From: an uncultured bacterium | GTDB lineage: Bacteria > Bacillota_I > Bacilli_A > RFN20 > CAG-826 | Reading direction: 5' to 3' | Length of the DNA: 64,000 nt | Assembly (NCBI GenBank): GCA_949293175.1 | Contig: CASFCI010000003.1 | Coordinates: forward strand, 78,899 to 142,898 | Shown here: positions 1 to 64,000 of the stretch, one piece after another | Numbering within the stretch: position 1 is the first letter of the stretch | Layout of the letters: every line of letters begins with the position of its first letter | The notes under the pieces: generated by a model | What the model was told of the DNA's origin: nothing | Databases searched by the model: none | The model's input: only the letters and a program-made list of their open reading frames with translations | Translations under genes and position numbers: made by a program

Positions 1-135
1 TCTCGTCCATTTTCCCTCCATTCAATAGAAAGGGCGGCGCATAGGCCACCCAGACGTTTCAAGCCGCGGAACCGCTTCGGGATTTCCGCAAGCAAATCAT
101 AGCACACCTTAAGGTGAATTGAAGCACCAACTTCC

Positions 136-1551
136 TCACTCGATGCCCTTCAGCAGCGACTTCTTCCGCCATCCGCCCCTGCCGAAGCGGACGTAGAACA
201 TCACCGCCCGGACGCATTCGTCCATCGCCGCGCCCACGAAGGCCCCGTAGATGCCGAGGTCGAAGACGAAGCAGAGCAAGGCCGAGACGCCGACGGTGCA
301 GAGCCAGCTAGTCAATATCGAGCAGGTGACCGGGAAGGTGATGTCCCCGGCGGTCTCGAGCCCCTTCACGTAGACCAGGTTGGTCGCCCGGCCCTGATCG
401 AGCACGATGTCGATGAGCATGCAGTAGACGGCCGTCAGCCCGATCTGGCTGAGGGTCATCCCCTCCACGTTGACGGTTGGGTCGGCGTAGGCCTCCCCCA
501 TCAGCGCCATGAAGACCGGGTAGGCGATGGCGGTCACCAGCAGCGACATCAATAGCGACACCGTCCGGGCCATCGTGCCCACGTCCTTGACCAGCTGGGC
601 CGCCTCGTCCTTCTTCCCCTCGCCGATGAGGCTGCCCTCCACCACCTGCATGGCGATGCCGGTGCCGCTAGCAAAGAGGTAGATGATCGAGGTGAAGGTG
701 ATGAGGTAGCTCCGGAGATTCTGCTGCAAAACGCTCACGCAGTTGTTGACGATGATCAGCAGCACGAGCTGCGAGAAGTTATAAGAGAGCGTCTCCCCGG
801 CGGTCGGAAGGCCGATGAAAAGCAGCTTCTTTAGCAATCCGCCGGGGAAGGGGCGGAGCAGCTTGATAGAGAGGCTGCCCTTGGTGGCAATCTTGAAGAA
901 GACGTAGGAGGCCACTAGGCCCAGCAAACGGCTCACGTCGGTCGCGACGGCGACCCCGATGAGCTTGAAGCTCTCGTCCTCCTCCGGGAAGCCGAAGATG
1001 AAGACGGCCGCCACGGCGGCGTTGATGAGGTTGGTCAGGAAGGCCACCACCGTCGGGAAGGCCATATTCTTGTTGGCCCTAAGGAAGGAGGAGAAGACAT
1101 TGGTCAGGGCCTGGAATATAAGCGAGGGGGCGACGATTATCTGGTAAAGCTTGGCCAGCTCGACGACGTTGCTGGCGACGCCCATGATGGGGAAGACGAA
1201 GAAGGCGCAGCCGGCTACCACCCCCGCCACCAGGACCCCGATCAGGAGGTTCAGGTAGAAGGAAAGCGAGTAGACCTTGTTGGCCTCATCGTATTTCTTC
1301 GACCCGAACAGCTGGGTCAGCAAGATGAGCGAGGAGCTCGAAAGCACCGAGAACGACACCACGAAGATGGTGGTTATCTGGTTGGACTGCCCGACCGCGT
1401 TGGACGCCAGGGGCACGCTCGCCAGCAGGAACTGGTTGACGTAGCCCATCGCGACCGAGAGGATGAGCTCCAGGAACACCGGCACGGCGAGCCGGACTAT
1501 GGCCTTGTTCCTGACGAAGGCCCCGATGACGGGCAATGATTTCGCTTCCAT
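136..1551 (-). CDS. MATE family multidrug efflux transporter
   Basis: 471 aa and about 12 TM helices. The composition is typical of MATE/NorM family proteins. GC-rich host composition. Confidence 0.75.
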   Translation of the reverse strand: MEAKSLPVIGAFVRNKAIVRLAVPVFLELILSVAMGYVNQFLLASVPLASNAVGQSNQITTIFVVSFSVLSSSSLILLTQLFGSKKYDEANKVYSLSFYLNLLIGVLVAGVVAGCAFFVFPIMGVASNVVELAKLYQIIVAPSLIFQALTNVFSSFLRANKNMAFPTVVAFLTNLINAAVAAVFIFGFPEEDESFKLIGVAVATDVSRLLGLVASYVFFKIATKGSLSIKLLRPFPGGLLKKLLFIGLPTAGETLSYNFSQLVLLIIVNNCVSVLQQNLRSYLITFTSIIYLFASGTGIAMQVVEGSLIGEGKKDEAAQLVKDVGTMARTVSLLMSLLVTAIAYPVFMALMGEAYADPTVNVEGMTLSQIGLTAVYCMLIDIVLDQGRATNLVYVKGLETAGDITFPVTCSILTSWLCTVGVSALLCFVFDLGIYGAFVGAAMDECVRAVMFYVRFGRGGWRKKSLLKGIE

Positions 1552-1597
1552 CGGCGGAAGTCTACTCTCTTGCGCGCAAGAAGTGAATACGAATTAT

Positions 1598-2521
1598 TCA
1601 CTTCCCTCGTTCGCCGTTCCCCTCCTCCCGTTTGGCCTTGAGGAAGCGGTATAGGCTATAGCCTAGGCTGACCGAGGGGAGCAGGATCGCGAGCAGGCTG
1701 AGCGAGAGCGGCCCGTAGTTGACCGAGGTCATGAAGTCGAGCGGGAAATTGGCGACCAAAGCCTCGTTTATGAAGTACGGGTCCACCGCGTAGGCGATGA
1801 GCATATACGCCACCAGGGCCGCGCCGACAAAGAGGAAGGCGATCGAGGCGATCAGGTCGGCCTTGACGGACTTCTTCCGGAACAGGTAGTAAAGCGGCAT
1901 GGCCGCCAGGTCGGCCATCAATAGATAAACCGACAGCGCGGAGAGGAAATGGGCATAGCTCCGGTCGAAGGTGTAGGCCGACAATATCAGGTCGCCGGCG
2001 TAGAAAAGCAGCGGCACCGCCGCGATGCCCATCAAAATCCCGATAAAGAGCCCAAGGGGATCCTTCCTCCTCTTCTCGCCCCGCATCTCGCGCAGCCCGG
2101 CGTAGAACAGGAAGCCGCCCAGGAAGCAGGCGAGGAAGGCGAAGAGGATGGTGTCGAACGGGTAGCAGGCGGTGAAGCGCCCGGAGAAAAGCGAGTCGAA
2201 GGTCTTGTTCATCAATAGCGCCACGTCGGCCACGACGATGGCAAGCCCCATGGCGGATAGATAAACCCCGAACCCGAGGAAGAGCCCTTTCCTCGACTCC
2301 CCCAGCTCAATCTTCTTGATCAGGAAGAAGAGGAAGTAGGCCACCGATGGCAATAGCGCCACGAAGCATAGGTAGCAAGGGAGCGATGGCAAAAGGTAGG
2401 CAAGCCCGGAGCCCACGTCGTAGGCGAAACCCCAGGCGGCGAAGAACAGGTATCCGCCGGAAAGGAAGCAATAGGCGGCGAATCCGATTTTGCTTAGCAA
2501 AAGCAAGGTTTTCTTACTCAT
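1598..2521 (-). CDS. polytopic membrane protein, function unknown
   Basis: 307 aa and highly hydrophobic with many TM segments. An 8-nt overlap with the downstream gene suggests an operon with the phosphoesterase. Confidence 0.4.
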   Translation of the reverse strand: MSKKTLLLLSKIGFAAYCFLSGGYLFFAAWGFAYDVGSGLAYLLPSLPCYLCFVALLPSVAYFLFFLIKKIELGESRKGLFLGFGVYLSAMGLAIVVADVALLMNKTFDSLFSGRFTACYPFDTILFAFLACFLGGFLFYAGLREMRGEKRRKDPLGLFIGILMGIAAVPLLFYAGDLILSAYTFDRSYAHFLSALSVYLLMADLAAMPLYYLFRKKSVKADLIASIAFLFVGAALVAYMLIAYAVDPYFINEALVANFPLDFMTSVNYGPLSLSLLAILLPSVSLGYSLYRFLKAKREEGNGERGK

Positions 2522-3629
2522 TGAACATCGCCTCCAAACGCAGGTCCTCTATCTGATACCCGTCATCCTGATAGTCGAGGAAGGCGCGCTGCAGCGAGAG
2601 CGCTCCGCCTTCGGAGACGGTTATCAGGTTGCCCCCGATGTGGCCCCTCTCGTAGGTCAGCTCATCCCCGCTTTTGAGCCCATAGCAGAGGGCGATCGGG
2701 TCGTCGGCCCTCTTTTCGTCGAGGTAGTACTCGGCGGCGAAGTCGTTCTTGTGGTCGTGCCCCACGAACATCGCCTTGGTCGAGCCTAGTTCCTCGGCCT
2801 TCTTGAAGAATCCGGAATCGCGGTATCCGCAGTAGACCTGCGTCTCCCCCAGCCCCGGGACCTCCCAACTCTCCTCGTGCATCTGCCCCGAATAGGCCCT
2901 TATGCCGCCGGGGAAGGCGGGGTCCTCGCTATAGGCCAAGGGGTCGGCTTGCCTCGATAGGCGGTAGGCGTACTCCCACTGCCAAAGCGGGATGTGGAAG
3001 AAGGCGAGGGAGGGAACCGTCTCCCCATTCTCCAGTTTGGCTCTTTCGACCATCCGCGCATACCAGTCTATCTGGTCCTCGTGGATGACGTCGTATCCCA
3101 TCGAGTAGCCCTCGGGGTTGAGCTTGTTTGAGTCGAGGACGAAGAGCTCATACCACGGCTTGCCATCCTCGCCCACGAGGTCGATGACGTAGTTGGAGTC
3201 GCCGTATACGGCGTCGCCGGGGAGGTCCTTGTTGAGGCATTTTTCCCGGCTGAGCGCCTCCTTGGTCGGGAAGTCGGGGTCGTATAGCCCCTGCTCGTCG
3301 TGGTTGCCCCAGGCCAGGGCATAGCCCTTTAGCGAGGAGGCGTCGAGGGTGTCGAAGAGGGCCAGGTAGGTCTGCTTCGTCGCCCCGAGGACCTGGTCCC
3401 CGGTCAGTATCGCGAGGTCGGCCCCGGTCAAGGATATCAGCGCGTCGATGTATTCCGATTCGCGCTTGAGGTCGCTTTGCCACGACCAATGCACGTCGGC
3501 CAGCTGCAGGATCTTGACGCTGCCGGTGGCGGGAAATTCGCTGACGTAGTCATCAAGCGCGTATTGCTTTGATGAGCAGGATGCGCAAAGCAGCATCAGG
3601 AATAGCAGGCTCAGGCTGTTTCTCTTCAT
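2514..3629 (-). CDS. secreted/lipid-anchored calcineurin-like metallophosphoesterase
   Basis: N-terminal signal peptide (MKRNSLSLLFLMLLCASCSS). Metallophosphoesterase motifs are present: LADVHWSW, LTGDQV, WGNHDE, FFHIPL, GHDHKND. Confidence 0.7.
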   Translation of the reverse strand: MKRNSLSLLFLMLLCASCSSKQYALDDYVSEFPATGSVKILQLADVHWSWQSDLKRESEYIDALISLTGADLAILTGDQVLGATKQTYLALFDTLDASSLKGYALAWGNHDEQGLYDPDFPTKEALSREKCLNKDLPGDAVYGDSNYVIDLVGEDGKPWYELFVLDSNKLNPEGYSMGYDVIHEDQIDWYARMVERAKLENGETVPSLAFFHIPLWQWEYAYRLSRQADPLAYSEDPAFPGGIRAYSGQMHEESWEVPGLGETQVYCGYRDSGFFKKAEELGSTKAMFVGHDHKNDFAAEYYLDEKRADDPIALCYGLKSGDELTYERGHIGGNLITVSEGGALSLQRAFLDYQDDGYQIEDLRLEAMFNE

Positions 3630-3690
3630 ATAGGTTATTCTAGCATCCGCGCAAAGAAAAAGCCCATCATCTCGATGGGCGTTTGCCTTC

Positions 3691-4548
3691 TCACTCGGCG
3701 GGATGCTCGCCGTCGTTGTAGTAGAGGATGCCTAGGCAATGCGGGCCGCAGTGGCAGGATATCGTCGCCCCGGCCACGGTGGTGTAGACGTGGCGGAAGC
3801 CGACTTCCTTCATCCGCTTGACGCACCAGTCGACGACGGCCTGGGGGGCGGTCGAGTAGGTGATGAAGCCAACCTCGAGGTCCGGGTTGTTGAACTCGGC
3901 CAGGGTGTCCTCGACGTAGTTCTGTACGACCTTCATCATCGGGCCGCGGTATTTCTTCCCCGGCCCCATGGAGCCGTGCTTGACGTAGATCTCGGGCTTG
4001 ATCTTGAGCAGGTTCGCCCCAAGCATCGCGAGGGCCGAGCAGCGGCCGCCTTTGTATAGGTAGTTGACCGACTCGAGGGAGAAGGAGGCCTGGCAGTCAT
4101 CCTTCCTTTCCTCGCAGCGCTTGACTATCTCCGCGGGCTCGATTCCCTTGTCGGCGAGACGCTTGGCGTACATCGCCTGCACGGCGATGCCGGTGGACAG
4201 CGAATGGGTGTCGATCACGTCGACCTTGCCCATGAACTTCTGGCTGGCCAGCACCGCGTGCTCGCAGCTCGAGCTTATGCAGCTTGACAGCGCGAAGTGG
4301 ATGACGTGGTCGTAGTCCTTAAGCAAGGAGGCGAAGTATTCTTCGTACTCGGCTTGGTTTATGGCCGAGGTGTGCGGCAGTTTGCCGCTCTTCTCGACGT
4401 AAGCATATAGGGCGTCGGGGGTTATCTCGCCGTCCTTGCCGAACTCGTCGCCCAGCATGATGGTGTACGGAATGGTGTGGATGTCGAGCTCCGAGAGCAT
4501 GCTCTTTGGCAAGTCAATTGTCGTCTCGGCTGATATGCAAATCTTCAT
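3691..4548 (-). CDS. DegV family fatty-acid-binding protein
   Basis: 285 aa. The N-terminus MKICISAETTIDLP... and overall layout are typical of DegV/EDD-fold proteins. Confidence 0.75.
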   Translation of the reverse strand: MKICISAETTIDLPKSMLSELDIHTIPYTIMLGDEFGKDGEITPDALYAYVEKSGKLPHTSAINQAEYEEYFASLLKDYDHVIHFALSSCISSSCEHAVLASQKFMGKVDVIDTHSLSTGIAVQAMYAKRLADKGIEPAEIVKRCEERKDDCQASFSLESVNYLYKGGRCSALAMLGANLLKIKPEIYVKHGSMGPGKKYRGPMMKVVQNYVEDTLAEFNNPDLEVGFITYSTAPQAVVDWCVKRMKEVGFRHVYTTVAGATISCHCGPHCLGILYYNDGEHPAE

Positions 4549-4601
4549 GTTTTTACCTTTCTTGGTCAGTCAATTATAACGTGATTCGCCCGGGAGGCAA
4601 A

Positions 4602-5654
4602 CTAGCCCCGGAGGCGCTTTCCCTTGTCGAGTTTGTGCTTGGCGTAGATCCGCGGATAGTACTCCCGCCAAATGGCCTCGACGTGCTCCTTGGAGTAGAA
4701 CTCAGAGATCCTGTCGGCTTTTTCCTTGGCCCGGCGGTAGGCTTCGGGGTCCTCGGAGAGCTCTTTGACCTTGCTGGAGAAGGAGGATACGTCGGTCCCG
4801 ACCTCGTAATCGTCGAAGAGTATCTTCTTGTATAGATCCAGGTCGCGGAGAAGGAAGGGGACTCCGGCGCTGGCGGATTCGAGTATCGACATCGGGAAAA
4901 GCTCGGCGAAAGAGGGCATGAACAGCAAATCGGCGGCGTTGTACACCTCGTTCATCCGCTTCCGCTCCACGATGCCGAGGAACTTGACGTTGCGGGGCGG
5001 GTTCTCCATGGCCTTCTTCAGCTCGGCATAGCCATCGGTCATCCTCCCGAAGGAGAACCCCCCGGCCCAGACGAAGCTAAGATCCGGGTTCTCCCGGGCG
5101 ACCTGAAGGAAGTCGCTTACCCCCTTCCGGGTCTGCACCTGCCCCACCCCGAGGACGACGAAGGCGTCTTTGCCTATCCCCAGGCGCTCCCTGATGCCCG
5201 CCTTCTCCGCATCGGAAAGCGGATGGAAGGAGTCGGAGGAAACGAAGTTGGGGATGTAGGTGATCCGGTCCTCGCCGATGCCAAGCTTGGTCAGCGGCTC
5301 GATGAATATCGGGTTCACCACCACTATCTCGTCGGCCTTCCGGTAGAAGGCGCGGACGTAGCGCTTGAAGATGGCGAATATCGGCTTCGGGAGCTTTATC
5401 GACCCATCAAGGGTGTCCGGCAGGAAATGGACGTAGCACACGTTGACCGTGCGCTTGCCCATCCGCAGGTAGAAGCTCGGGTTGACCGTATGGACGTGGT
5501 TGATGTCCGCCCTGCCCCGCTCCCCCTTCTCAAAAACCTCGAAAACGTCTTGCTGCTCCCTGACGAGGGCGACCTGCTCGATGTAGGCCGATCCGACCCC
5601 CTGCCCCGAGACCGAGGTGGCGGTGGACAGCATCCTGATCCTCAATTTTCCCAT
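4602..5654 (-). CDS. GT4-family glycosyltransferase (likely glycolipid/diacylglycerol glycosyltransferase)
   Basis: 350 aa with a C-terminal GT4 signature (FMPSFAELFPMSILESASAGVPFLLRD, with E-x7-E). It lies next to DegV, suggesting lipid metabolism. Confidence 0.75.
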   Translation of the reverse strand: MGKLRIRMLSTATSVSGQGVGSAYIEQVALVREQQDVFEVFEKGERGRADINHVHTVNPSFYLRMGKRTVNVCYVHFLPDTLDGSIKLPKPIFAIFKRYVRAFYRKADEIVVVNPIFIEPLTKLGIGEDRITYIPNFVSSDSFHPLSDAEKAGIRERLGIGKDAFVVLGVGQVQTRKGVSDFLQVARENPDLSFVWAGGFSFGRMTDGYAELKKAMENPPRNVKFLGIVERKRMNEVYNAADLLFMPSFAELFPMSILESASAGVPFLLRDLDLYKKILFDDYEVGTDVSSFSSKVKELSEDPEAYRRAKEKADRISEFYSKEHVEAIWREYYPRIYAKHKLDKGKRLRG

Positions 5655-5683
5655 AGCGATATTCTAAAGCCCGAATCGGCACG

Positions 5684-5715
5684 AAAAAAGGCCGGATTTC
5701 CGGCCGTTTCTTCTT
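5684..5715. terminator. GC hairpin (GGCCGGA-ttt-CCGGCC) flanked by A-run/T-run; intrinsic-terminator-like, bidirectional geometry
   Basis: Sequence aaaaaaGGCCGGAtttCCGGCCgtttcttctt. It lies in the divergent region between the GT4 gene and the DUF1624-like gene; its role is unclear (see findings). Confidence 0.4.
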
Positions 5716-5981
5716 ATTGGTGCCCTCACCCTTAGTCGAAAAGAGGTCTGATCCTTACCATGGATCCGTTCTACCGCTGAACTATGAGGGCGGCATCCGC
5801 TTCCTTTAGCGGCGTTGCCTATTATAAGGAGGAGCGATGGCGGCTGCAAGTGAATTCTTGCGCCGCGGCAATTCTTTCTCTCCCCAAGGCGACCCGCCTA
5901 GCCGAATCCGGCGCGGATTTTCCCGCCATTCGGGGCCCGACCATCTTCCTAAAAGCCGCGCCCGCGGTTATCATAGTCCCG

Positions 5982-6806
5982 ATGGGAAGAGAGAAAACGC
6001 CCAGGAAGCGGATCCCGGAGATCGACTTCCTGCGCGGATTGGCCATATTGCTGATGGTGCTTGACCACCTCTGCGTCTACCTGATGAGCCTCGAGAGCCT
6101 TTTGATGAGCTTCGCGACCAACTTCCGGATCATCGGCATCATGCCGGTGTATCCCGCCATCGAGGCGGGGGCTGGCATCTACCATAGCGGCGGCCGCATC
6201 GGCTTCCACGTCATGTTCGTCGCGGTGTTCTGCCTGCTGTCCGGGATATGCGCCACCTTCTCCAGGAGCAACGGGCGGCGCACCTTATTGCTACTTGTCT
6301 TCGCCTTGGCCGTCAAGGCGGCGTTCTTCGTCTATGGCTACTATTTCGGCACCTACGGCGACTACGTCTACTTCGGGATAATCGATTGCCTGTTCATCGG
6401 CCACCTGCTCTACCTGCTGCGCGAGAAAACGCTGCCAAAATCATGGATATACGACCTCTGCATCGGCGTTTTCTTCGTCTTCTTCGCCTGCATGACGACC
6501 TCGCTTACGCCCTACTACCCCCGATCGTTTGCCGATGCGCTGAGCAACCTCTGGATGATCTTCATCGGCCAGGCGGCCATCGGGGCGGACTACATCCACC
6601 CCCTGCCGGTCATCGCCTTCATCTTCCTGGGGGCCGCGATAGGGAAGACGGTGTACCGCAAAAGGGAATCGCTCGCCCCGGTCCTATCCTCAGCCGAGCC
6701 CTTCCTCTTCCTCGGGCGCCACTCGGCGCTCGTCTATTTGCTCCACATGCCCATCCTGCTGGGGCTACTCGCCCTCGCTTGCCTTGGGTTGGGATATAGG
6801 TTCTAG
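5982..6806 (+). CDS. DUF1624-like (acyltransferase-3/heparan N-acetyltransferase-like) membrane protein
   Basis: The hallmark N-terminus IDFLRGLAILLMVLDHL follows Met at 5982. The tracked ORF begins at 5784, but its first 66 codons are not protein-like. The true start is uncertain. Confidence 0.5.
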   Translation: MGREKTPRKRIPEIDFLRGLAILLMVLDHLCVYLMSLESLLMSFATNFRIIGIMPVYPAIEAGAGIYHSGGRIGFHVMFVAVFCLLSGICATFSRSNGRRTLLLLVFALAVKAAFFVYGYYFGTYGDYVYFGIIDCLFIGHLLYLLREKTLPKSWIYDLCIGVFFVFFACMTTSLTPYYPRSFADALSNLWMIFIGQAAIGADYIHPLPVIAFIFLGAAIGKTVYRKRESLAPVLSSAEPFLFLGRHSALVYLLHMPILLGLLALACLGLGYRF

Positions 6807-6808
6807 AT

Positions 6809-8380
6809 ATGGAAAAGATTATCGATCAGCTGCGGGCGAGCGTCGCCAAGCACCCCCGCGAGGTCGCCATCAACTTCGAGCGCGGCCGCTACCGCTACAC
6901 CACCGTCTGGAGGCGGGTCGAAGAGGATGCCGAGCGGCTTTCCGGGATGGGGATCGGGGAAGGCGACGTGGTCGCCATCAACCTCCCCAACGTCCCCGAG
7001 GCCGTATACCTGCTCTACGCCTGCGACTACGTGGGGGCCATCGCCTACTTCATCCACCCGCTGACCCCGGAGGAGCAGCTATCCGGTTTCTTGCAGAGGT
7101 CTCGGGCCAAGGCGCTTTTCACCTTGCTCCCCCTCGCCAAGGCCATCGCCGCCCACTGCCCCAAAGTCCGGGTCGTCGCGCTCAACCCATATCAGGACGG
7201 CAACCTCCCGATGAGGGCGCTGGCCTATCTCAGGTACCATGACGTCGGAGACGCCTTCCGCCTGTCCGAATTGCCCCGCAGGAAAGCCAAGATGTCGCGC
7301 AAAAGCCCATCGGATACCTCGATTTACCTCAATTCGGGCGGCACCAACGGCGACCCGAAGATAATAATGCTCTCCAGCGCCGCCGTCGCCTCGCTTGCCT
7401 GCCGCGGCTTCGAGATAATCGACATCAAGGACGAGCGGCAGGCCAGGATGTACACCGTCATCCCCCTTTTCCACGGCTTCGGCCTCGCCATGGGGGTGGC
7501 CACCCCGCTATGCGCCGGGGGCCAGGTGACCCTCGACATCAAGTTCCACCCCAAGAAATGCATAAAGCGGATGGCCAAGGGCCAGGCGAGCATCATCATT
7601 GGGGTCCCCGCGCTTTTCAACGCCCTGCTATCCAGCCCCGGGTTCAAGGGCCAGGCCGTCAGGAACCTCATCGTGTGCTTCGTCGGCGGCGACTCGGTCA
7701 CCAAGCAGCTGCTCGACCGCTTCGACCAGGCCGTGGCCAAGGAAGGCGGGAAGGCGAGGCTATTCGAGGGGTACGGCCTCACCGAGACGGTGACGGTCAG
7801 CAACGTCAACACCTCCTTCGCCTGCAAAGACGGCACGGTCGGGAAGCCGCTGCGGGGCATAAAGGAGAAGATACTCGACCCCAAGACCCACCGGGAGCTC
7901 CCCATAGGGGAGAAAGGCGAGCTCGCGATTGCCGGCCCCTCCCTCATGAACGGCTACTTCGAGGACGAGGAGCTGACCAGGGAGAGCTTCATCGCCCTCG
8001 ATGGCGACCGCTACGTATTGACCCGCGACCTGGCCTATTTGGATGAGGACGGCTTCCTCCACTTCTGCTCGCGGCTGCGCCGGGTGGCCAAGGTCAACGG
8101 GGTCATGGTGCTGCCGTCTGAGCTCGAGCGGGTCGCGCTTTCCTGCAAGGACGTCTACGAGGCCTATTGCTTCGCCGAGGAGGACAAGAAGCACGGCCAG
8201 CTGCTGTCGCTGGCAGTAGCCAAAAACCGCGCTTCGAATTTGTCGGAGGAGGACATAGCCAAGCGGATAAGGGCTGCGATCGAGCTCTCGCTCCCCGTCT
8301 ATTACAAGCCCAAGCGCATCATCTTCCTACCCAAGCTCCCGCGGACCGCGGTCGGGAAGGTCGACCAAAGCAAATTCTGA
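6809..8380 (+). CDS. AMP-dependent synthetase/ligase (long-chain acyl-CoA synthetase family)
   Basis: 523 aa. The AMP-binding motif is YLNSGGTNGDPK (TSGTTGxPK-like). GYGLTET and a C-terminal PKxxxGKV-type motif are present. Confidence 0.8.
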   Translation: MEKIIDQLRASVAKHPREVAINFERGRYRYTTVWRRVEEDAERLSGMGIGEGDVVAINLPNVPEAVYLLYACDYVGAIAYFIHPLTPEEQLSGFLQRSRAKALFTLLPLAKAIAAHCPKVRVVALNPYQDGNLPMRALAYLRYHDVGDAFRLSELPRRKAKMSRKSPSDTSIYLNSGGTNGDPKIIMLSSAAVASLACRGFEIIDIKDERQARMYTVIPLFHGFGLAMGVATPLCAGGQVTLDIKFHPKKCIKRMAKGQASIIIGVPALFNALLSSPGFKGQAVRNLIVCFVGGDSVTKQLLDRFDQAVAKEGGKARLFEGYGLTETVTVSNVNTSFACKDGTVGKPLRGIKEKILDPKTHRELPIGEKGELAIAGPSLMNGYFEDEELTRESFIALDGDRYVLTRDLAYLDEDGFLHFCSRLRRVAKVNGVMVLPSELERVALSCKDVYEAYCFAEEDKKHGQLLSLAVAKNRASNLSEEDIAKRIRAAIELSLPVYYKPKRIIFLPKLPRTAVGKVDQSKF

Positions 8381-8383
8381 AAG

Positions 8384-8410
8384 AAAAACGGCCCATCGGC
8401 CGTTTTTTTC
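8384..8410. terminator. bidirectional rho-independent terminator
   Basis: aaaaACGGCCcatcGGCCGTttttttt lies between convergent genes (6809..8380 on + and 8409..9104 on -). Confidence 0.7.
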
Positions 8411-9104
8411 ATTCAACCAGCAGGAACGCCCTGACGTTTGGGTAGTCGAGGGCCCGCTTGCCGTATTCGAATTCGTACGTCGACTTAATGAGGCTCCCCG
8501 AGGAGGAGGACGAGGCCTCGTAACGGGTTATGAGCCCCTCATCCATCTCTAGCTTCGCCTGAAAACCGTCTCCATCCGCGACGCCCTCGAAGCGGCCATT
8601 TATGTCGCCATAGAACGAGTAGCTGTACCGGTCGAGGCCCAAGAACGAGGAGGATATATCGGGGTAGGTATCCTCAAATGAGGATACGCCCTGCTCCACC
8701 AGGCTCGATAGCGTCCCTTCGTCGTAGTCGGATAGGAAGGCGATGTCGCCGCTAACGCGCCCAAAGGGCCCGGACTGCTCATTGAAGGGGTAGTCCACGA
8801 GCCGGTAGGCCTCTATTATCCGGCTGCCCTCCCCGAGGTCGTCGGCATAGACCCACTTCTGCATGCTGTTGCCCTCGGGGGTCTCGTAGAAGGTGTGTAG
8901 ATACCCCTTTTCTAGGTCGAACTCGGTTAGGCCGGACTCCTCCAGGCCATCGCCGAAGCTCCGGCGGAACTCAACCCTCCCCCGGGTCAGCTCGGGGCAG
9001 GAGAGCTCGCGGACATAGGAAATGCCCGCGCTGCGGTCGAAGCTCGGCAGGCCGCAGGAGAAAAGCAGCGGGCAAGTAAGAAGCAAAGCGGCTTTGCGTC
9101 CCAT
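8409..9104 (-). CDS. probable lipoprotein, unknown function
   Basis: 231 aa. Signal peptide with a lipobox-like LFSC motif (MGRKAALLLTCPLLFSCG). It is the last gene of a long co-directional block. Confidence 0.45.
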   Translation of the reverse strand: MGRKAALLLTCPLLFSCGLPSFDRSAGISYVRELSCPELTRGRVEFRRSFGDGLEESGLTEFDLEKGYLHTFYETPEGNSMQKWVYADDLGEGSRIIEAYRLVDYPFNEQSGPFGRVSGDIAFLSDYDEGTLSSLVEQGVSSFEDTYPDISSSFLGLDRYSYSFYGDINGRFEGVADGDGFQAKLEMDEGLITRYEASSSSSGSLIKSTYEFEYGKRALDYPNVRAFLLVE

Positions 9105-10394
9105 TTAGGAGAGTACCTCCTCACCCATGAGATCGTAGACGAGGGCCCCGGTGACCTTGACCTTCACGATGTCGCCTTCTTGGTGGTCGATGGGCGAAGT
9201 GAAGGTGAAGGAGCCGTCGATGTCGTCGGGGGCGTTGAGGTAGGTCCTTATCTCGTAGGTGCCTTTGCCCCGCTTCCCGACTACCATTCCGTCGAGAACC
9301 TTCCCGATGTGGGACTTGTTGATCTCGTAGCAGATATGGCTCTGCAGCTTCATTAGCTCGTCGCGCCGCGCCTTCTTGAGCTTCTCCGGGATCTGGTCGG
9401 GGAGCGAGTAGCCCGCGGTCCCCTCCTCCCGGGAATAGGTGAAGCAGCCCATGTGGTCGAACCGGATGGTCTTCAAAAACTCGATGGTCTCCTCCTGGTC
9501 CGCCTCGTTCTCGCCGGGGAAGCCGGCGATGAGGGTGGTCCGCAGCACCGCATCGGGGCACTTCTTCCGTATCTTGGCGAAGAGCTCCCGCATCTGGGCG
9601 GCGTCGCCGTGCCGGTTCATCAAGCGAAGCAGGTGGTCGGAGGCGCACTGGACCGGGATGTCGAAGTAATGGGCGATGGACTTGGAGGAGGCGATGAGGT
9701 CAATCAGCTCGTCGCTTATCTCGCTTGGATATAGGTAAAGGAGCCTGATCGAGTAGAAGCCCATGCCGTCGAGCTCTTTGAGCAGATCGACGATGTCGGG
9801 CTTCCTCGACGGGAAATCCCTCCCGTAGACCGTGGTGTCCTGGCTTATCAGGGAAATCTCCTTGACGCCTTTATCGCGGAGGATGCGGGCCTCCTCGATT
9901 ATCTCGCCATAGGGGCGCGACTTGAACCTCCCCCGGATGTAGGGGATCGCGCAGAAGGAGCAGAAGTTGTCGCAGCCGTCGGATATGCGGAGATACGCGG
10001 AATGCTCCCCGGTGGTGAGCACCCGCTTCAGGGGGTCGAGCTTCCTGAAGCCCTTCTCCCCGGTCAGCCCGGATAGGTAATCCTGCAGCTCCCCGTAGTC
10101 CTTGATTGGCACCAGGCAATCGATCTCGGGCATCTCCTGCTTTATCTCGTCGTAGTAGCGCTCGGCCAGGCACCCCACCACCGCGACCTTGCCCTTGTAG
10201 CGGGAAAGCTCGAGGATGGTCTGTATGGATTCCTTCTTCGCGTCGGCGATGAAGGCGCAGGTGTTGATGAGGATCAGATCCGCCAGCTCGGGCGAATCGA
10301 CGAGCCGGGCCGAGTCGGGGAAGCTAGCGAGGATCATCTCGGTGTCGATGCGGTTTTTGGCGCATCCAAGCGACACGCAGTAGACCGAGATCAT
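9105..10394 (-). CDS. MiaB/RimO-family radical-SAM methylthiotransferase
   Basis: N-terminal MTTase domain (VSLGCAKNRIDTE), radical-SAM CxxxCxxC (CDNFCSFCAIP) and a C-terminal TRAM-like beta region. A length of 429 aa favours a RimO-like protein. Confidence 0.7.
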   Translation of the reverse strand: MISVYCVSLGCAKNRIDTEMILASFPDSARLVDSPELADLILINTCAFIADAKKESIQTILELSRYKGKVAVVGCLAERYYDEIKQEMPEIDCLVPIKDYGELQDYLSGLTGEKGFRKLDPLKRVLTTGEHSAYLRISDGCDNFCSFCAIPYIRGRFKSRPYGEIIEEARILRDKGVKEISLISQDTTVYGRDFPSRKPDIVDLLKELDGMGFYSIRLLYLYPSEISDELIDLIASSKSIAHYFDIPVQCASDHLLRLMNRHGDAAQMRELFAKIRKKCPDAVLRTTLIAGFPGENEADQEETIEFLKTIRFDHMGCFTYSREEGTAGYSLPDQIPEKLKKARRDELMKLQSHICYEINKSHIGKVLDGMVVGKRGKGTYEIRTYLNAPDDIDGSFTFTSPIDHQEGDIVKVKVTGALVYDLMGEEVLS

Positions 10395-11866
10395 ATCCTG
10401 CCGAAGCGGGCGAGCCGCTCCCGATATAGGGATAGCCGGGTTTGCAGCTCATCTAGGCTATCGAGGCGCCATGTCCAGTTGAAATCGTCGACCACGCCGG
10501 GGACGTTGAGCCGGGCGGAGCTATCAAGCCCCAGCACGTCCTGGGCGCTTAGTATCGCGAGGTATCCCGGCTTGGAGAGGCAGAAGTCGATGAGGTCCTC
10601 GACCATGTCGCCCTTATTGAACCCCATGCTGTTAAGGGCTTCGCGCCAAGCGTTGCGGTGGCCCTCGTCGAGGAGGGCGACGTAGCCGCGGGTGGTGTCG
10701 TTGTCGTGGGTGCCGAGGTAGCAGATCGAATTGACCTTGGAATAGCCCTCTTTGTGCATTAAAGCATCGTCGTCGAAGGTGAACTGGATGACGTTCATGC
10801 CGGGGAAGTCGTAATGGTCGCGCAGGGTCAATACCTCGGGTCGCAGGTCGCCGAGGTCCTCGGCGATGATCCTCACCTCGGGGTGGAGGGACAATAGCCT
10901 GTCGAACAAGGCGTATCCCGGGGCCTCGATCCACTCCCCCTCGATGGCGGTCGGGCAGCTCGCGGGTATCTTCCAGTAGGTGTCGAAGGCCCGGAAGTGG
11001 TCTAGGCGCAGGAAGTCGTAGACCTTCGAGCTGATGGCGATGCGGTTGATTATGAAGTCGAAGCCGGTGTCCTCAAGCTTCTTCCAGTCGTAGATCGGGT
11101 TGCCCCAGCGCTGGCCGGTCGCGGAGAAGTAATCCGGCGGTACCCCGGCGATGAAGGTCGGCTGCTTGCTGCTCTCTTCGAGCAGGAAGGTGTCCTGGTT
11201 GGCCCAGACGTCGCAGGAGTCGAACCCAACGTAGAACGGCAGGTCGCCGATTATGGAGATGCCTAGCTTATGGCAGTATTCGTGGAGCGCGTCGTATTGG
11301 CGGTAGAGGGTCATCTGCAGCCAGACCTCGAAGCGGTAGGCGTCGCGCTTTTCCCCGCGCAGGGCCGGGCGGGTCAATATCCAGTCGCGGTTCTCCTTGA
11401 CCCAGTTGTCCCAGGAGCGGGAATCGATGCGCTTGAACATCATGAAGGCGGCGTAGTCCTTGATCCAGGGGTGGGCCTTGACGAAGGCGGCGAGGCAATG
11501 CGGATGCTCGCTTAATTGCTTCTTATAGGCCTTCTGAAGCAGCGGCATCTTGTATTCGCGGCTCGCCTCATAGCTCACCTTGCCCTTCACGAGCCCGCCG
11601 AAGGGCGGGATCTCGTCGAGGTATCCCTTCTCCTTGAGGTCCTCGAGGTCGACGTAAAGCTCGTCCATGGCGAAGCTCGAGAACGGCTGGTATGGCGAAT
11701 GGCCATATCCGAGCGGGGTCAGCGGCAGGATCTGCCAATACTTGAACCCGGCCTTGGAAAGCGTGTCGGCGAAGGATCTGGCCTCCTTGCCGAAATCGCC
11801 GACCCCATAGGGGGAAGGCAATGAAGCGATGGGGAGCAAAATCCCCGCGGAGCGTGTTTTGTCCAT
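10391..11866 (-). CDS. malQ: 4-alpha-glucanotransferase (amylomaltase, GH77)
   Basis: The N-terminus SAGILLPIASLPSPYGVGDFG and overall GH77 layout are typical. 491 aa. Confidence 0.85.
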   Translation of the reverse strand: MDKTRSAGILLPIASLPSPYGVGDFGKEARSFADTLSKAGFKYWQILPLTPLGYGHSPYQPFSSFAMDELYVDLEDLKEKGYLDEIPPFGGLVKGKVSYEASREYKMPLLQKAYKKQLSEHPHCLAAFVKAHPWIKDYAAFMMFKRIDSRSWDNWVKENRDWILTRPALRGEKRDAYRFEVWLQMTLYRQYDALHEYCHKLGISIIGDLPFYVGFDSCDVWANQDTFLLEESSKQPTFIAGVPPDYFSATGQRWGNPIYDWKKLEDTGFDFIINRIAISSKVYDFLRLDHFRAFDTYWKIPASCPTAIEGEWIEAPGYALFDRLLSLHPEVRIIAEDLGDLRPEVLTLRDHYDFPGMNVIQFTFDDDALMHKEGYSKVNSICYLGTHDNDTTRGYVALLDEGHRNAWREALNSMGFNKGDMVEDLIDFCLSKPGYLAILSAQDVLGLDSSARLNVPGVVDDFNWTWRLDSLDELQTRLSLYRERLARFGRI

Positions 11867-11941
11867 ATTCAGTGCGTTTAGCCTCTCATTTTCGATATCT
11901 TAGCACAACCGGATAGGGGGCACTATGGGGATATGCTTCCT

Positions 11942-12817
11942 TTAGGAAGGGCGCCTCATTAGCCTAAGGCGGGCGCGCCGAAGGTCAGCCATTATCCGAG
12001 TATGGTCGAATGGCAAAGCGAATAGCGGCCCCAGGATAGCGGTTAGGATGGCGACGGGGAAGAAAAGCCAGAGCACCGGGACGAAGTAGAGCATCCCGTC
12101 CTTCCCGATGTAGGTCATCAGGTAGCGCGGCAAATAAGGGTATATCCCGCCGAAGATGGGATCGAGCACCGCGGAGGGCCCCATGGTGAAGGAGGCGTTG
12201 CTCATCCCGCAGTAGCGCGAGAAGAAGATGTCCCATGGGTAGGAGTACAAGGTCAGGTTGAGCAGCAGGTCGTTGACGAAGATCAATAGCTGCACCAGGC
12301 AGAACATGAAGGGTATCGCCCAAAGGCGATGGTAATTGAGTTCGTGGATCTTGGCGGCGCACATGCACGGCCCCACGAAGAGCAAGGGGGCGTGGCAGGC
12401 GTAGAAGCGGAAGGCCTCAAGATACCCCTCTAGGCTATGCAGGTTGACGCCGTCTAACCCCGTCGGGCCGAAAAGCACCACCAGGCAGGAGGCCATGCCG
12501 ATGTAATAGAGGTAGTCCCGCCCGTATTTCCCGCCGTAAAGGTAGAGGAAGGGGCTGATGACTATCAAGACGGAGCAAAGGTTCTCGAAGCTGCTTTTGG
12601 CTAGCGAGGTCGGGAAATCCTCAAGGTAGTATGGGCTAAGCTGCTTAAGGAAATGCAGCGCGAAGTTCGCCCACAGGATGAACAGGATCAGCCGGTTGGT
12701 GAACCTTTTGCCGAGGTTTTTGCATAGGAGCACGAGCAAAACGGCGCTAGAAAGCACCAGCAGCATGCATAGGAAATAAGGGAAGCTGAATATCGCTATG
12801 CCGGAAAGGACGGTCAT
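11942..12817 (-). CDS. polytopic membrane protein, unknown (in gal/mal block)
   Basis: 291 aa and very hydrophobic. A 4-nt overlap with galK implies co-transcription. Confidence 0.4.
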   Translation of the reverse strand: MTVLSGIAIFSFPYFLCMLLVLSSAVLLVLLCKNLGKRFTNRLILFILWANFALHFLKQLSPYYLEDFPTSLAKSSFENLCSVLIVISPFLYLYGGKYGRDYLYYIGMASCLVVLFGPTGLDGVNLHSLEGYLEAFRFYACHAPLLFVGPCMCAAKIHELNYHRLWAIPFMFCLVQLLIFVNDLLLNLTLYSYPWDIFFSRYCGMSNASFTMGPSAVLDPIFGGIYPYLPRYLMTYIGKDGMLYFVPVLWLFFPVAILTAILGPLFALPFDHTRIMADLRRARLRLMRRPS

Positions 12818-13989
12818 TCGACGAACTTCGGCCCGCCGGAGACCAGGCTCACGACCCTGACCCCGGATTCGCCGTAATACTTCTTGGCCATCTGGAGGAA
12901 CCCCGGCAGATCGCGCGGATAGAGGAAGGCGATGCAGCTGCCGGCGAACCCGCCGCCCATAATCCTCATCGCCCCGGCCCCGAGGTAGGGGGTGAGGCGG
13001 TCGATGGCCTCCTGCGGGGAGAATGGGTAATGCAGCGGGACCATGGTGTTCTGCAGCATCGCCGTCGAGGAGTAGCCCGACTGCCTGATCTGCTCGAGGA
13101 AGTCGTCGGGGGAGGACTCGCGGATGGCCTTCGCGGCCGCCTGCACCCTGACGTTCTCCTCATAGAAATGGGTCGCCCTCATCTTGGCGAGCTCGCTCAC
13201 CGAGGAATTGGGCATGCCGATGCGGGCGAAGAAATCGGCCCGGGAGACCTGTCGCAGGTACTCCTTGCCGAAGAGGTTCTTGGCGACGCTTTTCATGTCA
13301 TCGCCGATCGAGGCGTATTCGCCGGTCAGCCCCGCGTGGGAGCCGCCCGAATTCACCAGCACGGCATGCAGCGGGAGCTTCCACTCCAGCGGCTCGACAC
13401 CCGGCTTGTCGAGGTCGAGGAAATCGACGTAGTTCAATCCGCCGAGGCAGCTGCCGATCTGATCGAGCAACCCGCACGGCTTGCCGAAGTAGACGTTCTC
13501 GGCGTATTGGCCGATCTTGGCCATCTCCATGGGGTCCATGTGGCCGTCGTTGTATAGGCTATCGAGTATCCCGGCGATGAGGGACTCGAAGCAGGCGCTC
13601 GAGCTCACGCCCGCGCCCTTGAAGATGTCCGAGTCGAGGTAGGCCTCGAAGCCGCCTATCTTGTAGCCGAGCTCCTTCATCTTGGCGGCCACGCCGCGGA
13701 TGAGCCCCTGCGAGGATGAATGCTCGCTCGCTTTCGGGGCGAGGTCCTCGTGGAGCAGGTCGACCTCGGCGGGCCGGTAGCCCTTCGATATCACCCTGAT
13801 GACGCCGTCTTCCGTCTTCCTCACGGCGGCGAGCGTCCCCATATCGACCCCGCCCACCAGGCAAAGCCCGTGGTTGTGGTCGGTGTGGTTGCCGATTATC
13901 TCCAGCCTCCCGTGAGCCTGAAACAGGTAATCCGGGTCGAAGAAGAAGGACTTGGCAAAGCCCTCCCTCACTTTTTCTTTGTCGATCAT
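12814..13989 (-). CDS. galK: galactokinase
   Basis: Galactokinase signature GRLEIIGNHTDHNHG and a GHMP kinase motif region. 391 aa. Confidence 0.9.
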   Translation of the reverse strand: MIDKEKVREGFAKSFFFDPDYLFQAHGRLEIIGNHTDHNHGLCLVGGVDMGTLAAVRKTEDGVIRVISKGYRPAEVDLLHEDLAPKASEHSSSQGLIRGVAAKMKELGYKIGGFEAYLDSDIFKGAGVSSSACFESLIAGILDSLYNDGHMDPMEMAKIGQYAENVYFGKPCGLLDQIGSCLGGLNYVDFLDLDKPGVEPLEWKLPLHAVLVNSGGSHAGLTGEYASIGDDMKSVAKNLFGKEYLRQVSRADFFARIGMPNSSVSELAKMRATHFYEENVRVQAAAKAIRESSPDDFLEQIRQSGYSSTAMLQNTMVPLHYPFSPQEAIDRLTPYLGAGAMRIMGGGFAGSCIAFLYPRDLPGFLQMAKKYYGESGVRVVSLVSGGPKFVE

Positions 13990-15485
13990 AGGCCGATCCC
14001 TCCAATGAATTTATCTAGGCCCTGCTGGCCTTTTTTATCGTGCTTATACACCGCGACGTCGCCTAGGATATCGCGGCAGGTCGAGGCGAGGTATTCCTTC
14101 TCGTCCATGCCAGATTGTAGCTTGCCGTACATCTGGGCGAACCCCTCCCCCGCCAGTCCGGGGTCATCCTCCACTATGGCTTGTAGCGGCTTCCCGGCCT
14201 TGATGCCGTCGACGAGCTCGCCGATCTGACGCTTAAGGCGGGCTGGCAATATGAAGAGCCCCGCCGCCTCGATCAGCCCGATGCCCTCGCGCTTGATGTG
14301 GAAGCGCTCGGGATGGACGTGGAAGATGCCATCCGGGTAGGCCTCGTCGCAGCGGTTGTTGCGCAAGATGATGTAGAGGCGGTAATCGTCCCCCACCTTC
14401 CTGCCGATCGGGGTGATGGTCGAGTGCTGCCCCGCCCCATCGCGGCTTATTATCCCGTTTTCTAGATCGTCGTAGCCGCGCCAGGCGAGCAATATCCTCT
14501 CCCCGGCGTCGAGGATCTCCTGCTTGTCCTTGCCCTGCAGGCAGAGGCAGGTGTCGTGGAAGTCGACCTGCCAAAGCTTCGTGTGGGATAGTCCGGTCTT
14601 GAATTCCTTGCTGAATCCGGCCTGCAGCAGCGGCAGCATGTGGCCACCGCCCTGGAAGTGCTCGTGGTCGAGTATCGAGCCCCCCACTATCGGGAGGTCG
14701 GAGTTCGATCCCATGAAGAAGCAGGGGAAGGCATCGACAAAGTCGAGCAGCGTCGCGAGTATCCCCCTGTCCATCCTCATCGGGGAATGGGCGTCGTTGA
14801 ATAGGATGCAGTGCTTGTGGTAGTAGACGTAAGGCGAGTATTGCAGGTACCACCTCCCCGAGGGGAAGTCTAGCGCCAGGTAGCGGATGTTCTCCCGCGC
14901 CGGGTGGGTCGGCGTCCCGGCATAGCCGAGGTTCTCCTTGCAAAGCAGGCATTTGGGATAGCCGGTCGCCTTCTTGGTGAGCAGTTTGGCGATGTCTTTG
15001 TTGTTCTTCTCCGGCTTGGAGAGGTTGATCGATATCTCCAGCGGAGACCCCTCCTTGAACGAATACGGGAAGACGATGTTCCGGTCGACCTTCGACTTGG
15101 CGATGTAGTAGTTGGCTATCGAGAGGCGGTATAGGTAATCGAGGGCCTCGTCCGGCTTGCCCTGCCCGACTAGATCGCGGCAATGGGCGTTGACGTTCTC
15201 CGGGGAAGGCGAAAGCAGCCCGAGCACGTAGACGGCGAAGCGCTCGGCCTCCCCCTCGTCGCCTCCCCTTTCGGCCTTATATCCCTCCATAAGGTCGGCC
15301 ACGACTCCGTCTGGCAGGGTGGCGAGCTCGGCCTTTTCCAGGTCGACCTCCCCGAGGTAGGGGGCGTCCTCGCCTAGGTAATGCAAAAGCAGGTTGCGCT
15401 TATAGATGGCGTCGAGCTCGCCGAGCCCTAGGTGGGCCCTGGCGTAGGCAATGGCTTCCTCGATGGCTTGTAGCAGCATCGTCAT
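13986..15485 (-). CDS. galT: UDP-glucose--hexose-1-phosphate uridylyltransferase (type-2 GalT, Firmicutes form)
   Basis: A length of 499 aa is typical of family-2 GalT. It sits between galK and galM with 4-nt overlaps on both sides. Confidence 0.8.
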   Translation of the reverse strand: MTMLLQAIEEAIAYARAHLGLGELDAIYKRNLLLHYLGEDAPYLGEVDLEKAELATLPDGVVADLMEGYKAERGGDEGEAERFAVYVLGLLSPSPENVNAHCRDLVGQGKPDEALDYLYRLSIANYYIAKSKVDRNIVFPYSFKEGSPLEISINLSKPEKNNKDIAKLLTKKATGYPKCLLCKENLGYAGTPTHPARENIRYLALDFPSGRWYLQYSPYVYYHKHCILFNDAHSPMRMDRGILATLLDFVDAFPCFFMGSNSDLPIVGGSILDHEHFQGGGHMLPLLQAGFSKEFKTGLSHTKLWQVDFHDTCLCLQGKDKQEILDAGERILLAWRGYDDLENGIISRDGAGQHSTITPIGRKVGDDYRLYIILRNNRCDEAYPDGIFHVHPERFHIKREGIGLIEAAGLFILPARLKRQIGELVDGIKAGKPLQAIVEDDPGLAGEGFAQMYGKLQSGMDEKEYLASTCRDILGDVAVYKHDKKGQQGLDKFIGGIGL

Positions 15486-16438
15486 TCCTCCTTGAACGCG
15501 TAGATGTGGCGGCTGACCGCGGTGGTCCCGCCCTTGACGAGGATCGACTTCGGGTCGGATGGGTATTTGACCTCCTCCAGGGTGAAGTTGAGGTATCCGC
15601 CGCCCTTCTTCGGCATGGTGAATACCTGCAGGGCATCAGAGGAGGTGTATAGGGTCATGGTTATCCCATTCCCCTTGGCCTCGGCGGCCGGGGTCAGGAA
15701 ATCGCGCCGGTCGAGGATGAAGGCGTGGTCGTAGCCCTGCAGCCGCTTGCACGACTGCACCAAGGCCGAGGAGGCCCATTTGCCGATCTCCATCCCCGAG
15801 GAGAAGTCGAATTCCTTCTCGCAGGCGACGTCGCCTTGGGGCAGCAGCTCCGCGTCATAGGTCGCGTGGCGGTGGGCGTTTAGGCGCAGATAGACGCCGC
15901 TTACGTCGTCTAGCCCCAGGTTGAAGTAGGCGTGGTTGGTCAGGTTTATCGGCGAGTCGAGTTCCGGCGTCGCCTCGTAGACCAATAGGAGCATTGGCGA
16001 GTCGTCGGAAAGCAGATACGTGACCTTGACGTCGAGCTTGCTAGGATAAGCCTCGCCGAGGTTATCCAATGAAAGCGAGTACTCGGCGCAGGCGGAATGG
16101 TAGGTGTCGGATAGATTCAAAGCGAACCGCTTGTCGTGGATGGCGATGGAGGAGGAATGCAGCGCGTTGGCGCCCTCGTTGCCGTCTAGGCGGTATTCCT
16201 TGCCCCCTACTATGTAGCGGGCGCCTTTGATCCGGCCGGCCATCGGGCCGACGGTCTTTCCGAAGTAGAACCGCGAGTAGTACTCGAGGTCATCGGGGAC
16301 GTATAGCAATTGCTTCCCCTTATACGAAAGCGAATAGATGCCGGCCCCGACGTCGGAGAAGGTGGCCTCGAGCCCGGTGCTCGACTTAAGGCGGAGGAAG
16401 TTTATCCCCGCTTTTGAGAATATGTCTTTTTCCATCAA
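15482..16438 (-). CDS. galM: aldose 1-epimerase (galactose mutarotase)
   Basis: 318 aa with an aldose-epimerase beta-sandwich pattern. It is the first gene of the galM-galT-galK block. Confidence 0.75.
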   Translation of the reverse strand: MMEKDIFSKAGINFLRLKSSTGLEATFSDVGAGIYSLSYKGKQLLYVPDDLEYYSRFYFGKTVGPMAGRIKGARYIVGGKEYRLDGNEGANALHSSSIAIHDKRFALNLSDTYHSACAEYSLSLDNLGEAYPSKLDVKVTYLLSDDSPMLLLVYEATPELDSPINLTNHAYFNLGLDDVSGVYLRLNAHRHATYDAELLPQGDVACEKEFDFSSGMEIGKWASSALVQSCKRLQGYDHAFILDRRDFLTPAAEAKGNGITMTLYTSSDALQVFTMPKKGGGYLNFTLEEVKYPSDPKSILVKGGTTAVSRHIYAFKEE

Positions 16439-16474
16439 GCCGATTATATGCCAAAGACGGATGGTTTCCTATAC

Positions 16475-18046
16475 TCATAGGAAGGGGGCGATGGCCTTAA
16501 GCAGCCCCCAGTAGTACTTGTTCTTCCTCTCCCACCTCGCGTAGTCCTCCATCGTCACCTGCTTGGAGACGGCGATGGTGTCGAGGTAATCGCGCTTCAT
16601 GTTCTTTATGGCCGGGTGAGCGTAAAGCAGGGTCCCGTTCTCGAAGTGGAGGTATAGCGACCGGTAGTCGAGGTTGATGGTCCCCACGGTCGCGATGGCG
16701 TCGTCGGAGACGAACATCTTCTCGTGGACAAAGCCGGGGGTGTACTCATACACCTTGGCCCCGGAGAGCAGCAGCTTCTTGTAGTTTGACCTGGTCAAGC
16801 CGAAAACCGCCTTCTTGTCGGGTATGTGGGGCGTCAGCACCCGCACGTCGACGCCCGACTTCGCGGCGAAGCAAAGGGCGTTCTCCATCTCGGAGTCCAT
16901 GATGAGGTATGGGGTGGCGATGTAGACGTATTTCGTCGCCCGCTCGATGATCGAGAGGTAGACCCGCTCCCCCACCGGCTCGCCGTCGTAAGGCAAGTCG
17001 GCGTAGGGCTCGACGTAGCCCTCCTCCTCCGGATAGCCGCCGATCTCGTCGATGTGCGAGGAGCAGTGGTAGTACGCTTTGTCTATGACCTCGCCCGGAT
17101 GGGACAGCAGCCAATCGGAGAGGAAGGTGAGCGTATAGGCGGTGACGGCCTCCCCCCGGACTAGGATCGCGTTGTCCTTCCAGTGCCCGAACCGCTCCTT
17201 CTTGTTCAGGTACTCGTCGGCGATGTTGAAGCCGCCGGTGAAGGCGGTATGCCCATCGACTATGAGGATCTTGCGGTGGTTGCGGTTGTTCTGCCGGACA
17301 TCCAATAACGGCCGGAACCGGTTGAACGGGGTGACCTTGATGCCGAGCCTCTCCATCCGCTCGGGGAAGGAATCGTCGACCGTGGTTAGGCTGCCGACGT
17401 CGTCGTAGATGATCCTGACGTCGACCCCATCCGCGGCCTTTTTGCGCAGAATCTCGAGCATCGAGGAGAAGAAGACGCCCTTTTCCTCGATGATGAAGAA
17501 CTCGATGAAGATGTAGTGCTTGGCCTTCGACAGCTCGCGCAGCATCGCTTCGAGGACGAAGTCCGCCAGCGGGAAGTACTCCACGCTGCAGTGGCGGTAT
17601 GGGATTATCTTGTCGACGTTGTATAGGAAGCAGGAGATGTTGTAGCAGGGGTCGGAGAACTTCCGTAGCCCCTGCTTCTCCTCCTCGTCCCAATCCTGCT
17701 CGATCACCGGCAGCACCATCTTCCGCGTGCCGTCCCTCACCCGGCGGGTGTTCTGCTTATTGGCGAAGAACAAGTAAAGGAAAAGCCCGACCCCGGGAAG
17801 GACGAAGACGACCAGCATCCAGCTCAGCCGGTAGGCATCGGAAGAGGTGGAATTGAGGATGTAGAACCCCGCCACGTCGGAGGCGGCGCATAGGGCCACC
17901 ACGATGATGATGACCCAGGCCGGGTTGAGGCCCGAGAAGCCGGACAGCCAAAGGAAAAGAACCAGCAGCAGGACGAACTGGACCAGGATCAGGAAGGCGA
18001 TGATCGCTTTCCTGGCGAACCCGCGCGAGAGCAGCTTCCGTATCAT
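16475..18046 (-). CDS. cls: cardiolipin synthase (two PLD HKD motifs)
   Basis: Two N-terminal TM helices, then HKD motifs HRKILIVDG and HEKMFVSDD. The likely start is Met at 18046 (ATGA overlap with the upstream ORF stop); the tracked ORF extends to 18103. Confidence 0.85.
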   Translation of the reverse strand: MIRKLLSRGFARKAIIAFLILVQFVLLLVLFLWLSGFSGLNPAWVIIIVVALCAASDVAGFYILNSTSSDAYRLSWMLVVFVLPGVGLFLYLFFANKQNTRRVRDGTRKMVLPVIEQDWDEEEKQGLRKFSDPCYNISCFLYNVDKIIPYRHCSVEYFPLADFVLEAMLRELSKAKHYIFIEFFIIEEKGVFFSSMLEILRKKAADGVDVRIIYDDVGSLTTVDDSFPERMERLGIKVTPFNRFRPLLDVRQNNRNHRKILIVDGHTAFTGGFNIADEYLNKKERFGHWKDNAILVRGEAVTAYTLTFLSDWLLSHPGEVIDKAYYHCSSHIDEIGGYPEEEGYVEPYADLPYDGEPVGERVYLSIIERATKYVYIATPYLIMDSEMENALCFAAKSGVDVRVLTPHIPDKKAVFGLTRSNYKKLLLSGAKVYEYTPGFVHEKMFVSDDAIATVGTINLDYRSLYLHFENGTLLYAHPAIKNMKRDYLDTIAVSKQVTMEDYARWERKNKYYWGLLKAIAPFL

Positions 18047-18549
18047 AGCGACATGAGGAAGGCGTAGGCTTCGCGCAGCTGAGCGATGTGGCTCTGGCGG
18101 CATAGCAGGCCCTTGAAGTCCTTCGCCTCATCTTTCCCCTTCCTATCTAGGGCGCGCAGCATCGACTTGGCCTCGCGGAGGTCATCGGGGGATAAGGGCA
18201 GCTCGCGCCGAGTATCGAATAGCAGCGGGTAGAAGCAAAACGCCGCCTTGATTAGGGTCAGCGAGCCTTTGTCTATGCAAGGCGAGTCGAGCTCGTCTAG
18301 GCCGAAATAGCGATGCGGCAGCCCGCTTGGTAACGGCAGCAATTCGCAATACCCGACTATCGGCAGCCTCCTTCCGCCCATAGCCCATGAGCGGACGCGC
18401 CCGACCTCGCATAGCGAATCCGGGACGAAGCTCGCCACCGGCAGGCTGTATTTCCCATCCTCGCCCCGCAGCAATAGCAATCCCCGGCCATCGGTAATGG
18501 CGACGGCCCTATCCTCGTTTCCCTTCATATCCGGCCTCCATATTGCCAA
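18043..18549 (-). CDS. hypothetical protein (translationally coupled to cls)
   Basis: 168 aa with no recognisable motif. It shows overlap-coupling with the cls start. Confidence 0.3.
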   Translation of the reverse strand: MAIWRPDMKGNEDRAVAITDGRGLLLLRGEDGKYSLPVASFVPDSLCEVGRVRSWAMGGRRLPIVGYCELLPLPSGLPHRYFGLDELDSPCIDKGSLTLIKAAFCFYPLLFDTRRELPLSPDDLREAKSMLRALDRKGKDEAKDFKGLLCRQSHIAQLREAYAFLMSL

Positions 18550-19429
18550 AGGCGACGTCGCAGTGCCTCATCGTTTTGCCGAAATGGCAGCCGTCGTGGT
18601 CCGTGCGGTCGACGAACCGGCTCAGCCCCTCGACGTCGTTGTGGTCGATCAGCGGGTAGATCCGGAGGTAGTCGAGCAACGCCTGGTCGAGCAGCTCCGG
18701 GAACGAATCGGTCCGCTCCTCCCCGCTCTCCGGGACCTTCCAGGCCGAATGGGAGAGGTTGAGCACGTCGAGCTCCTTGGCTTGCCTTAAGCTGGCGGGG
18801 TAGCTCATGCCATAGGCCAGCGAGTATTTCCCGACGAGGCGGAACAATATCCGCTTCGCGCCGGTAATCGAGAAGAGGAAGCGCTCGGTGCGGCTAAACG
18901 CGTTGACCGAGGCGACGTAATCCCCCGCCAGAGCCCCCTCGATTCCCTCGAATAGGAGGGAGAAGCGCTCAATCTCCTCGCGAGAGAAATCGAATAGCCT
19001 ACCCGGGTTGCGGTATTGGCCTTCCCGCTTGCCGAGCATCTTATCGATATAGGCCTCGAGCTTCCCATGGGCGAATTTGTAGTAGCCGACGAGCTCTCCG
19101 TCCGCGTCGAACCCCGAACGGTAGAAGACGTAAGGGTGGGCGACGCGGTCGAGGCAGTAATGGAGCCAAAGCCCCTTGACCAGGGAACGGCCGTCCTCAT
19201 CGGCCCGCTCATAGATTGTCGAATAGGGGACGGAGACGTCGGTGTGGTGCAGCCTCTCCCCCACCGCGTTGATCCTTTCCTTGCCCGCCTTCTCGCCCCA
19301 AGGCAAAGTGGCGTAGTAGAAGAACGGGTCCGGGCCCTGGGCGCCGAGAAGAAACGGCTCGGGCCTGACGTCGGGAAGGCTTTCCAATGCCCTAAGGGCG
19401 AGTATGTGGTGGGTTAGGGCGGCCGGCAC
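18509..19429 (-). CDS. zinc-dependent phospholipase C-like / S1-P1 nuclease-fold hydrolase
   Basis: N-terminal LTHHIL...GAQGPDPFFY and HYCLDRVAHPY (H-x3-D-x3-H), resembling the Zn-ligand pattern of the Zn_dep_PLPC family. Confidence 0.4.
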   Translation of the reverse strand: MPAALTHHILALRALESLPDVRPEPFLLGAQGPDPFFYYATLPWGEKAGKERINAVGERLHHTDVSVPYSTIYERADEDGRSLVKGLWLHYCLDRVAHPYVFYRSGFDADGELVGYYKFAHGKLEAYIDKMLGKREGQYRNPGRLFDFSREEIERFSLLFEGIEGALAGDYVASVNAFSRTERFLFSITGAKRILFRLVGKYSLAYGMSYPASLRQAKELDVLNLSHSAWKVPESGEERTDSFPELLDQALLDYLRIYPLIDHNDVEGLSRFVDRTDHDGCHFGKTMRHCDVAFGNMEAGYEGKRG

Positions 19430-20880
19430 TAATCGTCACCCCCAAGCGATTCGAGGCCCTTGGCGATCTTGGTCTTGCTAAGCTTCACGTTCTTGACGAA
19501 GAGGAAAACGATCAAGGCACCCAGAACCGCCGAGAAGGCGTAGACCGGGAGGTATCCGAAGGAGAAGCCCTCGTTCAATAGCAGCAAGCCGATGAGGCAG
19601 GGGGTGACAGTCTGCGCCGCCATCGAGGAGGCGTAGTAGTAGCCGGTGAAGGCCCCGACCTTCTTCGAGGAGCATAGCTCGACGACCATCGGGTAGGAGT
19701 TTACGTGGACCAGCGACATCCCGAAGCCCTTCAGCACCCAGACGGCGTAGAGGTAGATCGGGAAGGGGTTGAACTCGCCCTGCGGGACGTCCTTCGGCGG
19801 GATCGCGAACCCGCATAGAACCCAGATGAGCAGCCCGGCGGCGGTCAAAGAAAGCCCAAGCATGACGGTCCATTTCCTGCCGATCTTCCCGGCGAGGATG
19901 CCGCCCACAAGGAAGCCGATGACGGAGGCCGCCCCGCCGCCGATGGTCAGTATCATCGAGTTGGAGGATTCGCAGCGCAGGTAGTAGATGGTGTAGTTGT
20001 TGAGGAAGGTGGAGATGCCGTTGTCGGCCATAAACCAGAGGAACTCGGCCCCCAGGATGAGGAAGAGCATGATCTTGTTCGCCCTGCTCATCGGGGCGTC
20101 GTCGTCGACCTTGTCTACCGACTGCGATTCCATCTCGCCCCGATTCATCTCCTCCGCCAGGTCACGGGCGAGCTTGTTCTCCTTTATCTTGAAGAATAGC
20201 ACCATGGCCGAGATTATCATCAAGGCCGAGGCCACCAAAAACGGGGTCTCGATGATCCAGATGTTCGGCTTGCCGGTATTGTAGTCCTTGAGGTAGTCGG
20301 TGAAGACGCAGAAGATGCCCATCAAGGTGGCGCAGGCCCCGCCGACGTAGCCCATAATGTTGATGACGCCATTCGCCTTCGAGCGCAGGGGCTTCGGGGT
20401 GATGTCCGGCATCAGCGCGACCGCTGGGTTGCGGTACATCATGGCGAAGAAGACGACGATGGCCATGGTGACGATGAGCCCGGCTAAGCTATGGAAATGG
20501 AATGCCAGCGGGATGAAGGGGAAGGCGATGGCGCATACGGCGGTGCCGACCAGGATGTATGGCATGCGCTTGCCTAATCTCGTGTGGGTTTTGTCGCTGA
20601 GATGGCCGAATATCGGCAGCATGATCAGGGCGGCTAGGTTGTCCAAAGCCATGACGATGCCGACCAAATACTGGACGGATTCCTCGTCATCGGTGTGGAA
20701 CGCCTCCATGAACAGCTCGGTGAGCATCGGGCTGCACCAGGAGTCGTATACCTGCCATAGCAGCAATATGCCGAAGAAGGCGAACCCGATGATCAGGGTG
20801 CGCTTATAGTTCAGCTTTAGGGGCGGAAGTCCCGCTTCGTTTGGTTTTGTCTCTGCCATGTATTTGATTTTAGCCCCCAA
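19429..20880 (-). CDS. MFS transporter (GPH/glycoside-cation symporter-like)
   Basis: 483 aa and 12 predicted TM helices, with the characteristic charged loop between TM2 and TM3. Confidence 0.7.
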   Translation of the reverse strand: MGAKIKYMAETKPNEAGLPPLKLNYKRTLIIGFAFFGILLLWQVYDSWCSPMLTELFMEAFHTDDEESVQYLVGIVMALDNLAALIMLPIFGHLSDKTHTRLGKRMPYILVGTAVCAIAFPFIPLAFHFHSLAGLIVTMAIVVFFAMMYRNPAVALMPDITPKPLRSKANGVINIMGYVGGACATLMGIFCVFTDYLKDYNTGKPNIWIIETPFLVASALMIISAMVLFFKIKENKLARDLAEEMNRGEMESQSVDKVDDDAPMSRANKIMLFLILGAEFLWFMADNGISTFLNNYTIYYLRCESSNSMILTIGGGAASVIGFLVGGILAGKIGRKWTVMLGLSLTAAGLLIWVLCGFAIPPKDVPQGEFNPFPIYLYAVWVLKGFGMSLVHVNSYPMVVELCSSKKVGAFTGYYYASSMAAQTVTPCLIGLLLLNEGFSFGYLPVYAFSAVLGALIVFLFVKNVKLSKTKIAKGLESLGGDD

Positions 20881-20892
20881 ATGTGGGCATTG

Positions 20893-23040
20893 CTAGGCCA
20901 TAGATGCGTTAGTGAGGCGCTTATTGTTGCACTTGACGCGCCGGTTGCGCCGTTTCATGTACACCCGGCCGCACTTCTCGATGTAGCGCCAATCGTGGAT
21001 CTCGATGGCGATACATAGCCTCCCCTCCAGCCGGAAATAGGCCATCGGGAGCGGGCCGAGCAGGCTTGGGAAAGCCGCGAGCCAAGCGAAGTAAAGCAAA
21101 TAGGAAAGCGCGAACAAGGCGGCATAGCCGGATAGGCTCAGCTTGAGGCAATAGGCGAGCGGGAAGCATATCGCGGCGGAAGCGGCAACCGGCGCCAGGC
21201 CCATGCAAAGCGCGAACGCGGATTCCTTCCCCTTGCCCCACCCAAGCACCGCTCCGGCGGCCCCAAAGATGGCCATGGCGGCGATCGCGAGTGCGAAAAC
21301 AGCCGGGTTGGGGGCGAAAACCAGCGCCACGTAGAAGCCCAAATAGGTCAGAAGGCCCGCAAGATAGGCATAGCCCCAATTCCTTCGGCCAATAGGCAGT
21401 GACGCCATCCCCAAGCAGATACCGCCGACGATGCCGTAAACCGAAAGGAATACCGCATTCGCCGATTGGCAGATCCCAAGCGGGCCGAGCAATATCGGAA
21501 GCAGCACGCCCAAGCCGATTGACAAACAGGTCGCGACGATGGCTAGCGGCCTAAACGAAAGCAATTCGCGGGCGCGGACCGCCTCATAGTCCTCCTGCCT
21601 GCGTAAAGGGCGCTTGAGGACGTAGCGGTTGTAATCGGATAGCAGCGGCACATAGGCCATCAAGACGATCATGAAGGCCTTGGTGTCGGTCATTAGGAAC
21701 GCGGTGCTCTCGGCCATGCCGTGTATCAGGAAGCCGATGAAGAAGACGAGGCACGGGAAGGCAGACTTCGAATGCCTTCGCCAGGCACGGAAGGCCACAT
21801 ATAGGAAATAGACCAGAATAAACAGGTAGGCAGCGAGCCGGATGACGCCCCCGCTGCAAAGTACATGGACGAAGCCGTTGTGGGCGTAGAAGATCCCGCC
21901 GGCGCTCGGCTTGTCGATATCGAACATCTTCCCCAATAGGTACCCGAAGTTGCTCTCCCCCACGCCGAATATCCATCTTATGGGGGAATCGGAGAGCATC
22001 ATGATGCTCGCATACCAGATGTCGAAGCGCGACTTCACCGACCCGGCATCGGTGCCCTCAAAGGCGAGCAACAGGTTATCGACCATCTTGGAGAAGACGA
22101 AGTTCTCGCCGAGCGTCTTGTAGAACCCTAGCAGGAACACCGCCAAAGGCGCGGCGAGGAAGAAGAAAAGCGTGATGAGGTTCCTCCGCCAATGCAGCCT
22201 GATGGTCAGCAGGAAGCGGTAAAGCAGGAAGGCGAATACCGCGAACATGGCAATCAGGATCGATGTCTTGGATATGACGAAGAAAAGCTCGCAGAACAAT
22301 ATCCCTATCAATAGGAAATTCCACCAATGGGGATGGTGGTTGTGGACGAATATCAAAGAGCAGATGCCGATGACCAGCATCATCCCGAACAGGTTGCGGT
22401 TATAGAAGAACGAGCTCGCGTACACCGAAGCCGTGACCTCGGTCTTGATCGAGAAGTACTTGACGTAGATTTGCCACTCCATGCCGATGCTCCAGGCGAC
22501 GGCGAAGAAGCTCACGAAGGCGGCGGCATAGAAGAGGAACATCAGCGACCTTCCGTCCTTCAGCAGCTGAGGCAATACGCAGAACAGGACATACAGGTAC
22601 CCCATGCCCACCACGAAAAGGATCATGAACCTGACCCGGTCCATGACATCAATGGAATAGGAGAACGCCGTCTTTGTCCCGTCTAGATGGTGGGTGAAGC
22701 CATCGATCGAGGAAGGGAACGCCAACAGCCCCACCGCGTTGGATATGATCAAAAGGCCGAACAGCCCGATGAATAGGTAATTTGCCTTCAGGCTTCCCTT
22801 CCTGATGGCCACGATCAGGAACAAGGCCATCGAGGCCAGGCAGGCGGCCATGGTCAGGAAGAACTCGACGTCGTCCATCAAGACGTAGTTCGGGGTGTTG
22901 AAGAAGGCAATAGCCTCCTCGAAATACGCCCCGACGCTTATGGACATCAGCCCCAGAAGCAGCAACAGCAGGTAAGGGGTGTTGCCTTTCCTCGCCCTGC
23001 CGACGCCGACTATGGACCAATCGATACGCCTTCGATGCAT
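20893..23040 (-). CDS. large polytopic membrane protein (O-antigen-ligase/Wzy-like?)
   Basis: 715 aa with more than 15 TM helices and a single large extracytoplasmic loop containing IFYAHNGFVHVL. The functional call is tentative. Confidence 0.35.
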   Translation of the reverse strand: MHRRRIDWSIVGVGRARKGNTPYLLLLLLGLMSISVGAYFEEAIAFFNTPNYVLMDDVEFFLTMAACLASMALFLIVAIRKGSLKANYLFIGLFGLLIISNAVGLLAFPSSIDGFTHHLDGTKTAFSYSIDVMDRVRFMILFVVGMGYLYVLFCVLPQLLKDGRSLMFLFYAAAFVSFFAVAWSIGMEWQIYVKYFSIKTEVTASVYASSFFYNRNLFGMMLVIGICSLIFVHNHHPHWWNFLLIGILFCELFFVISKTSILIAMFAVFAFLLYRFLLTIRLHWRRNLITLFFFLAAPLAVFLLGFYKTLGENFVFSKMVDNLLLAFEGTDAGSVKSRFDIWYASIMMLSDSPIRWIFGVGESNFGYLLGKMFDIDKPSAGGIFYAHNGFVHVLCSGGVIRLAAYLFILVYFLYVAFRAWRRHSKSAFPCLVFFIGFLIHGMAESTAFLMTDTKAFMIVLMAYVPLLSDYNRYVLKRPLRRQEDYEAVRARELLSFRPLAIVATCLSIGLGVLLPILLGPLGICQSANAVFLSVYGIVGGICLGMASLPIGRRNWGYAYLAGLLTYLGFYVALVFAPNPAVFALAIAAMAIFGAAGAVLGWGKGKESAFALCMGLAPVAASAAICFPLAYCLKLSLSGYAALFALSYLLYFAWLAAFPSLLGPLPMAYFRLEGRLCIAIEIHDWRYIEKCGRVYMKRRNRRVKCNNKRLTNASMA

Positions 23041-23177
23041 AGTAGGCGTATTTTACTATTCTCGTATACCTTATTGAAGGGCGCGCAGCATGATTCAGGA
23101 AGCATTTCCCGACTATTGAATATTCAACGAAACAACGCGCTTCTGCGAGCCTTTTGCTGATCGTTATCGGTTTTGCC

Positions 23178-23209
23178 AAGAGAAAAGCCGGCCCGTTGGG
23201 GTCGGCTTG
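23178..23209 (-). terminator. rho-independent terminator downstream of the TasA-like gene
   Basis: The minus strand reads AGCCGACCCCaacGGGCCGGCT followed by TTTTCTCTT. Confidence 0.55.
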
Positions 23210-23231
23210 CTGGCGAGTGGTTCAGCCTAGA

Positions 23232-24107
23232 TTAGGCGCCAACGTCGGCATCGGCGTCAAGGGCGCCGAAGGCCAATTTGATGTTGATCATCTTGCCGCT
23301 GGCATCGTTCTGGTTTTGGACGATCGCGCCTTCCATCCAGATGGAAACGGTGACGTATAGGCGATTGACCCCGGTTGTTCCTTGGATGTCGCCGAGGTAG
23401 CAGGCCAACTCTTCGTTGTTCGTGTTGTCGGTTGGCATCGGATCAACGCCTGTAACAGTGGTGAAGAAATTATCTCCTTCGCCATAGGTTGCGGTGTCAT
23501 CGGTTGTGGTTCCGTCGACATAAGTCTTTAAGCTACCGGTTTCGGACCCTTCGGTGTTCTGCATGAAAACGAAATGGCCGGGCTTGGTGATGTCGTTGGC
23601 GCCGAAAGACGTCGGCTGCTCGCTGCCTTCCGTCTGGGCGTTGATGGCAACTTTTGTCCACCTTGCCAGCGGCTCGTTTTCGGTGCCGGTTATCGAGGAA
23701 TTGGCGGAGTCGAAGTAGCAGCTGATGGGATCGGTGCCTTGGTTGCTCAGGACGATGCCGAAGGTCAGATAGCCTTCAGTAGTGGTCTTATAGGCGATGG
23801 GCTCATCCCCAGTGCCCCAAACAGGCGCGTAGAAGGTCTGACCCTCGCGGGAAGAGACGTCGTATAGCGGGGTGTCGGAGGTTAGTGTGGCGGTGTTGGT
23901 GGTGCCGCCGGTGACCGGAGCGGAGGCCTCGAGATCGAAGTAGCCGATGTTCAAATTGCCGCGGGTGTTGGTGGCGGTGATGTTGGTGATGTTCATGGTC
24001 GCGGTGCGCGAGGCGGTGAACCACGCATAGGTGCCGGTCGCCCCAGCGGCAACGGTGCCGACGGTGAGGGCGGAGAGGGCTAGTAAGAGTTTGCTCTTGG
24101 TTTTCAT
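23232..24107 (-). CDS. secreted protein with SipW-cognate class signal peptide (TasA/camelysin-like fibre subunit)
   Basis: N-terminus MKTKSKLLLALSALTVGTVAAGATGTYAWFTASRTA matches the TasA-type signal (…GTYAYFTD…). T/G/N-rich beta-type body. 291 aa. Confidence 0.7.
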   Translation of the reverse strand: MKTKSKLLLALSALTVGTVAAGATGTYAWFTASRTATMNITNITATNTRGNLNIGYFDLEASAPVTGGTTNTATLTSDTPLYDVSSREGQTFYAPVWGTGDEPIAYKTTTEGYLTFGIVLSNQGTDPISCYFDSANSSITGTENEPLARWTKVAINAQTEGSEQPTSFGANDITKPGHFVFMQNTEGSETGSLKTYVDGTTTDDTATYGEGDNFFTTVTGVDPMPTDNTNNEELACYLGDIQGTTGVNRLYVTVSIWMEGAIVQNQNDASGKMINIKLAFGALDADADVGA

Positions 24108-24345
24108 GAAAAAAGTTCCTTTCGGCGATGCTTACTGCATCAAGCGAACGGATTCCAATGGCTTTCGACTTACGTCGCTATGTGGGCAACGCCTCGGAGG
24201 CCTCGGCCGCGGGCACGGCCTTCGTTTCCCTTCGAAGCGAGGTAATTCTAAAATGAACCGACGCGATTTTTCAACAACCAATCTTCCATTTCCTTCGTCA
24301 ATTGCCGTATTTGTGCTAATATCACCCTCGAAAGAAGACTTTGCC

Positions 24346-24729
24346 ATGGACAAAAAGAAGAAAATCCTGCTGTGGGCGGCGGGCATAGCCGAGGCCGCGA
24401 TTATCATATTCGGCCTGGTGGTATCGATTCTGGTGATCGTCACCTACAACTCCCCCGAGGAATTCCCGGCCACCTACAAAGAGCTCAACCTTGCGGAAAA
24501 CGGCCCGATGATCGGGTATTTCCAGAACAACGCGACGGTTTTCTTCCTCGTGATAGTCCTTCCCCTGCTGCTCATACTGGCCGTCGATATCGTCTACCTC
24601 GTCTACTTCGCATTGAAGCGGGAATCCAAGCTAAGCGACTCCGAGCGGAAGATCATCGCCGAGAAGGCGAAAGAAGAGGCCAAGGCGGAACTGTTGAAGG
24701 AACTGGAAGAGGAGTCGACCAAGAAATAG
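24346..24729 (+). CDS. small two-TM membrane protein
   Basis: Met at 24346 (MDKKKKILLWAAGIAEAAIIIFGLVVSILVIV...) is preceded by gaaagaag. Two hydrophobic helices precede a charged C-terminal tail. The tracked ORF start at 24031 overlaps the convergent TasA-like gene and is unlikely. Confidence 0.4.
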   Translation: MDKKKKILLWAAGIAEAAIIIFGLVVSILVIVTYNSPEEFPATYKELNLAENGPMIGYFQNNATVFFLVIVLPLLLILAVDIVYLVYFALKRESKLSDSERKIIAEKAKEEAKAELLKELEEESTKK

Positions 24730-24745
24730 GCTGCCCGTCAACGCC

Positions 24746-24772
24746 ATCGCCCCACGCGGGCGTTTTATTTTG
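24746..24772 (+). terminator. putative intrinsic terminator
   Basis: CGCCCcacgcGGGCG followed by ttttatttt, just after the stop of the small membrane protein gene. Confidence 0.45.
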
Positions 24773-24784
24773 CCCGCACGGCTA

Positions 24785-24816
24785 TTGACATGCACCGGCG
24801 ATAAGGCAAATAATAG
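24785..24816 (+). promoter_or_regulatory. candidate sigma70-type promoter (TTGACA ... TAATAG) for fibre operon 1
   Basis: TTGACA at 24785 and a TAATAG-like -10 near 24811; the spacing is long, so this is weak. It lies immediately upstream of the riboswitch-like leader. Confidence 0.25.
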
Positions 24817-24817
24817 C

Positions 24818-24900
24818 GGCGTGAAAGGCAAAGCCAGGGAAACCTGGCGGCGCAAAACTAAAGGGCCTAAGCGAAAGACGGCAGCCAGTTACCCCAGGAA
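24818..24900 (+). ncRNA. candidate c-di-GMP-I (GEMM-like) riboswitch aptamer, copy 1
   Basis: aGGCAAAgCC followed by hairpin CAGG-GAAA-CCTG (GNRA loop). Then GGCGCAAAACTAAAGGGCC, a CCUAAG element, and GGCAGCCAG. It resembles the GEMM core (GGCAAACC ... GACGCAAAGCC). It lies about 120 nt upstream of the operon start at 25021. Confidence 0.45.
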
Positions 24901-25020
24901 GCAGGAGATCATCTCCGCGGGCAACTGAGCTGCATTTTCCTTGCTTCCACTAGGGCTAAGCCCCCAATCCCCGGGAATGGATTCCAATGGTAATACCGAG
25001 GAGAAGGAGCGCCCGCCTTG

Positions 25021-25977
25021 ATGATAGGCGGAAAAAAGGATTTTTCAGCCGTGCCCAAAAAGAAGAAAGAGAAAAAGGTCAAGCAGGACCTGCCTAAGAT
25101 CGACGCCATCGGCATGAAGGGCGTTTTGACGCCCGAGAAAGCCGCCAAGCGCAGGAAGAGGCGGAATATAGCCATCGCCGTCGGCTCCACCTCAGCCGCG
25201 GTTTTGGCCATGCTCATGATCATCGCCTTCCTCGGAAGGGTAAGCGGCAACTTCACCATCTCCATCGACCCCCGCGATTTCTCAAATCGCCTGGGCCTAT
25301 CCTACGAGGTCGATGGCTCCATGACCTCAACCATGCTTGGATCGGGCCTATCCGAGGCCAAGCCGGTCGCGGCCAGTCAGGTGTTCAACCACATCGACAG
25401 CTTCGATTCCTCCGCGCAGCTTTCGGGCGAGAACTCGCTTTACGAGGGGGAAGGTGACAGTCGGCGCAACTACGCGCTCGTGTACACCTGGTACCTACGG
25501 AATAAGACCGACGACGAGGTGACCTACCGGGTCACGCTCAACGTCAGCGACTACGTATCCCCCACCAACGAGGCGATCGAGCCTTACGAGTATCTGCGCG
25601 TGGCCGTCTTCGTCAACCCGGTGCTGACCTTCCCGGGCGCCGAGCAGACCCACGACTACACCGTCTATGGGCTGCAGTCGCGCACCGCCGGGACCGCCGA
25701 GGACGATGACGACGTCAGGGAATGCATCTCGCAGTTCTCCACTGACGACGAGGGAAGAAGGAACCCGATGAGCACCGACAACCAGAAATCCTCGGGCTAC
25801 TGCACCCCCTTCCTCGACACCAAGGGAAGGATATTCGACCTATCGGGGATGACCATCGCCCCGAGCGCGGCGGTCAGGTACACGTTGGTGGCCTGGCTAG
25901 AGGGATACGATCCGGAATGCCGCGGAAAGGCACCTGAAGGCGCCTCGATGACGTTCTCGTTGGAATACCAGTCATAG
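25021..25977 (+). CDS. membrane-anchored secreted protein (TapA-like accessory/anchor candidate)
   Basis: ATG at 25021 has a strong SD (GGAGAAGGAG). The protein has a K-rich N-terminal region, one TM helix and an extracytoplasmic domain. It is the first gene of an 8-gene coupled operon. Confidence 0.5.
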   Translation: MIGGKKDFSAVPKKKKEKKVKQDLPKIDAIGMKGVLTPEKAAKRRKRRNIAIAVGSTSAAVLAMLMIIAFLGRVSGNFTISIDPRDFSNRLGLSYEVDGSMTSTMLGSGLSEAKPVAASQVFNHIDSFDSSAQLSGENSLYEGEGDSRRNYALVYTWYLRNKTDDEVTYRVTLNVSDYVSPTNEAIEPYEYLRVAVFVNPVLTFPGAEQTHDYTVYGLQSRTAGTAEDDDDVRECISQFSTDDEGRRNPMSTDNQKSSGYCTPFLDTKGRIFDLSGMTIAPSAAVRYTLVAWLEGYDPECRGKAPEGASMTFSLEYQS

Positions 25978-25981
25978 TTTC

Positions 25982-26959
25982 ATGGAAAGAAAAGGCAATC
26001 GGCTCGGCGTATACCTGGCCGTCATAGCCGCCTGCATGGGGCTGTCTTTGGCCTCATCCGTGACGGCGACCTACGCCTTCTTTGAGGTAAGCAGCTCGCA
26101 GAAGGTGCAGGGATTGGATTTTTCTTTCGCCGGCGAGGACGAGATAAAGATCGGGCTGCCGAACTCATTGCTAGGCGACGTCGCCTACTACCAAGACGTC
26201 GATTCCTCGATCCTGCAGGCCCATTACCCCGACATCCCCTCGTCAATAAGCACCGTCACCACGGCATTCGGGGGAAACAAAGGGGAGCTTCCGACCTTCT
26301 ACGCCGACCCGCCGCAGTTCACTAAAACCTCCCGCGGATTCATCCAGTTCGACGTGTATCTGCTGTCGAGCGAATCCTGCTATGTCTACCTAGAGGACGG
26401 CTCGGGCATTGAGGAGGACGCGACCTACAACCGAAGCCAGGAAGAGGCTTTGGGATTAGAGTCCGGAAGCCTCAAGCGGATAGAGCAGGCCAGCCGGATC
26501 GCCATGTCGTTTGACGGCGGCACCACCATCTTCGCCAAAGAGGGCCGCAGCATATCCTACGCCGCCCCGCTCGACCTCGACTTCGACGGCTATGCCGATT
26601 CAAAAGACGGCAAAGACGTCCTATACGGGGATTACCAAGGCGAGCCAACCTACATCCAAGACGAAGGCCACGTCTACCCCAACGGAGAGAAAACCGCGCC
26701 GGGAAGCCTGTCGATCGACCTAGACGGCGAAGGAATCGCGAAAGAGAGCAACGAATCCTTCTCTTCCTACGTCCACGACGGGGCCGCTTCCTCGCAGGGG
26801 AGCGCCGCCAAGCCGCTATTGCAGCTAGAGGCCAATAAGGCCAAGAAAATCACCATCAGCTTCTACGTCGAGGGCTTCGACCCCCTCGCGGACAACAGCC
26901 TAAGCGGGGCCCGGGCGAAACTAAGCCTCGGCTTCATCCCATTATTCCAAAACGACTAA
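25982..26959 (+). CDS. secreted protein with SipW-cognate class signal peptide (TasA-like)
   Basis: N-terminus ...LSLASSVTATYAFFEVSSSQK. 325 aa. Only a 4-nt gap from the upstream gene. Confidence 0.65.
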   Translation: MERKGNRLGVYLAVIAACMGLSLASSVTATYAFFEVSSSQKVQGLDFSFAGEDEIKIGLPNSLLGDVAYYQDVDSSILQAHYPDIPSSISTVTTAFGGNKGELPTFYADPPQFTKTSRGFIQFDVYLLSSESCYVYLEDGSGIEEDATYNRSQEEALGLESGSLKRIEQASRIAMSFDGGTTIFAKEGRSISYAAPLDLDFDGYADSKDGKDVLYGDYQGEPTYIQDEGHVYPNGEKTAPGSLSIDLDGEGIAKESNESFSSYVHDGAASSQGSAAKPLLQLEANKAKKITISFYVEGFDPLADNSLSGARAKLSLGFIPLFQND

Positions 26960-26968
26960 GGAGGGCAT

Positions 26969-28522
26969 ATGAGCGCTTACTTCGAATACCTAAAGCAGAT
27001 GATAATCGAGTTCTTCACCAACCTCGGACTTTTCTTCTCCGACGCGTTCGCCTATCCGTGGTCGAAGGTGCCGGGGCAGGTTGACTACTACAATTCGCTT
27101 TTCGCCAACTACTCGCCCGACTTCGGGGGAGGAGGATGGTTCTTCTTCATCCTGTTCCTAATCTTGCTCATCGCCGCCTTCGGGGCTTTGGGCTATCTTG
27201 TATACTACCTTATACGCCGCTACGTGCATTTCCGCGCCTCCACCGAAGACACCACTAAGTACCGCGAGGAGATCGAGCGGCTCAACCTCGAGCTATACCA
27301 CGCGCTCTCCGAGAAGGACCGCGTGTTGGGGCTGCAGGTCCATAGCCTAGCCACCGCCGGGATCGACGTCGACGCCCCCAAGGCGGAAGAAGGCGGGGAG
27401 AAGAAGGAAGAGGAGGTTAGCGAGGACGACGTCAGGTTCCCGAAGCTATGCGACGTCGACGCCCGCTACGCCACCCCGATGCGCCCCACCGTCCTGCCCG
27501 AGGACGCCGCCAATATATCGCTAGAGGGCATCTGCGAGCGGTTCCGCCTATTCTGCGCCTCCCAGCTCGGCCTTTACTACACCATCGAGACCATGCGGGA
27601 GTTCATCGCCTCCATCGGCACCTCCAAGATCATCATCCTCGAGGGTATATCCGGCACCGGCAAGACCTCCTTGCCCTACGCTTTTGGGCGCTTCATAAGG
27701 CACAACGCCGCCATCTGCTCGGTCCAGCCTAGCTGGCACGACCGCTCGGAGCTGCTCGGCTACTACAACGACTTCACCCACCGCTTCACCGAGACCGAGT
27801 TCCTCCGCGCCATCTACGAGGCCACCTACCGCGACGACCTATCCGTCGTCGTCCTCGACGAGATGAACCTCGCCCGCATCGAGTACTACTTCGCCGAGTT
27901 CCTCTCCATCATGGAGATGCCTAACGTCAGCGAGTGGAACATCTCATTGGTCGCCGCGCCGAGAAAAGACGACCCGAAGCACCTCACCGACGGGAAGCTC
28001 TTGATCCCGCAGAACATAATCTTCGTCGGCACCGCCAACAACGACGACTCGACCTTCACCATCACCGACAAGGTCTACGACCGCTCGATGTCGCTTTTCT
28101 TCGACAACAAGGGCATCCCCTTCGACTCGACCTTCACCGAGGCCTGCCCGCTGCCATACGAATACGTCGCCTCGCTATTCGAGAAGGCCAAGGCCGACTT
28201 CCCGCTATCGGCCAAAAACCGCGAGAAGTTCGAGTCCCTCGACGAGTTCGTCATCGCCAAGTTCCGCCTGGCCTTCGGCAACCGAATATTGCGCCAGATG
28301 GAGTCCTTCGTCCCCTGCTACGTCGCCTGCGGCGGGACCGAGCTCGAGGCCATCGACTACATCTTCGAGTCGAAGATCCTCAAGAAGTTCGAGGTGCTCA
28401 ACATCTCCTTCCTCCGCGATGAGCTGATGGACCTCGAGGCCGAGCTCACCAAGCTCTTCGGCAAGAACGAGTTCAAGCTGTCCAAAGCCAAGATAAGGAG
28501 CTTCCTCAAGACCGTAAGCTGA
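26969..28522 (+). CDS. membrane-anchored McrB-family AAA+ (GTPase-type) ATPase
   Basis: N-terminal TM helix (FFFILFLILLIAAFGALGYLVYYLI) and a coiled-coil. Walker A is IIILEGISGTGKTS. Walker B/McrB signature is VVVLDEMNLARIEYYFAEFLSIME (compare DEINRANxxxxFGEL). The NxxD-type segment FVGTANNDDS matches the McrB MNTADRS region. Confidence 0.65.
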   Translation: MSAYFEYLKQMIIEFFTNLGLFFSDAFAYPWSKVPGQVDYYNSLFANYSPDFGGGGWFFFILFLILLIAAFGALGYLVYYLIRRYVHFRASTEDTTKYREEIERLNLELYHALSEKDRVLGLQVHSLATAGIDVDAPKAEEGGEKKEEEVSEDDVRFPKLCDVDARYATPMRPTVLPEDAANISLEGICERFRLFCASQLGLYYTIETMREFIASIGTSKIIILEGISGTGKTSLPYAFGRFIRHNAAICSVQPSWHDRSELLGYYNDFTHRFTETEFLRAIYEATYRDDLSVVVLDEMNLARIEYYFAEFLSIMEMPNVSEWNISLVAAPRKDDPKHLTDGKLLIPQNIIFVGTANNDDSTFTITDKVYDRSMSLFFDNKGIPFDSTFTEACPLPYEYVASLFEKAKADFPLSAKNREKFESLDEFVIAKFRLAFGNRILRQMESFVPCYVACGGTELEAIDYIFESKILKKFEVLNISFLRDELMDLEAELTKLFGKNEFKLSKAKIRSFLKTVS

Positions 28523-28523
28523 T

Positions 28524-30650
28524 ATGCCAAAGGCCCGCACCACCCTTAGCCTTGCCGAGCGGGCATACCTAAGGAAGATAAAAACCCTGCTCACCCAAAG
28601 CGCCTCATTCTATGAGCTGCTGCTTTCGCTGCGCCAGGAGAGGAACACCTACCTCGCCCAGAAGTCGCGCCTCGAGGCCAAGTCCATCGACCCCTCCTTC
28701 ATCGACGAGCTCGAGAAGGGGTTCGACGCCATCGACGCGATCATCAAGAACCCCCGCACCTTCATCAAGGAGGACGACGTGCTGGTCGAGGCCGGAAGGG
28801 CCAAGCGGATCTCGCCCCGCTCGATAAGCCATCTGGCATCCCACACCCAATACGTCCATAACGTCGACGATGACGGCAACGTCACCCCGGAGAAGCTGAT
28901 GGTCCCGGAGTCCGACATCGACTACTGGATCTACGAGAACCGGTTCATCATGACCCTGATCAAGAAGTGCTCGGTCTTCATCCAGAAGAGACTTCTCTTC
29001 ATCAAGGACCATGGCGAGACCCGCGATTCCGAGGTGCTGCTGCTGCACACCGACCACAATGTCGGCGAGGTCAAGTACGAGGTCGACACCAGGATCAAGC
29101 TTTCCTGCGCCTCCACCGACTCGGGCAAAGCCAAGGTCAACGAGGACCTCTTGATCCGCCTCGCCAAGCTGCGCGAGCGGGTCGCCTACTTCGCCTCCTC
29201 GCCCTTCATGTCGGCCATGAAGGGGGCCAAGGAGGTCGCCAACCCGATCCACCCCACCAACCTGCTGGTCAAGAACCCGGAGTACAAGAAGGCCCTCGCC
29301 CTATGGAAGTTCATCGACTCCTACAAGGAACTCGGCATCGAGGTCTCCGTCAAGGAGGACAGCAAGAAGTTCAAAGACGACTACGTCGAGACGCTTTGCT
29401 CGCTTTTAGCCGCCTCGATCGTCACCCTCGAGGGGAACCTCGTCAAAGACGACGAGGTCAAGGCCAAGTCGACGAAGAAGAAGATAATCCCGAAGGTGCT
29501 CTTCTCGCTTGAGGACGAGACCTTCTACGACGGCCGCTTCCTCTACGACCAGTTCCCGCTCCGCGAGCGGAAGAAGATCAGCCCGCTCTACCCGACCGTC
29601 GAGGAATCGAAGGCCTACCGGGAGGAGTTGGAGCGCAAACGGGCCGAGGACAAGGCCAAGAAAGCCATCGTCGAAGCCGAGATCGAGCGCGCCAAGGAAC
29701 GCGAGATCGAGCTGCAGGCAAGGGCCAACCGCAAGATGCTAGAGGAACAGAGGAAGCAGGACGAGCGCGAGCTCATCCGCGCCGCCATCGAGGCCGAGAA
29801 GGCCAAGCTTTCCGAGCAGCTAGAGGCCAAGCGGAAGGCCGATCGGGCCGCCGAGGAGGAGCTGCGCAAGCTGCGCAAGGCGAGGATCATGATCGTCGAG
29901 GCCGGCAAGAAAGACCGCGCCGGAGAAAAGCCCGCCCCGAAGAGCAGCGACGGCTTCCCCGACGAGACCCCAATCGTCGTCGAGCAGACCCCGATCATCG
30001 CCTCCACCCCCGAGGAGCAGGGCATAAAGACCACCGTCGGCAAGCCCAAGCGGGTCCGCCGCACGGCCAAGAAAGTCACCAAGAAGGCCAAGCCGGCCAA
30101 GAGGGTAGAGGAAGAGAAGCCGCTGGAAGCGGAGACTGTTTCGGAATCGCCCGTCGAAGAGGAGCCAATCAAAGAGGAGGCCCCAAAGCAAGAGGACGTC
30201 GCCGCGATAATCTCCAGCGCCCCGGAAGAGGAACTGGCCAAACAGCAGTCCGCGCCCGCGGTGGAAGAGTCCGCCCCAATAGCCGAGGAGGCTCCCAAGG
30301 AAGAGACAAAGCCGGCGGAGGAGACCGAGCAAAAGCAGGATTCTTCAGAAGGTAAGGCCGAGGATAAAACCCCAGGCGAGCCCGAGGAAGAAGCCAAGGC
30401 CGAGCCGGAAAAGCCCGCAGATTCCAAGGATTCGGAGCAGGAAAAGCCCCAGGATTCAGCCTCGGAGAATAAGCCCGAGGATAAGAGGAAGAAGAAAGGC
30501 AAGGCCGCCCGCAAAGCCAAGAAAGAGGAGAAGAAGGCCGAGGAAGCCGCTAAGCCCAGCAAGCCGACCTACACCACCCTCAAGACCCGCTCCAAGCGCG
30601 GCGGCAGGAGCTTCGTCGTCGACTACGCTAGGAAAGGCAAAAGAAGATGA
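28524..30650 (+). CDS. partner protein of the McrB-like ATPase; structured N-half, coiled-coil, long E/K/P/A-rich disordered tail
   Basis: The start codon lies 1 nt after the upstream stop. Residues about 1-340 are ordered. Then a coiled-coil segment (EELERKRAEDKAKKAIVEAEIERAKE...). About 250 aa of acidic, proline-rich low complexity follow, ending in a K/R-rich patch. A McrC-like nuclease motif could not be confirmed. Confidence 0.5.
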   Translation: MPKARTTLSLAERAYLRKIKTLLTQSASFYELLLSLRQERNTYLAQKSRLEAKSIDPSFIDELEKGFDAIDAIIKNPRTFIKEDDVLVEAGRAKRISPRSISHLASHTQYVHNVDDDGNVTPEKLMVPESDIDYWIYENRFIMTLIKKCSVFIQKRLLFIKDHGETRDSEVLLLHTDHNVGEVKYEVDTRIKLSCASTDSGKAKVNEDLLIRLAKLRERVAYFASSPFMSAMKGAKEVANPIHPTNLLVKNPEYKKALALWKFIDSYKELGIEVSVKEDSKKFKDDYVETLCSLLAASIVTLEGNLVKDDEVKAKSTKKKIIPKVLFSLEDETFYDGRFLYDQFPLRERKKISPLYPTVEESKAYREELERKRAEDKAKKAIVEAEIERAKEREIELQARANRKMLEEQRKQDERELIRAAIEAEKAKLSEQLEAKRKADRAAEEELRKLRKARIMIVEAGKKDRAGEKPAPKSSDGFPDETPIVVEQTPIIASTPEEQGIKTTVGKPKRVRRTAKKVTKKAKPAKRVEEEKPLEAETVSESPVEEEPIKEEAPKQEDVAAIISSAPEEELAKQQSAPAVEESAPIAEEAPKEETKPAEETEQKQDSSEGKAEDKTPGEPEEEAKAEPEKPADSKDSEQEKPQDSASENKPEDKRKKKGKAARKAKKEEKKAEEAAKPSKPTYTTLKTRSKRGGRSFVVDYARKGKRR

Positions 30651-31432
30651 GGAAGTGGATCAGCTACACCATCAACGGCCTGCTCATCGCCCTGGTGGCG
30701 TTCTTTGCCTATTGCCAGATCTCGATGGTCGCCTCGATGGGTAGCAACTACGGCGTGCCCTCGGTATTCGGCTATTCCTTCCTCTACGTCGCGACCGACT
30801 CGATGGAGGGCGACCTGCCCGATTCGCTGCCGGTCGGCTCGGGCATCGTCATCAAGGACGAGGGGCCGGAGAACGTGCAGGTCGGGGACATCATCACCTT
30901 CTATTACCCCGAGCTCGGCGCGACCGACACCCACCGCGTCCACGAGATAGAGCGCAACCAGGACGGGACCCTCACCTTCTATACTAGGGGCGACAACCTC
31001 AACGCCCAGCTTTCCGGGGGATCCTGGAGCGAGGACTACCGCGAGGTGGTGCCGGAGTCCAATTACGTCGGCACGGTCGTATACAGCTCGCTGCCTTTCG
31101 GGAGCTTCCTAACCTACGTCAGCCCCCAGGTCCCCTCGGAGAAGAGCCATTCCAGCTGGGTGTTCCCGCTGCTGATCGTCACCCCGCTTTCCATCGCCGC
31201 CGTCTACTCCATAGCCGACATGGCCATCAAGCTGCGGAAAGAATCCAAGGCCGAGAAGGAGGAGCTCGAGCAGGCCAAGAAGCAATCCGGCATCGACTTA
31301 AACGACGAAGCCGCCGTTTTGGCCTTCGAGGAAAAGTGGCATTATAAGAAGGAGCTTCGCGAGGACATGCAGAAGCAGAAGGAAAAAGAGCTCCGAAAAT
31401 TAAGGAAAGAGCTTAGGAGGGAGAGAAGATGA
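30647..31432 (+). CDS. sipW: signal peptidase I, SipW/archaeal type (S26B)
   Basis: YVATDSMEG (SGSMEP-like catalytic Ser box), GDIITFYYP...THRVHEI and FYTRGDNLNAQ align with B. subtilis SipW motifs. C-terminal TM helix. ATGA overlap with the upstream gene. Confidence 0.75.
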   Translation: MRKWISYTINGLLIALVAFFAYCQISMVASMGSNYGVPSVFGYSFLYVATDSMEGDLPDSLPVGSGIVIKDEGPENVQVGDIITFYYPELGATDTHRVHEIERNQDGTLTFYTRGDNLNAQLSGGSWSEDYREVVPESNYVGTVVYSSLPFGSFLTYVSPQVPSEKSHSSWVFPLLIVTPLSIAAVYSIADMAIKLRKESKAEKEELEQAKKQSGIDLNDEAAVLAFEEKWHYKKELREDMQKQKEKELRKLRKELRRERR

Positions 31433-33021
31433 ACCAATCCCAGAAGCTTAGCCTAGGCCTATTCGCCGGGCTCGCCTGCCTCGACGCCGCCTGCTTCGCG
31501 GCCTTGATAAGCCTGTTGTCGCTCTCGCTTTCCTCCGGCCGCCCGGTCGCCGGGGACTCGCTTTGGGCGGTGCTCTGCCTATCGCTCTCATTCGCCATAT
31601 TGACCATCGGGTCTTTGTTCCCCCTATCGAGATTCATGACATCGTCGCTGAAGAGCAAGCGCATCAAGGAGATATTCGGCGAGGACCTTCCGATCTTCAC
31701 CCCAAAGCAGCTCGCCAGGATGGCAAGGAGGGCCAAGGCCGACGGCAGGAAGAACAAGCTGATCTGCCTCATGGTCTCGGTCAAGGGGCCGTCGAACTCA
31801 TCGGTTTCCTCGATGCAGAAGGAAAACGCCATCAAGGCCATGCGGCATTCCTACGATTTCCTCCGCGATAAATTGCCCTACGCCACGATCGGCTATTCGA
31901 TAATCGGCGGGTTCACCCTGCTCGAACTTGTCGAGGATGAGGCCGAGCGCCTCGACGAATACCGGGCCATCGTGCTCGAGCTTTCCTCCTCGCTGCAGAA
32001 CACCGGGGCCTTGCCCTACGCCTATCTTTTGGCCGGTGAATCCCGAAGGCTGGTAGAGAAGGGCAGGCGCATCGACGGCAAAGCGCTGCTGCAGGAGGCC
32101 GAATACGCCCTCCGGCATTCCGCCAACAACCGCCTTTCCTGCGACCTGCAGCCGTATAGCCCCTCCCTTCAGGAAGACGACGCGGCCCTGCACTGGCTCG
32201 ACACCGACCTCTCCTCCGCCATCGAGCGCGGCGAATTGATCGTTTTCTACCAGGCCAAGCGCTCGCTTAGAAGCGGCGGCTACTACGGGGCCGAGGCGCT
32301 GATCCGCTGGAAGCACCCCCGGAGGGGCCTATTGCCGCCATCGGTCTTCGTGCCCTATTGCGAATACTCCGGACGCATCGTCGAGATCGACCACTTCGTT
32401 TTCCTCTCCGCCTGCAAGGCAAAGCAGGAATGGGCCAAAGCCGGGAGGAAGCCGCTCACCATATCGGTCAACCTATCCCGCCGGACGGTATATGACCCCG
32501 GGCTGCTCGACTTCCTTTCCAGCACCGTCGAGAAGTACGGCGTCGACCCATCGGAGATGGAGCTTGAGCTAACCGAATCCCTCGCGGCCGAGAACCTGGT
32601 CTTCATCTCCTCGGTCATCAAGCGCATCAAGGAGCTCGGATTCAAGACCTCGATCGACGACTTCGGGATCGGCTATTCCTCGCTAAGTGCCCTCAAATCG
32701 ATACCTTTCGACGTCCTCAAGATAGACAAATCGTTCATCGACGACCTCGAGATCGAGAAGAAGTCCCGCGACATGGTCGGGTCGATCATCTCGCTGGTCC
32801 ATGCTTTAGGAATGAAGGTCGTGGCCGAGGGGGCCGAAAGCCTGAAGCAGGTCGAGATACTCTCCTCGCTCGGGGCCGATGGCATCCAGGGATACTACTT
32901 CTCCCGCCCGCTACGCAAAGACGCCTTCGAGGCGCTGGTCGAGGAAGACGAGGCCAGGCGCAGGAAGAAGGAGAAAGACGACCGCGATCGGCGCAAGGCC
33001 GAGAAGGAGGCAAGGCAATGA
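31429..33021 (+). CDS. membrane-anchored c-di-GMP phosphodiesterase (degenerate GGDEF + catalytic EAL)
   Basis: N-terminal TM region. The GGDEF position carries IGGFTLLE. EAL motifs are intact: EALIRW, ELELTES, DDFGIGYSSL, KIDKSFI, VAEGAES, QGYYFSRP. Confidence 0.8.
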   Translation: MNQSQKLSLGLFAGLACLDAACFAALISLLSLSLSSGRPVAGDSLWAVLCLSLSFAILTIGSLFPLSRFMTSSLKSKRIKEIFGEDLPIFTPKQLARMARRAKADGRKNKLICLMVSVKGPSNSSVSSMQKENAIKAMRHSYDFLRDKLPYATIGYSIIGGFTLLELVEDEAERLDEYRAIVLELSSSLQNTGALPYAYLLAGESRRLVEKGRRIDGKALLQEAEYALRHSANNRLSCDLQPYSPSLQEDDAALHWLDTDLSSAIERGELIVFYQAKRSLRSGGYYGAEALIRWKHPRRGLLPPSVFVPYCEYSGRIVEIDHFVFLSACKAKQEWAKAGRKPLTISVNLSRRTVYDPGLLDFLSSTVEKYGVDPSEMELELTESLAAENLVFISSVIKRIKELGFKTSIDDFGIGYSSLSALKSIPFDVLKIDKSFIDDLEIEKKSRDMVGSIISLVHALGMKVVAEGAESLKQVEILSSLGADGIQGYYFSRPLRKDAFEALVEEDEARRRKKEKDDRDRRKAEKEARQ

Positions 33022-33740
33022 TACTCATCGTCGGCGAAGACCAGGACGCCTTGCTCTACCTGCGCAACCGGCTAAACCTCGCCCGGGAGGAGAACATCAA
33101 CGACTACCTCCACGCCGCGGTTGGGACGCTCGGCGAGGAGAAGGTCGCCGTCTCCTGCGTTGGCATCGGGCTCAGCTTAGTCGGCATAAACACCGCCACC
33201 CTGCTTTCAGTATACGATCCGTATCTGGTCATCAACATCGGCTGCGTCGCCTCCATCAAGGGGACGCTCCACCAAGGCGACATCTTCATCCCCGAGCGCT
33301 ACTACGTCGAGGGCATAGACTATTCCGGCGACGGCAAGACCATATCCGGGCAGCTCCCGGGCCTGCCGCCTTTCTTCCTAACCGAGCCTAGCCTCGCCGA
33401 GAAGGCCGAATCAATCGGGTATGAGCTGGGCGGCAAATTCATTGAGCGCGCCTCCTTGCTAAGCGGGGACATGCGCCTGCTCGATGAACCAGAGTACCAG
33501 CAGAAGCTCAAGATGAGGTACGCCGGCTACTCGAGGCTCACCTGCTACGACAACTCCTCGTACGGCGTTGCCTTGGCCTGTTATCTCCGCAAAACCTCGC
33601 TTCTTTCGATAAAAGCCGTCAATTACGAGGCCAATGCCGTCTCCGAGCGGCTCAATTTCCGCCGCAAGGGACTCGAGGCGATGCCCTTCATCGGGCGCCT
33701 AGTGGCCGGGCTGCTGCTTAGCCTGTCGAAGGGCCGTTGA
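33018..33740 (+). CDS. purine nucleoside phosphorylase/MTA-SAH nucleosidase family (PNP_UDP_1) protein
   Basis: MILIVGEDQDA..., VAVSCVGIGLSLVGINTATLL..., YLVINIGCVAS and QGDIFIPE parallel MtnN motifs (MKIGIIGAMEEE / SGIGKVAAA / VINTGSAG / VGDIVVSD). It is the last gene of operon 1. Confidence 0.55.
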   Translation: MILIVGEDQDALLYLRNRLNLAREENINDYLHAAVGTLGEEKVAVSCVGIGLSLVGINTATLLSVYDPYLVINIGCVASIKGTLHQGDIFIPERYYVEGIDYSGDGKTISGQLPGLPPFFLTEPSLAEKAESIGYELGGKFIERASLLSGDMRLLDEPEYQQKLKMRYAGYSRLTCYDNSSYGVALACYLRKTSLLSIKAVNYEANAVSERLNFRRKGLEAMPFIGRLVAGLLLSLSKGR

Positions 33741-33765
33741 CGGATTTTATATGTAATATAAAAAC

Positions 33766-33793
33766 TTGATACGCTCCCGTATAAGTGTAGAAT
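33766..33793 (+). promoter_or_regulatory. candidate sigma70 promoter TTGATA-N16-TAGAAT for fibre operon 2
   Basis: It sits in an AT-rich spacer directly upstream of the second riboswitch-like leader. The geometry mirrors copy 1. Confidence 0.3.
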
Positions 33794-33797
33794 GAAC

Positions 33798-33875
33798 TCG
33801 ACAAAGGCAAACCTAGAGCGATCTAGGGGCGCAAAACTACAGGGCCTCTCCGAGGCAGCCAGGTGCCACTAATCC
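33798..33875 (+). ncRNA. candidate c-di-GMP-I (GEMM-like) riboswitch aptamer, copy 2
   Basis: aaaGGCAAACC followed by hairpin TAGA-GCGA-TCTA (GNRA loop). Then GGGGCGCAAAACTACAGGGCC, hairpin GGCCTC-tcc-GAGGC, and AGCCAGG. 18 of 19 identical to copy 1 over GGCGCAAAACTA(A/C)AGGGCC. It overlaps the tracked GTG start at 33863, which argues for the ATG at 33887. Confidence 0.5.
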
Positions 33876-33886
33876 AAAGCAAGACT

Positions 33887-36625
33887 ATGGCCACCTGTTC
33901 CTTCAAAACGAAATTAGCCCTATCGCTCACCGCGGCTTTTTCGTTTTTCGCCTTGGTCTTCTCCGTCGGCGGCATAACCTTGGCGGCCTACCTAAACGCC
34001 ATCGAGGCCGAGTATTCCAACAAGATCGGTTTCCGCGATCTGGGACAGTACTTCAACGGTGTCTCTACCGATTCCAATACTGGCAAGACAACCTACCAGA
34101 TAAGCAATGCGGATGAGTTCCGAAACCTCCAGATGCTGGTTTCGCTTGGGCTATTTGATGAAGATGACATATTCAATTTGACCTCCGATATCACCTGGAG
34201 TGGAACCGCCATGGCCCCGATCGGATCCGACGACATGCCGTTCAACTCGACCTTCAATGGCTGCGGGCATACCATATCCAACCTTCAAATCGCTTGTTCG
34301 GACGGGCGCGATGCCGGCCTTTTCGGGTATACCTCAATCAACAGCGAAGTGAAGAACCTCATCTTGGCAAGTCCCACCATCACCATCAATGCAAATTCAA
34401 ACGGTGGCAACGAGGTTTCGGGGTCACCGATTGAAGCGGTTTTGTCTACGGCGGCCAAAGGCATGCCAGAGATCGTGTTCTCAAATCCGGGTCAAGAAGT
34501 CACCGGAAGCATAAACGTCATCAACGATTCCGATAAGTCTCAATCCACCATCAAGGGATTCCCGCCAACCGTGCAAGACATCAACGGGAATTCTTACGAG
34601 GTCATATATGAATCGTCTGACGAAAACCTCATCAAAGCCCAGGGCGATGGATCTTTCCTGACTTTCAAAACTGAGACCGCGGCACCGAATTACGATCTTT
34701 TCGCCTGCACAATTACTTCCAAGGTTAAATACTTAATTGACGATAGGTTCGGATATTACGTTCTTGAACGTTATCAGTTCAACGTGTTGGGGAACGGCTT
34801 AGTCACAACTACCACAGATCAAGACGGCAACCACATGGGGGCGTTTAAGACAATCCACCCAAGCAACAACGAGCACAAAACATACGCCGGTTTTTTCATT
34901 GGGCACTGTGATGGAAAAGCCAATCATCTTGGTCTTGTTGGTGACGATGAGCAAGGCAATTTCAAAGCTAAATTAGTTATTAACGAAGGCTCCAGAAAGT
35001 ATATTTATTCATCAAGAGTCTTGATAGGGATGACAAGAAGCGACAACCCAATTGATGCCTCCGCCGGCGAATCAATGAGTATTACCTATGACTTTGATTC
35101 GCCAATCACCGAAGCGAATGTCACGAATGGCCCTACTGGAGAAATGTGGGTAAAAGACATAGAATCCGGATACGCAAATGCAAGTTATGCCTATGGGTCA
35201 AATTATTTAACTAACGAAGACCCGTATGATACCGGAAACGATAAAGATGTTAACCACCAGTGGGAAAACGCTGAGCTTCTAACCAAACCATACATTCCAA
35301 ACACAACCATTAGGGAATATTCGAAAATCTTTCCAGGCAGTAAACCATCCGCCGCGGAAGGGCCAAGCGGAACCAAACAAGCGACCAATTATTTTGCTAA
35401 CGTCAAACTCCCAGAATCCGATGAAACGACCAATAAAAGTTCATTCTTCGGCCTAGTTTTGGATGGTGGTTTAGGCGCCGGGACGATGACGCAAGTCGTT
35501 CATAAAGGAGGGTTGTTAAACTCCTATAGACGATGGGTAAGGGGCATATATGCAAATAACGGAATATGGCTTTGGTCAACAAAGAACCTCAGTCCTCTAT
35601 TCGGGGAAAACCTATTCTATATAAACATCAGGATTTCGTACGTTGCAACAAGAACTGGGGGCAATGAAGGACAAAACAGTTTTCAGATACTCGCAAATGC
35701 CTACAATCCCGAAGTAATATCAGGCGAAAATGAAGAACTGACTGGATCTTATGCGCAAAACTTATTTTGGCAGGACCTCCACTCTCCATACAATTACCAT
35801 CTCCAAAAGCAGGATTCTATGTACGATCCAACAAATTATCCAATCATAGACGATGGGAAGCTTCACTCGGCTGTTATTACATTGAAAATAGATCAAGACA
35901 ACAACAACTTTTTGGGTTCGATTTTCCAATCGTGGTTTGGAAACGAAAACTCCGAGATTCGATATCCAATGCTTGCAATAGGCATGGGTTCAAACCAAAA
36001 TCCGGACAGCATAAACGATTCTACGATGCGATACTATGCTGACATATATGAAGAAGAAAATTTAGTTGGCGATTCTCATTTTTTAACTTACGAAAGCAAT
36101 AAATTCGGATCTAATGGAAATGAAGACATAGGGAATTATTTATATGCCGCTTCCCTAATAGATGTTGGACTGGCCACTTATGGATATCAAACTTTCCAAA
36201 GAAACGGGGACGATACATTCCTTGGCTTGCCGAATTTGTCTCAAAGGTACCGAGATCACGAACGAGGCTATTTTAATTCTTATTTTACTGTAGAAAACGG
36301 CACCAAACTTTATATCAAGGATTTCCAAATGACCTTTACAAACAGGCAAGGAAACACCGAAGACATCATTTATGATGTCGATTATATTAATTCGCGAGAT
36401 CTCCCGATTTTTGAAGCTAATGCCTATTCTTACTGGCCAAGTTCGAGCAACGTATTGGTTGCATTCGACATAGACGGAAGTCAGGGGAACGAAGCTGTTT
36501 CTTTCTCTTTCTACCGGAATGCAAATGGCACGATATTTGGCAACTCCAGTAACACGAATGCTGGCTATGGTTTGACCAATTCTGGCGGAACGGGCTACAC
36601 CGACGCCACCTTGACGCAGGGGTAA
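33887..36625 (+). CDS. large secreted adhesin-like protein (SipW-cognate-like signal; GLUG/parallel beta-helix-like N-domain), AT-rich body
   Basis: N-terminus MATCSFKTKLALSLTAAFSFFALVFSVGGITLAAYLNAIEAEY. The GLUG-type motif is PFNSTFNGCGHTISNLQIACSDGRDAGLFGY. About 910 aa with an N/T/G/Y-rich beta body. GC drops sharply about 200 nt into the gene. The alternative tracked start at 33863 (GTG) overlaps the leader. Confidence 0.6.
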   Translation: MATCSFKTKLALSLTAAFSFFALVFSVGGITLAAYLNAIEAEYSNKIGFRDLGQYFNGVSTDSNTGKTTYQISNADEFRNLQMLVSLGLFDEDDIFNLTSDITWSGTAMAPIGSDDMPFNSTFNGCGHTISNLQIACSDGRDAGLFGYTSINSEVKNLILASPTITINANSNGGNEVSGSPIEAVLSTAAKGMPEIVFSNPGQEVTGSINVINDSDKSQSTIKGFPPTVQDINGNSYEVIYESSDENLIKAQGDGSFLTFKTETAAPNYDLFACTITSKVKYLIDDRFGYYVLERYQFNVLGNGLVTTTTDQDGNHMGAFKTIHPSNNEHKTYAGFFIGHCDGKANHLGLVGDDEQGNFKAKLVINEGSRKYIYSSRVLIGMTRSDNPIDASAGESMSITYDFDSPITEANVTNGPTGEMWVKDIESGYANASYAYGSNYLTNEDPYDTGNDKDVNHQWENAELLTKPYIPNTTIREYSKIFPGSKPSAAEGPSGTKQATNYFANVKLPESDETTNKSSFFGLVLDGGLGAGTMTQVVHKGGLLNSYRRWVRGIYANNGIWLWSTKNLSPLFGENLFYINIRISYVATRTGGNEGQNSFQILANAYNPEVISGENEELTGSYAQNLFWQDLHSPYNYHLQKQDSMYDPTNYPIIDDGKLHSAVITLKIDQDNNNFLGSIFQSWFGNENSEIRYPMLAIGMGSNQNPDSINDSTMRYYADIYEEENLVGDSHFLTYESNKFGSNGNEDIGNYLYAASLIDVGLATYGYQTFQRNGDDTFLGLPNLSQRYRDHERGYFNSYFTVENGTKLYIKDFQMTFTNRQGNTEDIIYDVDYINSRDLPIFEANAYSYWPSSSNVLVAFDIDGSQGNEAVSFSFYRNANGTIFGNSSNTNAGYGLTNSGGTGYTDATLTQG

Positions 36626-36631
36626 ACATCG

Positions 36632-37597
36632 ATGGGAAGCAAGAAGACATTGATATTGACCGCTGCGGTCAGCCTGCTGGCCACCTTGTCCATCTCGGTG
36701 GCCACCTACGCCTGGTTTTTGACCAGCTTCGGGGCCAATGGCGGCAAGACAATCAACCTGACCTCAGGCGTCAGCTCGGTCATGGTCACCGCCAAGGCCT
36801 ACTCGATGAACGCCGATGAGAACGGCGGTTTCAGCGCGAAGAACAGCATCTCCATCGACAAAGCCGGAAACGTCACCGCCGAGGAGCAGGCTACCGGCCC
36901 CACCATCAGCTCGAGTTCCCTATCCGTCTCGTTCAATCAGGTCCGGGATGCCTACGACTATCTGCCTCTATACGCAAACGAGGTGAGCCTAAACCGCGAG
37001 AAGCTGCCTCGGGCCTACGTCGAATTGGAGTACCGCCAGGACAATGTCGGAGGCTACGTGAAAGTCGACGTCGAGCCAGTTGTCAAGAATACCTCTATAG
37101 AATGGTCAAAATCCGGGGATGCGTCGACATTTGGCGCGTATCTTCGCAGCTTCACCTACCGCAACGACGAATCCGCCCCAACCAGCGAATCGATCAGACA
37201 AATGCTCGAGGATAGGACAGAAAACGGCGCAAATCCCGACTCCAGCGTCTGGACCTCGCTTTCCTCTACTGCCGACGTCTATTCGGGACAGCTGCACGTC
37301 AATCCGCTCAACCTATCGCAGAACGGCGAACTCTACTATTCCTGCGCGACCTTGCTCGAGATAACGATCGACCCGTTGCCGTTCCTTGATATGCTTATGG
37401 ACACCATGCAGTCCTTAGACCAAGCAACATCTGATACGGAGTCCACCGGCCAGGGAACATCTAGCGTCAAATTCGAGCTTTCGCTCAACTTCAAGCTCAA
37501 CATCAGCTACTCCTCCAGCCCGTTCCGGGAAGGGAATAACGAGCTGCCGGTGGCCGAGCTCAACCCAGGAAGCTTTCTAGAAGGGGGCAACGCATGA
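36632..37597 (+). CDS. secreted protein with SipW-cognate class signal peptide (TasA-like paralog)
   Basis: N-terminus MGSKKTLILTAAVSLLATLSISVATYAWFLTSFGANGG. 321 aa. Only a 6-nt gap from the upstream gene. Confidence 0.65.
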   Translation: MGSKKTLILTAAVSLLATLSISVATYAWFLTSFGANGGKTINLTSGVSSVMVTAKAYSMNADENGGFSAKNSISIDKAGNVTAEEQATGPTISSSSLSVSFNQVRDAYDYLPLYANEVSLNREKLPRAYVELEYRQDNVGGYVKVDVEPVVKNTSIEWSKSGDASTFGAYLRSFTYRNDESAPTSESIRQMLEDRTENGANPDSSVWTSLSSTADVYSGQLHVNPLNLSQNGELYYSCATLLEITIDPLPFLDMLMDTMQSLDQATSDTESTGQGTSSVKFELSLNFKLNISYSSSPFREGNNELPVAELNPGSFLEGGNA

Positions 37598-38559
37598 GGA
37601 AGGGCAAGCTATTGACAAAACTGCTCGCCATGTCGGTCGCCCCATTGCTCTGCTTGGGATCTTTGGGCGTGGCCACCTACGCCTGGTTCACCGCCTCGAG
37701 GCGGGCCGAGCTAGGCGTCAACGAGATCAAGGTGAAGGCCCCGGAGTTCCCGGATACCTTCAGGCTATATGCCTATAACGGCAACTCCCCAAGCGGCTAC
37801 ACCGACTACGCCTACCTATCCGCGATCGGCGAGGCCGACCAAGCGGCGACCATAGGATCAGGCGTTTCCTTCTCCAGCCAATTCAGCGAAATAACCGGAT
37901 CGGAATACCGCCTGGAGAACCTCTTCCCGAAGTCCTGCTACCTCTTCGCGCTTTTCTTCGAGAAGGGCGAGGACTTCAATTCATTCTCGCTTAGCCTCAC
38001 CGCCTCTTGCTATGGCGAGGCCAGTGAAGGGACTGGCAAAGCGGTGCTCTACAACATAGAGGATGACGGCAGCGAGGGTCTCAACCACGGGCAGCAGATC
38101 GTGCTGGCCTCGGCCATCGACGTCTACACCAAGACGCTGCAGCTTTCCGATTCGGAATACACCGCGGACGACGGGGTTCTCCAGCTTAGCGACGCCAACT
38201 CGGAAGCCGCCAACGCCTTCATCACCACCGACATGGGCAGCGGCGACCCGACCCTGGGCCAGGTTACCGGTCGGCTGGTGGAGGACAGGTTCGACTACTT
38301 CCAGAACCGCGACGATGACGACACCTCGGCGATAACCCGGCAGGTGGTCGAGGAGACCGCGATGTCCACTTCGGCTTGCCTGGTCCTAATCCAAGTCGAG
38401 TTCTCCGACTTCCCGGAGACCCATATGTCGCCCCTCGACGAATCCGATCCGTCGTCTGGGGCCGATTATTGGGAATTCGACCCGTCATCAAGCCTATCGA
38501 CGCCCTACCAGGGGCTGCCGTTTTCCATCGAGGAACTGACTCTAAGGGGGAATAGATAA
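37594..38559 (+). CDS. secreted protein with SipW-cognate class signal peptide (TasA-like paralog)
   Basis: N-terminus ...LCLGSLGVATYAWFTASRRAELGVNEIKVKAP. 321 aa. ATGA-type overlap with the upstream gene. Confidence 0.65.
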   Translation: MRKGKLLTKLLAMSVAPLLCLGSLGVATYAWFTASRRAELGVNEIKVKAPEFPDTFRLYAYNGNSPSGYTDYAYLSAIGEADQAATIGSGVSFSSQFSEITGSEYRLENLFPKSCYLFALFFEKGEDFNSFSLSLTASCYGEASEGTGKAVLYNIEDDGSEGLNHGQQIVLASAIDVYTKTLQLSDSEYTADDGVLQLSDANSEAANAFITTDMGSGDPTLGQVTGRLVEDRFDYFQNRDDDDTSAITRQVVEETAMSTSACLVLIQVEFSDFPETHMSPLDESDPSSGADYWEFDPSSSLSTPYQGLPFSIEELTLRGNR

Positions 38560-38561
38560 CC

Positions 38562-41561
38562 ATGAAGAAGAACTCCGCAAAGCGGGCCGCGCTCATACTC
38601 TCGGCCAGCATGCTCGGCGCCTGCATCGCCTGTTACCTCATCCTGGCCATCGTGCTATTGAGCCTTGGGATGCACGACGTGCTTTCCTACATCTCCGTCT
38701 TTTTCTGCTTCGCCTGCGCCATAAGCTCGGCCGTGTTCGGCTACCTCGCCTACCGCCGCGCCAAGGTCGGCCGCCGGATGAGGCAATCCCTCATCGGGCA
38801 GCTCGACGACCTTTCCAAGGGCATAGTCAGCTATGGCGAGCCGCTGACGGGCTACGACGACCTCGACCGGTTCCAGGACGAGTTCAACTACTCGCTTTCC
38901 AGCCTGCGGGCGGTCGAGAAGGCCGAGGACGCGCCCCACTACAAAGGGCTGGGGTTCATCGAGGAGGAGACCTCTTTCCCGTCCACGCTGCTTGAGGAGA
39001 TAAGGCGCAACCCGAGCTACCGCCAGGCTCTGCTGGCCATCAAGGCGACCGGCAAGGGCAAGATCGACGACATCGGGTTCCAGAAGCTCCGGGTGGAGAT
39101 ACTCTCCGAGTTCCCCGACGCGCTGCTATCCCCTTATGGGGATGACGGCTATTTCGCCTACGTCTACGACTGCTCCTCCTTCGTCGAGCTTTATAAGCGG
39201 TGCGCGACTTTGGTCGCGAACTTCGCCCACCAAGACAAGGACCAAAGCCAAGGCGAGGGCAACGTCTTCGGCGCCAGGGTCGGCGGGGCCATCTTCCCCT
39301 TCATCCCGGCCGTGATGCTCATCGACTCGGCCAAGAAGGCCCTCGACAAGGGCAAGGACGTCGAGATCGACAAAGGGGACGGCAAGATCTACTACCCCTC
39401 CAACAAGAGCAACCGCCTGGCGAGGCAGGTCATCGCCCTCACCAACTTCGAGAAGCTCTTCTCCGCCACCTACACCGCGAAGGACGAGAAGCAGCGCCGC
39501 CAGACACTAAGGGACTCGCTGTCTTATTTCCTTAAGACCGAGGGGTTCTCCCGCGGGGGATTCCTCCGCTACGACCATCTGAAGCAGGGCTACGAATTGC
39601 TATTCGAGGTGGCGGAAGGCGAGGACGAGGTATGCTCCCCCAAGGCGCTGGGCGACTTCATGCCCGAGCGGTTCATCGATCCGCTTTACGACCGGGCAAA
39701 GGAGGATTTCCCCCTGCTGGTCAACTCGTTGCCCTACGCCGACAAGGCGGTCGCCGATTTCCTCGACTCGCTGCGCGCCGGATCGGCCGTGCTCGCCCCG
39801 GTGGAATGGTCCGGGGAGAAGTTCGGCCTGCTTTACATGCTGTCCAAAGACCCCGGGAAGGCGTTCGGCCTCGACGAGGCCAGCAAGCTCCACGACCTCT
39901 ATTCCCTTTTCGCCACCGCGATCATATCCTCGAAGAGGCTGCAGAAGGACGAGGAGAAGAAGTCGTTGCTCGACGCCTTATCGCGCCGGGCTGGCAAGTA
40001 CATATACGCCATAGACGAGGACTACCTGATTTCCGAATGCACATCCAACCTGCAGAAGAAGCTCGGATTCGACCCGCGGAAGATGAAGTGCCACAAGGCC
40101 CTCTTCGACTCCGACTCGCCCTGCCCGATGTGCCCGCTTAGGCAGGGAGCCATCAGCGCCACCATCAAGAAGATATCGGCCAAGCCGTCGCTCGTCTCGG
40201 TGGTCACCCGCGGCAAATCGGGGTCAAGCTCGGGCTCGGTGCTCATAATCGAGCCGACCGGGAAGGCCGGCGACTCGCCCCTATCAAAGTCGAGCCTGGA
40301 CAAGAACCTGCTCATCCCGAACCTCGCCTCCTTCAAAAGCGCCCTCTCCCGCGAGCTGGTCGACGGCGATGGATTCATATTGGCCTTCCGCCTCATCAAC
40401 GCCCAGAAGGTGCTCTCATCCCATCCGCTGCAGACATACTCGACCTTGCTATACGCGATCCTGGAGAACCTCGAGTCGACGCCCTACATCTCCGAGTGCT
40501 ACCGCTACGACGACCACACCATCGCCATCAAGCTATCGAGCATGTACAAACGCACCGAGCTCTACGCCGCGGTCGAGGAGATCGCCCTTTCCCTAAACGC
40601 CGCCATCGACGTCGAGGGCGAGCAGTTCTCCCCGCGTTATAGTTACTGCGCCATCTATTACCCCGCCGAGGTCGGCTCGGTCGAGGAGATGGTCTCGCTT
40701 ATCCGCACCGAGCTCAGCCGCTCGCAGAAGCTTGGCGAGGGATTGCTCGCCGAGGTGGGCCGCAACAACCTCCGCAAGGCCAGCCGGAAGGACAACTTCC
40801 TCTCCCTTGCCGCCACCATGGCCGCCCGGGACAAGGCCAAGTTCGCCTTCTCGCCGATCTACGAGGCCTCGACCAAGCGAATCGCCGCCTTCGAGGCCTT
40901 CCCGATTCTCGAGGAGAACGGCAAGCCGATATCCAGCGGGGAGTTCGTGTCGATATTCCAGTCCGACCAGAAGGCCTTGGTCGCCTATGGGCAAAGCGCG
41001 ATGCGCGGCACCCTGAGCTTCCTATCCGGCATCCGCAACGAGCTGCGCAAGGCCAGCGTCGCCCGCGTCTATTTCCGCATCCGCTCGGAATTGGTGTCCA
41101 GCGACGCCCTATATGACTTCCTCACCGCCACCTTGCCATCATACCCCGAGGTCAAGGATAAGGTCGGCATCTTGGTCGACGCCGGGACCACCATCGAGTC
41201 CCCCACCGCCAAATCCGGCATGGAGAGGCTATCCAAGCTCGGGGTCAAGATCGCCCTGTCCGACGTGCGGGAGGAGCACCTCGGATCGGACTTCGACTTC
41301 TCCTCCGCCGACCTGGTCGAGGTGACCGAGGGACTCTGCCGCGACGCGATGGACAACGACTCGACCTCATTGGCATTGCTCCGCTTCGCCTCGAGGATGC
41401 AGCAGGAGAAGGTTCAGGTCGCCTGCAAAGGCGTTTCCGACGAGAGGACGCTCGGCTTCCTATCCGGCTCGATGATCGGGCTGGCCAAAGGCGGTATGTT
41501 CGGCAGCAATGTGCTGCTCCCCGAGGGGGTCGTCAGCGCCCTCAACTACTCATCCAATTGA
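38562..41561 (+). CDS. 999-aa membrane protein with degenerate GGDEF-like and degenerate EAL-like domains (candidate c-di-GMP receptor/regulator)
   Basis: Two N-terminal TM helices. The GGDEF position reads CYRYDDHTIAIKL (RxGGDEF replaced). The C-terminal EAL-like block (…VQVACKGVSDERTLGFL…GGMFG) lacks key catalytic residues. Only a 2-nt gap from the upstream gene. Confidence 0.5.
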   Translation: MKKNSAKRAALILSASMLGACIACYLILAIVLLSLGMHDVLSYISVFFCFACAISSAVFGYLAYRRAKVGRRMRQSLIGQLDDLSKGIVSYGEPLTGYDDLDRFQDEFNYSLSSLRAVEKAEDAPHYKGLGFIEEETSFPSTLLEEIRRNPSYRQALLAIKATGKGKIDDIGFQKLRVEILSEFPDALLSPYGDDGYFAYVYDCSSFVELYKRCATLVANFAHQDKDQSQGEGNVFGARVGGAIFPFIPAVMLIDSAKKALDKGKDVEIDKGDGKIYYPSNKSNRLARQVIALTNFEKLFSATYTAKDEKQRRQTLRDSLSYFLKTEGFSRGGFLRYDHLKQGYELLFEVAEGEDEVCSPKALGDFMPERFIDPLYDRAKEDFPLLVNSLPYADKAVADFLDSLRAGSAVLAPVEWSGEKFGLLYMLSKDPGKAFGLDEASKLHDLYSLFATAIISSKRLQKDEEKKSLLDALSRRAGKYIYAIDEDYLISECTSNLQKKLGFDPRKMKCHKALFDSDSPCPMCPLRQGAISATIKKISAKPSLVSVVTRGKSGSSSGSVLIIEPTGKAGDSPLSKSSLDKNLLIPNLASFKSALSRELVDGDGFILAFRLINAQKVLSSHPLQTYSTLLYAILENLESTPYISECYRYDDHTIAIKLSSMYKRTELYAAVEEIALSLNAAIDVEGEQFSPRYSYCAIYYPAEVGSVEEMVSLIRTELSRSQKLGEGLLAEVGRNNLRKASRKDNFLSLAATMAARDKAKFAFSPIYEASTKRIAAFEAFPILEENGKPISSGEFVSIFQSDQKALVAYGQSAMRGTLSFLSGIRNELRKASVARVYFRIRSELVSSDALYDFLTATLPSYPEVKDKVGILVDAGTTIESPTAKSGMERLSKLGVKIALSDVREEHLGSDFDFSSADLVEVTEGLCRDAMDNDSTSLALLRFASRMQQEKVQVACKGVSDERTLGFLSGSMIGLAKGGMFGSNVLLPEGVVSALNYSSN

Positions 41562-41575
41562 TCGGGTTAAAAAGA

Positions 41576-41610
41576 AAAACGGGCTTGTCGGAAGGCAAAC
41601 CCGTTTTCTT
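41576..41610. terminator. bidirectional rho-independent terminator
   Basis: aaaaACGGGCTTGtcggaaggCAAACCCGTtttctt lies between the convergent 999-aa gene (+) and the acnX small-subunit gene (-). Confidence 0.6.
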
Positions 41611-41627
41611 ATATACCTAGAATGATA

Positions 41628-42071
41628 TCAGCTGACCGTGACCGTGCCGTCTTCATCGATCTCGATGGTATCGCCGGTGGTGACGGTTTGCAGGAACTCA
41701 TCGCCGAGGCAGTCGATGGCGATCAGGGGGACCTTGTTCCAGGTGGTGGCCAGCACGATGCCCGAGGCCGCCAGGGGGTCGATCGGCTTGGAGAAGAGGA
41801 AGGCCGCCGGGGCGATGAGCCGGCTCGCGACGGTCTGGATGACCATGCCGCCGGTGGTCGAGCCGATGGTCATAGGCAGGCAAAGCGCCTTCCCGGTGAT
41901 GTTCTTCCCGAACAGGTCGGGGTTGTTCTGGTCGGAGACGATGACCTTCTTGCAGCGGCTGTTGAGCGCGCTCTTCTGGAAGGAGGCGAGGGTGTTGAAC
42001 CCGCCTTTGCTCACGGCCGCTTCGCCTTTCCATTTCCCGGGGGCGATGACCCGTCCTTTGAACTTCCTCAC
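41628..42071 (-). CDS. aconitase X swivel-domain small subunit (DUF126)
   Basis: A GTG start overlaps the upstream TGA (aaaGTGAgg) and follows SD GGAGAGG. GRVIAPGKWKGEAAVSKGGFNTLASF matches the DUF126 consensus. The tracked ORF (41628..42185) over-extends into the upstream gene. Confidence 0.55.
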   Translation of the reverse strand: MRKFKGRVIAPGKWKGEAAVSKGGFNTLASFQKSALNSRCKKVIVSDQNNPDLFGKNITGKALCLPMTIGSTTGGMVIQTVASRLIAPAAFLFSKPIDPLAASGIVLATTWNKVPLIAIDCLGDEFLQTVTTGDTIEIDEDGTVTVS

Positions 42072-43366
42072 TTTATCCTCTCCTTCCCGACGAGGATGCT
42101 TAGCAGCTCCTCGTCCTTGGCGTAGCGCGCGAACGTGTAGGTGCGCAGCTTGTTGGAGTTGGTGATGAGCCGCTTCATCCCGCACAGCGGGTTATCGGCG
42201 TACATCAGCGGGCAGATGCTCGCTAGGTGCGCCCCGGTGGCCATTAGCCTATCGTAATCCGGGGTGGCCTTGAACTTCTTGACGACCGCGGGGGCGGCGG
42301 TCAAGACGGTGTAGCAGGTTAGCTTCTTCCTGCCGGTGTCCTTCAATCCCGCCTCGAGCTTGTCCGTCCAGTCGAGGAGCTGCTTGTAGCTCAGGTGCGG
42401 GCAGCCGATGAAGGCGCGCTGCGGGGCCTTGTCCTTATGCTTCCACATGATGGGGTAGGACTTGTAGACCCTTTCGATCTCGGCGTCGTCGATGACGTAT
42501 TCGATTGCGTTGTCCTTGATGAGCTTGGCGCCCAATCTCTTCGCCTCGGGGGTGATGCCATCCACGTGGTATAGCCCCACCGCCCCGTTGGAGGCGCTGG
42601 CGGCGCCCATGTCCTTCAAGTAGGCGACGGTGTCGTCGTCTGGCAGCTGCTTGAGGAACTTGTCGAGCCCGATGATGTAGGGGACCTTCTCCATGACCTT
42701 CATGCCGATGGCCGAGCCGAGTATCTGGGCCTCGGGGGCCTTGCTGGTCCTGATGATTACCCGGTAGTCGGCCTTCCTGCCCTCATCGGTGAGGAAGCCG
42801 AACTCGGGGGCGACCCCGAGGATGGTCATGAATAGCTCAAGCACGCCGGAGTTGCGGTTGCACTTCGCGCCGAGGACCGAGTTGGCGTAGACGACGGCGC
42901 TTGATTCCGCCCAGGCGATGACGTCCCCCTCCTTGGGGGCGTTGCCGACCTCGGGCAGGTAGCAGGTGCAGGAGAAGGAGTCGTCGGATAGCAATCCGAC
43001 CTTCTTGAGCATTCCCTCGTATTCTTCCTGACGGCCGTAGATTATCTTCTTGAAGACGAGCTTCTCGAGCGGGTTGGCGGAGCAGTTATCGAACTCCATC
43101 GGGCGCGGGTCGGCGGTGAATCCGCCCTCGGCTTTGCAGCCCGCCTCGATGAGCTCCTCCATCAAAGGGTAGATCGGGGTGAGCATCGAGATGCCGAAGC
43201 TAGTGACCAGATGGCCGGTGTTGTAGGTGAGGGGCAATAGCCGCTTGGCGTTGAAGATATCGCCATAGCGGACCACGCATTCCATCATCTTGGCCCTGGT
43301 CTCGCCCTGGGCGCCTTCCAATATGGAGAGTTGCTCGGGGGTCAGTTCCATCTTTGGCTGGTACAT
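42068..43366 (-). CDS. aconitase X catalytic (large) subunit (DUF521)
   Basis: 432 aa with the N-terminal MELTPEQLSILEGAQGETRAKMMECVVRYGDIF pattern. It is paired with a DUF126 partner, as in AcnX-type dehydratases. Confidence 0.65.
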   Translation of the reverse strand: MYQPKMELTPEQLSILEGAQGETRAKMMECVVRYGDIFNAKRLLPLTYNTGHLVTSFGISMLTPIYPLMEELIEAGCKAEGGFTADPRPMEFDNCSANPLEKLVFKKIIYGRQEEYEGMLKKVGLLSDDSFSCTCYLPEVGNAPKEGDVIAWAESSAVVYANSVLGAKCNRNSGVLELFMTILGVAPEFGFLTDEGRKADYRVIIRTSKAPEAQILGSAIGMKVMEKVPYIIGLDKFLKQLPDDDTVAYLKDMGAASASNGAVGLYHVDGITPEAKRLGAKLIKDNAIEYVIDDAEIERVYKSYPIMWKHKDKAPQRAFIGCPHLSYKQLLDWTDKLEAGLKDTGRKKLTCYTVLTAAPAVVKKFKATPDYDRLMATGAHLASICPLMYADNPLCGMKRLITNSNKLRTYTFARYAKDEELLSILVGKERIK

Positions 43367-43367
43367 T

Positions 43368-43769
43368 TCATTCCTTCCTTTCCAATTTGTGGGTGGCTAG
43401 ATAAGAGAGGACGGCGGTCGAGGTCGCCTCGTTGGTGGCGAACGGTATGTCGTATACCGCGGCGATCCGCATCAGCGCCTTGACGTCGGGGTCATGGGGC
43501 TGGCTGGAAAGCGGGTCCCAGAAGAAGAACACCGCATCGATGAGCCCCTCGGCGATGGCCGCGCCGATCTGCTGGTCGCCGCCCATCGGTCCGGAGAGAT
43601 ACCCCTCCACCGGAAGCGAGGTCGCCTGCTGCACGAGCTTGGCGGTATGGCCGGTCCCAACAAGGCGGAAAAGCGAAAGCCTATCCTTGTGGGCGGAAGC
43701 CCAAATCGCCATTTGGCTCTTCTTGTTGTCGTGGGCCACCAAGGCCAAAACCAATCTGCCGTCTTTCAT
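43368..43769 (-). CDS. mgsA: methylglyoxal synthase
   Basis: LVLALVAHDNKK...GPMGGDQQIGA...DAVFFFWDPL are signature MGS motifs. 133 aa. Confidence 0.85.
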   Translation of the reverse strand: MKDGRLVLALVAHDNKKSQMAIWASAHKDRLSLFRLVGTGHTAKLVQQATSLPVEGYLSGPMGGDQQIGAAIAEGLIDAVFFFWDPLSSQPHDPDVKALMRIAAVYDIPFATNEATSTAVLSYLATHKLERKE

Positions 43770-43824
43770 AGGCTTAGTATATATTGCCTAAGGCCATTTT
43801 TTCAGTCGGAAAAGGGCGAAGCGC

Positions 43825-43838
43825 TGAAAATATTTTCA
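43825..43838. promoter_or_regulatory. perfect 14-bp palindrome TGAAAATATTTTCA (cre-like operator)
   Basis: It lies in the divergent region between the mgsA operon and the small-protein gene. The half-sites are identical to the cre TGAAA/TTTCA arms. Confidence 0.35.
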
Positions 43839-43912
43839 ACCGCCAAGGGAAAACAAGTGCAAAACGAAGCGCATTTTCGCCAAAAAAGTTACGTGTTTAT
43901 CGTATGTTTTTA

Positions 43913-43926
43913 TGAAAGCGTTTTCT
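43913..43926. promoter_or_regulatory. cre-like site TGAAAGCGTTTTCT (CcpA catabolite-responsive-element consensus TGWAANCGNTNWCA)
   Basis: It is followed 1 nt later by a second partial copy, TGAAAGCGCATACTGAAATCG. Confidence 0.4.
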
Positions 43927-44032
43927 GAAAGCGCATACTGAAATCGGTTACATAAACAATCGCTTTCCTTTTGCCATATATTAATGCTGCTCCAAGAGAG
44001 GAGCGAAGTAGAAAGCAAGAGGAGGTAGTGAC

Positions 44033-44185
44033 ATGGACAAGGAATACACTGCCAAGCTAGAGGAGCTCGCCGCGGAAGGCGCCATCTTCGACGACGGATA
44101 CGATTCGGAGAGCGGACAATCCTACGAGCAGCCCCATTTCGTTGAGCTGATGGTCAGCCCGATCGAGATCAACCGGGCGTTCTGA
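44033..44185 (+). CDS. small acidic protein (50 aa), not in ORF track
   Basis: ATG is preceded by a strong SD (GAGGAGG-N5). MDKEYTAKLEELAAEGAIFDDGYDSESGQSYEQPHFVELMVSPIEINRAF. It is followed by a strong terminator. Confidence 0.45.
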   Translation: MDKEYTAKLEELAAEGAIFDDGYDSESGQSYEQPHFVELMVSPIEINRAF

Positions 44186-44200
44186 TCCAAAACGCAAAGT

Positions 44201-44230
44201 CAAGGCCCCTTTGGGGGCCTTTTCTTTTTC
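44201..44230 (+). terminator. rho-independent terminator
   Basis: AGGCCCCtttGGGGGCCT followed by tttctttttc. Confidence 0.65.
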
Positions 44231-44286
44231 TTCGAGCATAGCCGATGGCTATTTGCCCGATTTGGGGTACAATCTCCCCGAGGTAT

Positions 44287-44856
44287 ATGACCAAGGGAAA
44301 CAAGATAATAAGATTGGGGGGCGGGAACGCCCTCAAGCGGCTAACCGCGTCGAGCTTCTTGACGGCCGCTTACGTGGCTTTGTCGTTTTTCTGCGTGCGG
44401 ATGGGGAACTACACCATCACGCTGGCCCCGCTGCCGATAATCCTCTCCGCGGTGCTCTTCGGCCCGATAGAGGGGGTCTGCGTGGCGGCCTTAGGCGAGT
44501 TCCTGGTGCAGGTGGCCCTATATGGGTTCACGCCCACCACCGCCATCTGGATGGCGGCGCCGCTGTTCCGGCCATTGCTGATCGGGCTGGTAAGCTTAGG
44601 CTACTCCAGGAAAGGCGAGGCGCTGGAGGACCACTGGGTGGCCTTCCTATTGTCCATCATATCCGCCAGCTTATTGGTCACCGGGCTCAACACCCTCGCC
44701 CTCTACCTCGATTCGCTGATCTACGGCTACCCATTCGCCTTCGCCGTCGTGGAGACGCTCATCCGGGTTGCCTTCGGGCTGGCCACCGCGGTCATCTGCT
44801 TCCTGCTTAGCCGGCCGCTCATCAGATCGATAAGGAGCTTAATGAACGCAAAATGA
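44287..44856 (+). CDS. ECF-transporter S-component-like membrane protein
   Basis: About 190 aa with 5-6 TM helices, resembling substrate-capture proteins of ECF transporters. The likely start is Met at 44287 (GAGG 4 nt upstream); the tracked ORF starts at 44245. Confidence 0.4.
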   Translation: MTKGNKIIRLGGGNALKRLTASSFLTAAYVALSFFCVRMGNYTITLAPLPIILSAVLFGPIEGVCVAALGEFLVQVALYGFTPTTAIWMAAPLFRPLLIGLVSLGYSRKGEALEDHWVAFLLSIISASLLVTGLNTLALYLDSLIYGYPFAFAVVETLIRVAFGLATAVICFLLSRPLIRSIRSLMNAK

Positions 44857-45608
44857 AAAGAGCCAAAGCGGTATTCGTCGTTTCTTTAGTCGTCTCAATC
44901 CTCGGCGCCCTGGGGGTCGCGGCCCCTTGGATCGCCGTCTTCTTGATCGCCGCCATGGGCGATCCCGGGCAGGACATCAACTTGCCCTTGCTGACCGGCA
45001 TCGAGATCTGCTTCATCATAGTCCTCGCCATCGGGCTCATCATGTGCCTGTCCTCGATCCCCCAGTACGTGATCGCAAGGAAGGCCAGCAAGCTGTCCGC
45101 CGCGCCCATTGAGGAAGGCGGCGAGCCGATACTATCCAAGGAAGACGGGAGCCTCCCCTACTCGAAGATGTTTACGGCCCACTTCTACTCCAATTCCAAC
45201 CTGCTCATCCAGAACATGATCGTCTTGGCCTTGGCCATCGTTGGCTTCGCCGTCAGCTGCTACTATGGTGAGATCCCGGTCGTGGCGCTCCTCTCCATTC
45301 TGCTCGGGATATCGCTGGTGTTCTTCTTGGCGATACTCTTTCTCGCGCCCTACACCTACTCAAAGCAGAAGATCGTCTATTCGCTTTATGAGGACCACGT
45401 CACCGTCGAGGCCATAGCGAAGGGCAAGAACCAGACCAGCTCGACGAAGCTTTCCATCGCCTATGGAAGCATCGCGAAGTCGATAAGGCAGAACGGCTAC
45501 GCCATATACCGCAGCTACATCCTGACCGAGAAGACGGCCAAGCGCATCGACCTGATAGTGATCGACGCCGAGCTTAAGGAAGCGCTGGACAAGAGGCTAT
45601 CGATATGA
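44853..45608 (+). CDS. membrane protein, unknown
   Basis: 251 aa with four TM helices plus a C-terminal soluble domain. It overlaps both neighbouring genes by 4 nt. Confidence 0.4.
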   Translation: MKRAKAVFVVSLVVSILGALGVAAPWIAVFLIAAMGDPGQDINLPLLTGIEICFIIVLAIGLIMCLSSIPQYVIARKASKLSAAPIEEGGEPILSKEDGSLPYSKMFTAHFYSNSNLLIQNMIVLALAIVGFAVSCYYGEIPVVALLSILLGISLVFFLAILFLAPYTYSKQKIVYSLYEDHVTVEAIAKGKNQTSSTKLSIAYGSIAKSIRQNGYAIYRSYILTEKTAKRIDLIVIDAELKEALDKRLSI

Positions 45609-46363
45609 GGATCGTTTCGTATAACGTCAACGGCATCAGGGCCGCGATAAAGAAGGGGCTCGAAGAGAAGGTCCTTTCGCTCTACCCAGACGTCTTGTTC
45701 ATCCAGGAGACCAAGCTAAGCGACGACTCGATGCCGCTTAGCCTGCCGGGATACCATTGCTACTCCACCCATTCCAAGGTCAGGAAGGGGTATTCGGGGA
45801 CCGCGGTCTTCGCTAGGGAAGAGCCGGTCTCGGTCCGTTATGGGTTAGAGAACGGCGAATACGACGACGAGGGAAGGATAATAACGCTTGAATATCCTTC
45901 TTTTTACCTAGTCGGGGCCTATGTGCCGAACTCCGGGGAGGGGCTAAAGCGCCTATCCTTCCGGATGGATTTCGAGGATGCCATGAGGGCTTACCTAAAT
46001 AAGCTGAGCGCCGCAAAGCCGCTTGTTTACTGCGGGGACCTCAACGTCGCCCACGAGGAGATCGACATCAAGAACCCCAAGGCCAACATCCGTAACGCCG
46101 GCTTCACCATCGAGGAGCGGAACAAGATGAGCGAGCTGCTCTCCGGACCCTTCGTCGACGCCTTCCGCTACCTATACCCGGACAAGGTCGCCTACTCCTG
46201 GTGGAGCTACCGCTTCCACGCCAAGGAAAACGACGCCGGCTGGCGCATCGACTGCTTCATAGTGTCGGATTCGATCAAAGGCAAGATCAAATCGTCATCG
46301 ATGGCCCGCGAGTTCGATTGCTCCGACCACTGCCCGATTATCCTCGACATCGACCTTCAGTAG
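45605..46363 (+). CDS. xth: exodeoxyribonuclease III (AP endonuclease)
   Basis: MRIVSYNVNGIRAA... at the N-terminus and the C-terminal DHCPI motif of the EEP family. 252 aa. Confidence 0.85.
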   Translation: MRIVSYNVNGIRAAIKKGLEEKVLSLYPDVLFIQETKLSDDSMPLSLPGYHCYSTHSKVRKGYSGTAVFAREEPVSVRYGLENGEYDDEGRIITLEYPSFYLVGAYVPNSGEGLKRLSFRMDFEDAMRAYLNKLSAAKPLVYCGDLNVAHEEIDIKNPKANIRNAGFTIEERNKMSELLSGPFVDAFRYLYPDKVAYSWWSYRFHAKENDAGWRIDCFIVSDSIKGKIKSSSMAREFDCSDHCPIILDIDLQ

Positions 46364-47031
46364 ACGTAGAAGTAAAGGCTGCAGAACATCAGTATCGCCC
46401 CGGCCAGCACGAAGAAATGGAACACCGTGTGGAACCAGAGGTTCTTTTTGCCGCCTAGCCCATAGAGCACCGCGCCGATCCAATAGGCGACGCCGCCGGA
46501 GGCGAGCAGCACCACCGCCTCCCATTTTAGGGCGAGTATCAAAGGATAGAAGGCCAAGACGATGGTCGAGCCAAGTATCACGTAGAGGGCCACCACGACC
46601 GTGTTGAACTTCTTTAGGCTAACCGAATTGAGCGCTATCCCGGTTATGCAGCCGGCATAGACGATGGCTAGTATCACATACCCCCAGGGGAAGCTTTGCC
46701 CAGGCACGGAGTGAAGCCCAACCAGGCAATATGGGGTATAGGTCCCCATGATGGGGAGGAAGACGAAGTCGTGGTCGAGGACCCGGAGCACCTTCTTGCC
46801 CCTGTTTTTGGCGAGGCTATGGTAAAGGCAGCTCATCAAAAACATCAGGAAGACGCCGACGACGTAGATGCAGGCCGACATTATGCCGACCCAATCGCTG
46901 GTTCGGCAGGCTTTGTCGATAAGGAAACCGCCGCCGATGAGGGCGAGTACGGCGCCCAGTCCATGGCTTATGGCGTTCCACAGTTCCTGGCTTAGGCGGT
47001 ATGGGGGTAGGTTCAGCTTGTGTTTTCCCAT
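46357..47031 (-). CDS. hemolysin III / PAQR family membrane protein
   Basis: N-terminal NAISHGLGAVLALIGGGFLI and seven TM helices. 224 aa. Confidence 0.8.
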   Translation of the reverse strand: MGKHKLNLPPYRLSQELWNAISHGLGAVLALIGGGFLIDKACRTSDWVGIMSACIYVVGVFLMFLMSCLYHSLAKNRGKKVLRVLDHDFVFLPIMGTYTPYCLVGLHSVPGQSFPWGYVILAIVYAGCITGIALNSVSLKKFNTVVVALYVILGSTIVLAFYPLILALKWEAVVLLASGGVAYWIGAVLYGLGGKKNLWFHTVFHFFVLAGAILMFCSLYFYVY

Positions 47032-47097
47032 GCCAAAATCATACCTACCTAGTATGAAATGTCAAGCCATCTAGTTTTAATTACTAGTTGTATTTCA

Positions 47098-47964
47098 TTA
47101 AATGATTCCTAGTATTGAAAATAGTTCAAATAGATTGGTGCCCAAATTATCGTAAAGGTCGGGGAAAGTCGTGGCGAAGCCTTTGGCCCGCTCCGCGCCT
47201 TTCTTGATGTTTGGATAGTATAGTTCCATGAACTTGGCGCTGGATATCCTCTTCGCGTGGTGAGCTGCCTCAGACAAAGCTTTGCTCACCGCCGTATGCT
47301 TATCGGATACGCGTCTATTCGCTTTGAAGCCCTCCATCTCCTGCTCGTTATAAGCACTTTTGACATCGCAGACATGAAGCAGGAGGAAAAACTCGAAGCA
47401 GGGATTCGACAAAAACACGCGGTGCCCTTCGCCTTCGCACCTTTCCACGCATCCTGAAAGGAGCTGTTTGGGCCTAGATTTCTCATCACGGTCGAGGACC
47501 ACGCAGAAATATGTGCCTTCTGATTTCAAATCCGACAAGTACTTGCGGTAATCAAGATCTATTCCGGCCTGAAGCAAGTCCGCTTTGAGCTCTTTTGCTT
47601 TTGTTGGATCGACGCTACTAGGCTTCTTCAAATAAGAATCTATGAATTCATAACCATATTTATTCAAAATCCAGGCGACAGATTCATCAACCGGAAACGG
47701 CCCATTCTTTCTAGCATCAACCGCTTCTTCCAAAAGTTCGATGACGTGCTCTGGATCGCTATATCCATCGCCTCGTCGATGCCTGAGCGTCTCGATTTTG
47801 ATGACGCTATTATCCAAGCAGCCATTTAACGAGTTGAAGTAATCCACCTCGGTTTGGCTTCCTTCAACCGAAAGGAAAACAAGCTTCTTAAGCTGCCGTT
47901 TTTCCGACTCGTCTTTTCTTTCGAATGCCGATGATGTAAGACGAAACTTGCTTTTCACGGCCAT
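47098..47964 (-). CDS. RloB-like protein (AbiLii-like)
   Basis: KLVFLSVEGSQTEVDYFNSL matches the RloB N-terminal box (ILIVCEGEKTEPNYF). AT-rich. It starts 3 nt downstream of the ATPase gene. Confidence 0.6.
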   Translation of the reverse strand: MAVKSKFRLTSSAFERKDESEKRQLKKLVFLSVEGSQTEVDYFNSLNGCLDNSVIKIETLRHRRGDGYSDPEHVIELLEEAVDARKNGPFPVDESVAWILNKYGYEFIDSYLKKPSSVDPTKAKELKADLLQAGIDLDYRKYLSDLKSEGTYFCVVLDRDEKSRPKQLLSGCVERCEGEGHRVFLSNPCFEFFLLLHVCDVKSAYNEQEMEGFKANRRVSDKHTAVSKALSEAAHHAKRISSAKFMELYYPNIKKGAERAKGFATTFPDLYDNLGTNLFELFSILGII

Positions 47965-47967
47965 AGG

Positions 47968-49317
47968 TCAGTTAGTGTCCGCCTTTTCATCGGAAAGGAA
48001 TTTTGGTTTAAAGTTAGGGACCGCCCCGTATCTGCCGAGCAGGTATTCCTTCTCAATCTTCTTGTCGAAGCGCTCATTGAAGGCGTTAAGGGAATAGAGT
48101 TCGCTGCTGCAATCCTTTTTCCTATTGATGAACCATATTTCATCCTGCCTTAGGAAATCCAAATCCAGCAGATTCGTGTCGTGCGTAGTGGCGATCAGCT
48201 GCGATTTGACGCCTTTTGATATTTCGAAAAACCGATCTATGAATTCCTTCGTGGCCTCGGTGTGGAGGCTACGGTCCAATTCGTCTATGACAATGACCGA
48301 TTCTTCTGTAGCATCCCTAAAAATTGGTATCAACGAGAACAGCCTTTTGGTTCCGTCTGATTCATCGCCGAACTCAAAAAGATCTGATGAGTTCCCGTGG
48401 TTCGTCATGATCACATAGGCATTTATCTGGCCGCCTTCTTTAACGAATTCATACAAAGAGGAGTCAAGTTGGCATAAATACGACTTCCTCCCATTTAACG
48501 CGGAGAGTATATGGTCTATAGATTTCCCTAATTTTGAGGCGATTTTGCCGAAATCGACCGGTTTTCTAGATAAGGATTTTATCCCAGTATCGAAATACGA
48601 TAGGAGGTTCTCGACCTTTGTCTTATTGTCGCGATTCTCCAAAAGCTCCTCGATGCCCACGTATTTGACGTTGGGGAACAGCACGTAAAGACGCGTAAAC
48701 CATCCGAAGACATCGGCGAATGCTTGATAGGAATGGTTATCTGAAGGCGCCCTGAAGGCGATGTCGCTTAAGAAGAATCTCTGCTCCATCTTGTTGGATA
48801 AGAAGTCTTCTTTGTAAAGTTGGAATCTCATTTTCTCTTTAGGGCTGGAAAAAGAGAGGTCGGAGCGGATGCGGCAGACCCACGGGGCCGGATAGCTGCG
48901 CAGGAAGATGCACTTCTCATCATCCTGTTTGTCGATGTTGTATAGCCATTCCTCGACAATCGATTGCGATTGGTACGAAATGGCAAAGCCATAGGAATAG
49001 AAATGTCCGTTGGCGAATATATCGAACTGAAAAACGCCGGGCTTATCTTTGCAAGCGTCGTCTAGGCGAAAATACTTTTTGAAAACGCTTATCCTATCCA
49101 AGCCATATAACACTAACTGACTAGCAACGAAAATCGCCTTGACGAAATTGGATTTGCCGCTGGCGTTGGGCCCAAACAAAACAGCGCTTTTGAGAACCCT
49201 TTTCCCGTTGCACGAGACGACGTGGTCTGAATGGCGGACTATCTTGCTGGCCATCATATTGAATTCCGTCATGTCCTTGAATGAGGCAAAATTCTCAACA
49301 GCGAACCTAATTAGCAT
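47968..49317 (-). CDS. AAA_15/AAA_21-type ATP-binding protein (AbiLi-like)
   Basis: N-terminus MLIRFAVENFASFKD...AVLFGPNASGKSNFVKAI (P-loop) and a C-terminal IVIDELDRSLH Walker B/D-loop. 449 aa. Confidence 0.7.
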   Translation of the reverse strand: MLIRFAVENFASFKDMTEFNMMASKIVRHSDHVVSCNGKRVLKSAVLFGPNASGKSNFVKAIFVASQLVLYGLDRISVFKKYFRLDDACKDKPGVFQFDIFANGHFYSYGFAISYQSQSIVEEWLYNIDKQDDEKCIFLRSYPAPWVCRIRSDLSFSSPKEKMRFQLYKEDFLSNKMEQRFFLSDIAFRAPSDNHSYQAFADVFGWFTRLYVLFPNVKYVGIEELLENRDNKTKVENLLSYFDTGIKSLSRKPVDFGKIASKLGKSIDHILSALNGRKSYLCQLDSSLYEFVKEGGQINAYVIMTNHGNSSDLFEFGDESDGTKRLFSLIPIFRDATEESVIVIDELDRSLHTEATKEFIDRFFEISKGVKSQLIATTHDTNLLDLDFLRQDEIWFINRKKDCSSELYSLNAFNERFDKKIEKEYLLGRYGAVPNFKPKFLSDEKADTN

Positions 49318-49428
49318 TATCGTTTCTCCTTAGCGATTGCTATTTGTGATTTTTTCACAATTAGAAAATACAATGCAAATTAAGAAAATGCAAATGGTTA
49401 ATAACAGAAGTGAAATCGCTAGCGACAA

Positions 49429-50628
49429 TCAGGATATGCCTTTTATCGTCCCGCACACCCCGCGCCGCTGCTTATAGCGCACCGCCTCGTTGCATAAAGT
49501 CAGCACGACCAGGAAGGCCAATAGGTAATACGGGTAATAGACGAACCCGGCGTATTGCCCTATCACCCCGAATAGCGGCGAGGCCGAGACGTTGGATAGA
49601 TAGGCGCAGCCGATCTGCACCGCCATCACCGAGGCGCTGAATGAGGGGGTGAACCTCGTGGGCGTGGAATGGATGATCGATGGGTATACCGGGGCGCAGC
49701 CTAGCCCCACCAGCGATATCCCGACCGGCAGCAAATACGGATTGGCCCCGCCTAAGGCCAATAGCAGTATCCCGGCGGCGATTATGCCCTCGCCTATCCT
49801 CATCAGGTTGTGGTCCTTGATCTTCAGCGACAAGATGCCGGAGAGCATCCTGCCGGCGGTGATGGCGATGAAGAAGTAGCTGGCCCAGCGGCTGGCGACG
49901 TTCTCCTCTACCGCGAAGCCGAAGACCGCGTAGGAGGAGAACCAGTTTAGCGAGGTCTGCTCAACCGCGATGTAGCAGAAGAAGCCGATGACCGCGAGGG
50001 CGACGCCGTTGATGCGGAAGGTCTTGAAGAAGCCCAGCTTGGCGGATGCCTCCTCTTGTTCTAGCTCGTCGCGCTTGGAATCGACCTTGCGCCATATGGG
50101 GATGATAGAAAGGGCGATAAGGAATATGACGCCCTGGATGGCCCCAAGGGTCAAAGCCCCATATCGCCACCCCATCCCATTGGTGAGGAACTCGGAGATG
50201 ATAAGCGGCGACACCGCGGCCCCTAGCCCCCAGAAAGCGTGCAGGAAATTCAGCTGGATTGCCTTGTAGTTGTTCGCGACGTAGTTGTTGAGCGTCGCGT
50301 CTATCGCCCCGGCCCCGAGCCCAAGCGGCACGGCGGCCAGGCAAAGGTGGTAGAACTCCTTGGAGAAGAAAAAGCCCAATAGGCCGGTGACGGTCAGCAA
50401 TATAGAGACCACGACCGTCCCATATGGCTTGAGCTTCCTATTTAGCCATCCGGTGGCGAAGGAGCTTATTATCGTCCCAGCCGAGACGATGATGGTCACC
50501 GCCCCCTGCATGCCCTCGTCGACCTGCAGCTCGGCGGATATGACCGGCCAGCTTGAGCCGATCAAGGAATCGGGCAGGCCCAGCGAGATGAACACCAGAT
50601 ATATGACCGCGAGCAGCAAGACTGACAT
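49429..50628 (-). CDS. MFS transporter
   Basis: 399 aa and 12 TM helices. GC-rich host composition. Confidence 0.7.
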   Translation of the reverse strand: MSVLLLAVIYLVFISLGLPDSLIGSSWPVISAELQVDEGMQGAVTIIVSAGTIISSFATGWLNRKLKPYGTVVVSILLTVTGLLGFFFSKEFYHLCLAAVPLGLGAGAIDATLNNYVANNYKAIQLNFLHAFWGLGAAVSPLIISEFLTNGMGWRYGALTLGAIQGVIFLIALSIIPIWRKVDSKRDELEQEEASAKLGFFKTFRINGVALAVIGFFCYIAVEQTSLNWFSSYAVFGFAVEENVASRWASYFFIAITAGRMLSGILSLKIKDHNLMRIGEGIIAAGILLLALGGANPYLLPVGISLVGLGCAPVYPSIIHSTPTRFTPSFSASVMAVQIGCAYLSNVSASPLFGVIGQYAGFVYYPYYLLAFLVVLTLCNEAVRYKQRRGVCGTIKGIS

Positions 50629-50730
50629 ATCGGCCGGATTGTAGCCCGCAGACCGTTCTTATTCAAGCCCGCTTGGCAATCCCTTGTGGGATTGATGGGC
50701 AAGGAAGGATTAAGGTGCTAGACTTTATCA

Positions 50731-51321
50731 ATGCACATCACCGTCAGCGAGCAGGAAAGGCGATACCTATCATCGGTCGACCCGGACATGAAGCGGGCCT
50801 GCCGGATCATCGGGCCGATCGACCGCGAGATCGGAAGGACCTTGTTCGAGGGGATCGCACTGCAGATAGTCGCGCAGCAGATATCCAACGCCGCCTTCGC
50901 CTCCATAAGGGCGAGGCTGGGCGATGGGCTGCTATCAGCCGACAACGTCCTTGCATTGGGCAAGGCGACGCTCCGGTTCGCCGGGCTAAGCGAGGCCAAG
51001 GCGAATTGCCTGCTGGATGTCGCCGATAGGTTCAACCAAGGCTATTTCCGCGACCTTCCGCTTCTAGACGACGAGGCGGCTAGGCAGAAGCTCGTCGCCA
51101 TCAAGGGGATCGGCAGCTGGACCGCCGACATGGTGCTCATATTCGCCTTGGGAAGGAAGGATGTCTTCACCATCAAGGACGCCGGGATAAGGATTGGCCT
51201 GAGGAAGCTATATGGCTTCAAGACCATATCCGAGGCCAGGGCGGGGAAGCTTAGGAAAAAGTATTCTCCCTGCGCCACCGCGGCCTGCCTATTGCTTTGG
51301 GAAGCCGCCAAATGGGAATAA
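50731..51321 (+). CDS. HhH-GPD DNA glycosylase (AlkA/3-methyladenine glycosylase II-like)
   Basis: IKGIGSWTADMVLIFALGRKDVFTIKDAGIRIGL is a helix-hairpin-helix/GPD motif with the catalytic Asp. Confidence 0.7.
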   Translation: MHITVSEQERRYLSSVDPDMKRACRIIGPIDREIGRTLFEGIALQIVAQQISNAAFASIRARLGDGLLSADNVLALGKATLRFAGLSEAKANCLLDVADRFNQGYFRDLPLLDDEAARQKLVAIKGIGSWTADMVLIFALGRKDVFTIKDAGIRIGLRKLYGFKTISEARAGKLRKKYSPCATAACLLLWEAAKWE

Positions 51322-51323
51322 AA

Positions 51324-54293
51324 TCACTTTTTTATAACGCCTATTTCTGAAAAGGATTTTTCAAATAGTCTCAATCCGTTATCTTTGCTTGATTTCTCCA
51401 CTAATTTGTCGTCCCAGAAGCGGATAACCTTGATGTCGTTTGCATATTGAAAGTTTCTTACAACATTAGAAACGTTATACATATAGGTATCCGAAACGAA
51501 AGTGCTCTTTCTTACTAATTGCGATTTTTGATTTCGCTTAGCCGGAAAAGTCATTGAATAAAACTCGTTAATCACGTTTGAGCGCAAAAAGCGATCTAAT
51601 AAAGGGGGGCATTCTTCGGCGATAAGACTTCTAATAGAAGGATAAACTTCTTTATCAACAACTGAGACGGCATGATAAGGGATAAGTTTTCCGTCAAATG
51701 GGTTGAAGTAAAGATGATTGAAGAAATCGATATCTATTATGCAACCGTGAATCGTTCCGTATCCGCCAAACGATTTTACCCATTCAGATATTTTCTTTTG
51801 CTTTTCAAAATATGGCCCAAAATAAAGAGATATGCTCCTTTGAATTATTTCAAGTTTATCAAAAAAATATGTCAGAGGATGGCTTGGCACATTGCGAATC
51901 GCCCCACCGTTAAGTAATCTCAGTTCGCCTTTTTGGTTCGTCATCATGAAAAGGTGAACGCCAGACCGCTTTATCAAGTATAGTTTTTGATAATCCTGAA
52001 AGAAATCCATAGATATGGACATTCCTTGGCAAAAAGTCAGATAGTCCTCCCGACTTATCTCGTATATTCCGTCAGAATATGTATCAAACCAATTAGATTT
52101 CTTGTTTAAATAGAAGTACTTAAATTGTACTTTGCGTGGCCCGTATCCAACTTGATTGTCGGCAATTACTCTAGATTGCCCATTATCAAAATAAAACTGG
52201 CGATGATCGTGGCCGTGTACATAGACAACTCCAGGATCCATATCTTTCTTCTCGATAAAATCGAAAGTTGGAATATGCGTAACGACAACAAGGTTTCTAC
52301 CTCTCTCTGCAATGGCGACTTTTTTGTACAAATCATGAAAAGCTTGAATTGCGTTAGAATGATCATTATTCCCAAACAAAGATCCATATCCTCCAAATAT
52401 GACAAGCTTTGAACCCCTTGTCATGCCGCGCAATTCTTCCGTGCTAAGAGAAATCAGTTTCGTGGTTGGAATATTTTGAATTAATCCATTTTCAGAAATG
52501 TAATAAAGTTCATTCTCAACAAGATAAATACCGTTTTTTTCTGCCTCCGCTCGATGTTTTTCGATAGATTGAGAAATTGAAACTATAGGCTTGGACATAA
52601 GCAATTCATGATTGCCTAAAACAAGGAAAGTTTTTCCTTTGCACTTATATTTTCCCAATGCCTTTAAGAATATTTTGAAATCATCGAATGGGGCGGCAAT
52701 GTCTCCAGCAATAAGATTAATGTCATAGCTAGAACTTGAAGAAAGAGATGATGCAGTCTCGTAAGCGACTCTCGTCTTATCTCCAATGCTTTTGCATTTC
52801 TTGTCAAAAAACTTATTTGTAATATGTATATCGCTGATATATCCAACGCATATTTCTTCGTTTGAATAATCAAATTTTTCGGAAGGAGGTAATTCTTCGT
52901 GAACTATATTATTTGGCAATTTCTCGTTTTCCTCTGAGTCTTTGCTACGATTAAGGCTTTCTTCCAAAACCTCGCTTGGTTCAAACGACAAACCAAGGGC
53001 TATAGAAGAGCTCGTTGTCATCTCCGCCCCTTCTAAGTTTAGGGATTTGACATCGGTAAGCCTTTCCAAACCGTCACATAAAACCAAATCTGCTTTTGAC
53101 AAATCGCCTTTGAGAAAGTGAGCAAAATCACAGAAATAAGAAAATTTAAACTGGTGTCTATATACTTCTTCCCCCGATGAGTTAATCCAGCACAAAGTTA
53201 CAACAAAGTTTTCCCCATTGTATTCTTTCTCTACCTTTCGTTTTAGTTTGAGAGAAAGCAATGGCATGATGGTAGAGTTATCAGTCTCGCATTTTGATAT
53301 ATCCGAAGAAAGAATTGGAAGTTTTGAAAGATCTAGACCTTTCAAATTATATTTTAAAAATTTTGACAAACATTCGAAATCGAAAAAGTCAAAATTTATG
53401 AAAATATTTGTGTTTTTCCATATTATTCTGCCGAAGAATCTATATAATCCAGTTTTACGATCGAGATCTATATTCCGATCTTCAGCCGCTTTGGATAGTA
53501 TAGCTTTAATAAATCTACGGTACTTGTTTTTCAAATATTCCGATAACTTCAACTCTTTGATTAAATTTAATAATTCTGAAGAATATCTCGCTCCAAACAG
53601 GTATGCCAGCTCTTCGAATGCAATTCCTTTTTCTCCACATTTAGCTAAGCTATTAGCACGGCAACACTGAATAAGCGGAATGGCCAACCCGTCACCATAT
53701 TTCTCGTAAAGCATGCCTAGAGGCGAAAAAACATTGCCAATGCTGAAATATGAGTGAATGATTTCAAGTAGCCTTTTTTCGCTTGGAACGTCATGCGGCA
53801 AATTTTCATACCAGCTTTGCGCTTTCTTAGGTATGTAATAAGGGCTTGACTTATCAGCCGATAAAATGGAATCAAGACTTATGCTATCTATATCGTAATC
53901 AATATAGGAATCAAAATTCATTTTTCGGATATCAGCCTTGCATTTTTTAATTTGTGCGGGTTGAATTGTCATTCCGAAATAACACGCATCTTCGTAAATG
54001 TTCCCTTTAAAATATTTTAAAAAAGCGTTAAATTCCGTGAAAGTAGATATCTTAAATTGGACATCTAGCGGTGAAGAAAAATCATAATTCTCAAAGAAAA
54101 ACTTTCCTTTGAGCACATCATATCCCATCCTTCCAACAAAAATATCGTTTTTCCAAGATGAGTTCTGTATAAATTGTGCTACTTCGTGCCGAGAAGCGTA
54201 ATCCAAATCTTCAAAATGATTATTTAATCCAGTAATCATTTTTATATATTTGGATAATTTGCAAATGCGTTGCCGACGGCCAAGTCCTAACAT
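51324..54293 (-). CDS. 989-aa orphan protein with central calcineurin-like metallophosphoesterase domain and pentapeptide-repeat-like region (candidate defense/nuclease)
   Basis: AT-rich. The metallophosphoesterase motifs are GYISDIHIT, IAGDIAAPFDDF, LGNHELL, VVVTHIP and VHGHDH. An upstream block resembles pentapeptide repeats (KADLVLCDGLERLTDVKSLNLEGAEM). The N- and C-terminal regions are unassignable. Confidence 0.55.
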   Translation of the reverse strand: MLGLGRRQRICKLSKYIKMITGLNNHFEDLDYASRHEVAQFIQNSSWKNDIFVGRMGYDVLKGKFFFENYDFSSPLDVQFKISTFTEFNAFLKYFKGNIYEDACYFGMTIQPAQIKKCKADIRKMNFDSYIDYDIDSISLDSILSADKSSPYYIPKKAQSWYENLPHDVPSEKRLLEIIHSYFSIGNVFSPLGMLYEKYGDGLAIPLIQCCRANSLAKCGEKGIAFEELAYLFGARYSSELLNLIKELKLSEYLKNKYRRFIKAILSKAAEDRNIDLDRKTGLYRFFGRIIWKNTNIFINFDFFDFECLSKFLKYNLKGLDLSKLPILSSDISKCETDNSTIMPLLSLKLKRKVEKEYNGENFVVTLCWINSSGEEVYRHQFKFSYFCDFAHFLKGDLSKADLVLCDGLERLTDVKSLNLEGAEMTTSSSIALGLSFEPSEVLEESLNRSKDSEENEKLPNNIVHEELPPSEKFDYSNEEICVGYISDIHITNKFFDKKCKSIGDKTRVAYETASSLSSSSSYDINLIAGDIAAPFDDFKIFLKALGKYKCKGKTFLVLGNHELLMSKPIVSISQSIEKHRAEAEKNGIYLVENELYYISENGLIQNIPTTKLISLSTEELRGMTRGSKLVIFGGYGSLFGNNDHSNAIQAFHDLYKKVAIAERGRNLVVVTHIPTFDFIEKKDMDPGVVYVHGHDHRQFYFDNGQSRVIADNQVGYGPRKVQFKYFYLNKKSNWFDTYSDGIYEISREDYLTFCQGMSISMDFFQDYQKLYLIKRSGVHLFMMTNQKGELRLLNGGAIRNVPSHPLTYFFDKLEIIQRSISLYFGPYFEKQKKISEWVKSFGGYGTIHGCIIDIDFFNHLYFNPFDGKLIPYHAVSVVDKEVYPSIRSLIAEECPPLLDRFLRSNVINEFYSMTFPAKRNQKSQLVRKSTFVSDTYMYNVSNVVRNFQYANDIKVIRFWDDKLVEKSSKDNGLRLFEKSFSEIGVIKK

Positions 54294-54321
54294 ATTGAGA
54301 TTTTAGCAAACCATATATAAT

Positions 54322-54356
54322 CTTTAAACTCAAAACCCTCCTTGGAAGGAGGGGCA
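54322..54356 (-). terminator. rho-independent terminator of the aldo/keto reductase gene
   Basis: CCCTCCTTggAAGGAGGG hairpin with a T-run on the minus strand. Confidence 0.6.
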
Positions 54357-54375
54357 AAGATGGCCTTAGCTTTTT

Positions 54376-55149
54376 CTAATACAATAAGTCGAACACCTCG
54401 TCGGCGCTTAGGTCGAGGTCGGCGGGGATGTTCTCCCGCAGATGCTCTTCCGAGGTCGCCTTGCATATCGGGGTGGTCCCGATCTGGGCGAGGAAGCTCA
54501 TGGCTAAGGTGGTGAGGGGAACGCCGTGCTCCTTGGCCATCTTCTGCAGGCCCTCGTCGCTTAGCAGCTTCCCATGACCCAAGGGGCTATAGGCCTCGAT
54601 CTTGATCCCCTTTCCCTTGCAGAACTCTAGCAGGTCGCTATCGACGTTGTGGGCGTGGCAGCAGATCTGGTTCACGTAGGGCTTGATCGAGCAATGGGCG
54701 AGGATGTTCTCTAGATCGGCAATCGAGAAGTTCGAGACGCCGATGTGGGCGACCTTTCCCTCCCTCACCGCCTCTTCCATGGCCTTATAGACCTCGAGGT
54801 TCTCCTGGTGGAAATCGCCGCGGTTGGGGTCGTACATAATCGCCCAGGGCGCCGGGGCGTGGATAAGCAATAGGTCGATGTAGGGGGTGTCTAGCTTCCT
54901 AAGCGACTCCTCGATGCTCTTCTTGGCCTCGTCGTAGCTCTTTATCTCGGCGGCGACTTTGGTCGATAGGAAGACGCTTCCCCTATCGAGGCCCTTGATG
55001 GCCTTCCCCAGTGCCTCCTCGTTATCGTAGGCCTGGGCGCAGTCGAAAAGGCGGTACCCCAGCTTATAGGCGGTGGGGATGGCGGAGAGGACGTCCTCGT
55101 CCTTCATCATCCAAGTCCCCAGTCCGAATCTTGGCAGATCCATATTCAC
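54376..55149 (-). CDS. aldo/keto reductase
   Basis: LGTWMM, the catalytic tetrad region and the C-terminal IPKS-like motif, as in 2,5-diketo-D-gluconate reductase-type AKRs. Confidence 0.75.
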   Translation of the reverse strand: MNMDLPRFGLGTWMMKDEDVLSAIPTAYKLGYRLFDCAQAYDNEEALGKAIKGLDRGSVFLSTKVAAEIKSYDEAKKSIEESLRKLDTPYIDLLLIHAPAPWAIMYDPNRGDFHQENLEVYKAMEEAVREGKVAHIGVSNFSIADLENILAHCSIKPYVNQICCHAHNVDSDLLEFCKGKGIKIEAYSPLGHGKLLSDEGLQKMAKEHGVPLTTLAMSFLAQIGTTPICKATSEEHLRENIPADLDLSADEVFDLLY

Positions 55150-56339
55150 TTGCCCTCCAGCAGCTTAAGCTCGGGGCTAAGTCTAAATGCGGAAGCAAGC
55201 GATATCAAGACGCATTCGTCCTCGCCGCGGAAGACGGTGGTCTGCGGGCTGCGGCGGAACAGCCGGTAGAGGATGCCATCCCCCTTGGCTTTCTCCTCCT
55301 CGATGAGCTTCGCCATGGCGGAGTAGGCCGCCTCCTTGGGGCGAAGCAATTCGTCGGTCGGGGTCTTGGCCTTCGACAGCAGGTGCTCCAGCGGGAGCAG
55401 CAGCAATTGCTCCGGGGTTGGCCGGTGCAGCCCCTTGGCGTCGGCGGCGTCCATCAGCCACTTGACCGCCTTCCGCATGTCATCCTCCTCCATGGAGAGG
55501 ACGGACCGCTTGAAGCTCTCGGCGGCCCGCTTGACGTCCTTGCTCAAAAACGAGTAATCGAAGCCGATGTAGTCGCCGTATTCCTTCTTCGCGTCGGCGT
55601 AGCCCTGGTTCATGTTGGCTATTATGACCTCGGGGGTGAAGTCCATTATCGAGCCAAGCGACTTCGAGGGGGTTATGAGCTTGACGTTGGGCAGCCTAAG
55701 CAGCTCGGAGTGCTGCGGGGTGAACGAGAGCATGTTCATGTCGACGCAGACTATCTCGTCGGCCCCCATCGAGATGGCGTAGTCGATCGGGACGTTGTTC
55801 TTGTAGAACCCGTCGATGTACATGCTGCCAGCGACGGTCTCGATCGGGAAGATCGGCACGCAGGCGCTTGAGGCGTGCAGGAAGGGGAGGATGTCCTCCT
55901 CCCTGGCCTTGTTCAGCTCGACCCGGGTTTCCTTTAGCCCGGGGAAGGAGACCGTGACGATGCCAAGCCTCACCTTCGATTCCTTGATCCGCTTGGGGTC
56001 GATGTATTTGGCGCACAGCTGCTTGAACGGGGTGATGTCGGCCCCGCGCGACTTGACGTAGGACAAAAGGAAGGACAGCGACCCGGCGATGTCGAAGCTG
56101 GTTATGGCGTCCTTGTTGAAGTTCATCCCGTCCTTCATGACCTTGTCCGGGGTGATCTCGAGCCAGAGGGTGCGCAGCTTCTCGTAGTCGCCGGTGCATA
56201 GCAAGGCCCCGTTTAGCGCGCCAATAGAGGTCCCGGTGATGATGTCGAACCGCTCGCCTTTCTCCAGCAGGCACTTCACCGCGCCGACCTGATAGGCGCC
56301 AAGGCTCCCGCCTCCGGCTAGGACCAGCGCCTTGCTCAT
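55146..56339 (-). CDS. patatin-like phospholipase
   Basis: LVLAGGGSLGAYQVGAV (oxyanion GGGxxG) and GTSIGALNGAL (GxSxG nucleophile). 397 aa. Confidence 0.75.
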   Translation of the reverse strand: MSKALVLAGGGSLGAYQVGAVKCLLEKGERFDIITGTSIGALNGALLCTGDYEKLRTLWLEITPDKVMKDGMNFNKDAITSFDIAGSLSFLLSYVKSRGADITPFKQLCAKYIDPKRIKESKVRLGIVTVSFPGLKETRVELNKAREEDILPFLHASSACVPIFPIETVAGSMYIDGFYKNNVPIDYAISMGADEIVCVDMNMLSFTPQHSELLRLPNVKLITPSKSLGSIMDFTPEVIIANMNQGYADAKKEYGDYIGFDYSFLSKDVKRAAESFKRSVLSMEEDDMRKAVKWLMDAADAKGLHRPTPEQLLLLPLEHLLSKAKTPTDELLRPKEAAYSAMAKLIEEEKAKGDGILYRLFRRSPQTTVFRGEDECVLISLASAFRLSPELKLLEGK

Positions 56340-57184
56340 ATCTTGAACCCCCGGGACTGCTGCAGCTTGTTGAAGAAGATGGCGGCGGTGATGGAGATGT
56401 TGCTCTTCTTCCGCTCCTCTATCTCGTCCCTAATCCAGCGCTGCCCCGCTTCCTTTATCTTCGATAATGTCATCTGGGATAGCACCTTCTGCCCGAACTC
56501 GCGGCCATAGTCATAGGATATATCGAGCATCCGGTTGATGTTCCTCAGGTCGAAGGAATAGGTCTTGATCGAGTTGCCGCAGCGGGTCCCGACGTCGATG
56601 TCGATGACCACCGTGTCGGAATTGACGATCTCCGCCGGGGGCAGGTAGCGCGGGTAGTTGTGCAGTATGAGCAATAGGTCGACGTGCTTGATGAGGAAGG
56701 GATAGACCGGGATGTTGTCGGTCGCCCCGCCGTCGAGGTAGAACTTCTTCCCGTACCGGCGGTATACCCCATTGACGAAGGGGAAGGTCAAGGTGATGTT
56801 CATCGCCTCGTAAAGCTCGTCCTTGGGTTTGGAGGAATCGAGGTAGAAGTAATGCGTCGAGAGGGTGTTGAGGCAGGTCCCGGTCACATATAGCGGGATG
56901 TCGACCCGACCGCCCTTTATCAAGGAATCAATGACCTGGTCGACCAGCTTGTTCTTAAGATTGAGCCGAAGGTTGGATATCGAGGTGATGTTGGTGTGGC
57001 GGTATATCTGCTCGCCATAATCGAGCCGGTCGGCGCTTAGCGCCAAGCCAGTCAAAGCGCCGGAAGAGGAGCAGGAGAGCAGCTTTATGTCGGAGCGGTT
57101 CAAAAACGGCAGCATCCCCCTGAGGAACCCAAGCTGGGCCGCGCCCCGGGCGAACCCGCCGCCGAATACGATGCCGATGTCCAT
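56336..57184 (-). CDS. patatin-like phospholipase (second copy)
   Basis: IVFGGGFARGAAQLG and CSSSGALTG (GxSxG). A 4-nt overlap with the downstream patatin gene. Confidence 0.7.
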   Translation of the reverse strand: MDIGIVFGGGFARGAAQLGFLRGMLPFLNRSDIKLLSCSSSGALTGLALSADRLDYGEQIYRHTNITSISNLRLNLKNKLVDQVIDSLIKGGRVDIPLYVTGTCLNTLSTHYFYLDSSKPKDELYEAMNITLTFPFVNGVYRRYGKKFYLDGGATDNIPVYPFLIKHVDLLLILHNYPRYLPPAEIVNSDTVVIDIDVGTRCGNSIKTYSFDLRNINRMLDISYDYGREFGQKVLSQMTLSKIKEAGQRWIRDEIEERKKSNISITAAIFFNKLQQSRGFKI

Positions 57185-57188
57185 TGCC

Positions 57189-58052
57189 CTACCCCTTGGT
57201 GGCGAAGCGGCTCTTCATCCTTAGCGAGGAGAATATGCCGGCGTTGATTGCGCAAAGCAGGTTGAGCGCGAAGCAGACGTAGATGATTATGCAGCTGTTC
57301 TCGTCTATAGACAGCCCGCATTGGGGGATGAAGGTCATGATGAATAAAACCGCGGAGCAGACCAATAGGATCAAGACGTAGAAGAAGGTCGAGAATACGT
57401 TGAAGTTCTTTATGGCGATGTAGCGGGCGAGGCCGAAGAGGAAAAGCAGGCTCAGGAAAACCGGGGCGATGTATCCGAAGCAAAGCGAATACGAGCTCAT
57501 TCCGAAAAGCGGGAAATACGGCGGGTATCCACCAGCCCCGATGGCACTCACCTGCGTCCCTTCCGGGGACATCCTGACCCAGCTTGGATAGGAGAACATC
57601 AGGATCAGCATGAAGGCCAAGCCAAAGCCGAATGCCTTAAGGAAAAGCAAGCGGTTGCTGTTTTGCCTCGGCGCGATGGCCTCGTTTATCAAGAACAAGG
57701 CCCCGAAAAGCGAAAGGAAGGCCCATGGGGATAGGTGGTAGTTATGGCGCGGCCCCAGGAAGACCAAGGCGATGTCGATTATGCAGATAAGGGCGAAGAG
57801 GTTGGCGATGATGATGCTGATGAGCTGCCTGGTCGAGATCTCGGCCCAGCGGAGCATGAACCGCTTCTCATCAAGCGGGGCAGGCTTGGAAAAAGGCGTG
57901 CCGCAATAAGGGCACTTGTCCTCCACGCCTTTGGTTATGAAGCCGCATTTGTGACAATACATTGACATTCGAATTTTACTACAAGAAAAACCGCCTGCAA
58001 CAGGCGGTTTTACATTTTTCCTAACGTCAACCGATATGGGCGTTTTTGGCAA
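57189..58052 (-). CDS. zinc-ribbon-containing membrane protein
   Basis: The N-terminus carries CHKCGF...CPYCGTPF (C4 ribbon), followed by six TM helices. Confidence 0.45.
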   Translation of the reverse strand: MPKTPISVDVRKNVKPPVAGGFSCSKIRMSMYCHKCGFITKGVEDKCPYCGTPFSKPAPLDEKRFMLRWAEISTRQLISIIIANLFALICIIDIALVFLGPRHNYHLSPWAFLSLFGALFLINEAIAPRQNSNRLLFLKAFGFGLAFMLILMFSYPSWVRMSPEGTQVSAIGAGGYPPYFPLFGMSSYSLCFGYIAPVFLSLLFLFGLARYIAIKNFNVFSTFFYVLILLVCSAVLFIMTFIPQCGLSIDENSCIIIYVCFALNLLCAINAGIFSSLRMKSRFATKG

Positions 58053-58665
58053 CCCAATCGACCATGTGGGTCATGGCCCAGAAGGTGTAGATGCCGAGGG
58101 TGATTATCGACAGTATCCACCAGACTATCCAGTGCCCGAGCAAGCCGAGGCCGGATCCGCCGAAGCTGACCTTCTCCCCGCCGATGACCATGCGCTCGAC
58201 GACATAGGTGATGACCAGGTTGAGGCCAACCGGGAACAGCAAGCCGAGGGTGAAGACGGTGATTAGATCCATGGCGAGCAGGTGGACGAAGAGCATGAAC
58301 GCCCCGCCTTCCCAGCTGCCTTTGCCGGTGCCGCCCTCGATGCTGATGTGGGAAGTGACCCACTGAATGACCTTTTTCGGCAAGAAGAACATGTAGATGC
58401 CGAGGGTGACGATGCAAAGAAGCAGCCACACGATCCATTTGCCGATTAGCTGTCCACCCGTGCCGTCGAAGCTAAGGGTGCGTCCATCGACTTTGGTTTT
58501 GCCCAAGATGTAGCGGATCTGAGCGCATAGGACCCATGGATATCCGATTCCAAGGGTGATGATGGTGAGCAGCGACCAAAGGATGCAGTGTCCTAGCAAT
58601 CCAAGGCCGGTGCCGGTGTAGCCTCCCTTTTCCTTGACGGGGGCTGCGTTGACAACGTCTGCCAT
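58027..58665 (-). CDS. DUF898/YjgN-like membrane protein
   Basis: Two internal repeats of G(L/T)GLGLLGHxI(L/V)W(S/W)xL(T/S)IITLGIY...W, characteristic of DUF898. Confidence 0.55.
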   Translation of the reverse strand: MADVVNAAPVKEKGGYTGTGLGLLGHCILWSLLTIITLGIGYPWVLCAQIRYILGKTKVDGRTLSFDGTGGQLIGKWIVWLLLCIVTLGIYMFFLPKKVIQWVTSHISIEGGTGKGSWEGGAFMLFVHLLAMDLITVFTLGLLFPVGLNLVITYVVERMVIGGEKVSFGGSGLGLLGHWIVWWILSIITLGIYTFWAMTHMVDWVAKNAHIG

Positions 58666-58890
58666 TTTGTCCTTCCTTTCGGGCTATTGCCCTTTTGACT
58701 TCATTAGAATAAGGCCCGAAATTGATAATCTCAACATTTTTTTCGTCACTTGAAAGACGCTTACAATTCTTTCCATTAGGAAAGGGTGAACGTAAAATGA
58801 ACACCTGTGCATTTATCTGAATTGGCTTTTCAAATCAGCAAAATAGGACAGCCATTTGTTTAAGGTGCGTCTACCGATTAAAATATTGAT

Positions 58891-59379
58891 TTGAGTTATA
58901 TGACTTTGACTATAGGAATGGGCGAAGATGAGCGCGGGAAAAGCCGCGGATCGTTTTCTTCTCCTTTTGGGAATATTGCCATCGAAAGCGAAGATGGGTT
59001 CATAACGGCCGTCTACTTCGACGATGAAGAGTACGGCGGAACCAGCAAGGCCATAGACAAAGCCAAGGCTTGGCTAGAGGAATACTTCCTCGGACGTAAT
59101 CCGAAGATGGATATCGGATTGATGCTCAAAGGGACGGAGTTCCAGCTGAGGGTATGGGAAGAGCTTATGAGCATCCCATATGGCACGACCATAACCTATG
59201 GGGAATTGGCCAGGCGGATCGGCTCCCATCCCCATCCGGTCGGGCAGGCAATGAAGAGGAACAGGATAATGCTATTGCTCCCTTGCCACCGCGTTGTGGC
59301 TAGCAATGGCTTAGGCGGGTATGCCGGAAGGGAATACAATAAGCTTAGGCTGCTGCAGCTCGAAGGATCGCTTAGATAG
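58891..59379 (+). CDS. ogt: methylated-DNA--protein-cysteine methyltransferase
   Basis: GTEFQLRVWEELMSIPYGTTITYGELA and the active-site PCHRVV. Confidence 0.85.
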   Translation: MSYMTLTIGMGEDERGKSRGSFSSPFGNIAIESEDGFITAVYFDDEEYGGTSKAIDKAKAWLEEYFLGRNPKMDIGLMLKGTEFQLRVWEELMSIPYGTTITYGELARRIGSHPHPVGQAMKRNRIMLLLPCHRVVASNGLGGYAGREYNKLRLLQLEGSLR

Positions 59380-59433
59380 CAAATAATAAAATGCTTTGCT
59401 TTATTATTAGGCTATATATTTTATTTGATATCG

Positions 59434-60315
59434 TTAAAGACGATTCTTTTTCGCCGATTGGGTGATGGTTGAGTGATAGAAATAGTTGATGATTATAGGC
59501 TTGCCGGTCGCGTTCCTTAGGAATGGCTCCTCGTCTATTACATACTCGAACCCGTTTTCCTTAGCATAGCCATCGACCGCCTTATCAAGCTCCTTCCAAT
59601 AGGTCAGGTCTCCTTTTGAATAGATGCGCGAATAAAGCTCATCCAGCTCAGGGCGATGGGAATGGATGTAGTCGATTATCGTCTTTTTGAAGCCGCCGCG
59701 TAGGTTAAGGTTCTCTAGCCAGATATAGTCACAGCAGTCCTTGATTCTATTTATTATGCTTAGGACATCGGTTATGCCTGGGAATATAGGCGAGATGAAG
59801 CAGGTGGTCCTTATGCCGGCTTCATGGCATTTCCTCATCGCCTCAATCCTTCTTTCGATGCTTGGGGTACGTTCCATGTCGCTTTTGAAGGATTCGTCTA
59901 GCGTATTGATAGACCAGGATATCAGCGGATCGGGGAAGGTCTTTATCAAATCTATGTCGCGGGTCACTAGGTCGGACTTGATGGTGATTATTAGATGTAT
60001 CTTGGCTCCCTGCATCTGGGCGAGAAACGCCCTTGTCCTTTCGTATTTTATCTCCTGCGGTATATACCCGTCGGTCACCGAGCCAACTATGAAAGTCGAG
60101 CCATCATAGCGATTGGGATGAGTGATTGGCGGCCACATCTTCACGTCGATGAACTCGCCCCATGGCTCAGTGTGGCCAGTGAACCGCTTCATGAAGCAGG
60201 CGTAGCAGTATTTGCAGGCGTGGCTGCAGCCGACATAGGGGTTGACCGAGTATCCGGCGATGGGAAGGTTGGACTTGGTCAAAACGCTTTTGACTTGTAT
60301 TTGCTTGATGATCAT
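59434..60315 (-). CDS. radical-SAM DNA repair photolyase family protein (SplB-like)
   Basis: NPYVGCSHACKYCYA (CxxxCxxC) and the overall COG1533-like layout. 293 aa. Confidence 0.65.
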   Translation of the reverse strand: MIIKQIQVKSVLTKSNLPIAGYSVNPYVGCSHACKYCYACFMKRFTGHTEPWGEFIDVKMWPPITHPNRYDGSTFIVGSVTDGYIPQEIKYERTRAFLAQMQGAKIHLIITIKSDLVTRDIDLIKTFPDPLISWSINTLDESFKSDMERTPSIERRIEAMRKCHEAGIRTTCFISPIFPGITDVLSIINRIKDCCDYIWLENLNLRGGFKKTIIDYIHSHRPELDELYSRIYSKGDLTYWKELDKAVDGYAKENGFEYVIDEEPFLRNATGKPIIINYFYHSTITQSAKKNRL

Positions 60316-60605
60316 AGATTGTCCTCCGCCTCCTCTAGGTTATGCAGGATCCTCTGCAGGCAATTCTCAAAATCGGCAATCTCGTCCTCGGAGAAGCCGC
60401 GGTAGTAGATTGAGCAGACTTCTTCGCTGACGGAGTCATATTCGCCCTTGAGCATTCTGGCCTTGTCGGTTAGCTGCACGAGCAATATGCGGTGGTCATC
60501 CTCGGATTGCCTTAAATCGACCAGCCCTTCGTCCTTCATATGTTTGACCATGGCAGAAACACTGTTTTGACTAATCTCATAAATTTGCTTTCGTTGACTA
60601 AGCAT
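60312..60605 (-). CDS. MarR-family winged-helix regulator, N-terminally short (possibly truncated)
   Basis: ISQNSVSAMVKHMKDEGLVDLRQSEDDHRILLVQLTDKARML is the MarR recognition helix plus wing. Only 97 aa, and the upstream sequence is AT-rich non-coding. ATGA-coupled to the splB-like gene. Confidence 0.5.
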   Translation of the reverse strand: MLSQRKQIYEISQNSVSAMVKHMKDEGLVDLRQSEDDHRILLVQLTDKARMLKGEYDSVSEEVCSIYYRGFSEDEIADFENCLQRILHNLEEAEDNL

Positions 60606-60806
60606 TATTTACAAATATTTTAATATCGCCCCACGTATAATGCATAGTTTCTATCTTGGAAACATCTAGTTGAATACCACCTATCCATCAGTCATTGAGA
60701 AAAGAAATATAGCAAAACTTTTTAATATAAGAAGTGGACCCTAGATGATTATCAAAACGTATTAGGAAGAAAGTATTAAACATATGCTGTTCTTCTATTA
60801 GCACAA

Positions 60807-62495
60807 TCAATCTGATTGAATTTCAAAGCCCAACATCTCATTAATCTCGGACTCGTTCTTTTCGAATTCTTTGCGGCAAAGAAGCCTTGGAGCCGCGCGA
60901 TCACCGTCATCAAATTTGTCAAAGTCAATAAGATTATATCTAGGTAAATTCACACCACACTTAGCTATTCTGTTTAAACAATCAATAGAAAACACGAAGC
61001 TTTGAGGATAACGATCAATATTGGCAATTCTTTCAAAAATAGATTTAAACGAACAAATTAAATTAGACTCGTTCATATCCAAATTTGGAAAATCGAAAAT
61101 AACTGGCATATTAATCGTTTCGTCTTTTGTATCTAGAAAAGCCAAAAACTTGGAAATCGCAAATCTAGGAACTTCACTGCCGGAAAGTTTGAAATTTTTA
61201 TTTATTGCTATTTTTTCTACTGGGATATCATCCAAATGTATGTTGGTCTCCCTTGCTAATTTAATAAAGTTGGCCTTGTATTTAGAATCAGCTTCCTTTT
61301 TAAGACTTGTATATTTGGCCATCATTTTGGACTGTTCCTTCAGCCTTCGCTTTATCCACTCAATTTTCTCAATTATTGGCGAATAATCGCGTTGGGCCTC
61401 TAGAAGTTGCTGATTCCATACAATCACCGCCCTAGAAATATCAATGTTTTTTCGCTGCGCATCAATTTTTATAATTTCGCTTGCAAGTTTTTCCGATTTT
61501 TCAATTTTAAGATCGAGCGCGCGCTTAGAATCGAGCAGGCTTGAGTTTAAATCGGACAACTCTCTTGAAACATCACTATTACAAATAGAAACCTGTAATG
61601 CCCTTTCTAAAAATCCGGTTATATCATTATTGCAAAAAGGACATTTGATATCTTCCTCATGTAGAAGCCTATTAGAAAAAGCTATGTTGTCTTCTAATGT
61701 TTTCTTCAAAAGAGCAATTTGACGATTTAATGTTTCTATCCGCTTCCTAATGCTATAAATTTCTAAGTTAAGCGAACTCATTCTTTTATATTTAGCTATA
61801 TCAGAATCAAGTTCTTTATCAAAATTAACAATTGCCGCGCTTTTATTTTCGTCCAGTTTTCTTGTTAAATAATCAATTTCGCTTTTTTTGCTTTCAGATT
61901 CTTTCTCAAAATTATCGAGTTCGATATTTAGTTTCGTTTTTTCTTCCACTAAATTAGTATAATTCGGATCCAAAACGCCTATATGATAGTAAAAAGTTTC
62001 GTAAATATCGTTTTTAGAATACATCCCCAAATCCGTGAAGAATTCTTTGTCACTCAGAAAACTGATTTGGGGAAGATAGTATGGCAAAAGGTATATTGAA
62101 GGAATCGCCGTAGAATAATTGTCCGATTCTTTGTCCTTAATTTTTATTGTAAATCCTAATAATTCATAAAGCTTATCAGAATATCCTCGCCTCTGCGTAG
62201 AGAAGAAAAACGATTTGTTTTCGTGTTGTATAAGATATGAGTTATTGTGACGAATTACTATGATTGGGGTATCGTTCTTAAGTATTGTCAGTTTTGTGTA
62301 TATATTCTTCAAATCCCATTTGTCGCTAAAAGCGACTTTCGCTCCAAAGGCATATGCCATAAACATCGATAAAGATGTTTTTCCAACGCTGTTTTGTAAC
62401 GAAGTAATAATATTAATCCCCTTATCAAAAATAACCTTTCTTGCAGATTGCTCGCTCTTGTCGTAAATCAATATCTCTTTAAACAAAATGCTCAT
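60807..62495 (-). CDS. SMC/Rad50-like ATPase with central CxxC zinc-hook (LmuB-like, Lamassu)
   Basis: N-terminal P-loop (GINIITSLQNSVGKTS), long coiled-coil, central CPFCNND hook and C-terminal MPVIFDFPNLDMNESN (Walker B/D-loop). The ATG at 62495 forms an ATGA overlap with the upstream gene (the tracked start at 62513 is TTG). AT-rich. Confidence 0.6.
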   Translation of the reverse strand: MSILFKEILIYDKSEQSARKVIFDKGINIITSLQNSVGKTSLSMFMAYAFGAKVAFSDKWDLKNIYTKLTILKNDTPIIVIRHNNSYLIQHENKSFFFSTQRRGYSDKLYELLGFTIKIKDKESDNYSTAIPSIYLLPYYLPQISFLSDKEFFTDLGMYSKNDIYETFYYHIGVLDPNYTNLVEEKTKLNIELDNFEKESESKKSEIDYLTRKLDENKSAAIVNFDKELDSDIAKYKRMSSLNLEIYSIRKRIETLNRQIALLKKTLEDNIAFSNRLLHEEDIKCPFCNNDITGFLERALQVSICNSDVSRELSDLNSSLLDSKRALDLKIEKSEKLASEIIKIDAQRKNIDISRAVIVWNQQLLEAQRDYSPIIEKIEWIKRRLKEQSKMMAKYTSLKKEADSKYKANFIKLARETNIHLDDIPVEKIAINKNFKLSGSEVPRFAISKFLAFLDTKDETINMPVIFDFPNLDMNESNLICSFKSIFERIANIDRYPQSFVFSIDCLNRIAKCGVNLPRYNLIDFDKFDDGDRAAPRLLCRKEFEKNESEINEMLGFEIQSD

Positions 62496-63550
62496 ATTTC
62501 TTCCCCAGACCAATCATAAGCCACTACGATTACTATAAGTTGCACTATTGGCTTTGGATAATAAGATAAAATATGTAGGCATTTTTCGGTTGTCCTGCGC
62601 ACCGCATCTTCTGTTGTTGAGCATTCCGATGCGATTGTTTTATATGATTCTCTAACCGTTTTAAGAGCCTTTGGGTAAACTTCGTCTGTTAAATTGCGCC
62701 TGCAAGACACAAATTCGCTATAGTAACTTTCTATATCGATGCATTCTCTCGGTGTAAATATTCTATGGGCATGGTTTAGAATCTCGCGTTTTGTCAAGCC
62801 ACACCTTTGTTTTGCGTCATTAATCAATTTTTTAATATCAATAGTCTTAATTCCCTTTTTATCGATGGCTTCATCTTCGTCAACTTCACTAGTCTTGAAT
62901 TTATGAATTCTTTTTTTCTCAAAAATCAATTTTAATGCCGACAGAATCGTTCTTGGATTTATAGAATCACAGTCGTCACCAACACAATGATAAATTACAT
63001 CATTTGTTTTGCCGGTGAGCGTTTCTATATACCTGCTTTCCGTGGAAGAAAACGGTAATGACGATCTTATGTAAACTAATTTGCCAACATAAGTATCAAG
63101 GTTTGGCATTTCCTTATTTTTACTTTTTAGAAATTCGGAAACATTCTCCTTGACCCTTTGCAATTCGTTTTCGTCGAATTTATCGCAAAAATAAAATTTA
63201 TCAAGGCATTCTGTTCTCTTACCCTTAAAATTAGCGTTGCAGATTATGTTCAATGTTTTGGCTTTTGAATTTGCGTATATATCACTCAAAACTATTTTTC
63301 CGAGAGCGTGGTCTTCAAATAGCGCATTTTTATCGTACAATCCGCCACCTTTAGTTTTTACTTGATATACTTCCAACTCTTCGTTTTGCTCATGAAAATT
63401 GTAATAAATAGCGAAATCTTCTATGGTTTCCAGCACAACTATTGCATCACAATCAATATTTGAGAGTAAATAATCAATAGCGACAGCCATTTGATAATCA
63501 AATCCACGGCTTGCATCAGTACCAGATTGTTCCCTAATTTTGATTTTCAT
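62492..63550 (-). CDS. Cap4/DUF4297-like nuclease-domain protein (LmuA-like, Lamassu effector)
   Basis: N-terminal SRGFDYQMAVAIDYLLS hallmark, then D...VVLE...YQVKTK (PD-(D/E)xK-like). 352 aa, AT-rich, ATGA-coupled to the ATPase. Confidence 0.5.
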   Translation of the reverse strand: MKIKIREQSGTDASRGFDYQMAVAIDYLLSNIDCDAIVVLETIEDFAIYYNFHEQNEELEVYQVKTKGGGLYDKNALFEDHALGKIVLSDIYANSKAKTLNIICNANFKGKRTECLDKFYFCDKFDENELQRVKENVSEFLKSKNKEMPNLDTYVGKLVYIRSSLPFSSTESRYIETLTGKTNDVIYHCVGDDCDSINPRTILSALKLIFEKKRIHKFKTSEVDEDEAIDKKGIKTIDIKKLINDAKQRCGLTKREILNHAHRIFTPRECIDIESYYSEFVSCRRNLTDEVYPKALKTVRESYKTIASECSTTEDAVRRTTEKCLHILSYYPKPIVQLIVIVVAYDWSGEEI

Positions 63551-63677
63551 TATTTAATATTATATGACTCTGTTAAAAATCATTTATTAATCTTTTTTGA
63601 TTAGCTTCCTTCGGTTCCGTTCAATATCATGCCTTATATATTGAAATAACGCGATTCAATTTAATACTCTGTTCAAA

Positions 63678-63968
63678 ATGTTGCTCTTTGTGCCTAGTAG
63701 AGAACGTGAACTATCCAGTGACAAAGTTCTCCTCTATCGATCCCTGATATCCATTATTGAGGCTACTGACGGTGATATAGGCGAAGCAAAAGGAATCATT
63801 GTATTCATTAGACCAGCACCCGCCTATTTCAGTGAAAATTCCATATCTACTTTTGGCTTCACTGGATTGACTTATATCTTTATTGCTTTGTCATATCCGT
63901 TTATCAGACCAGATCCTAAGACTCAATTCCACACCCGACCTAGCCAGTTTCGATGGGTATCCATTTGA
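63678..63968 (+). CDS. hypothetical protein in AT-rich island (weak)
   Basis: 96-aa ORF of unknown function. It continues the AT-rich segment to the window edge. Confidence 0.2.
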   Translation: MLLFVPSRERELSSDKVLLYRSLISIIEATDGDIGEAKGIIVFIRPAPAYFSENSISTFGFTGLTYIFIALSYPFIRPDPKTQFHTRPSQFRWVSI

Positions 63969-64000
63969 TCTTGGCGAGATATTCGCTTAGCCCGATTCAA

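Follow-up and report, generated by a model that had tools for sequence, protein, structure and literature searches.

A low-GC gene inserted between glycosylase and aldo-keto reductase genes

The window, i.e. the whole stretch of 64,000 nucleotides that was analysed, carries a gene for a large metallophosphoesterase (MPE) family protein that lies between an HhH-GPD glycosylase gene and an aldo-keto reductase (AKR) gene. An O6-methylguanine methyltransferase (Ogt) gene is also among the flanking genes. The locus includes the following features:

50731-51321, plus strand: HhH-GPD glycosylase gene, flanking the MPE gene
51322..54388, no strand: low-GC inserted segment of about 3.07 kb, delimited by composition and by the L101 breakpoint; its sole gene is the MPE gene
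51324..54293, minus strand: MPE family protein gene, a complete 989-aa open reading frame, stop codon included, with an ATG start (open reading frame list and translation)
54294..54388, minus strand: upstream end of the inserted segment, with a terminator-like hairpin and a promoter-like site (pattern scan)
54376-55149, minus strand: AKR gene, flanking the MPE gene

The 989-aa reading frame of the initial annotation is present with its ATG start, and the encoded protein (P0001) recurs with 99% identity in two other assemblies. The description of the gene as an AT-rich single-gene insertion between the glycosylase and AKR genes also holds. Indeed, the GC content of the gene is 0.36 (0.35-0.40 along its length) as compared with about 0.58 (0.58-0.62) in the flanks, in a host with a GC content of about 58%, and its GC3 of 0.34 is below the values of the AKR (0.83) and HhH-GPD (0.79) genes. 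The stop codon of the MPE gene is found 2 bp from that of the HhH-GPD gene. At the opposite end, the pattern scan detected a terminator-like hairpin after the AKR stop codon (54353-54336) and a promoter-like site at 54328-54300 (TTTAAA-17-TAAAAT with a TG extension), a type of site that does not exceed the number expected by chance in the region. L101, a contig from a related strain, departs from the window at 54388, precisely on the border of the insert. It is the only close relative in the AKR-based comparison for an empty site and ends 88 bp beyond the breakpoint, which shows that the site varies among strains, though not the empty site itself. No integrase is present in the inserted segment (51322..54388), and the search for flanking direct or inverted repeats, tandem repeats and RNA families around it returned nothing meaningful. 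The MPE gene came into the window by horizontal transfer as a cassette of one gene, and it sits there between the AbiLi/AbiLii pair (2 kb away) and the Lamassu LmuA/LmuB pair (6.5 kb away), both of which are low-GC insertions as well.

Domain organisation of the protein

From the N- to the C-terminus, three homologous beta-beta-beta-alpha modules are followed by an acidic linker, then by the MPE domain and finally by a C-terminal domain of 270 aa:

52959..54293, minus strand: N-terminal region, residues 1-445, three repeat modules plus a poorly conserved helical insert (residues 113-267); putative sensor or regulatory part
53958..54152, minus strand: repeat module 1, residues 48-112, beta-beta-beta-alpha followed by F..F..YL.G[DN]I (AF2 secondary structure)
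53298..53492, minus strand: repeat module 2, residues 268-332 (hhalign)
53049..53252, minus strand: repeat module 3, residues 348-415, ending in FLKGDLSKADLVLCDGL, the "pentapeptide-like" stretch (AF2 secondary structure and hhalign)
52860..52958, minus strand: acidic linker, residues 446-478, predicted to be disordered (AF2 pLDDT below 50 for residues 442-477)
52131..52859, minus strand: calcineurin-like MPE domain, residues 479-721 (Pfam, conservation, Foldseek and hhalign)
51327..52130, minus strand: conserved C-terminal domain, residues 722-989 (alignments and AF2 domain model)

The relationship among the N-terminal modules is apparent from hhalign, which gives 91.9% for module 1 with module 2, 81.7% for module 1 with module 3, and 97.5% (E=6e-12) for module 2 with module 3, as opposed to 0.1-0.3% in control comparisons with the helical insert. 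Each module closes with a short G-D-L-S-x-A-D-L turn, and this turn is all that was found of the pentapeptide-repeat-like stretch initially reported, as Pfam Pentapeptide (PF00805) gives no match at E<=1 and matches to the pattern are isolated only (e.g. ADLVL at residue 401). The N-terminal array is the least conserved part of the protein, with a mean pairwise identity of 0.29 in the N-terminal region and 0.21 in the helical insert; relatives of about 570-600 aa have no N-terminal region and others of about 800 aa lack part of it. The N-terminus, read by eye and not with a predictor, has no signal peptide or membrane segment.

Pfam Metallophos (PF00149) covers residues 485-698 (E=1.2e-8, 36.1 bits versus a cut-off of 21.5) and is also matched in 41 of 50 family members. 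The generic families Metallophos and Metallophos_2 are the only ones in Pfam that match the protein, and no NCBIfam model of any kind does so at E<=1. As initially described, the five MPE motifs are intact (D488-x-H490, G530-D531, G560-N561-H562-E563, H673 and G694-H695-D-H697), being invariant or at least 90% conserved across 125 relatives, and a family-specific motif, D712-N-Q-x-G716, is found downstream. By its motifs, the MPE domain has a complete and strongly conserved catalytic site of the predicted dinuclear-metal type.

The label of "Mre11/SbcD-type" attached to these motifs finds no support, as they represent the generic set of the superfamily and the specific profile and partner tests failed. 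In particular, when the AF2 model was compared with the PDB by Foldseek, the best matches were Mre11 structures of M. jannaschii (5e-6), with PptH (6e-5, the second-best fold), LpxH (4e-4) and CD73 (5e-4) within two orders of magnitude, all at a probability of 1.00; viral MPEs also match the model. PptH is in addition the sole sequence match in the PDB, at a weak, sub-threshold E of 0.048. Among profile alignments by hhalign, the best is that to CpdA (59.8% over 186 columns, the whole catalytic domain), while E. coli SbcD reaches 31.2% over 76 columns and UshA 0.2%. Since CpdA aligns over the whole MPE domain and SbcD over motifs I-III only, we lean slightly towards a nucleotide or a small phosphodiester, rather than DNA ends, as the candidate substrate.

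The C-terminal domain equals the MPE domain in conservation (mean identity 0.42-0.45). Its invariant or nearly invariant residues are K725, K775, G796-G797, G843-G844-x-G846-x-I-H849-G850-x-I-x-D854-x-D856-x-x-N859-H860, P865 and K881, and the MPE domain is always joined to this domain with its cluster of invariant Lys, His, Asp and Asn. The K...GGxGxIHGxIIDxDxxNH cluster may form a second nucleotide-binding or catalytic site. Modelled alone by AF2, the domain attains a pLDDT of 87.8 and a pTM of 0.82. Foldseek placed the MPE domain among known MPE folds but returned no PDB fold for the C-terminal domain (best E 0.15). Pfam gives no signal for the C-terminal domain in 24 members even at E<=10, including for 5_nucleotid_C, and the C-terminal stretch of about 270 aa has no NCBIfam or PDB sequence family match. 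The N-terminal stretch of about 445 aa has none in Pfam, NCBIfam or the PDB either, in keeping with the initial view that both ends of the protein belong to no recognisable family.

Several candidate assignments of the C-terminal domain were considered and rejected. Protein-kinase-like, Pol-beta nucleotidyltransferase-like, HAD-like and HNH-like folds are unsupported by Pfam, PDB sequence profiles or Foldseek, and the same applies to a ligase (KxxG), for which G778 of the putative motif is moreover not conserved. Proteins with a stand-alone C-terminal domain turned out to be mostly contig-end fragments or pieces of frameshifted full-length genes, with only one case (L123) having no MPE remnant nearby; thus, there is no good evidence that the domain has been shuffled to other effectors.

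Family distribution and genomic neighbourhoods

A word-indexed homologue search found only eight proteins with the whole protein as query and five with an eight-sequence alignment, a small yield that wrongly suggests an orphan, as the protein had initially been called. Exhaustive profile searching and a genome scan correct this view. The former retrieved 1881 cluster representatives with a cut-off of E<=1e-3; at E<=1e-30 there are 1010, which with few exceptions are about 1000 aa long, so that the family counts at least about 1000 clusters as defined at 50% identity; the latter identified 201 relatives among 185,579 species genomes, of which 80 were kept, nearly all from Bacillota. Nine relatives lie on IMG/VR contigs, and a collection of 50,697 sequenced phage genomes yielded no match. 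Several copies are frameshifted. The family is large, uncharacterised and mobile, is found mainly in gut and rumen Bacillota, and has a sporadic distribution.

Across 83 homologous loci, the MPE gene averages 10 GC points below its flanks, and a conserved partner gene is absent from the 95 loci compared, the only recurrent ATPase being a generic ABC transporter subunit in variable positions. Defence genes recur in the surroundings. At one homologous locus, the order is NERD, MPE gene, Bpu10I restriction enzyme, methylase and SLFN-like helicase; HipBA, Fic and GmrSD are neighbours elsewhere, and AIPR at another locus. The 150 immediate neighbours span 141 Pfam families, mostly unrelated, and include NERD (three), GmrSD_N, N6_Mtase and AbiLi (two each), along with the PADLOC families mad2, mad3, mad8, HEC-05 and AriA. 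In the proposed check for defence genes near homologues, restriction-modification, NERD, GmrSD, AbiL, HipBA/Fic and AIPR are thus present, and the enrichment is qualitative, there being no matched background. For the protein itself, the suggested check against PADLOC was negative, as none of the families of PADLOC-DB v2.0.0 matches it at E<=1.

Mobile-element genes are also found nearby. A serine recombinase is present in nine loci and a tyrosine integrase in five, and on the IMG/VR contigs the MPE gene lies near integrases, invertases and methylases. A plasmid copy from Limosilactobacillus reuteri is surrounded by IS elements, integrases, an Eco57I-type restriction-modification gene and MazF, and in a Lachnospiraceae subclade the element that carries the gene also encodes an HTH regulator and a large serine recombinase. 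Several homologues are located in ordinary chromosomal surroundings. A housekeeping family with conserved synteny, which would have spoken for a different role, was looked for and not found.

A candidate single-gene immune protein

Metallophosphatase domains have been validated as effectors of anti-phage defence in DS-8 and DS-9 (PMC13092281) and also in PUA-Cal-HAD (doi 10.64898/2026.01.15.699771), the latter being DS-9 and probably also Metis (doi 10.64898/2026.01.15.699771; 10.1101/2025.11.05.686725). DS-8, found with DefensePredictor, is a single-protein anti-phage system that combines a metallophosphatase with a NACHT and needs its catalytic residues for defence (PMC13092281). It resembles the family studied here in being a single large protein with a metallophosphatase domain, which is its effector, and it shows that a one-gene system can rely on an MPE as the module for killing or arrest. 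The two differ in architecture, on which the comparison was made rather than on sequence, as the NACHT NTPase of DS-8 contrasts with three beta-rich modules and a unique C-terminal domain; a Walker A pattern occurs in just one of 125 family members, and Pfam matches no NACHT, AAA or other NTPase. PUA-Cal-HAD is a two-gene system with a Calcineurin-CE effector, an N-terminal PUA-like sensor and an obligatory HAD phosphatase partner, which depletes nucleotides by converting dNDP to dNMP and cleaves NAD+ in vitro (doi 10.64898/2026.01.15.699771; 10.1101/2025.11.05.686725). In it, a calcineurin-like phosphoesterase fused to an N-terminal sensor serves as an immune effector, roles that are putative in our protein, and its mechanism offers a template for a nucleotide-targeting reading. 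However, when compared by described architecture, the protein studied here has no PUA, no HAD and no conserved partner; neither PUA nor HAD is matched by Pfam in the protein or in 50 relatives, and no HAD is among the top neighbour families. On the best reading, the family would be related in kind to DS-8 and DS-9/PUA-Cal-HAD, with a different architecture.

Our preferred reading, which we hold tentatively, is that of an immune effector which acts on its own against phages or other mobile elements and is encoded by an acquired single-gene cassette. From the conservation patterns, the N-terminal array would sense an infection cue or hold the enzyme inhibited, and the C-terminal domain would bind a substrate or ligand or drive oligomerisation. 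Upon activation, the MPE domain would hydrolyse phosphodiester or phosphoanhydride bonds, with nucleic acid or nucleotides such as dNTPs, NAD+ and cyclic nucleotides as candidate targets, and with phage replication arrest or abortive infection as the outcome. The initial suggestion of a standalone anti-phage or nucleotide phosphoesterase fits the context, given the lack of a partner in 95 loci, the defence neighbours and the low GC content, whereas its link to the neighbouring DNA-repair genes fails because the GC content of these is native and they only happen to border the insertion. The absence of a PADLOC match, the frameshifted copies, the ordinary chromosomal loci and a fold about equally near the non-immune PptH, LpxH and CD73 are points that weigh against an immune role.

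A first alternative, which we deem unlikely, is that the gene is cargo serving the mobile element and not the host, as a counter-defence enzyme degrading nucleotide immune signals or as an inter-element weapon or exclusion factor. This would agree with the integrases and invertases adjoining the nine IMG/VR relatives, the Lachnospiraceae element with its regulator and recombinase, and the plasmid copy. CpdA provides the best profile similarity, and MPE enzymes are able to cleave cyclic nucleotides. In addition, a phage phosphoesterase is reported to evade immunity (PMC12287305). In the window, however, the MPE gene stands alone as a chromosomal insert, with no genes of an element nearby, and sequenced phage genomes contain no match; since defence genes, too, are typically found as cargo of prophages and elements, the context does not discriminate. 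A length of about 1000 aa and a sensor-like variable N-terminus are unusual among known signal-degrading anti-defence enzymes.

It is very unlikely that the protein is a solo Mre11/SbcD-like nuclease processing DNA ends in DNA repair. The superfamily fold and the metal-binding motifs are shared with Mre11/SbcD, M. jannaschii Mre11 is the top Foldseek match, and the HhH-GPD glycosylase and O6-methylguanine methyltransferase genes are nearby. However, the insert is foreign whereas the repair genes next to it are of native GC content and do no more than border it, a core gene of DNA repair would not show such a sporadic distribution, and PptH, LpxH and CD73 score close to Mre11. No SbcC/Rad50 SMC-type ATPase is present in the window or conserved in the 95 loci, no NCBIfam or other family-level profile matches, and SbcD aligns over motifs I-III only (31%) as compared with the whole domain for CpdA (60%). 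Moreover, the C-terminal domain differs, and no Mre11-type capping domain was found, with Foldseek alignments to Mre11 spanning only about 250 columns.

A role outside genetic conflict, as an accessory phosphatase or phosphodiesterase of metabolism or the envelope (e.g. an LpxH- or PptH-like lipid or cofactor hydrolase), is likewise very unlikely, as the structural and sequence similarity to PptH, the structural similarity to LpxH and the ordinary chromosomal neighbourhoods of several homologues are set against the lack of conserved synteny, the restriction to 201 relatives in 185,579 species genomes, the AT-richness of the gene relative to its flanks in most hosts, its recurrence beside recombinases and defence genes, and an N-terminus that, by eye and with no predictor, shows neither a signal peptide nor a membrane segment. 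CpdA/Icc-type class III phosphodiesterases and PptH share a weak similarity over the catalytic domain but are single-domain enzymes of about 270-310 aa with no N- or C-terminal extensions.

All in all, the protein is a credible candidate for a new single-gene immune protein, neither an orphan nor a DNA-repair enzyme. With still more caution than for the immune effector reading as such, it may be proposed as the founding example of a new and widespread single-gene anti-phage family of gut Firmicutes, in which three hitherto undescribed beta-beta-beta-alpha modules would sense infection, and nucleotides or nucleic acid would then be destroyed jointly by the MPE domain and a C-terminal domain with a novel fold. 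Metallophosphatase effectors have only recently joined the validated anti-phage repertoire (DS-8, DS-9/PUA-Cal-HAD/Metis), and their substrates and activation are mostly open. As a one-gene system, the candidate described here is easy to test. The window illustrates the jump of a cassette from low-GC Firmicutes to a high-GC genome, beside AbiL and Lamassu insertions, and the family is concentrated in Clostridia and Bacilli of the human and animal gut, where defence has been little explored experimentally. The protein holds two domains with no known relatives and, if defensive, it would bring to bacterial immunity a new type of sensor and possibly a new enzymatic domain.

Composition and insertion site of the gene

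The gene under study encodes a protein with a calcineurin-like metallophosphoesterase (MPE) domain and is flanked by two genes of native composition:

50731-51321 (+), HhH-GPD glycosylase gene, native GC
51324-54293 (-), MPE gene, 989 codons, starting with ATG
54376-55149 (-), aldo-keto reductase (AKR) gene, native GC

The ORF list and the translation place the gene exactly where the initial annotation had put it, and the two neighbours named there do flank it. The AT-rich, single-gene insertion that it described is equally borne out: GC is 0.35-0.40 along the MPE gene versus 0.58-0.62 on both sides, GC3 is 0.34 against 0.83 in the AKR gene and 0.79 in the HhH-GPD gene, and the low-GC segment, which extends from the HhH-GPD stop codon into the last 12 bp or so of the AKR gene, holds the MPE gene alone with some 95 bp of upstream sequence. 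This upstream sequence contains a terminator-like hairpin and a promoter-like site (pattern scan; site count not above chance), while the stop codons of the MPE and HhH-GPD genes are only 2 bp apart. No flanking repeats were found around the segment. A contig from a related strain (L101) is 96.3% identical to the window over 4.3 kb and diverges at window position 54388, still 12 bp short of the AKR stop codon; its last 88 bp, beyond this breakpoint (L101 4306-4393), match nothing anywhere in the window. What follows AKR thus varies between strains. A 99%-identical copy of the protein (P0001) is present in two further assemblies of this locus, and the 21 nucleotide differences from these copies (9 synonymous, 11 non-synonymous) are too few for a firm selection test.

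The 30 kb around the MPE gene hold several further low-GC insertions:

33863-38559 (+), three co-directional ORFs of 920, 321 and 321 aa, GC 0.42-0.48
47098-49317 (-), AbiL two-gene abortive-infection system, GC about 0.45, 2 kb from the MPE gene
60807-63550 (-), Lamassu system, LmuA and LmuB, GC about 0.33

AbiL consists of AbiLi, an AAA_21 ATPase of 449 aa (PADLOC E=1e-81), and AbiLii, a RloB-like protein of 288 aa (E=6e-17). Lamassu comprises LmuA, with a Cap4-nuclease domain (352 aa), and LmuB (568 aa, PADLOC E=4e-58), and its low-GC region continues to the window end. The three ORFs at 33863-38559, preceded by an EAL-domain gene and a PNP_UDP_1 phosphorylase gene, have no Pfam or PADLOC match, nor has the 920-aa protein a PDB sequence match; they may form another foreign system of unknown kind. 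With AbiL, Lamassu and the other low-GC insertions nearby, this chromosomal stretch has therefore repeatedly received foreign defence cassettes.

Directly upstream of AKR, at native GC, 55146-58665 (-) carries a tandem pair of patatin-like phospholipase genes (397 and 282 aa), an ORF of 287 aa without family and a gene for a DUF898/DUF6693 protein. Of the two patatins, the first has a weak match to the PADLOC 'Effector phospholipase' models (E about 1e-6). The stretch at 58891-60605 has an Ogt-like O6-methylguanine methyltransferase gene (+) and beyond it, at an intermediate GC of about 0.47, minus-strand genes for a radical-SAM protein (293 aa) and a small MarR-like regulator (97 aa).

Domain architecture of the protein

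An AlphaFold model (8-sequence alignment, pLDDT 74.9) and the conservation pattern of a 125-sequence alignment divide the protein as follows:

Residues 1-445, N-terminal region with three beta-beta-beta-alpha modules (about 48-112, 268-332 and 348-415)
Residues 446-478, acidic linker, predicted disordered
Residues 479-721, MPE domain, with an invariant family-specific D-N-Q-x-G at 712-716 near its end
Residues 722-989, C-terminal domain

Pfam places the calcineurin-like MPE domain between residues 485 and 698, a match that passes the gathering score with E=1.2e-8. As the initial annotation had read it, the set of five metal-binding motifs is intact (D488xH490, G530D531, G560NHE563, H673 and G694HDH697), and the predicted catalytic centre is complete and conserved. 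The roughly 445 N-terminal and 270 C-terminal residues, likewise described there as lacking a recognizable family, have no match in Pfam, NCBIfam, PADLOC or PDB sequences.

Each N-terminal module closes with the turn F..F..[FY]L.G[DN][IL]...[AC]DL. By hhalign, modules 2 and 3 match at 97.5%, 1 and 2 at 91.9%, and 1 and 3 at 81.7%, compared with 0.1-0.3% for controls against the intervening helical segment; judged by these profiles, the three modules are true internal repeats. The stretch earlier called pentapeptide-repeat-like proved to be the tail of module 3, where Pfam Pentapeptide has no match.

The C-terminal domain carries invariant or near-invariant residues at K725, K775 and G796-G797, in the cluster G843-G844-x-G846-x-I-H849-G850-x-I-x-D854-x-D856-x-x-N859-H860, and at P865 and K881. 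Modelled alone (24 sequences), it yields a confident fold (pLDDT 87.8, pTM 0.82) with no fold match in the PDB by Foldseek (best E=0.15, probability 0.06), and in 24 members Pfam gives no signal, not even with the cut-off relaxed to E<=10. Pairwise identity averages 0.42 in the MPE domain, 0.42-0.45 in the C-terminal domain, 0.29 in the N-terminal region and 0.21 in its helical insert. The N-terminal repeats are missing from relatives of about 570-600 aa and in part from those of about 800 aa, and all of these keep the MPE and C-terminal domains. Coupling of the MPE domain to the highly conserved C-terminal domain without known fold is obligatory; the array of N-terminal repeats varies and can be dispensed with. 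A P-loop is absent from the family, the Walker A pattern occurring in 1 of 125 members.

A 241-aa ORF on another contig (L123 8001-8726), which stems from the sequencing project that also yielded the window's near-identical contig, corresponds to the C-terminal domain alone, with no MPE remnant detectable nearby.

Family distribution and gene neighbourhoods

A word-indexed search returned only eight relatives because of the limited sensitivity of the method. The protein is no orphan, as it had been called: an exhaustive profile search over 1.84 billion cluster representatives gave 1881 matches at E<=1e-3, 1010 of them at E<=1e-30. Nearly all of the best 150 are about 1000 aa long and aligned across the whole profile. 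When one genome per species was scanned, 201 relatives came to light, of which the best 80 share 27-37% identity with the window protein and come nearly all from gut or rumen Bacillota (Lachnospiraceae, other Clostridia, Bacilli, Erysipelotrichaceae and Mollicutes). P0001 aside, the only closer relatives are P0002 and P0003, at 45% identity.

Genes were called in 95 non-redundant loci and neighbours within five genes were clustered, revealing no conserved partner gene. The largest cluster, a generic ABC-type ATPase, occurs in 10 loci at variable positions, followed by a large serine recombinase in 9 and a tyrosine integrase in 5. One Lachnospiraceae subclade carries an element with the order 231-aa unknown gene, MPE gene, gene of about 100 aa, HTH_3 regulator, large serine recombinase (L057, L059, L069, L072, L076 and L084, also L079 and L081). 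In 83 loci the MPE gene averages 10 GC points under its flanks, by more than 8 points in 48 of them. The gene occurs autonomously and sporadically and is transferred horizontally.

Raw neighbour counts frequently place defence and mobility genes near MPE genes: the 150 immediate neighbours include HTH regulators (5), NERD (3), and GmrSD_N, N6_Mtase, AAA_21, rve, TnpV, FRG and DUF4379 (twice each), with the PADLOC families mad2, mad3, mad8, HEC-05, AbiLi, AriA and a type I methylase. One locus has NERD, the MPE gene, a Bpu10I restriction enzyme, a methylase and an SLFN-like helicase in order, another HipBA, Fic and GmrSD before the MPE gene, and another AIPR after it. A Limosilactobacillus reuteri plasmid copy lies among IS30, integrases, an Eco57I-type restriction-modification gene and MazF. 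On the other side, these 150 neighbours span 141 Pfam families and other copies are surrounded by ordinary genes.

At L115 4321-6630, L122 5975-9029 and L124 5600-8627, frameshifts break full-length homologues up into two to four ORFs, and one split homologue (P0274) was seen on 133 contigs; these copies could reflect gene decay or assembly artefact. Very large DUF4379 (treble-clef zinc finger) proteins occur beside or near homologues (L001 10232-13039, L005 501-2603), and in P0275 the MPE C-terminal domain is joined to the start of a DUF4379 protein, which could be loose association or read-through. Directly downstream of the homologue in L005 is a 669-aa gene (5926-7935) with a weak HATPase_c_3 (GHKL ATPase) match (E=1.5e-4).

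Type of enzyme and possible function

Among the alternatives to a host-protecting role, service to the mobile element itself, as counter-defence or in inter-element competition, is unlikely; in its favour, nine relatives lie on IMG/VR contigs abundant in integrases, invertases and methylases, and against it, 50,697 sequenced phage genomes contain none. An Mre11-like repair role is less probable still. A Foldseek comparison of the whole model with the PDB aligned about 250-300 columns, the MPE domain only, to M. jannaschii Mre11 (5e-6), M. tuberculosis PptH (6e-5), LpxH (4e-4) and CD73 (5e-4), and against a viral library found generic MPEs only. In hhalign comparisons of the family with E. coli enzymes, CpdA scored 59.8% over the whole MPE domain (186 columns), SbcD 31.2% over motifs I-III only (76 columns), ApaH 9%, LpxH 2% and UshA 0.2%. 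No NCBIfam model matches the protein, and no SbcC/Rad50-like partner occurs in the window or among the 95 homologue loci. These results lend no support to the 'Mre11/SbcD-type' label of the initial annotation; the motifs are those common to the whole superfamily, and the domain could not be placed in a characterised subfamily. A phosphatase outside conflict, which copies among ordinary genes might suggest, is as improbable as the repair role given the defence and mobility genes near others.

The reading that we tentatively favour, with somewhat less than even confidence, is that this protein works on its own as an immune effector against phages or other mobile elements. Its N-terminal array would act as a sensor or autoinhibitory module, the C-terminal domain might bind substrate or ligand or mediate assembly, and the MPE domain, once activated, would hydrolyse nucleotides or nucleic acid. 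The standalone anti-phage nuclease or nucleotide-signal degrader proposed earlier was a reasonable, if unproven, guess that the genomic context grounds better. The same kind of effector is found in DS-8, a metallophosphatase-NACHT protein, and DS-9, a metallophosphatase+HAD system, both validated with essential catalytic residues (PMC13092281), and in PUA-Cal-HAD, which depletes dNTPs via its Calcineurin-CE domain (doi 10.64898/2026.01.15.699771). In contrast to DS-8, the MPE family has no NACHT, and unlike DS-9 and PUA-Cal-HAD it has neither a PUA domain nor a HAD partner.

The family appears to be undescribed in the libraries searched. It joins a known effector type to two domains of no known family and, because it is encoded by a single gene, the system is easy to test.

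Follow-up and report, generated by a model that had tools for sequence, protein, structure and literature searches.

A two-gene locus in a low-GC island

The window analysed here is a stretch of 64,000 nucleotides from a contig of an uncultured bacterium (CASFCI010000003.1, assembly GCA_949293175.1), and towards its right end it carries two overlapping genes, lmuA and lmuB, which are listed in Table 1 together with the motifs of their products. LmuA has the length given in the initial annotation and begins with MKIKIREQSGTDASRGFDYQMAVAIDYLL. The start codon of lmuB overlaps the stop codon of lmuA as ATGA (...GAAGAAATATGAGC...), and the two genes are translationally coupled, as had been described. 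The length of 563 aa first given for the downstream protein has to be corrected by one residue, as the ATG at 62495 gives 562. A longer form starting at the TTG at 62513 found no support in 22 aligned homologues. In all 22 of them the methionine aligned with our ATG is the start, mostly as MSI and in some cases with short N-terminal extensions, and we have therefore placed the start of lmuB there. Neither ORF is a product of chance, since about 80 homologues of LmuB (E down to 1e-156) and 17 of LmuA (E down to 1e-99) match strongly. Two strains carry both genes in intact form. A scan for promoters and terminators gave nothing beyond the shuffled expectation.

From 61 to 64 kb the GC content is 0.325-0.356 vs about 0.60 for the window, and for the genes themselves it is 0.349 (lmuA) and 0.335 (lmuB) vs 0.594 for bases 1-33000. 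In other words, an island of about 34% GC lies in a genome of roughly 60% GC. At its left border lies a MarR-like ORF, whose match to MarR profiles is limited to their C-terminal half. The very AT-rich segment had been thought to continue past the window edge, and in the related strain L016 the low GC does go on for at least 10 kb beyond this point. The island is 99.38% identical between the two strains, and the adjacent flank 96.77%. Its neighbours in L016 include restriction-modification genes, NOV_C/PDC-S36-like and PDC-S56 proteins and an AbiO/Nhi-like helicase. An AbiL pair was also seen elsewhere in the window. Repeats within the window were limited to short matches at chance level, with no att-like flanks, and there was no tRNA near the island. 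There is no sign of the pair being phage-borne, because a scan of IMG/VR gave no close relative. A scan of GTDB genomes recovered relatives only in Clostridia metagenome-assembled genomes (MAGs), at 44-61% identity over the best aligned segment and at 44-47% for those of near full length. The subfamily has so far been seen mainly in MAGs of gut Clostridia.

Table 1. Coordinates of the genes, domains and motifs of the lmuA-lmuB locus (window positions, or residues where marked aa).
Feature	Position	Strand	Remarks
In-window part of low-GC defence island	60606..64000	.	GC about 0.33-0.36
lmuA	62492..63550	minus	352 aa, ATG start; effector protein
LmuA Cap4/DUF4297 PD-(D/E)xK nuclease domain	about aa 1-166		N-terminal
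LmuA all-helical C-terminal domain	about aa 171-346
LmuA nuclease motif block as a whole	63350..63508	minus
LmuA R15-G-F-D18-Y-Q20 (RGFDYQ)	63491..63508	minus	coordinates checked by translation
LmuA E41/E44-D45 (ETIEDFA)	63410..63430	minus	coordinates checked by translation
LmuA Q63-V-K65-T-K67 (QVKTK)	63350..63364	minus	coordinates checked by translation
lmuB	60807..62495	minus	562 aa; short SMC/Rad50-like ATPase; ATG at 62495
LmuB Walker A / P-loop NSVGKTS (K39)	62373..62393	minus	K39 invariant in 129/129 representatives
LmuB candidate zinc hook CPFC (C285, C288), then NN	61632..61643	minus	predicted coiled-coil apex
LmuB ABC signature LSGSE (437-441)	61173..61187	minus	translation checked
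LmuB Walker B and D-loop-like acidic residue, MPVIFD468-F469-PNLD473	61077..61109	minus

The nuclease LmuA

Comparison of the upstream protein with Pfam PF14130 (DUF4297/Cap4_nuclease), which the initial annotation had recommended, gave a match above the family cutoff (1.1e-11, 45.8 bits vs 26.2). The PADLOC LmuA model PDLC03849 matched at 7.1e-19, spanning aa 2-293. No LmuA or LmuB model of NCBIfam was matched, and LmuA found nothing among the PDB sequences, be it by single-sequence phmmer or by its family profile. The AF2 model (pLDDT 83) retrieved the Cap4 structures 6vm5/6wam as top matches in Foldseek, with no solved LmuA chain among the matches. As only Cap4 was retrieved, the assignment of the C-terminal domain rests on the PADLOC coverage and on hhalign, in which the LmuA profile aligned with the annotated LmuA of Bacillus cereus over 264 columns (probability 92%, E 5.5e-7), extending into the C-terminal domain.

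The RGFDYQ motif had already been recognised in this protein, along with a PD-(D/E)xK-like D/E/QxK constellation, and both hold: the nuclease motifs, D18, E44/D45 and Q63-x-K65 among them, are invariant in 16-19 homologues. The block YQVKTK is common to LmuA and the annotated B. cereus LmuA in their alignment. The equivalents of K65 in two studied proteins (BcLmuA K59 and VcLmuA K57) were the residues mutated to give nuclease-dead complexes (bioRxiv 10.1101/2025.06.23.660979). LmuA is composed of a Cap4-type PD-(D/E)xK dsDNA nuclease domain and a helical C-terminal domain.

The ATPase LmuB

No Pfam family matched LmuB, neither SMC_N nor AAA. The single coiled-coil match in NCBIfam, to an archaeal SMC-related protein, was below threshold, and single-sequence phmmer against the PDB gave nothing. 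The family profile, run against the PDB sequences, found the “Lamassu protein LmuB” of 9ux7/9ux8 only (9ux7_A at 6.3e-17), and the cysteines of the hook fall together in the alignment. PADLOC, one of the programs suggested at the outset, matched its LmuB model PDLC00254 at 3.7e-58, so that each protein of the pair has a PADLOC match. A lack of DUF4297 and SMC profile hits had been named beforehand as speaking against the proposal, and the matches to PF14130 and to the PADLOC LmuB model are the opposite result. The AF2 model of LmuB has a pLDDT of 75, falling to about 35 in the conserved segment 116-175. Its first Foldseek match is again 9ux7_A (type I LmuAB-DNA, E 1.5e-17), followed by type II LmuB (9hqu, 9uxh, 9nyg) and then by Rad50/SMC.

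The N-terminal P-loop was correctly identified in the initial annotation, and mutation of the corresponding lysine in BcLmuB (K37A) abolished ATPase activity (bioRxiv 10.1101/2025.06.23.660979). The Q-loop glutamine, Q143, is invariant in the family. In the ABC signature four residues, L437, G439, S440 and E441, show no variation among the 23 sequences of the family alignment, and position 438 is nearly invariant (S; G in two). The central CPFCNN, also noticed early on, is a candidate zinc hook judging from its sequence, a feature that BcLmuB has but that varies among short Lamassu systems. Both of its cysteines, C285 and C288, occur in 129/129 LmuB representatives, and in the AlphaFold model CPFC sits in a non-helical tip between the helices 229-279 and 293-416. 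The other predicted helix of the arm covers 177-216, leaving a break at 217-228, roughly where the solved BcLmuB kinks (210-225). The coiled coil that had been proposed is thus present in the model, but its description as uninterrupted is not borne out. Short LmuB proteins average about 600 aa (PMC12663957) and have a coiled coil roughly half as long as that of canonical SMC proteins, a class that LmuB fits with its 562 aa and predicted helices at 177-279 and 293-416. LmuB is a Rad50-like ABC ATPase with a short coiled coil tipped by a CxxC hook.

A probable Lamassu system without lmuC

A third gene, lmuC, was searched for in several places. There is no room for it between lmuA and lmuB, which overlap, and none was found downstream of the pair. 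Upstream, where a small lmuC-like ORF beyond 63.6 kb had been considered possible, the minus strand of 63551..64000 (450 bp) has stops in all three frames and no ORF, and the next upstream gene in L016 encodes a NOV_C protein of 423 aa. The small proteins neighbouring homologous loci gave no PADLOC LmuC match, and an all-against-all BLAST of the neighbours at nine loci revealed no conserved third gene. What is conserved is the pair itself: at 9/9 loci inspected, each with a different neighbourhood, the gene directly upstream of the LmuB homologue encodes a Cap4_nuclease protein. The two genes move together between unrelated genomic contexts.

We consider it very probable that the pair represents a divergent subfamily of type I (“short”) Lamassu, the two-gene form of this anti-phage system that lacks LmuC. 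The type I label fits, because this type is defined by the absence of lmuC. The same architecture, a Cap4 nuclease LmuA with LmuB, had been proposed from the first reading, and it is now supported by PF14130, PADLOC, the profile match in the PDB and Foldseek. Type II Lamassu (DdmABC / LmuACB) does not fit, as no small LmuC gene was found between or beside lmuA and lmuB.

Comparison with described systems

The closest described relative is the type I LmuAB of Bacillus cellulasensis NIO-1130 (PDB 9ux7/9ux8; bioRxiv 10.1101/2025.06.23.660979). Its operon, too, consists of the two genes lmuA and lmuB and is without lmuC, and its LmuA likewise combines a Cap4 nuclease domain, bearing a QVK-type catalytic lysine, with a helical C-terminal domain. 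The LmuB proteins are both of 562 aa, with the CxxC hook at 285-288 in each (CQYC in BcLmuB, CPFC here), the Walker A lysine at 37 and 39, respectively, and a deviant Walker B that has no Glu (D-S in BcLmuB, D-F here). BcLmuB is the best match to LmuB both by sequence profile and by fold, yet the sequence identity is very low. The hosts differ too: the prototype is from Bacillus, whereas here we have a genome of roughly 60% GC and relatives of the pair in gut Clostridia MAGs. Short Lamassu systems with loss of LmuC have been designated “clade S” (PMC12663957).

A second relative is annotated by PGAP as lmuA/lmuB on a plasmid of B. cereus HD2.4 (NZ_CP085507.1), with the same gene order and products of 355 and 564 aa. 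Its LmuB is 28% identical to ours (BLASTP E 1e-40), with CPYCNN vs CPFCNN in the hook and LVIDSP vs VIFDFP in the Walker B, while the pairwise likeness of the LmuA proteins is barely detectable (E 0.005). LmuB is 16-24% identical to other representatives of the superfamily, and for LmuA the likeness to characterised type I proteins is detectable by profile methods only.

The type II systems of Vibrio cholerae (DdmABC) and Salmonella (LmuACB) (9hqu, 9uxh, 9nyg) share the fold class of LmuB and the Cap4-type effector logic, and the same mechanism of sequestration, release and tetramerisation has been proposed for them as we propose here. However, they depend on LmuC, a small subunit, the listed chains of their LmuB are longer at 571-653 aa, and they come lower among the fold matches (E 1e-7 to 1e-11). 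The LmuB of V. cholerae is without a zinc hook (PMC12663957).

Proposed mechanism

By analogy with the type II complexes and with LmuAB of B. cellulasensis, two protomers of LmuB would dimerise via hook and coiled coil, and a single LmuA monomer, gripped by its C-terminal domain, would be kept inactive in this dimer. An encounter of the ATPase heads with free dsDNA ends, for example those arising from phage replication, would then release LmuA. The freed protein might then oligomerise to a tetramer, the active, non-specific DNase, which would kill the infected cell before phage progeny arise (abortive infection). ATP binding via K39 is expected to be required. In a system of this type, protection against phages or plasmids would depend on the nuclease lysine (K65 of LmuA) as well as on the Walker A lysine. 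With the Walker B glutamate replaced, hydrolysis is probably slow. Precedents for this scheme are given in bioRxiv 10.1101/2025.06.23.660979, PMC12663957 and bioRxiv 10.1101/2025.03.14.643221. Systems of this type have been described before, architecture and likely mechanism included, and the locus opens no new question about them. What it adds is an extension of LmuC-less, hook-bearing Lamassu into gut Clostridia, with an LmuB just 16-28% identical to the Bacillus prototypes.

The Walker B variant

The only departure from the known system is a Walker B specific to this subfamily. The initial annotation had placed a Walker B and D-loop at the C-terminus, and MPVIFDFPNLD is indeed found there, but as D-F and not as D-E, so that the catalytic Glu is missing after D468. 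Among 129 aligned representatives of related LmuB clusters this aspartate is invariant, and the position after it is S in 96, T in 15, N in seven, A in five, F in five and E in a single one. The five with F all belong to the subfamily studied here, in which D-F is invariant. The acidic residue at +5 (D473) is E or D in 114/129, and the subfamily has one residue fewer before it. In addition, LmuB has no H-loop His. The pattern published for short Lamassu is hhhhD[Q/S/T/E] (PMC12663957), and D-F falls outside this range. Given the Phe after the Walker B aspartate and the missing H-loop His, ATP hydrolysis may differ from that of the studied systems.

There are two ways in which this variant could alter the picture. 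One would be that the D-F subfamily is a branch of Lamassu that has given up ATP hydrolysis, in which ATP binding alone, or a different trigger, gates the release of LmuA. We regard this as unlikely. If true, type I Lamassu would have a mechanistic variant so far confined to anaerobic gut Firmicutes. The other, to which we give little credence, is a degenerate or differently working Lamassu-derived pair, in which LmuB binds ATP but cannot hydrolyse it and acts as a nucleotide-gated or purely structural sensor and not as one regulated by ATP hydrolysis, or in which the system is a decaying remnant. The invariance of D-F in the subfamily, its rarity in the superfamily and its position beyond the published range would all suit such a pair. 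However, the Glu is missing from nearly all related representatives, most of which have D-S, the residue with which BcLmuB aligns in the family profile alignment. Moreover, BcLmuB and VcLmuB have a naturally deviant Walker B and yet hydrolyse ATP moderately (bioRxiv 10.1101/2025.06.23.660979). The acidic residue at +5 is kept, neither gene is disrupted in either of the two strains, and homologues down to 37% identity show no variation in the residues of the Walker A, Q-loop, signature and hook. These intact genes and the motifs kept in divergent homologues lead us to favour function over decay. D-F extends the published range by one variant, and it could help to dissect the role of ATP hydrolysis in these systems.

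Other identities for the pair

LmuB might also be a housekeeping or repair ATPase of the SbcC/Rad50 type that lies by chance beside a nuclease. Rad50 and SbcC (Mre11-Rad50 / SbcCD) do share with it the ABC ATPase head, the antiparallel coiled coil and the CxxC zinc hook, and Lamassu has been proposed to derive from SbcCD (PMC12663957). Nevertheless, we find this highly improbable. Those proteins have much longer coiled coils than the 562-aa LmuB and the canonical D-E in their Walker B, they work with the phosphoesterase Mre11/SbcD as obligate partner, and their context is housekeeping. Here no SbcD/Mre11 is present, the partner being a Cap4 nuclease, and the pair, which varies between strains and contexts, sits in a low-GC island with defence neighbours. 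LmuB structures outrank Rad50 by at least six orders of magnitude in Foldseek E-value, and the PADLOC LmuB match points the same way. A match of the ATPase to housekeeping SbcC instead, the other outcome that the initial annotation had set against its own proposal, was therefore not obtained.

A CBASS-type Cap4 effector, with a nuclease activated by a cyclic oligonucleotide, is suggested by the solved structures that best match the LmuA model (6vm5/6wam are CBASS proteins) and by the very name of the Pfam family, but it is hardly credible. The match is confined to the nuclease domain (about 200-250 aligned columns, TM about 0.3), and the C-terminal half forms a bundle made up of helices throughout, with no SAVED/CARF profile match. 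Neither the window nor L016 has a CD-NTase next to the pair, and the conserved partner of the nuclease is without exception the LmuB ATPase.

The Lamassu assignment also has a bearing on annotation. In a collection of 5.8 billion proteins the LmuB subfamily has no functional name, its one named relative being a “hypothetical protein”. As the subfamily is without a Pfam or NCBIfam family, generic pipelines will go on calling it hypothetical, while PADLOC already recognises it.

A divergent type I Lamassu pair

The region 60807-63550 is occupied by two long minus-strand ORFs, as the initial annotation had proposed by reading the sequence alone, and all of the motifs it had picked out by eye could be located at exact coordinates by translation: RGFDYQ, ETIEDFA and QVKTK in LmuA, the Cap4-type nuclease, and NSVGKTS, CPFC(NN), LSGSE and MPVIFDFPNLD in LmuB, the short Rad50-like ATPase. 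Although lmuB is listed as starting from a TTG at 62513, the first Met of each of the 22 aligned homologues falls opposite the ATG at 62495, so that the protein has 562 rather than the 563 aa first given. This ATG overlaps the lmuA stop in the predicted ATGA coupling, leaving nothing between the two genes. The segment has a GC content of 0.33-0.36 against ~0.60 across most of the window, in line with its earlier description as AT-rich.

As expected beforehand, LmuA matched the Pfam family Cap4_nuclease/DUF4297 (45.8 bits, cutoff 26.2), and PADLOC recognized both proteins, with six LmuA models (best 7e-19, residues 2-293) and ten LmuB models (best 3.7e-58, residues 1-506). No family in Pfam or NCBIfam matched LmuB, and PDB searches with either single sequence gave no match. 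A profile of 23 LmuB homologues (alignment A1) had one real PDB match, the "Lamassu protein LmuB" of Bacillus cellulasensis (BcLmuB, 9ux7/9ux8; E 6.3e-17); the alignment spans the full length, and the hook cysteines of the two fall opposite each other. BcLmuB is also 562 aa long, with Walker A K37 and hook 285-CQYC-288 where the window protein has K39 and 285-CPFC-288. The PGAP-annotated pair on the Bacillus cereus HD2.4 plasmid NZ_CP085507.1 is of similar size (lmuA 355 and lmuB 564 aa, versus 352 and 562); its LmuB is 28% identical to ours (E 1e-40), CPFCNN lying opposite CPYCNN, and its LmuA aligned with our LmuA family profile at an hhalign probability of 92% over 264 columns.

Type I Lamassu consists of lmuA and lmuB, and type II adds a small lmuC (bioRxiv 10.1101/2025.06.23.660979); the LmuC-less group of short Lamassu has been named "clade S" (PMC12663957). 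The initial annotation had suggested looking for an lmuC-like ORF beyond 63.6 kb. None was found in the 450 bp upstream of lmuA, where all three minus-strand frames are interrupted by stops, nor as the next upstream gene in L016, a related strain's contig, where that gene encodes a NOV_C protein about 0.9 kb off. PADLOC LmuC models matched none of the small neighbouring proteins of homologous loci, and an all-against-all comparison of neighbours at nine loci found no third conserved gene. With the PADLOC and Pfam matches, the profile and fold matches to 9ux7 and no lmuC, we are highly confident of the type I Lamassu identity originally put forward.

Besides near-identical copies, the nearest relatives are 44-48% (LmuB) and 43-49% (LmuA) identical; none has a functional name in any source, one being labelled only "hypothetical protein", and those of LmuB have no Pfam domain. 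In GTDB representative genomes the relatives come from MAGs of gut Clostridia (Christensenellaceae, Faecalimonas, Faecousia). The pair is a new, divergent member of an already known system, unsurprising to a specialist, and its value lies in annotation and a minor motif variant.

Table. Features of the window and of the island in the related contig L016
Feature	Position	Strand	Details
lmuA	62492..63550	-	352 aa, ATG start, N-terminus MKIKIREQSGTDASRGFDYQMAVAIDYLL
lmuB	60807..62495	-	562 aa from ATG at 62495
LmuB conserved stretch	about 61971-62150	-	aa 116-175
96-aa ORF	63678-63968	+	divergent from lmuA
MarR-like ORF	60312-60605	-	97 aa; island border; MarR/HTH_27 profiles matched in C-terminal half only
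L016 island gene			NOV_C/PDC-S36-like, 423 aa
L016 island genes			NgoFVII-like restriction enzyme; cytosine methyltransferase
L016 island genes			Schlafen-group-3 helicase (AbiO/Nhi-like); MazG-like gene
L016 island gene			PDC-S56 homologue, 631 aa, 1.7e-91
L016 island gene			RelB
AbiLi ATPase	in 47098-49317	-	449 aa, PADLOC 1.4e-81, Pfam AAA_21
AbiLii/RloB protein	in 47098-49317	-	288 aa, PF13707 1.9e-21
989-aa ORF	51324-54293	-	in low-GC segment 51321-54388
c-di-GMP-I riboswitch	33796-33870	+	above Rfam gathering, 52.6 bits
c-di-GMP-I riboswitch	24817-24896	+	above Rfam gathering, 63.3 bits
920-aa ORF	33863-36625
321-aa ORF	36632-37597
Patatin-like phospholipase genes (two)	55146-57184	-	397 and 282 aa

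Walker B variant

An exhaustive search of 1.84 billion cluster representatives with the LmuB profile retrieved 717 related clusters (44 at E <= 1e-30), nearly all of 550-585 aa. Across 129 aligned full-length representatives, K39, Q143, C285, C288, D468 and Q498 were invariant, and the position after the Walker B Asp was S in 96, T in 15, N in 7, A in 5, F in 5 and E in only one, i.e., the catalytic Glu is generally missing across the superfamily. The five D-F sequences are exactly the subfamily of the window LmuB (16-24% identical to the remaining representatives), and D-F is therefore its hallmark. It falls outside the D[Q/S/T/E] range published for short Lamassu (PMC12663957) and differs from BcLmuB, which aligns as D-S. 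An acidic residue is kept five positions past the Asp (D473; E/D in 114/129). The pair might be a degenerate or hydrolysis-dead variant, to which we assign a low probability; BcLmuB and the type II VcLmuB of V. cholerae are reported to have naturally deviant Walker B motifs and still hydrolyse ATP moderately (bioRxiv 10.1101/2025.06.23.660979).

Structural models and predicted mechanism

The AlphaFold model of LmuB (pLDDT 75) comprises a split ABC head plus a hairpin of helices that is tipped by the CxxC. Its top Foldseek match was 9ux7_A (type I LmuAB-DNA; E 1.5e-17, TM 0.53), followed by type II LmuB chains (9hqu, 9uxh, 9nyg) and only then by Rad50/SMC heads, a ranking that, together with the short coiled coil and the absence of a phosphoesterase partner, disfavours an SbcCD/Rad50 system. 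The LmuA model (pLDDT 83) combines an alpha/beta N-terminal domain with an all-helical C-terminal domain, and CBASS Cap4 nuclease domains were its only significant PDB matches; however, a CBASS Cap4 effector is disfavoured, as no SAVED domain was found in LmuA and no cyclase is adjacent in the window or in L016. The most conserved LmuB stretch in sequence (IKIKDK...STAxPSxYLLPY..Q, with the Q-loop within) was modelled at a pLDDT of about 35; complex formation or nucleotide binding may be needed for it to become ordered.

By homology to solved Lamassu systems (bioRxiv 10.1101/2025.06.23.660979; bioRxiv 10.1101/2025.03.14.643221), two LmuB protomers, held together as a dimer through coiled coil and hook, would sequester one monomeric LmuA via the LmuA C-terminal domain. 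Binding of dsDNA ends would release LmuA, with ATP modulating the release, and the freed LmuA would form a tetramer with active nuclease sites, leading to abortive infection. The residue classes needed are all conserved in the window pair (Walker A Lys, Q-loop, signature motif, hook cysteines and nuclease D/E...QxK). We rate this full picture somewhat below the type I identity, because the LmuA C-terminal domain matched no LmuA of known structure and ATP hydrolysis may differ with the Walker B variant.

A mobile pair on a low-GC island

Homologous pairs adjoin an integrase and a relaxase at two loci (L002 and L010), sit among Abi genes at another (L004) and flank capsule genes at a fourth (L005); a mobile defence module behaves in this way, turning up in unrelated neighbourhoods. 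The low-GC tract begins at about 60.6 kb, immediately past the MarR-like ORF, whose upstream in-frame sequence is full of stops; insertion of the island may have cut this ORF short. In L016 (97.7% identical over the shared region) the island runs at least 10 kb past the right edge of the window, its genes in the Table lying within L016 1-9077. The two strains are 99.38% identical in the island (60606-64000) and 96.77% in the adjoining core (54388-60605), which suggests a more recent common origin for the island than for the surrounding chromosome. Both have lmuA and lmuB intact, with nine nucleotide differences per gene.

The divergent 96-aa ORF is a gene call in another contig (L017) and 99% conserved in L016; it had no Pfam match and no counterpart beside other lmuAB pairs, and is unlikely to be a true gene. 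In the human-faecal phage contig MT836216.1, positions 8648-10096 encode a protein distantly similar to LmuB (24% identity over 84% of the query), and IMG/VR contained one weak relative, hinting that some hook-bearing LmuB relatives are phage-borne.

Other features of the window

A second defence system, an AbiL pair, lies on another low-GC patch. The 3.07-kb low-GC segment (about 0.36) at 51321-54388 is missing from the elsewhere colinear L016 and is therefore a strain-variable insertion; its single 989-aa protein has a calcineurin-like phosphoesterase domain (aa 485-698), matched nothing in PADLOC and is possibly an uncharacterised defence gene. One of the two riboswitches (33796-33870) leads straight into the 920-aa ORF, followed by the 321-aa one; both are located on a lower-GC patch and matched nothing in Pfam or PADLOC. 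The two neighbouring patatin-like genes are in normal-GC DNA, between low-GC patches.
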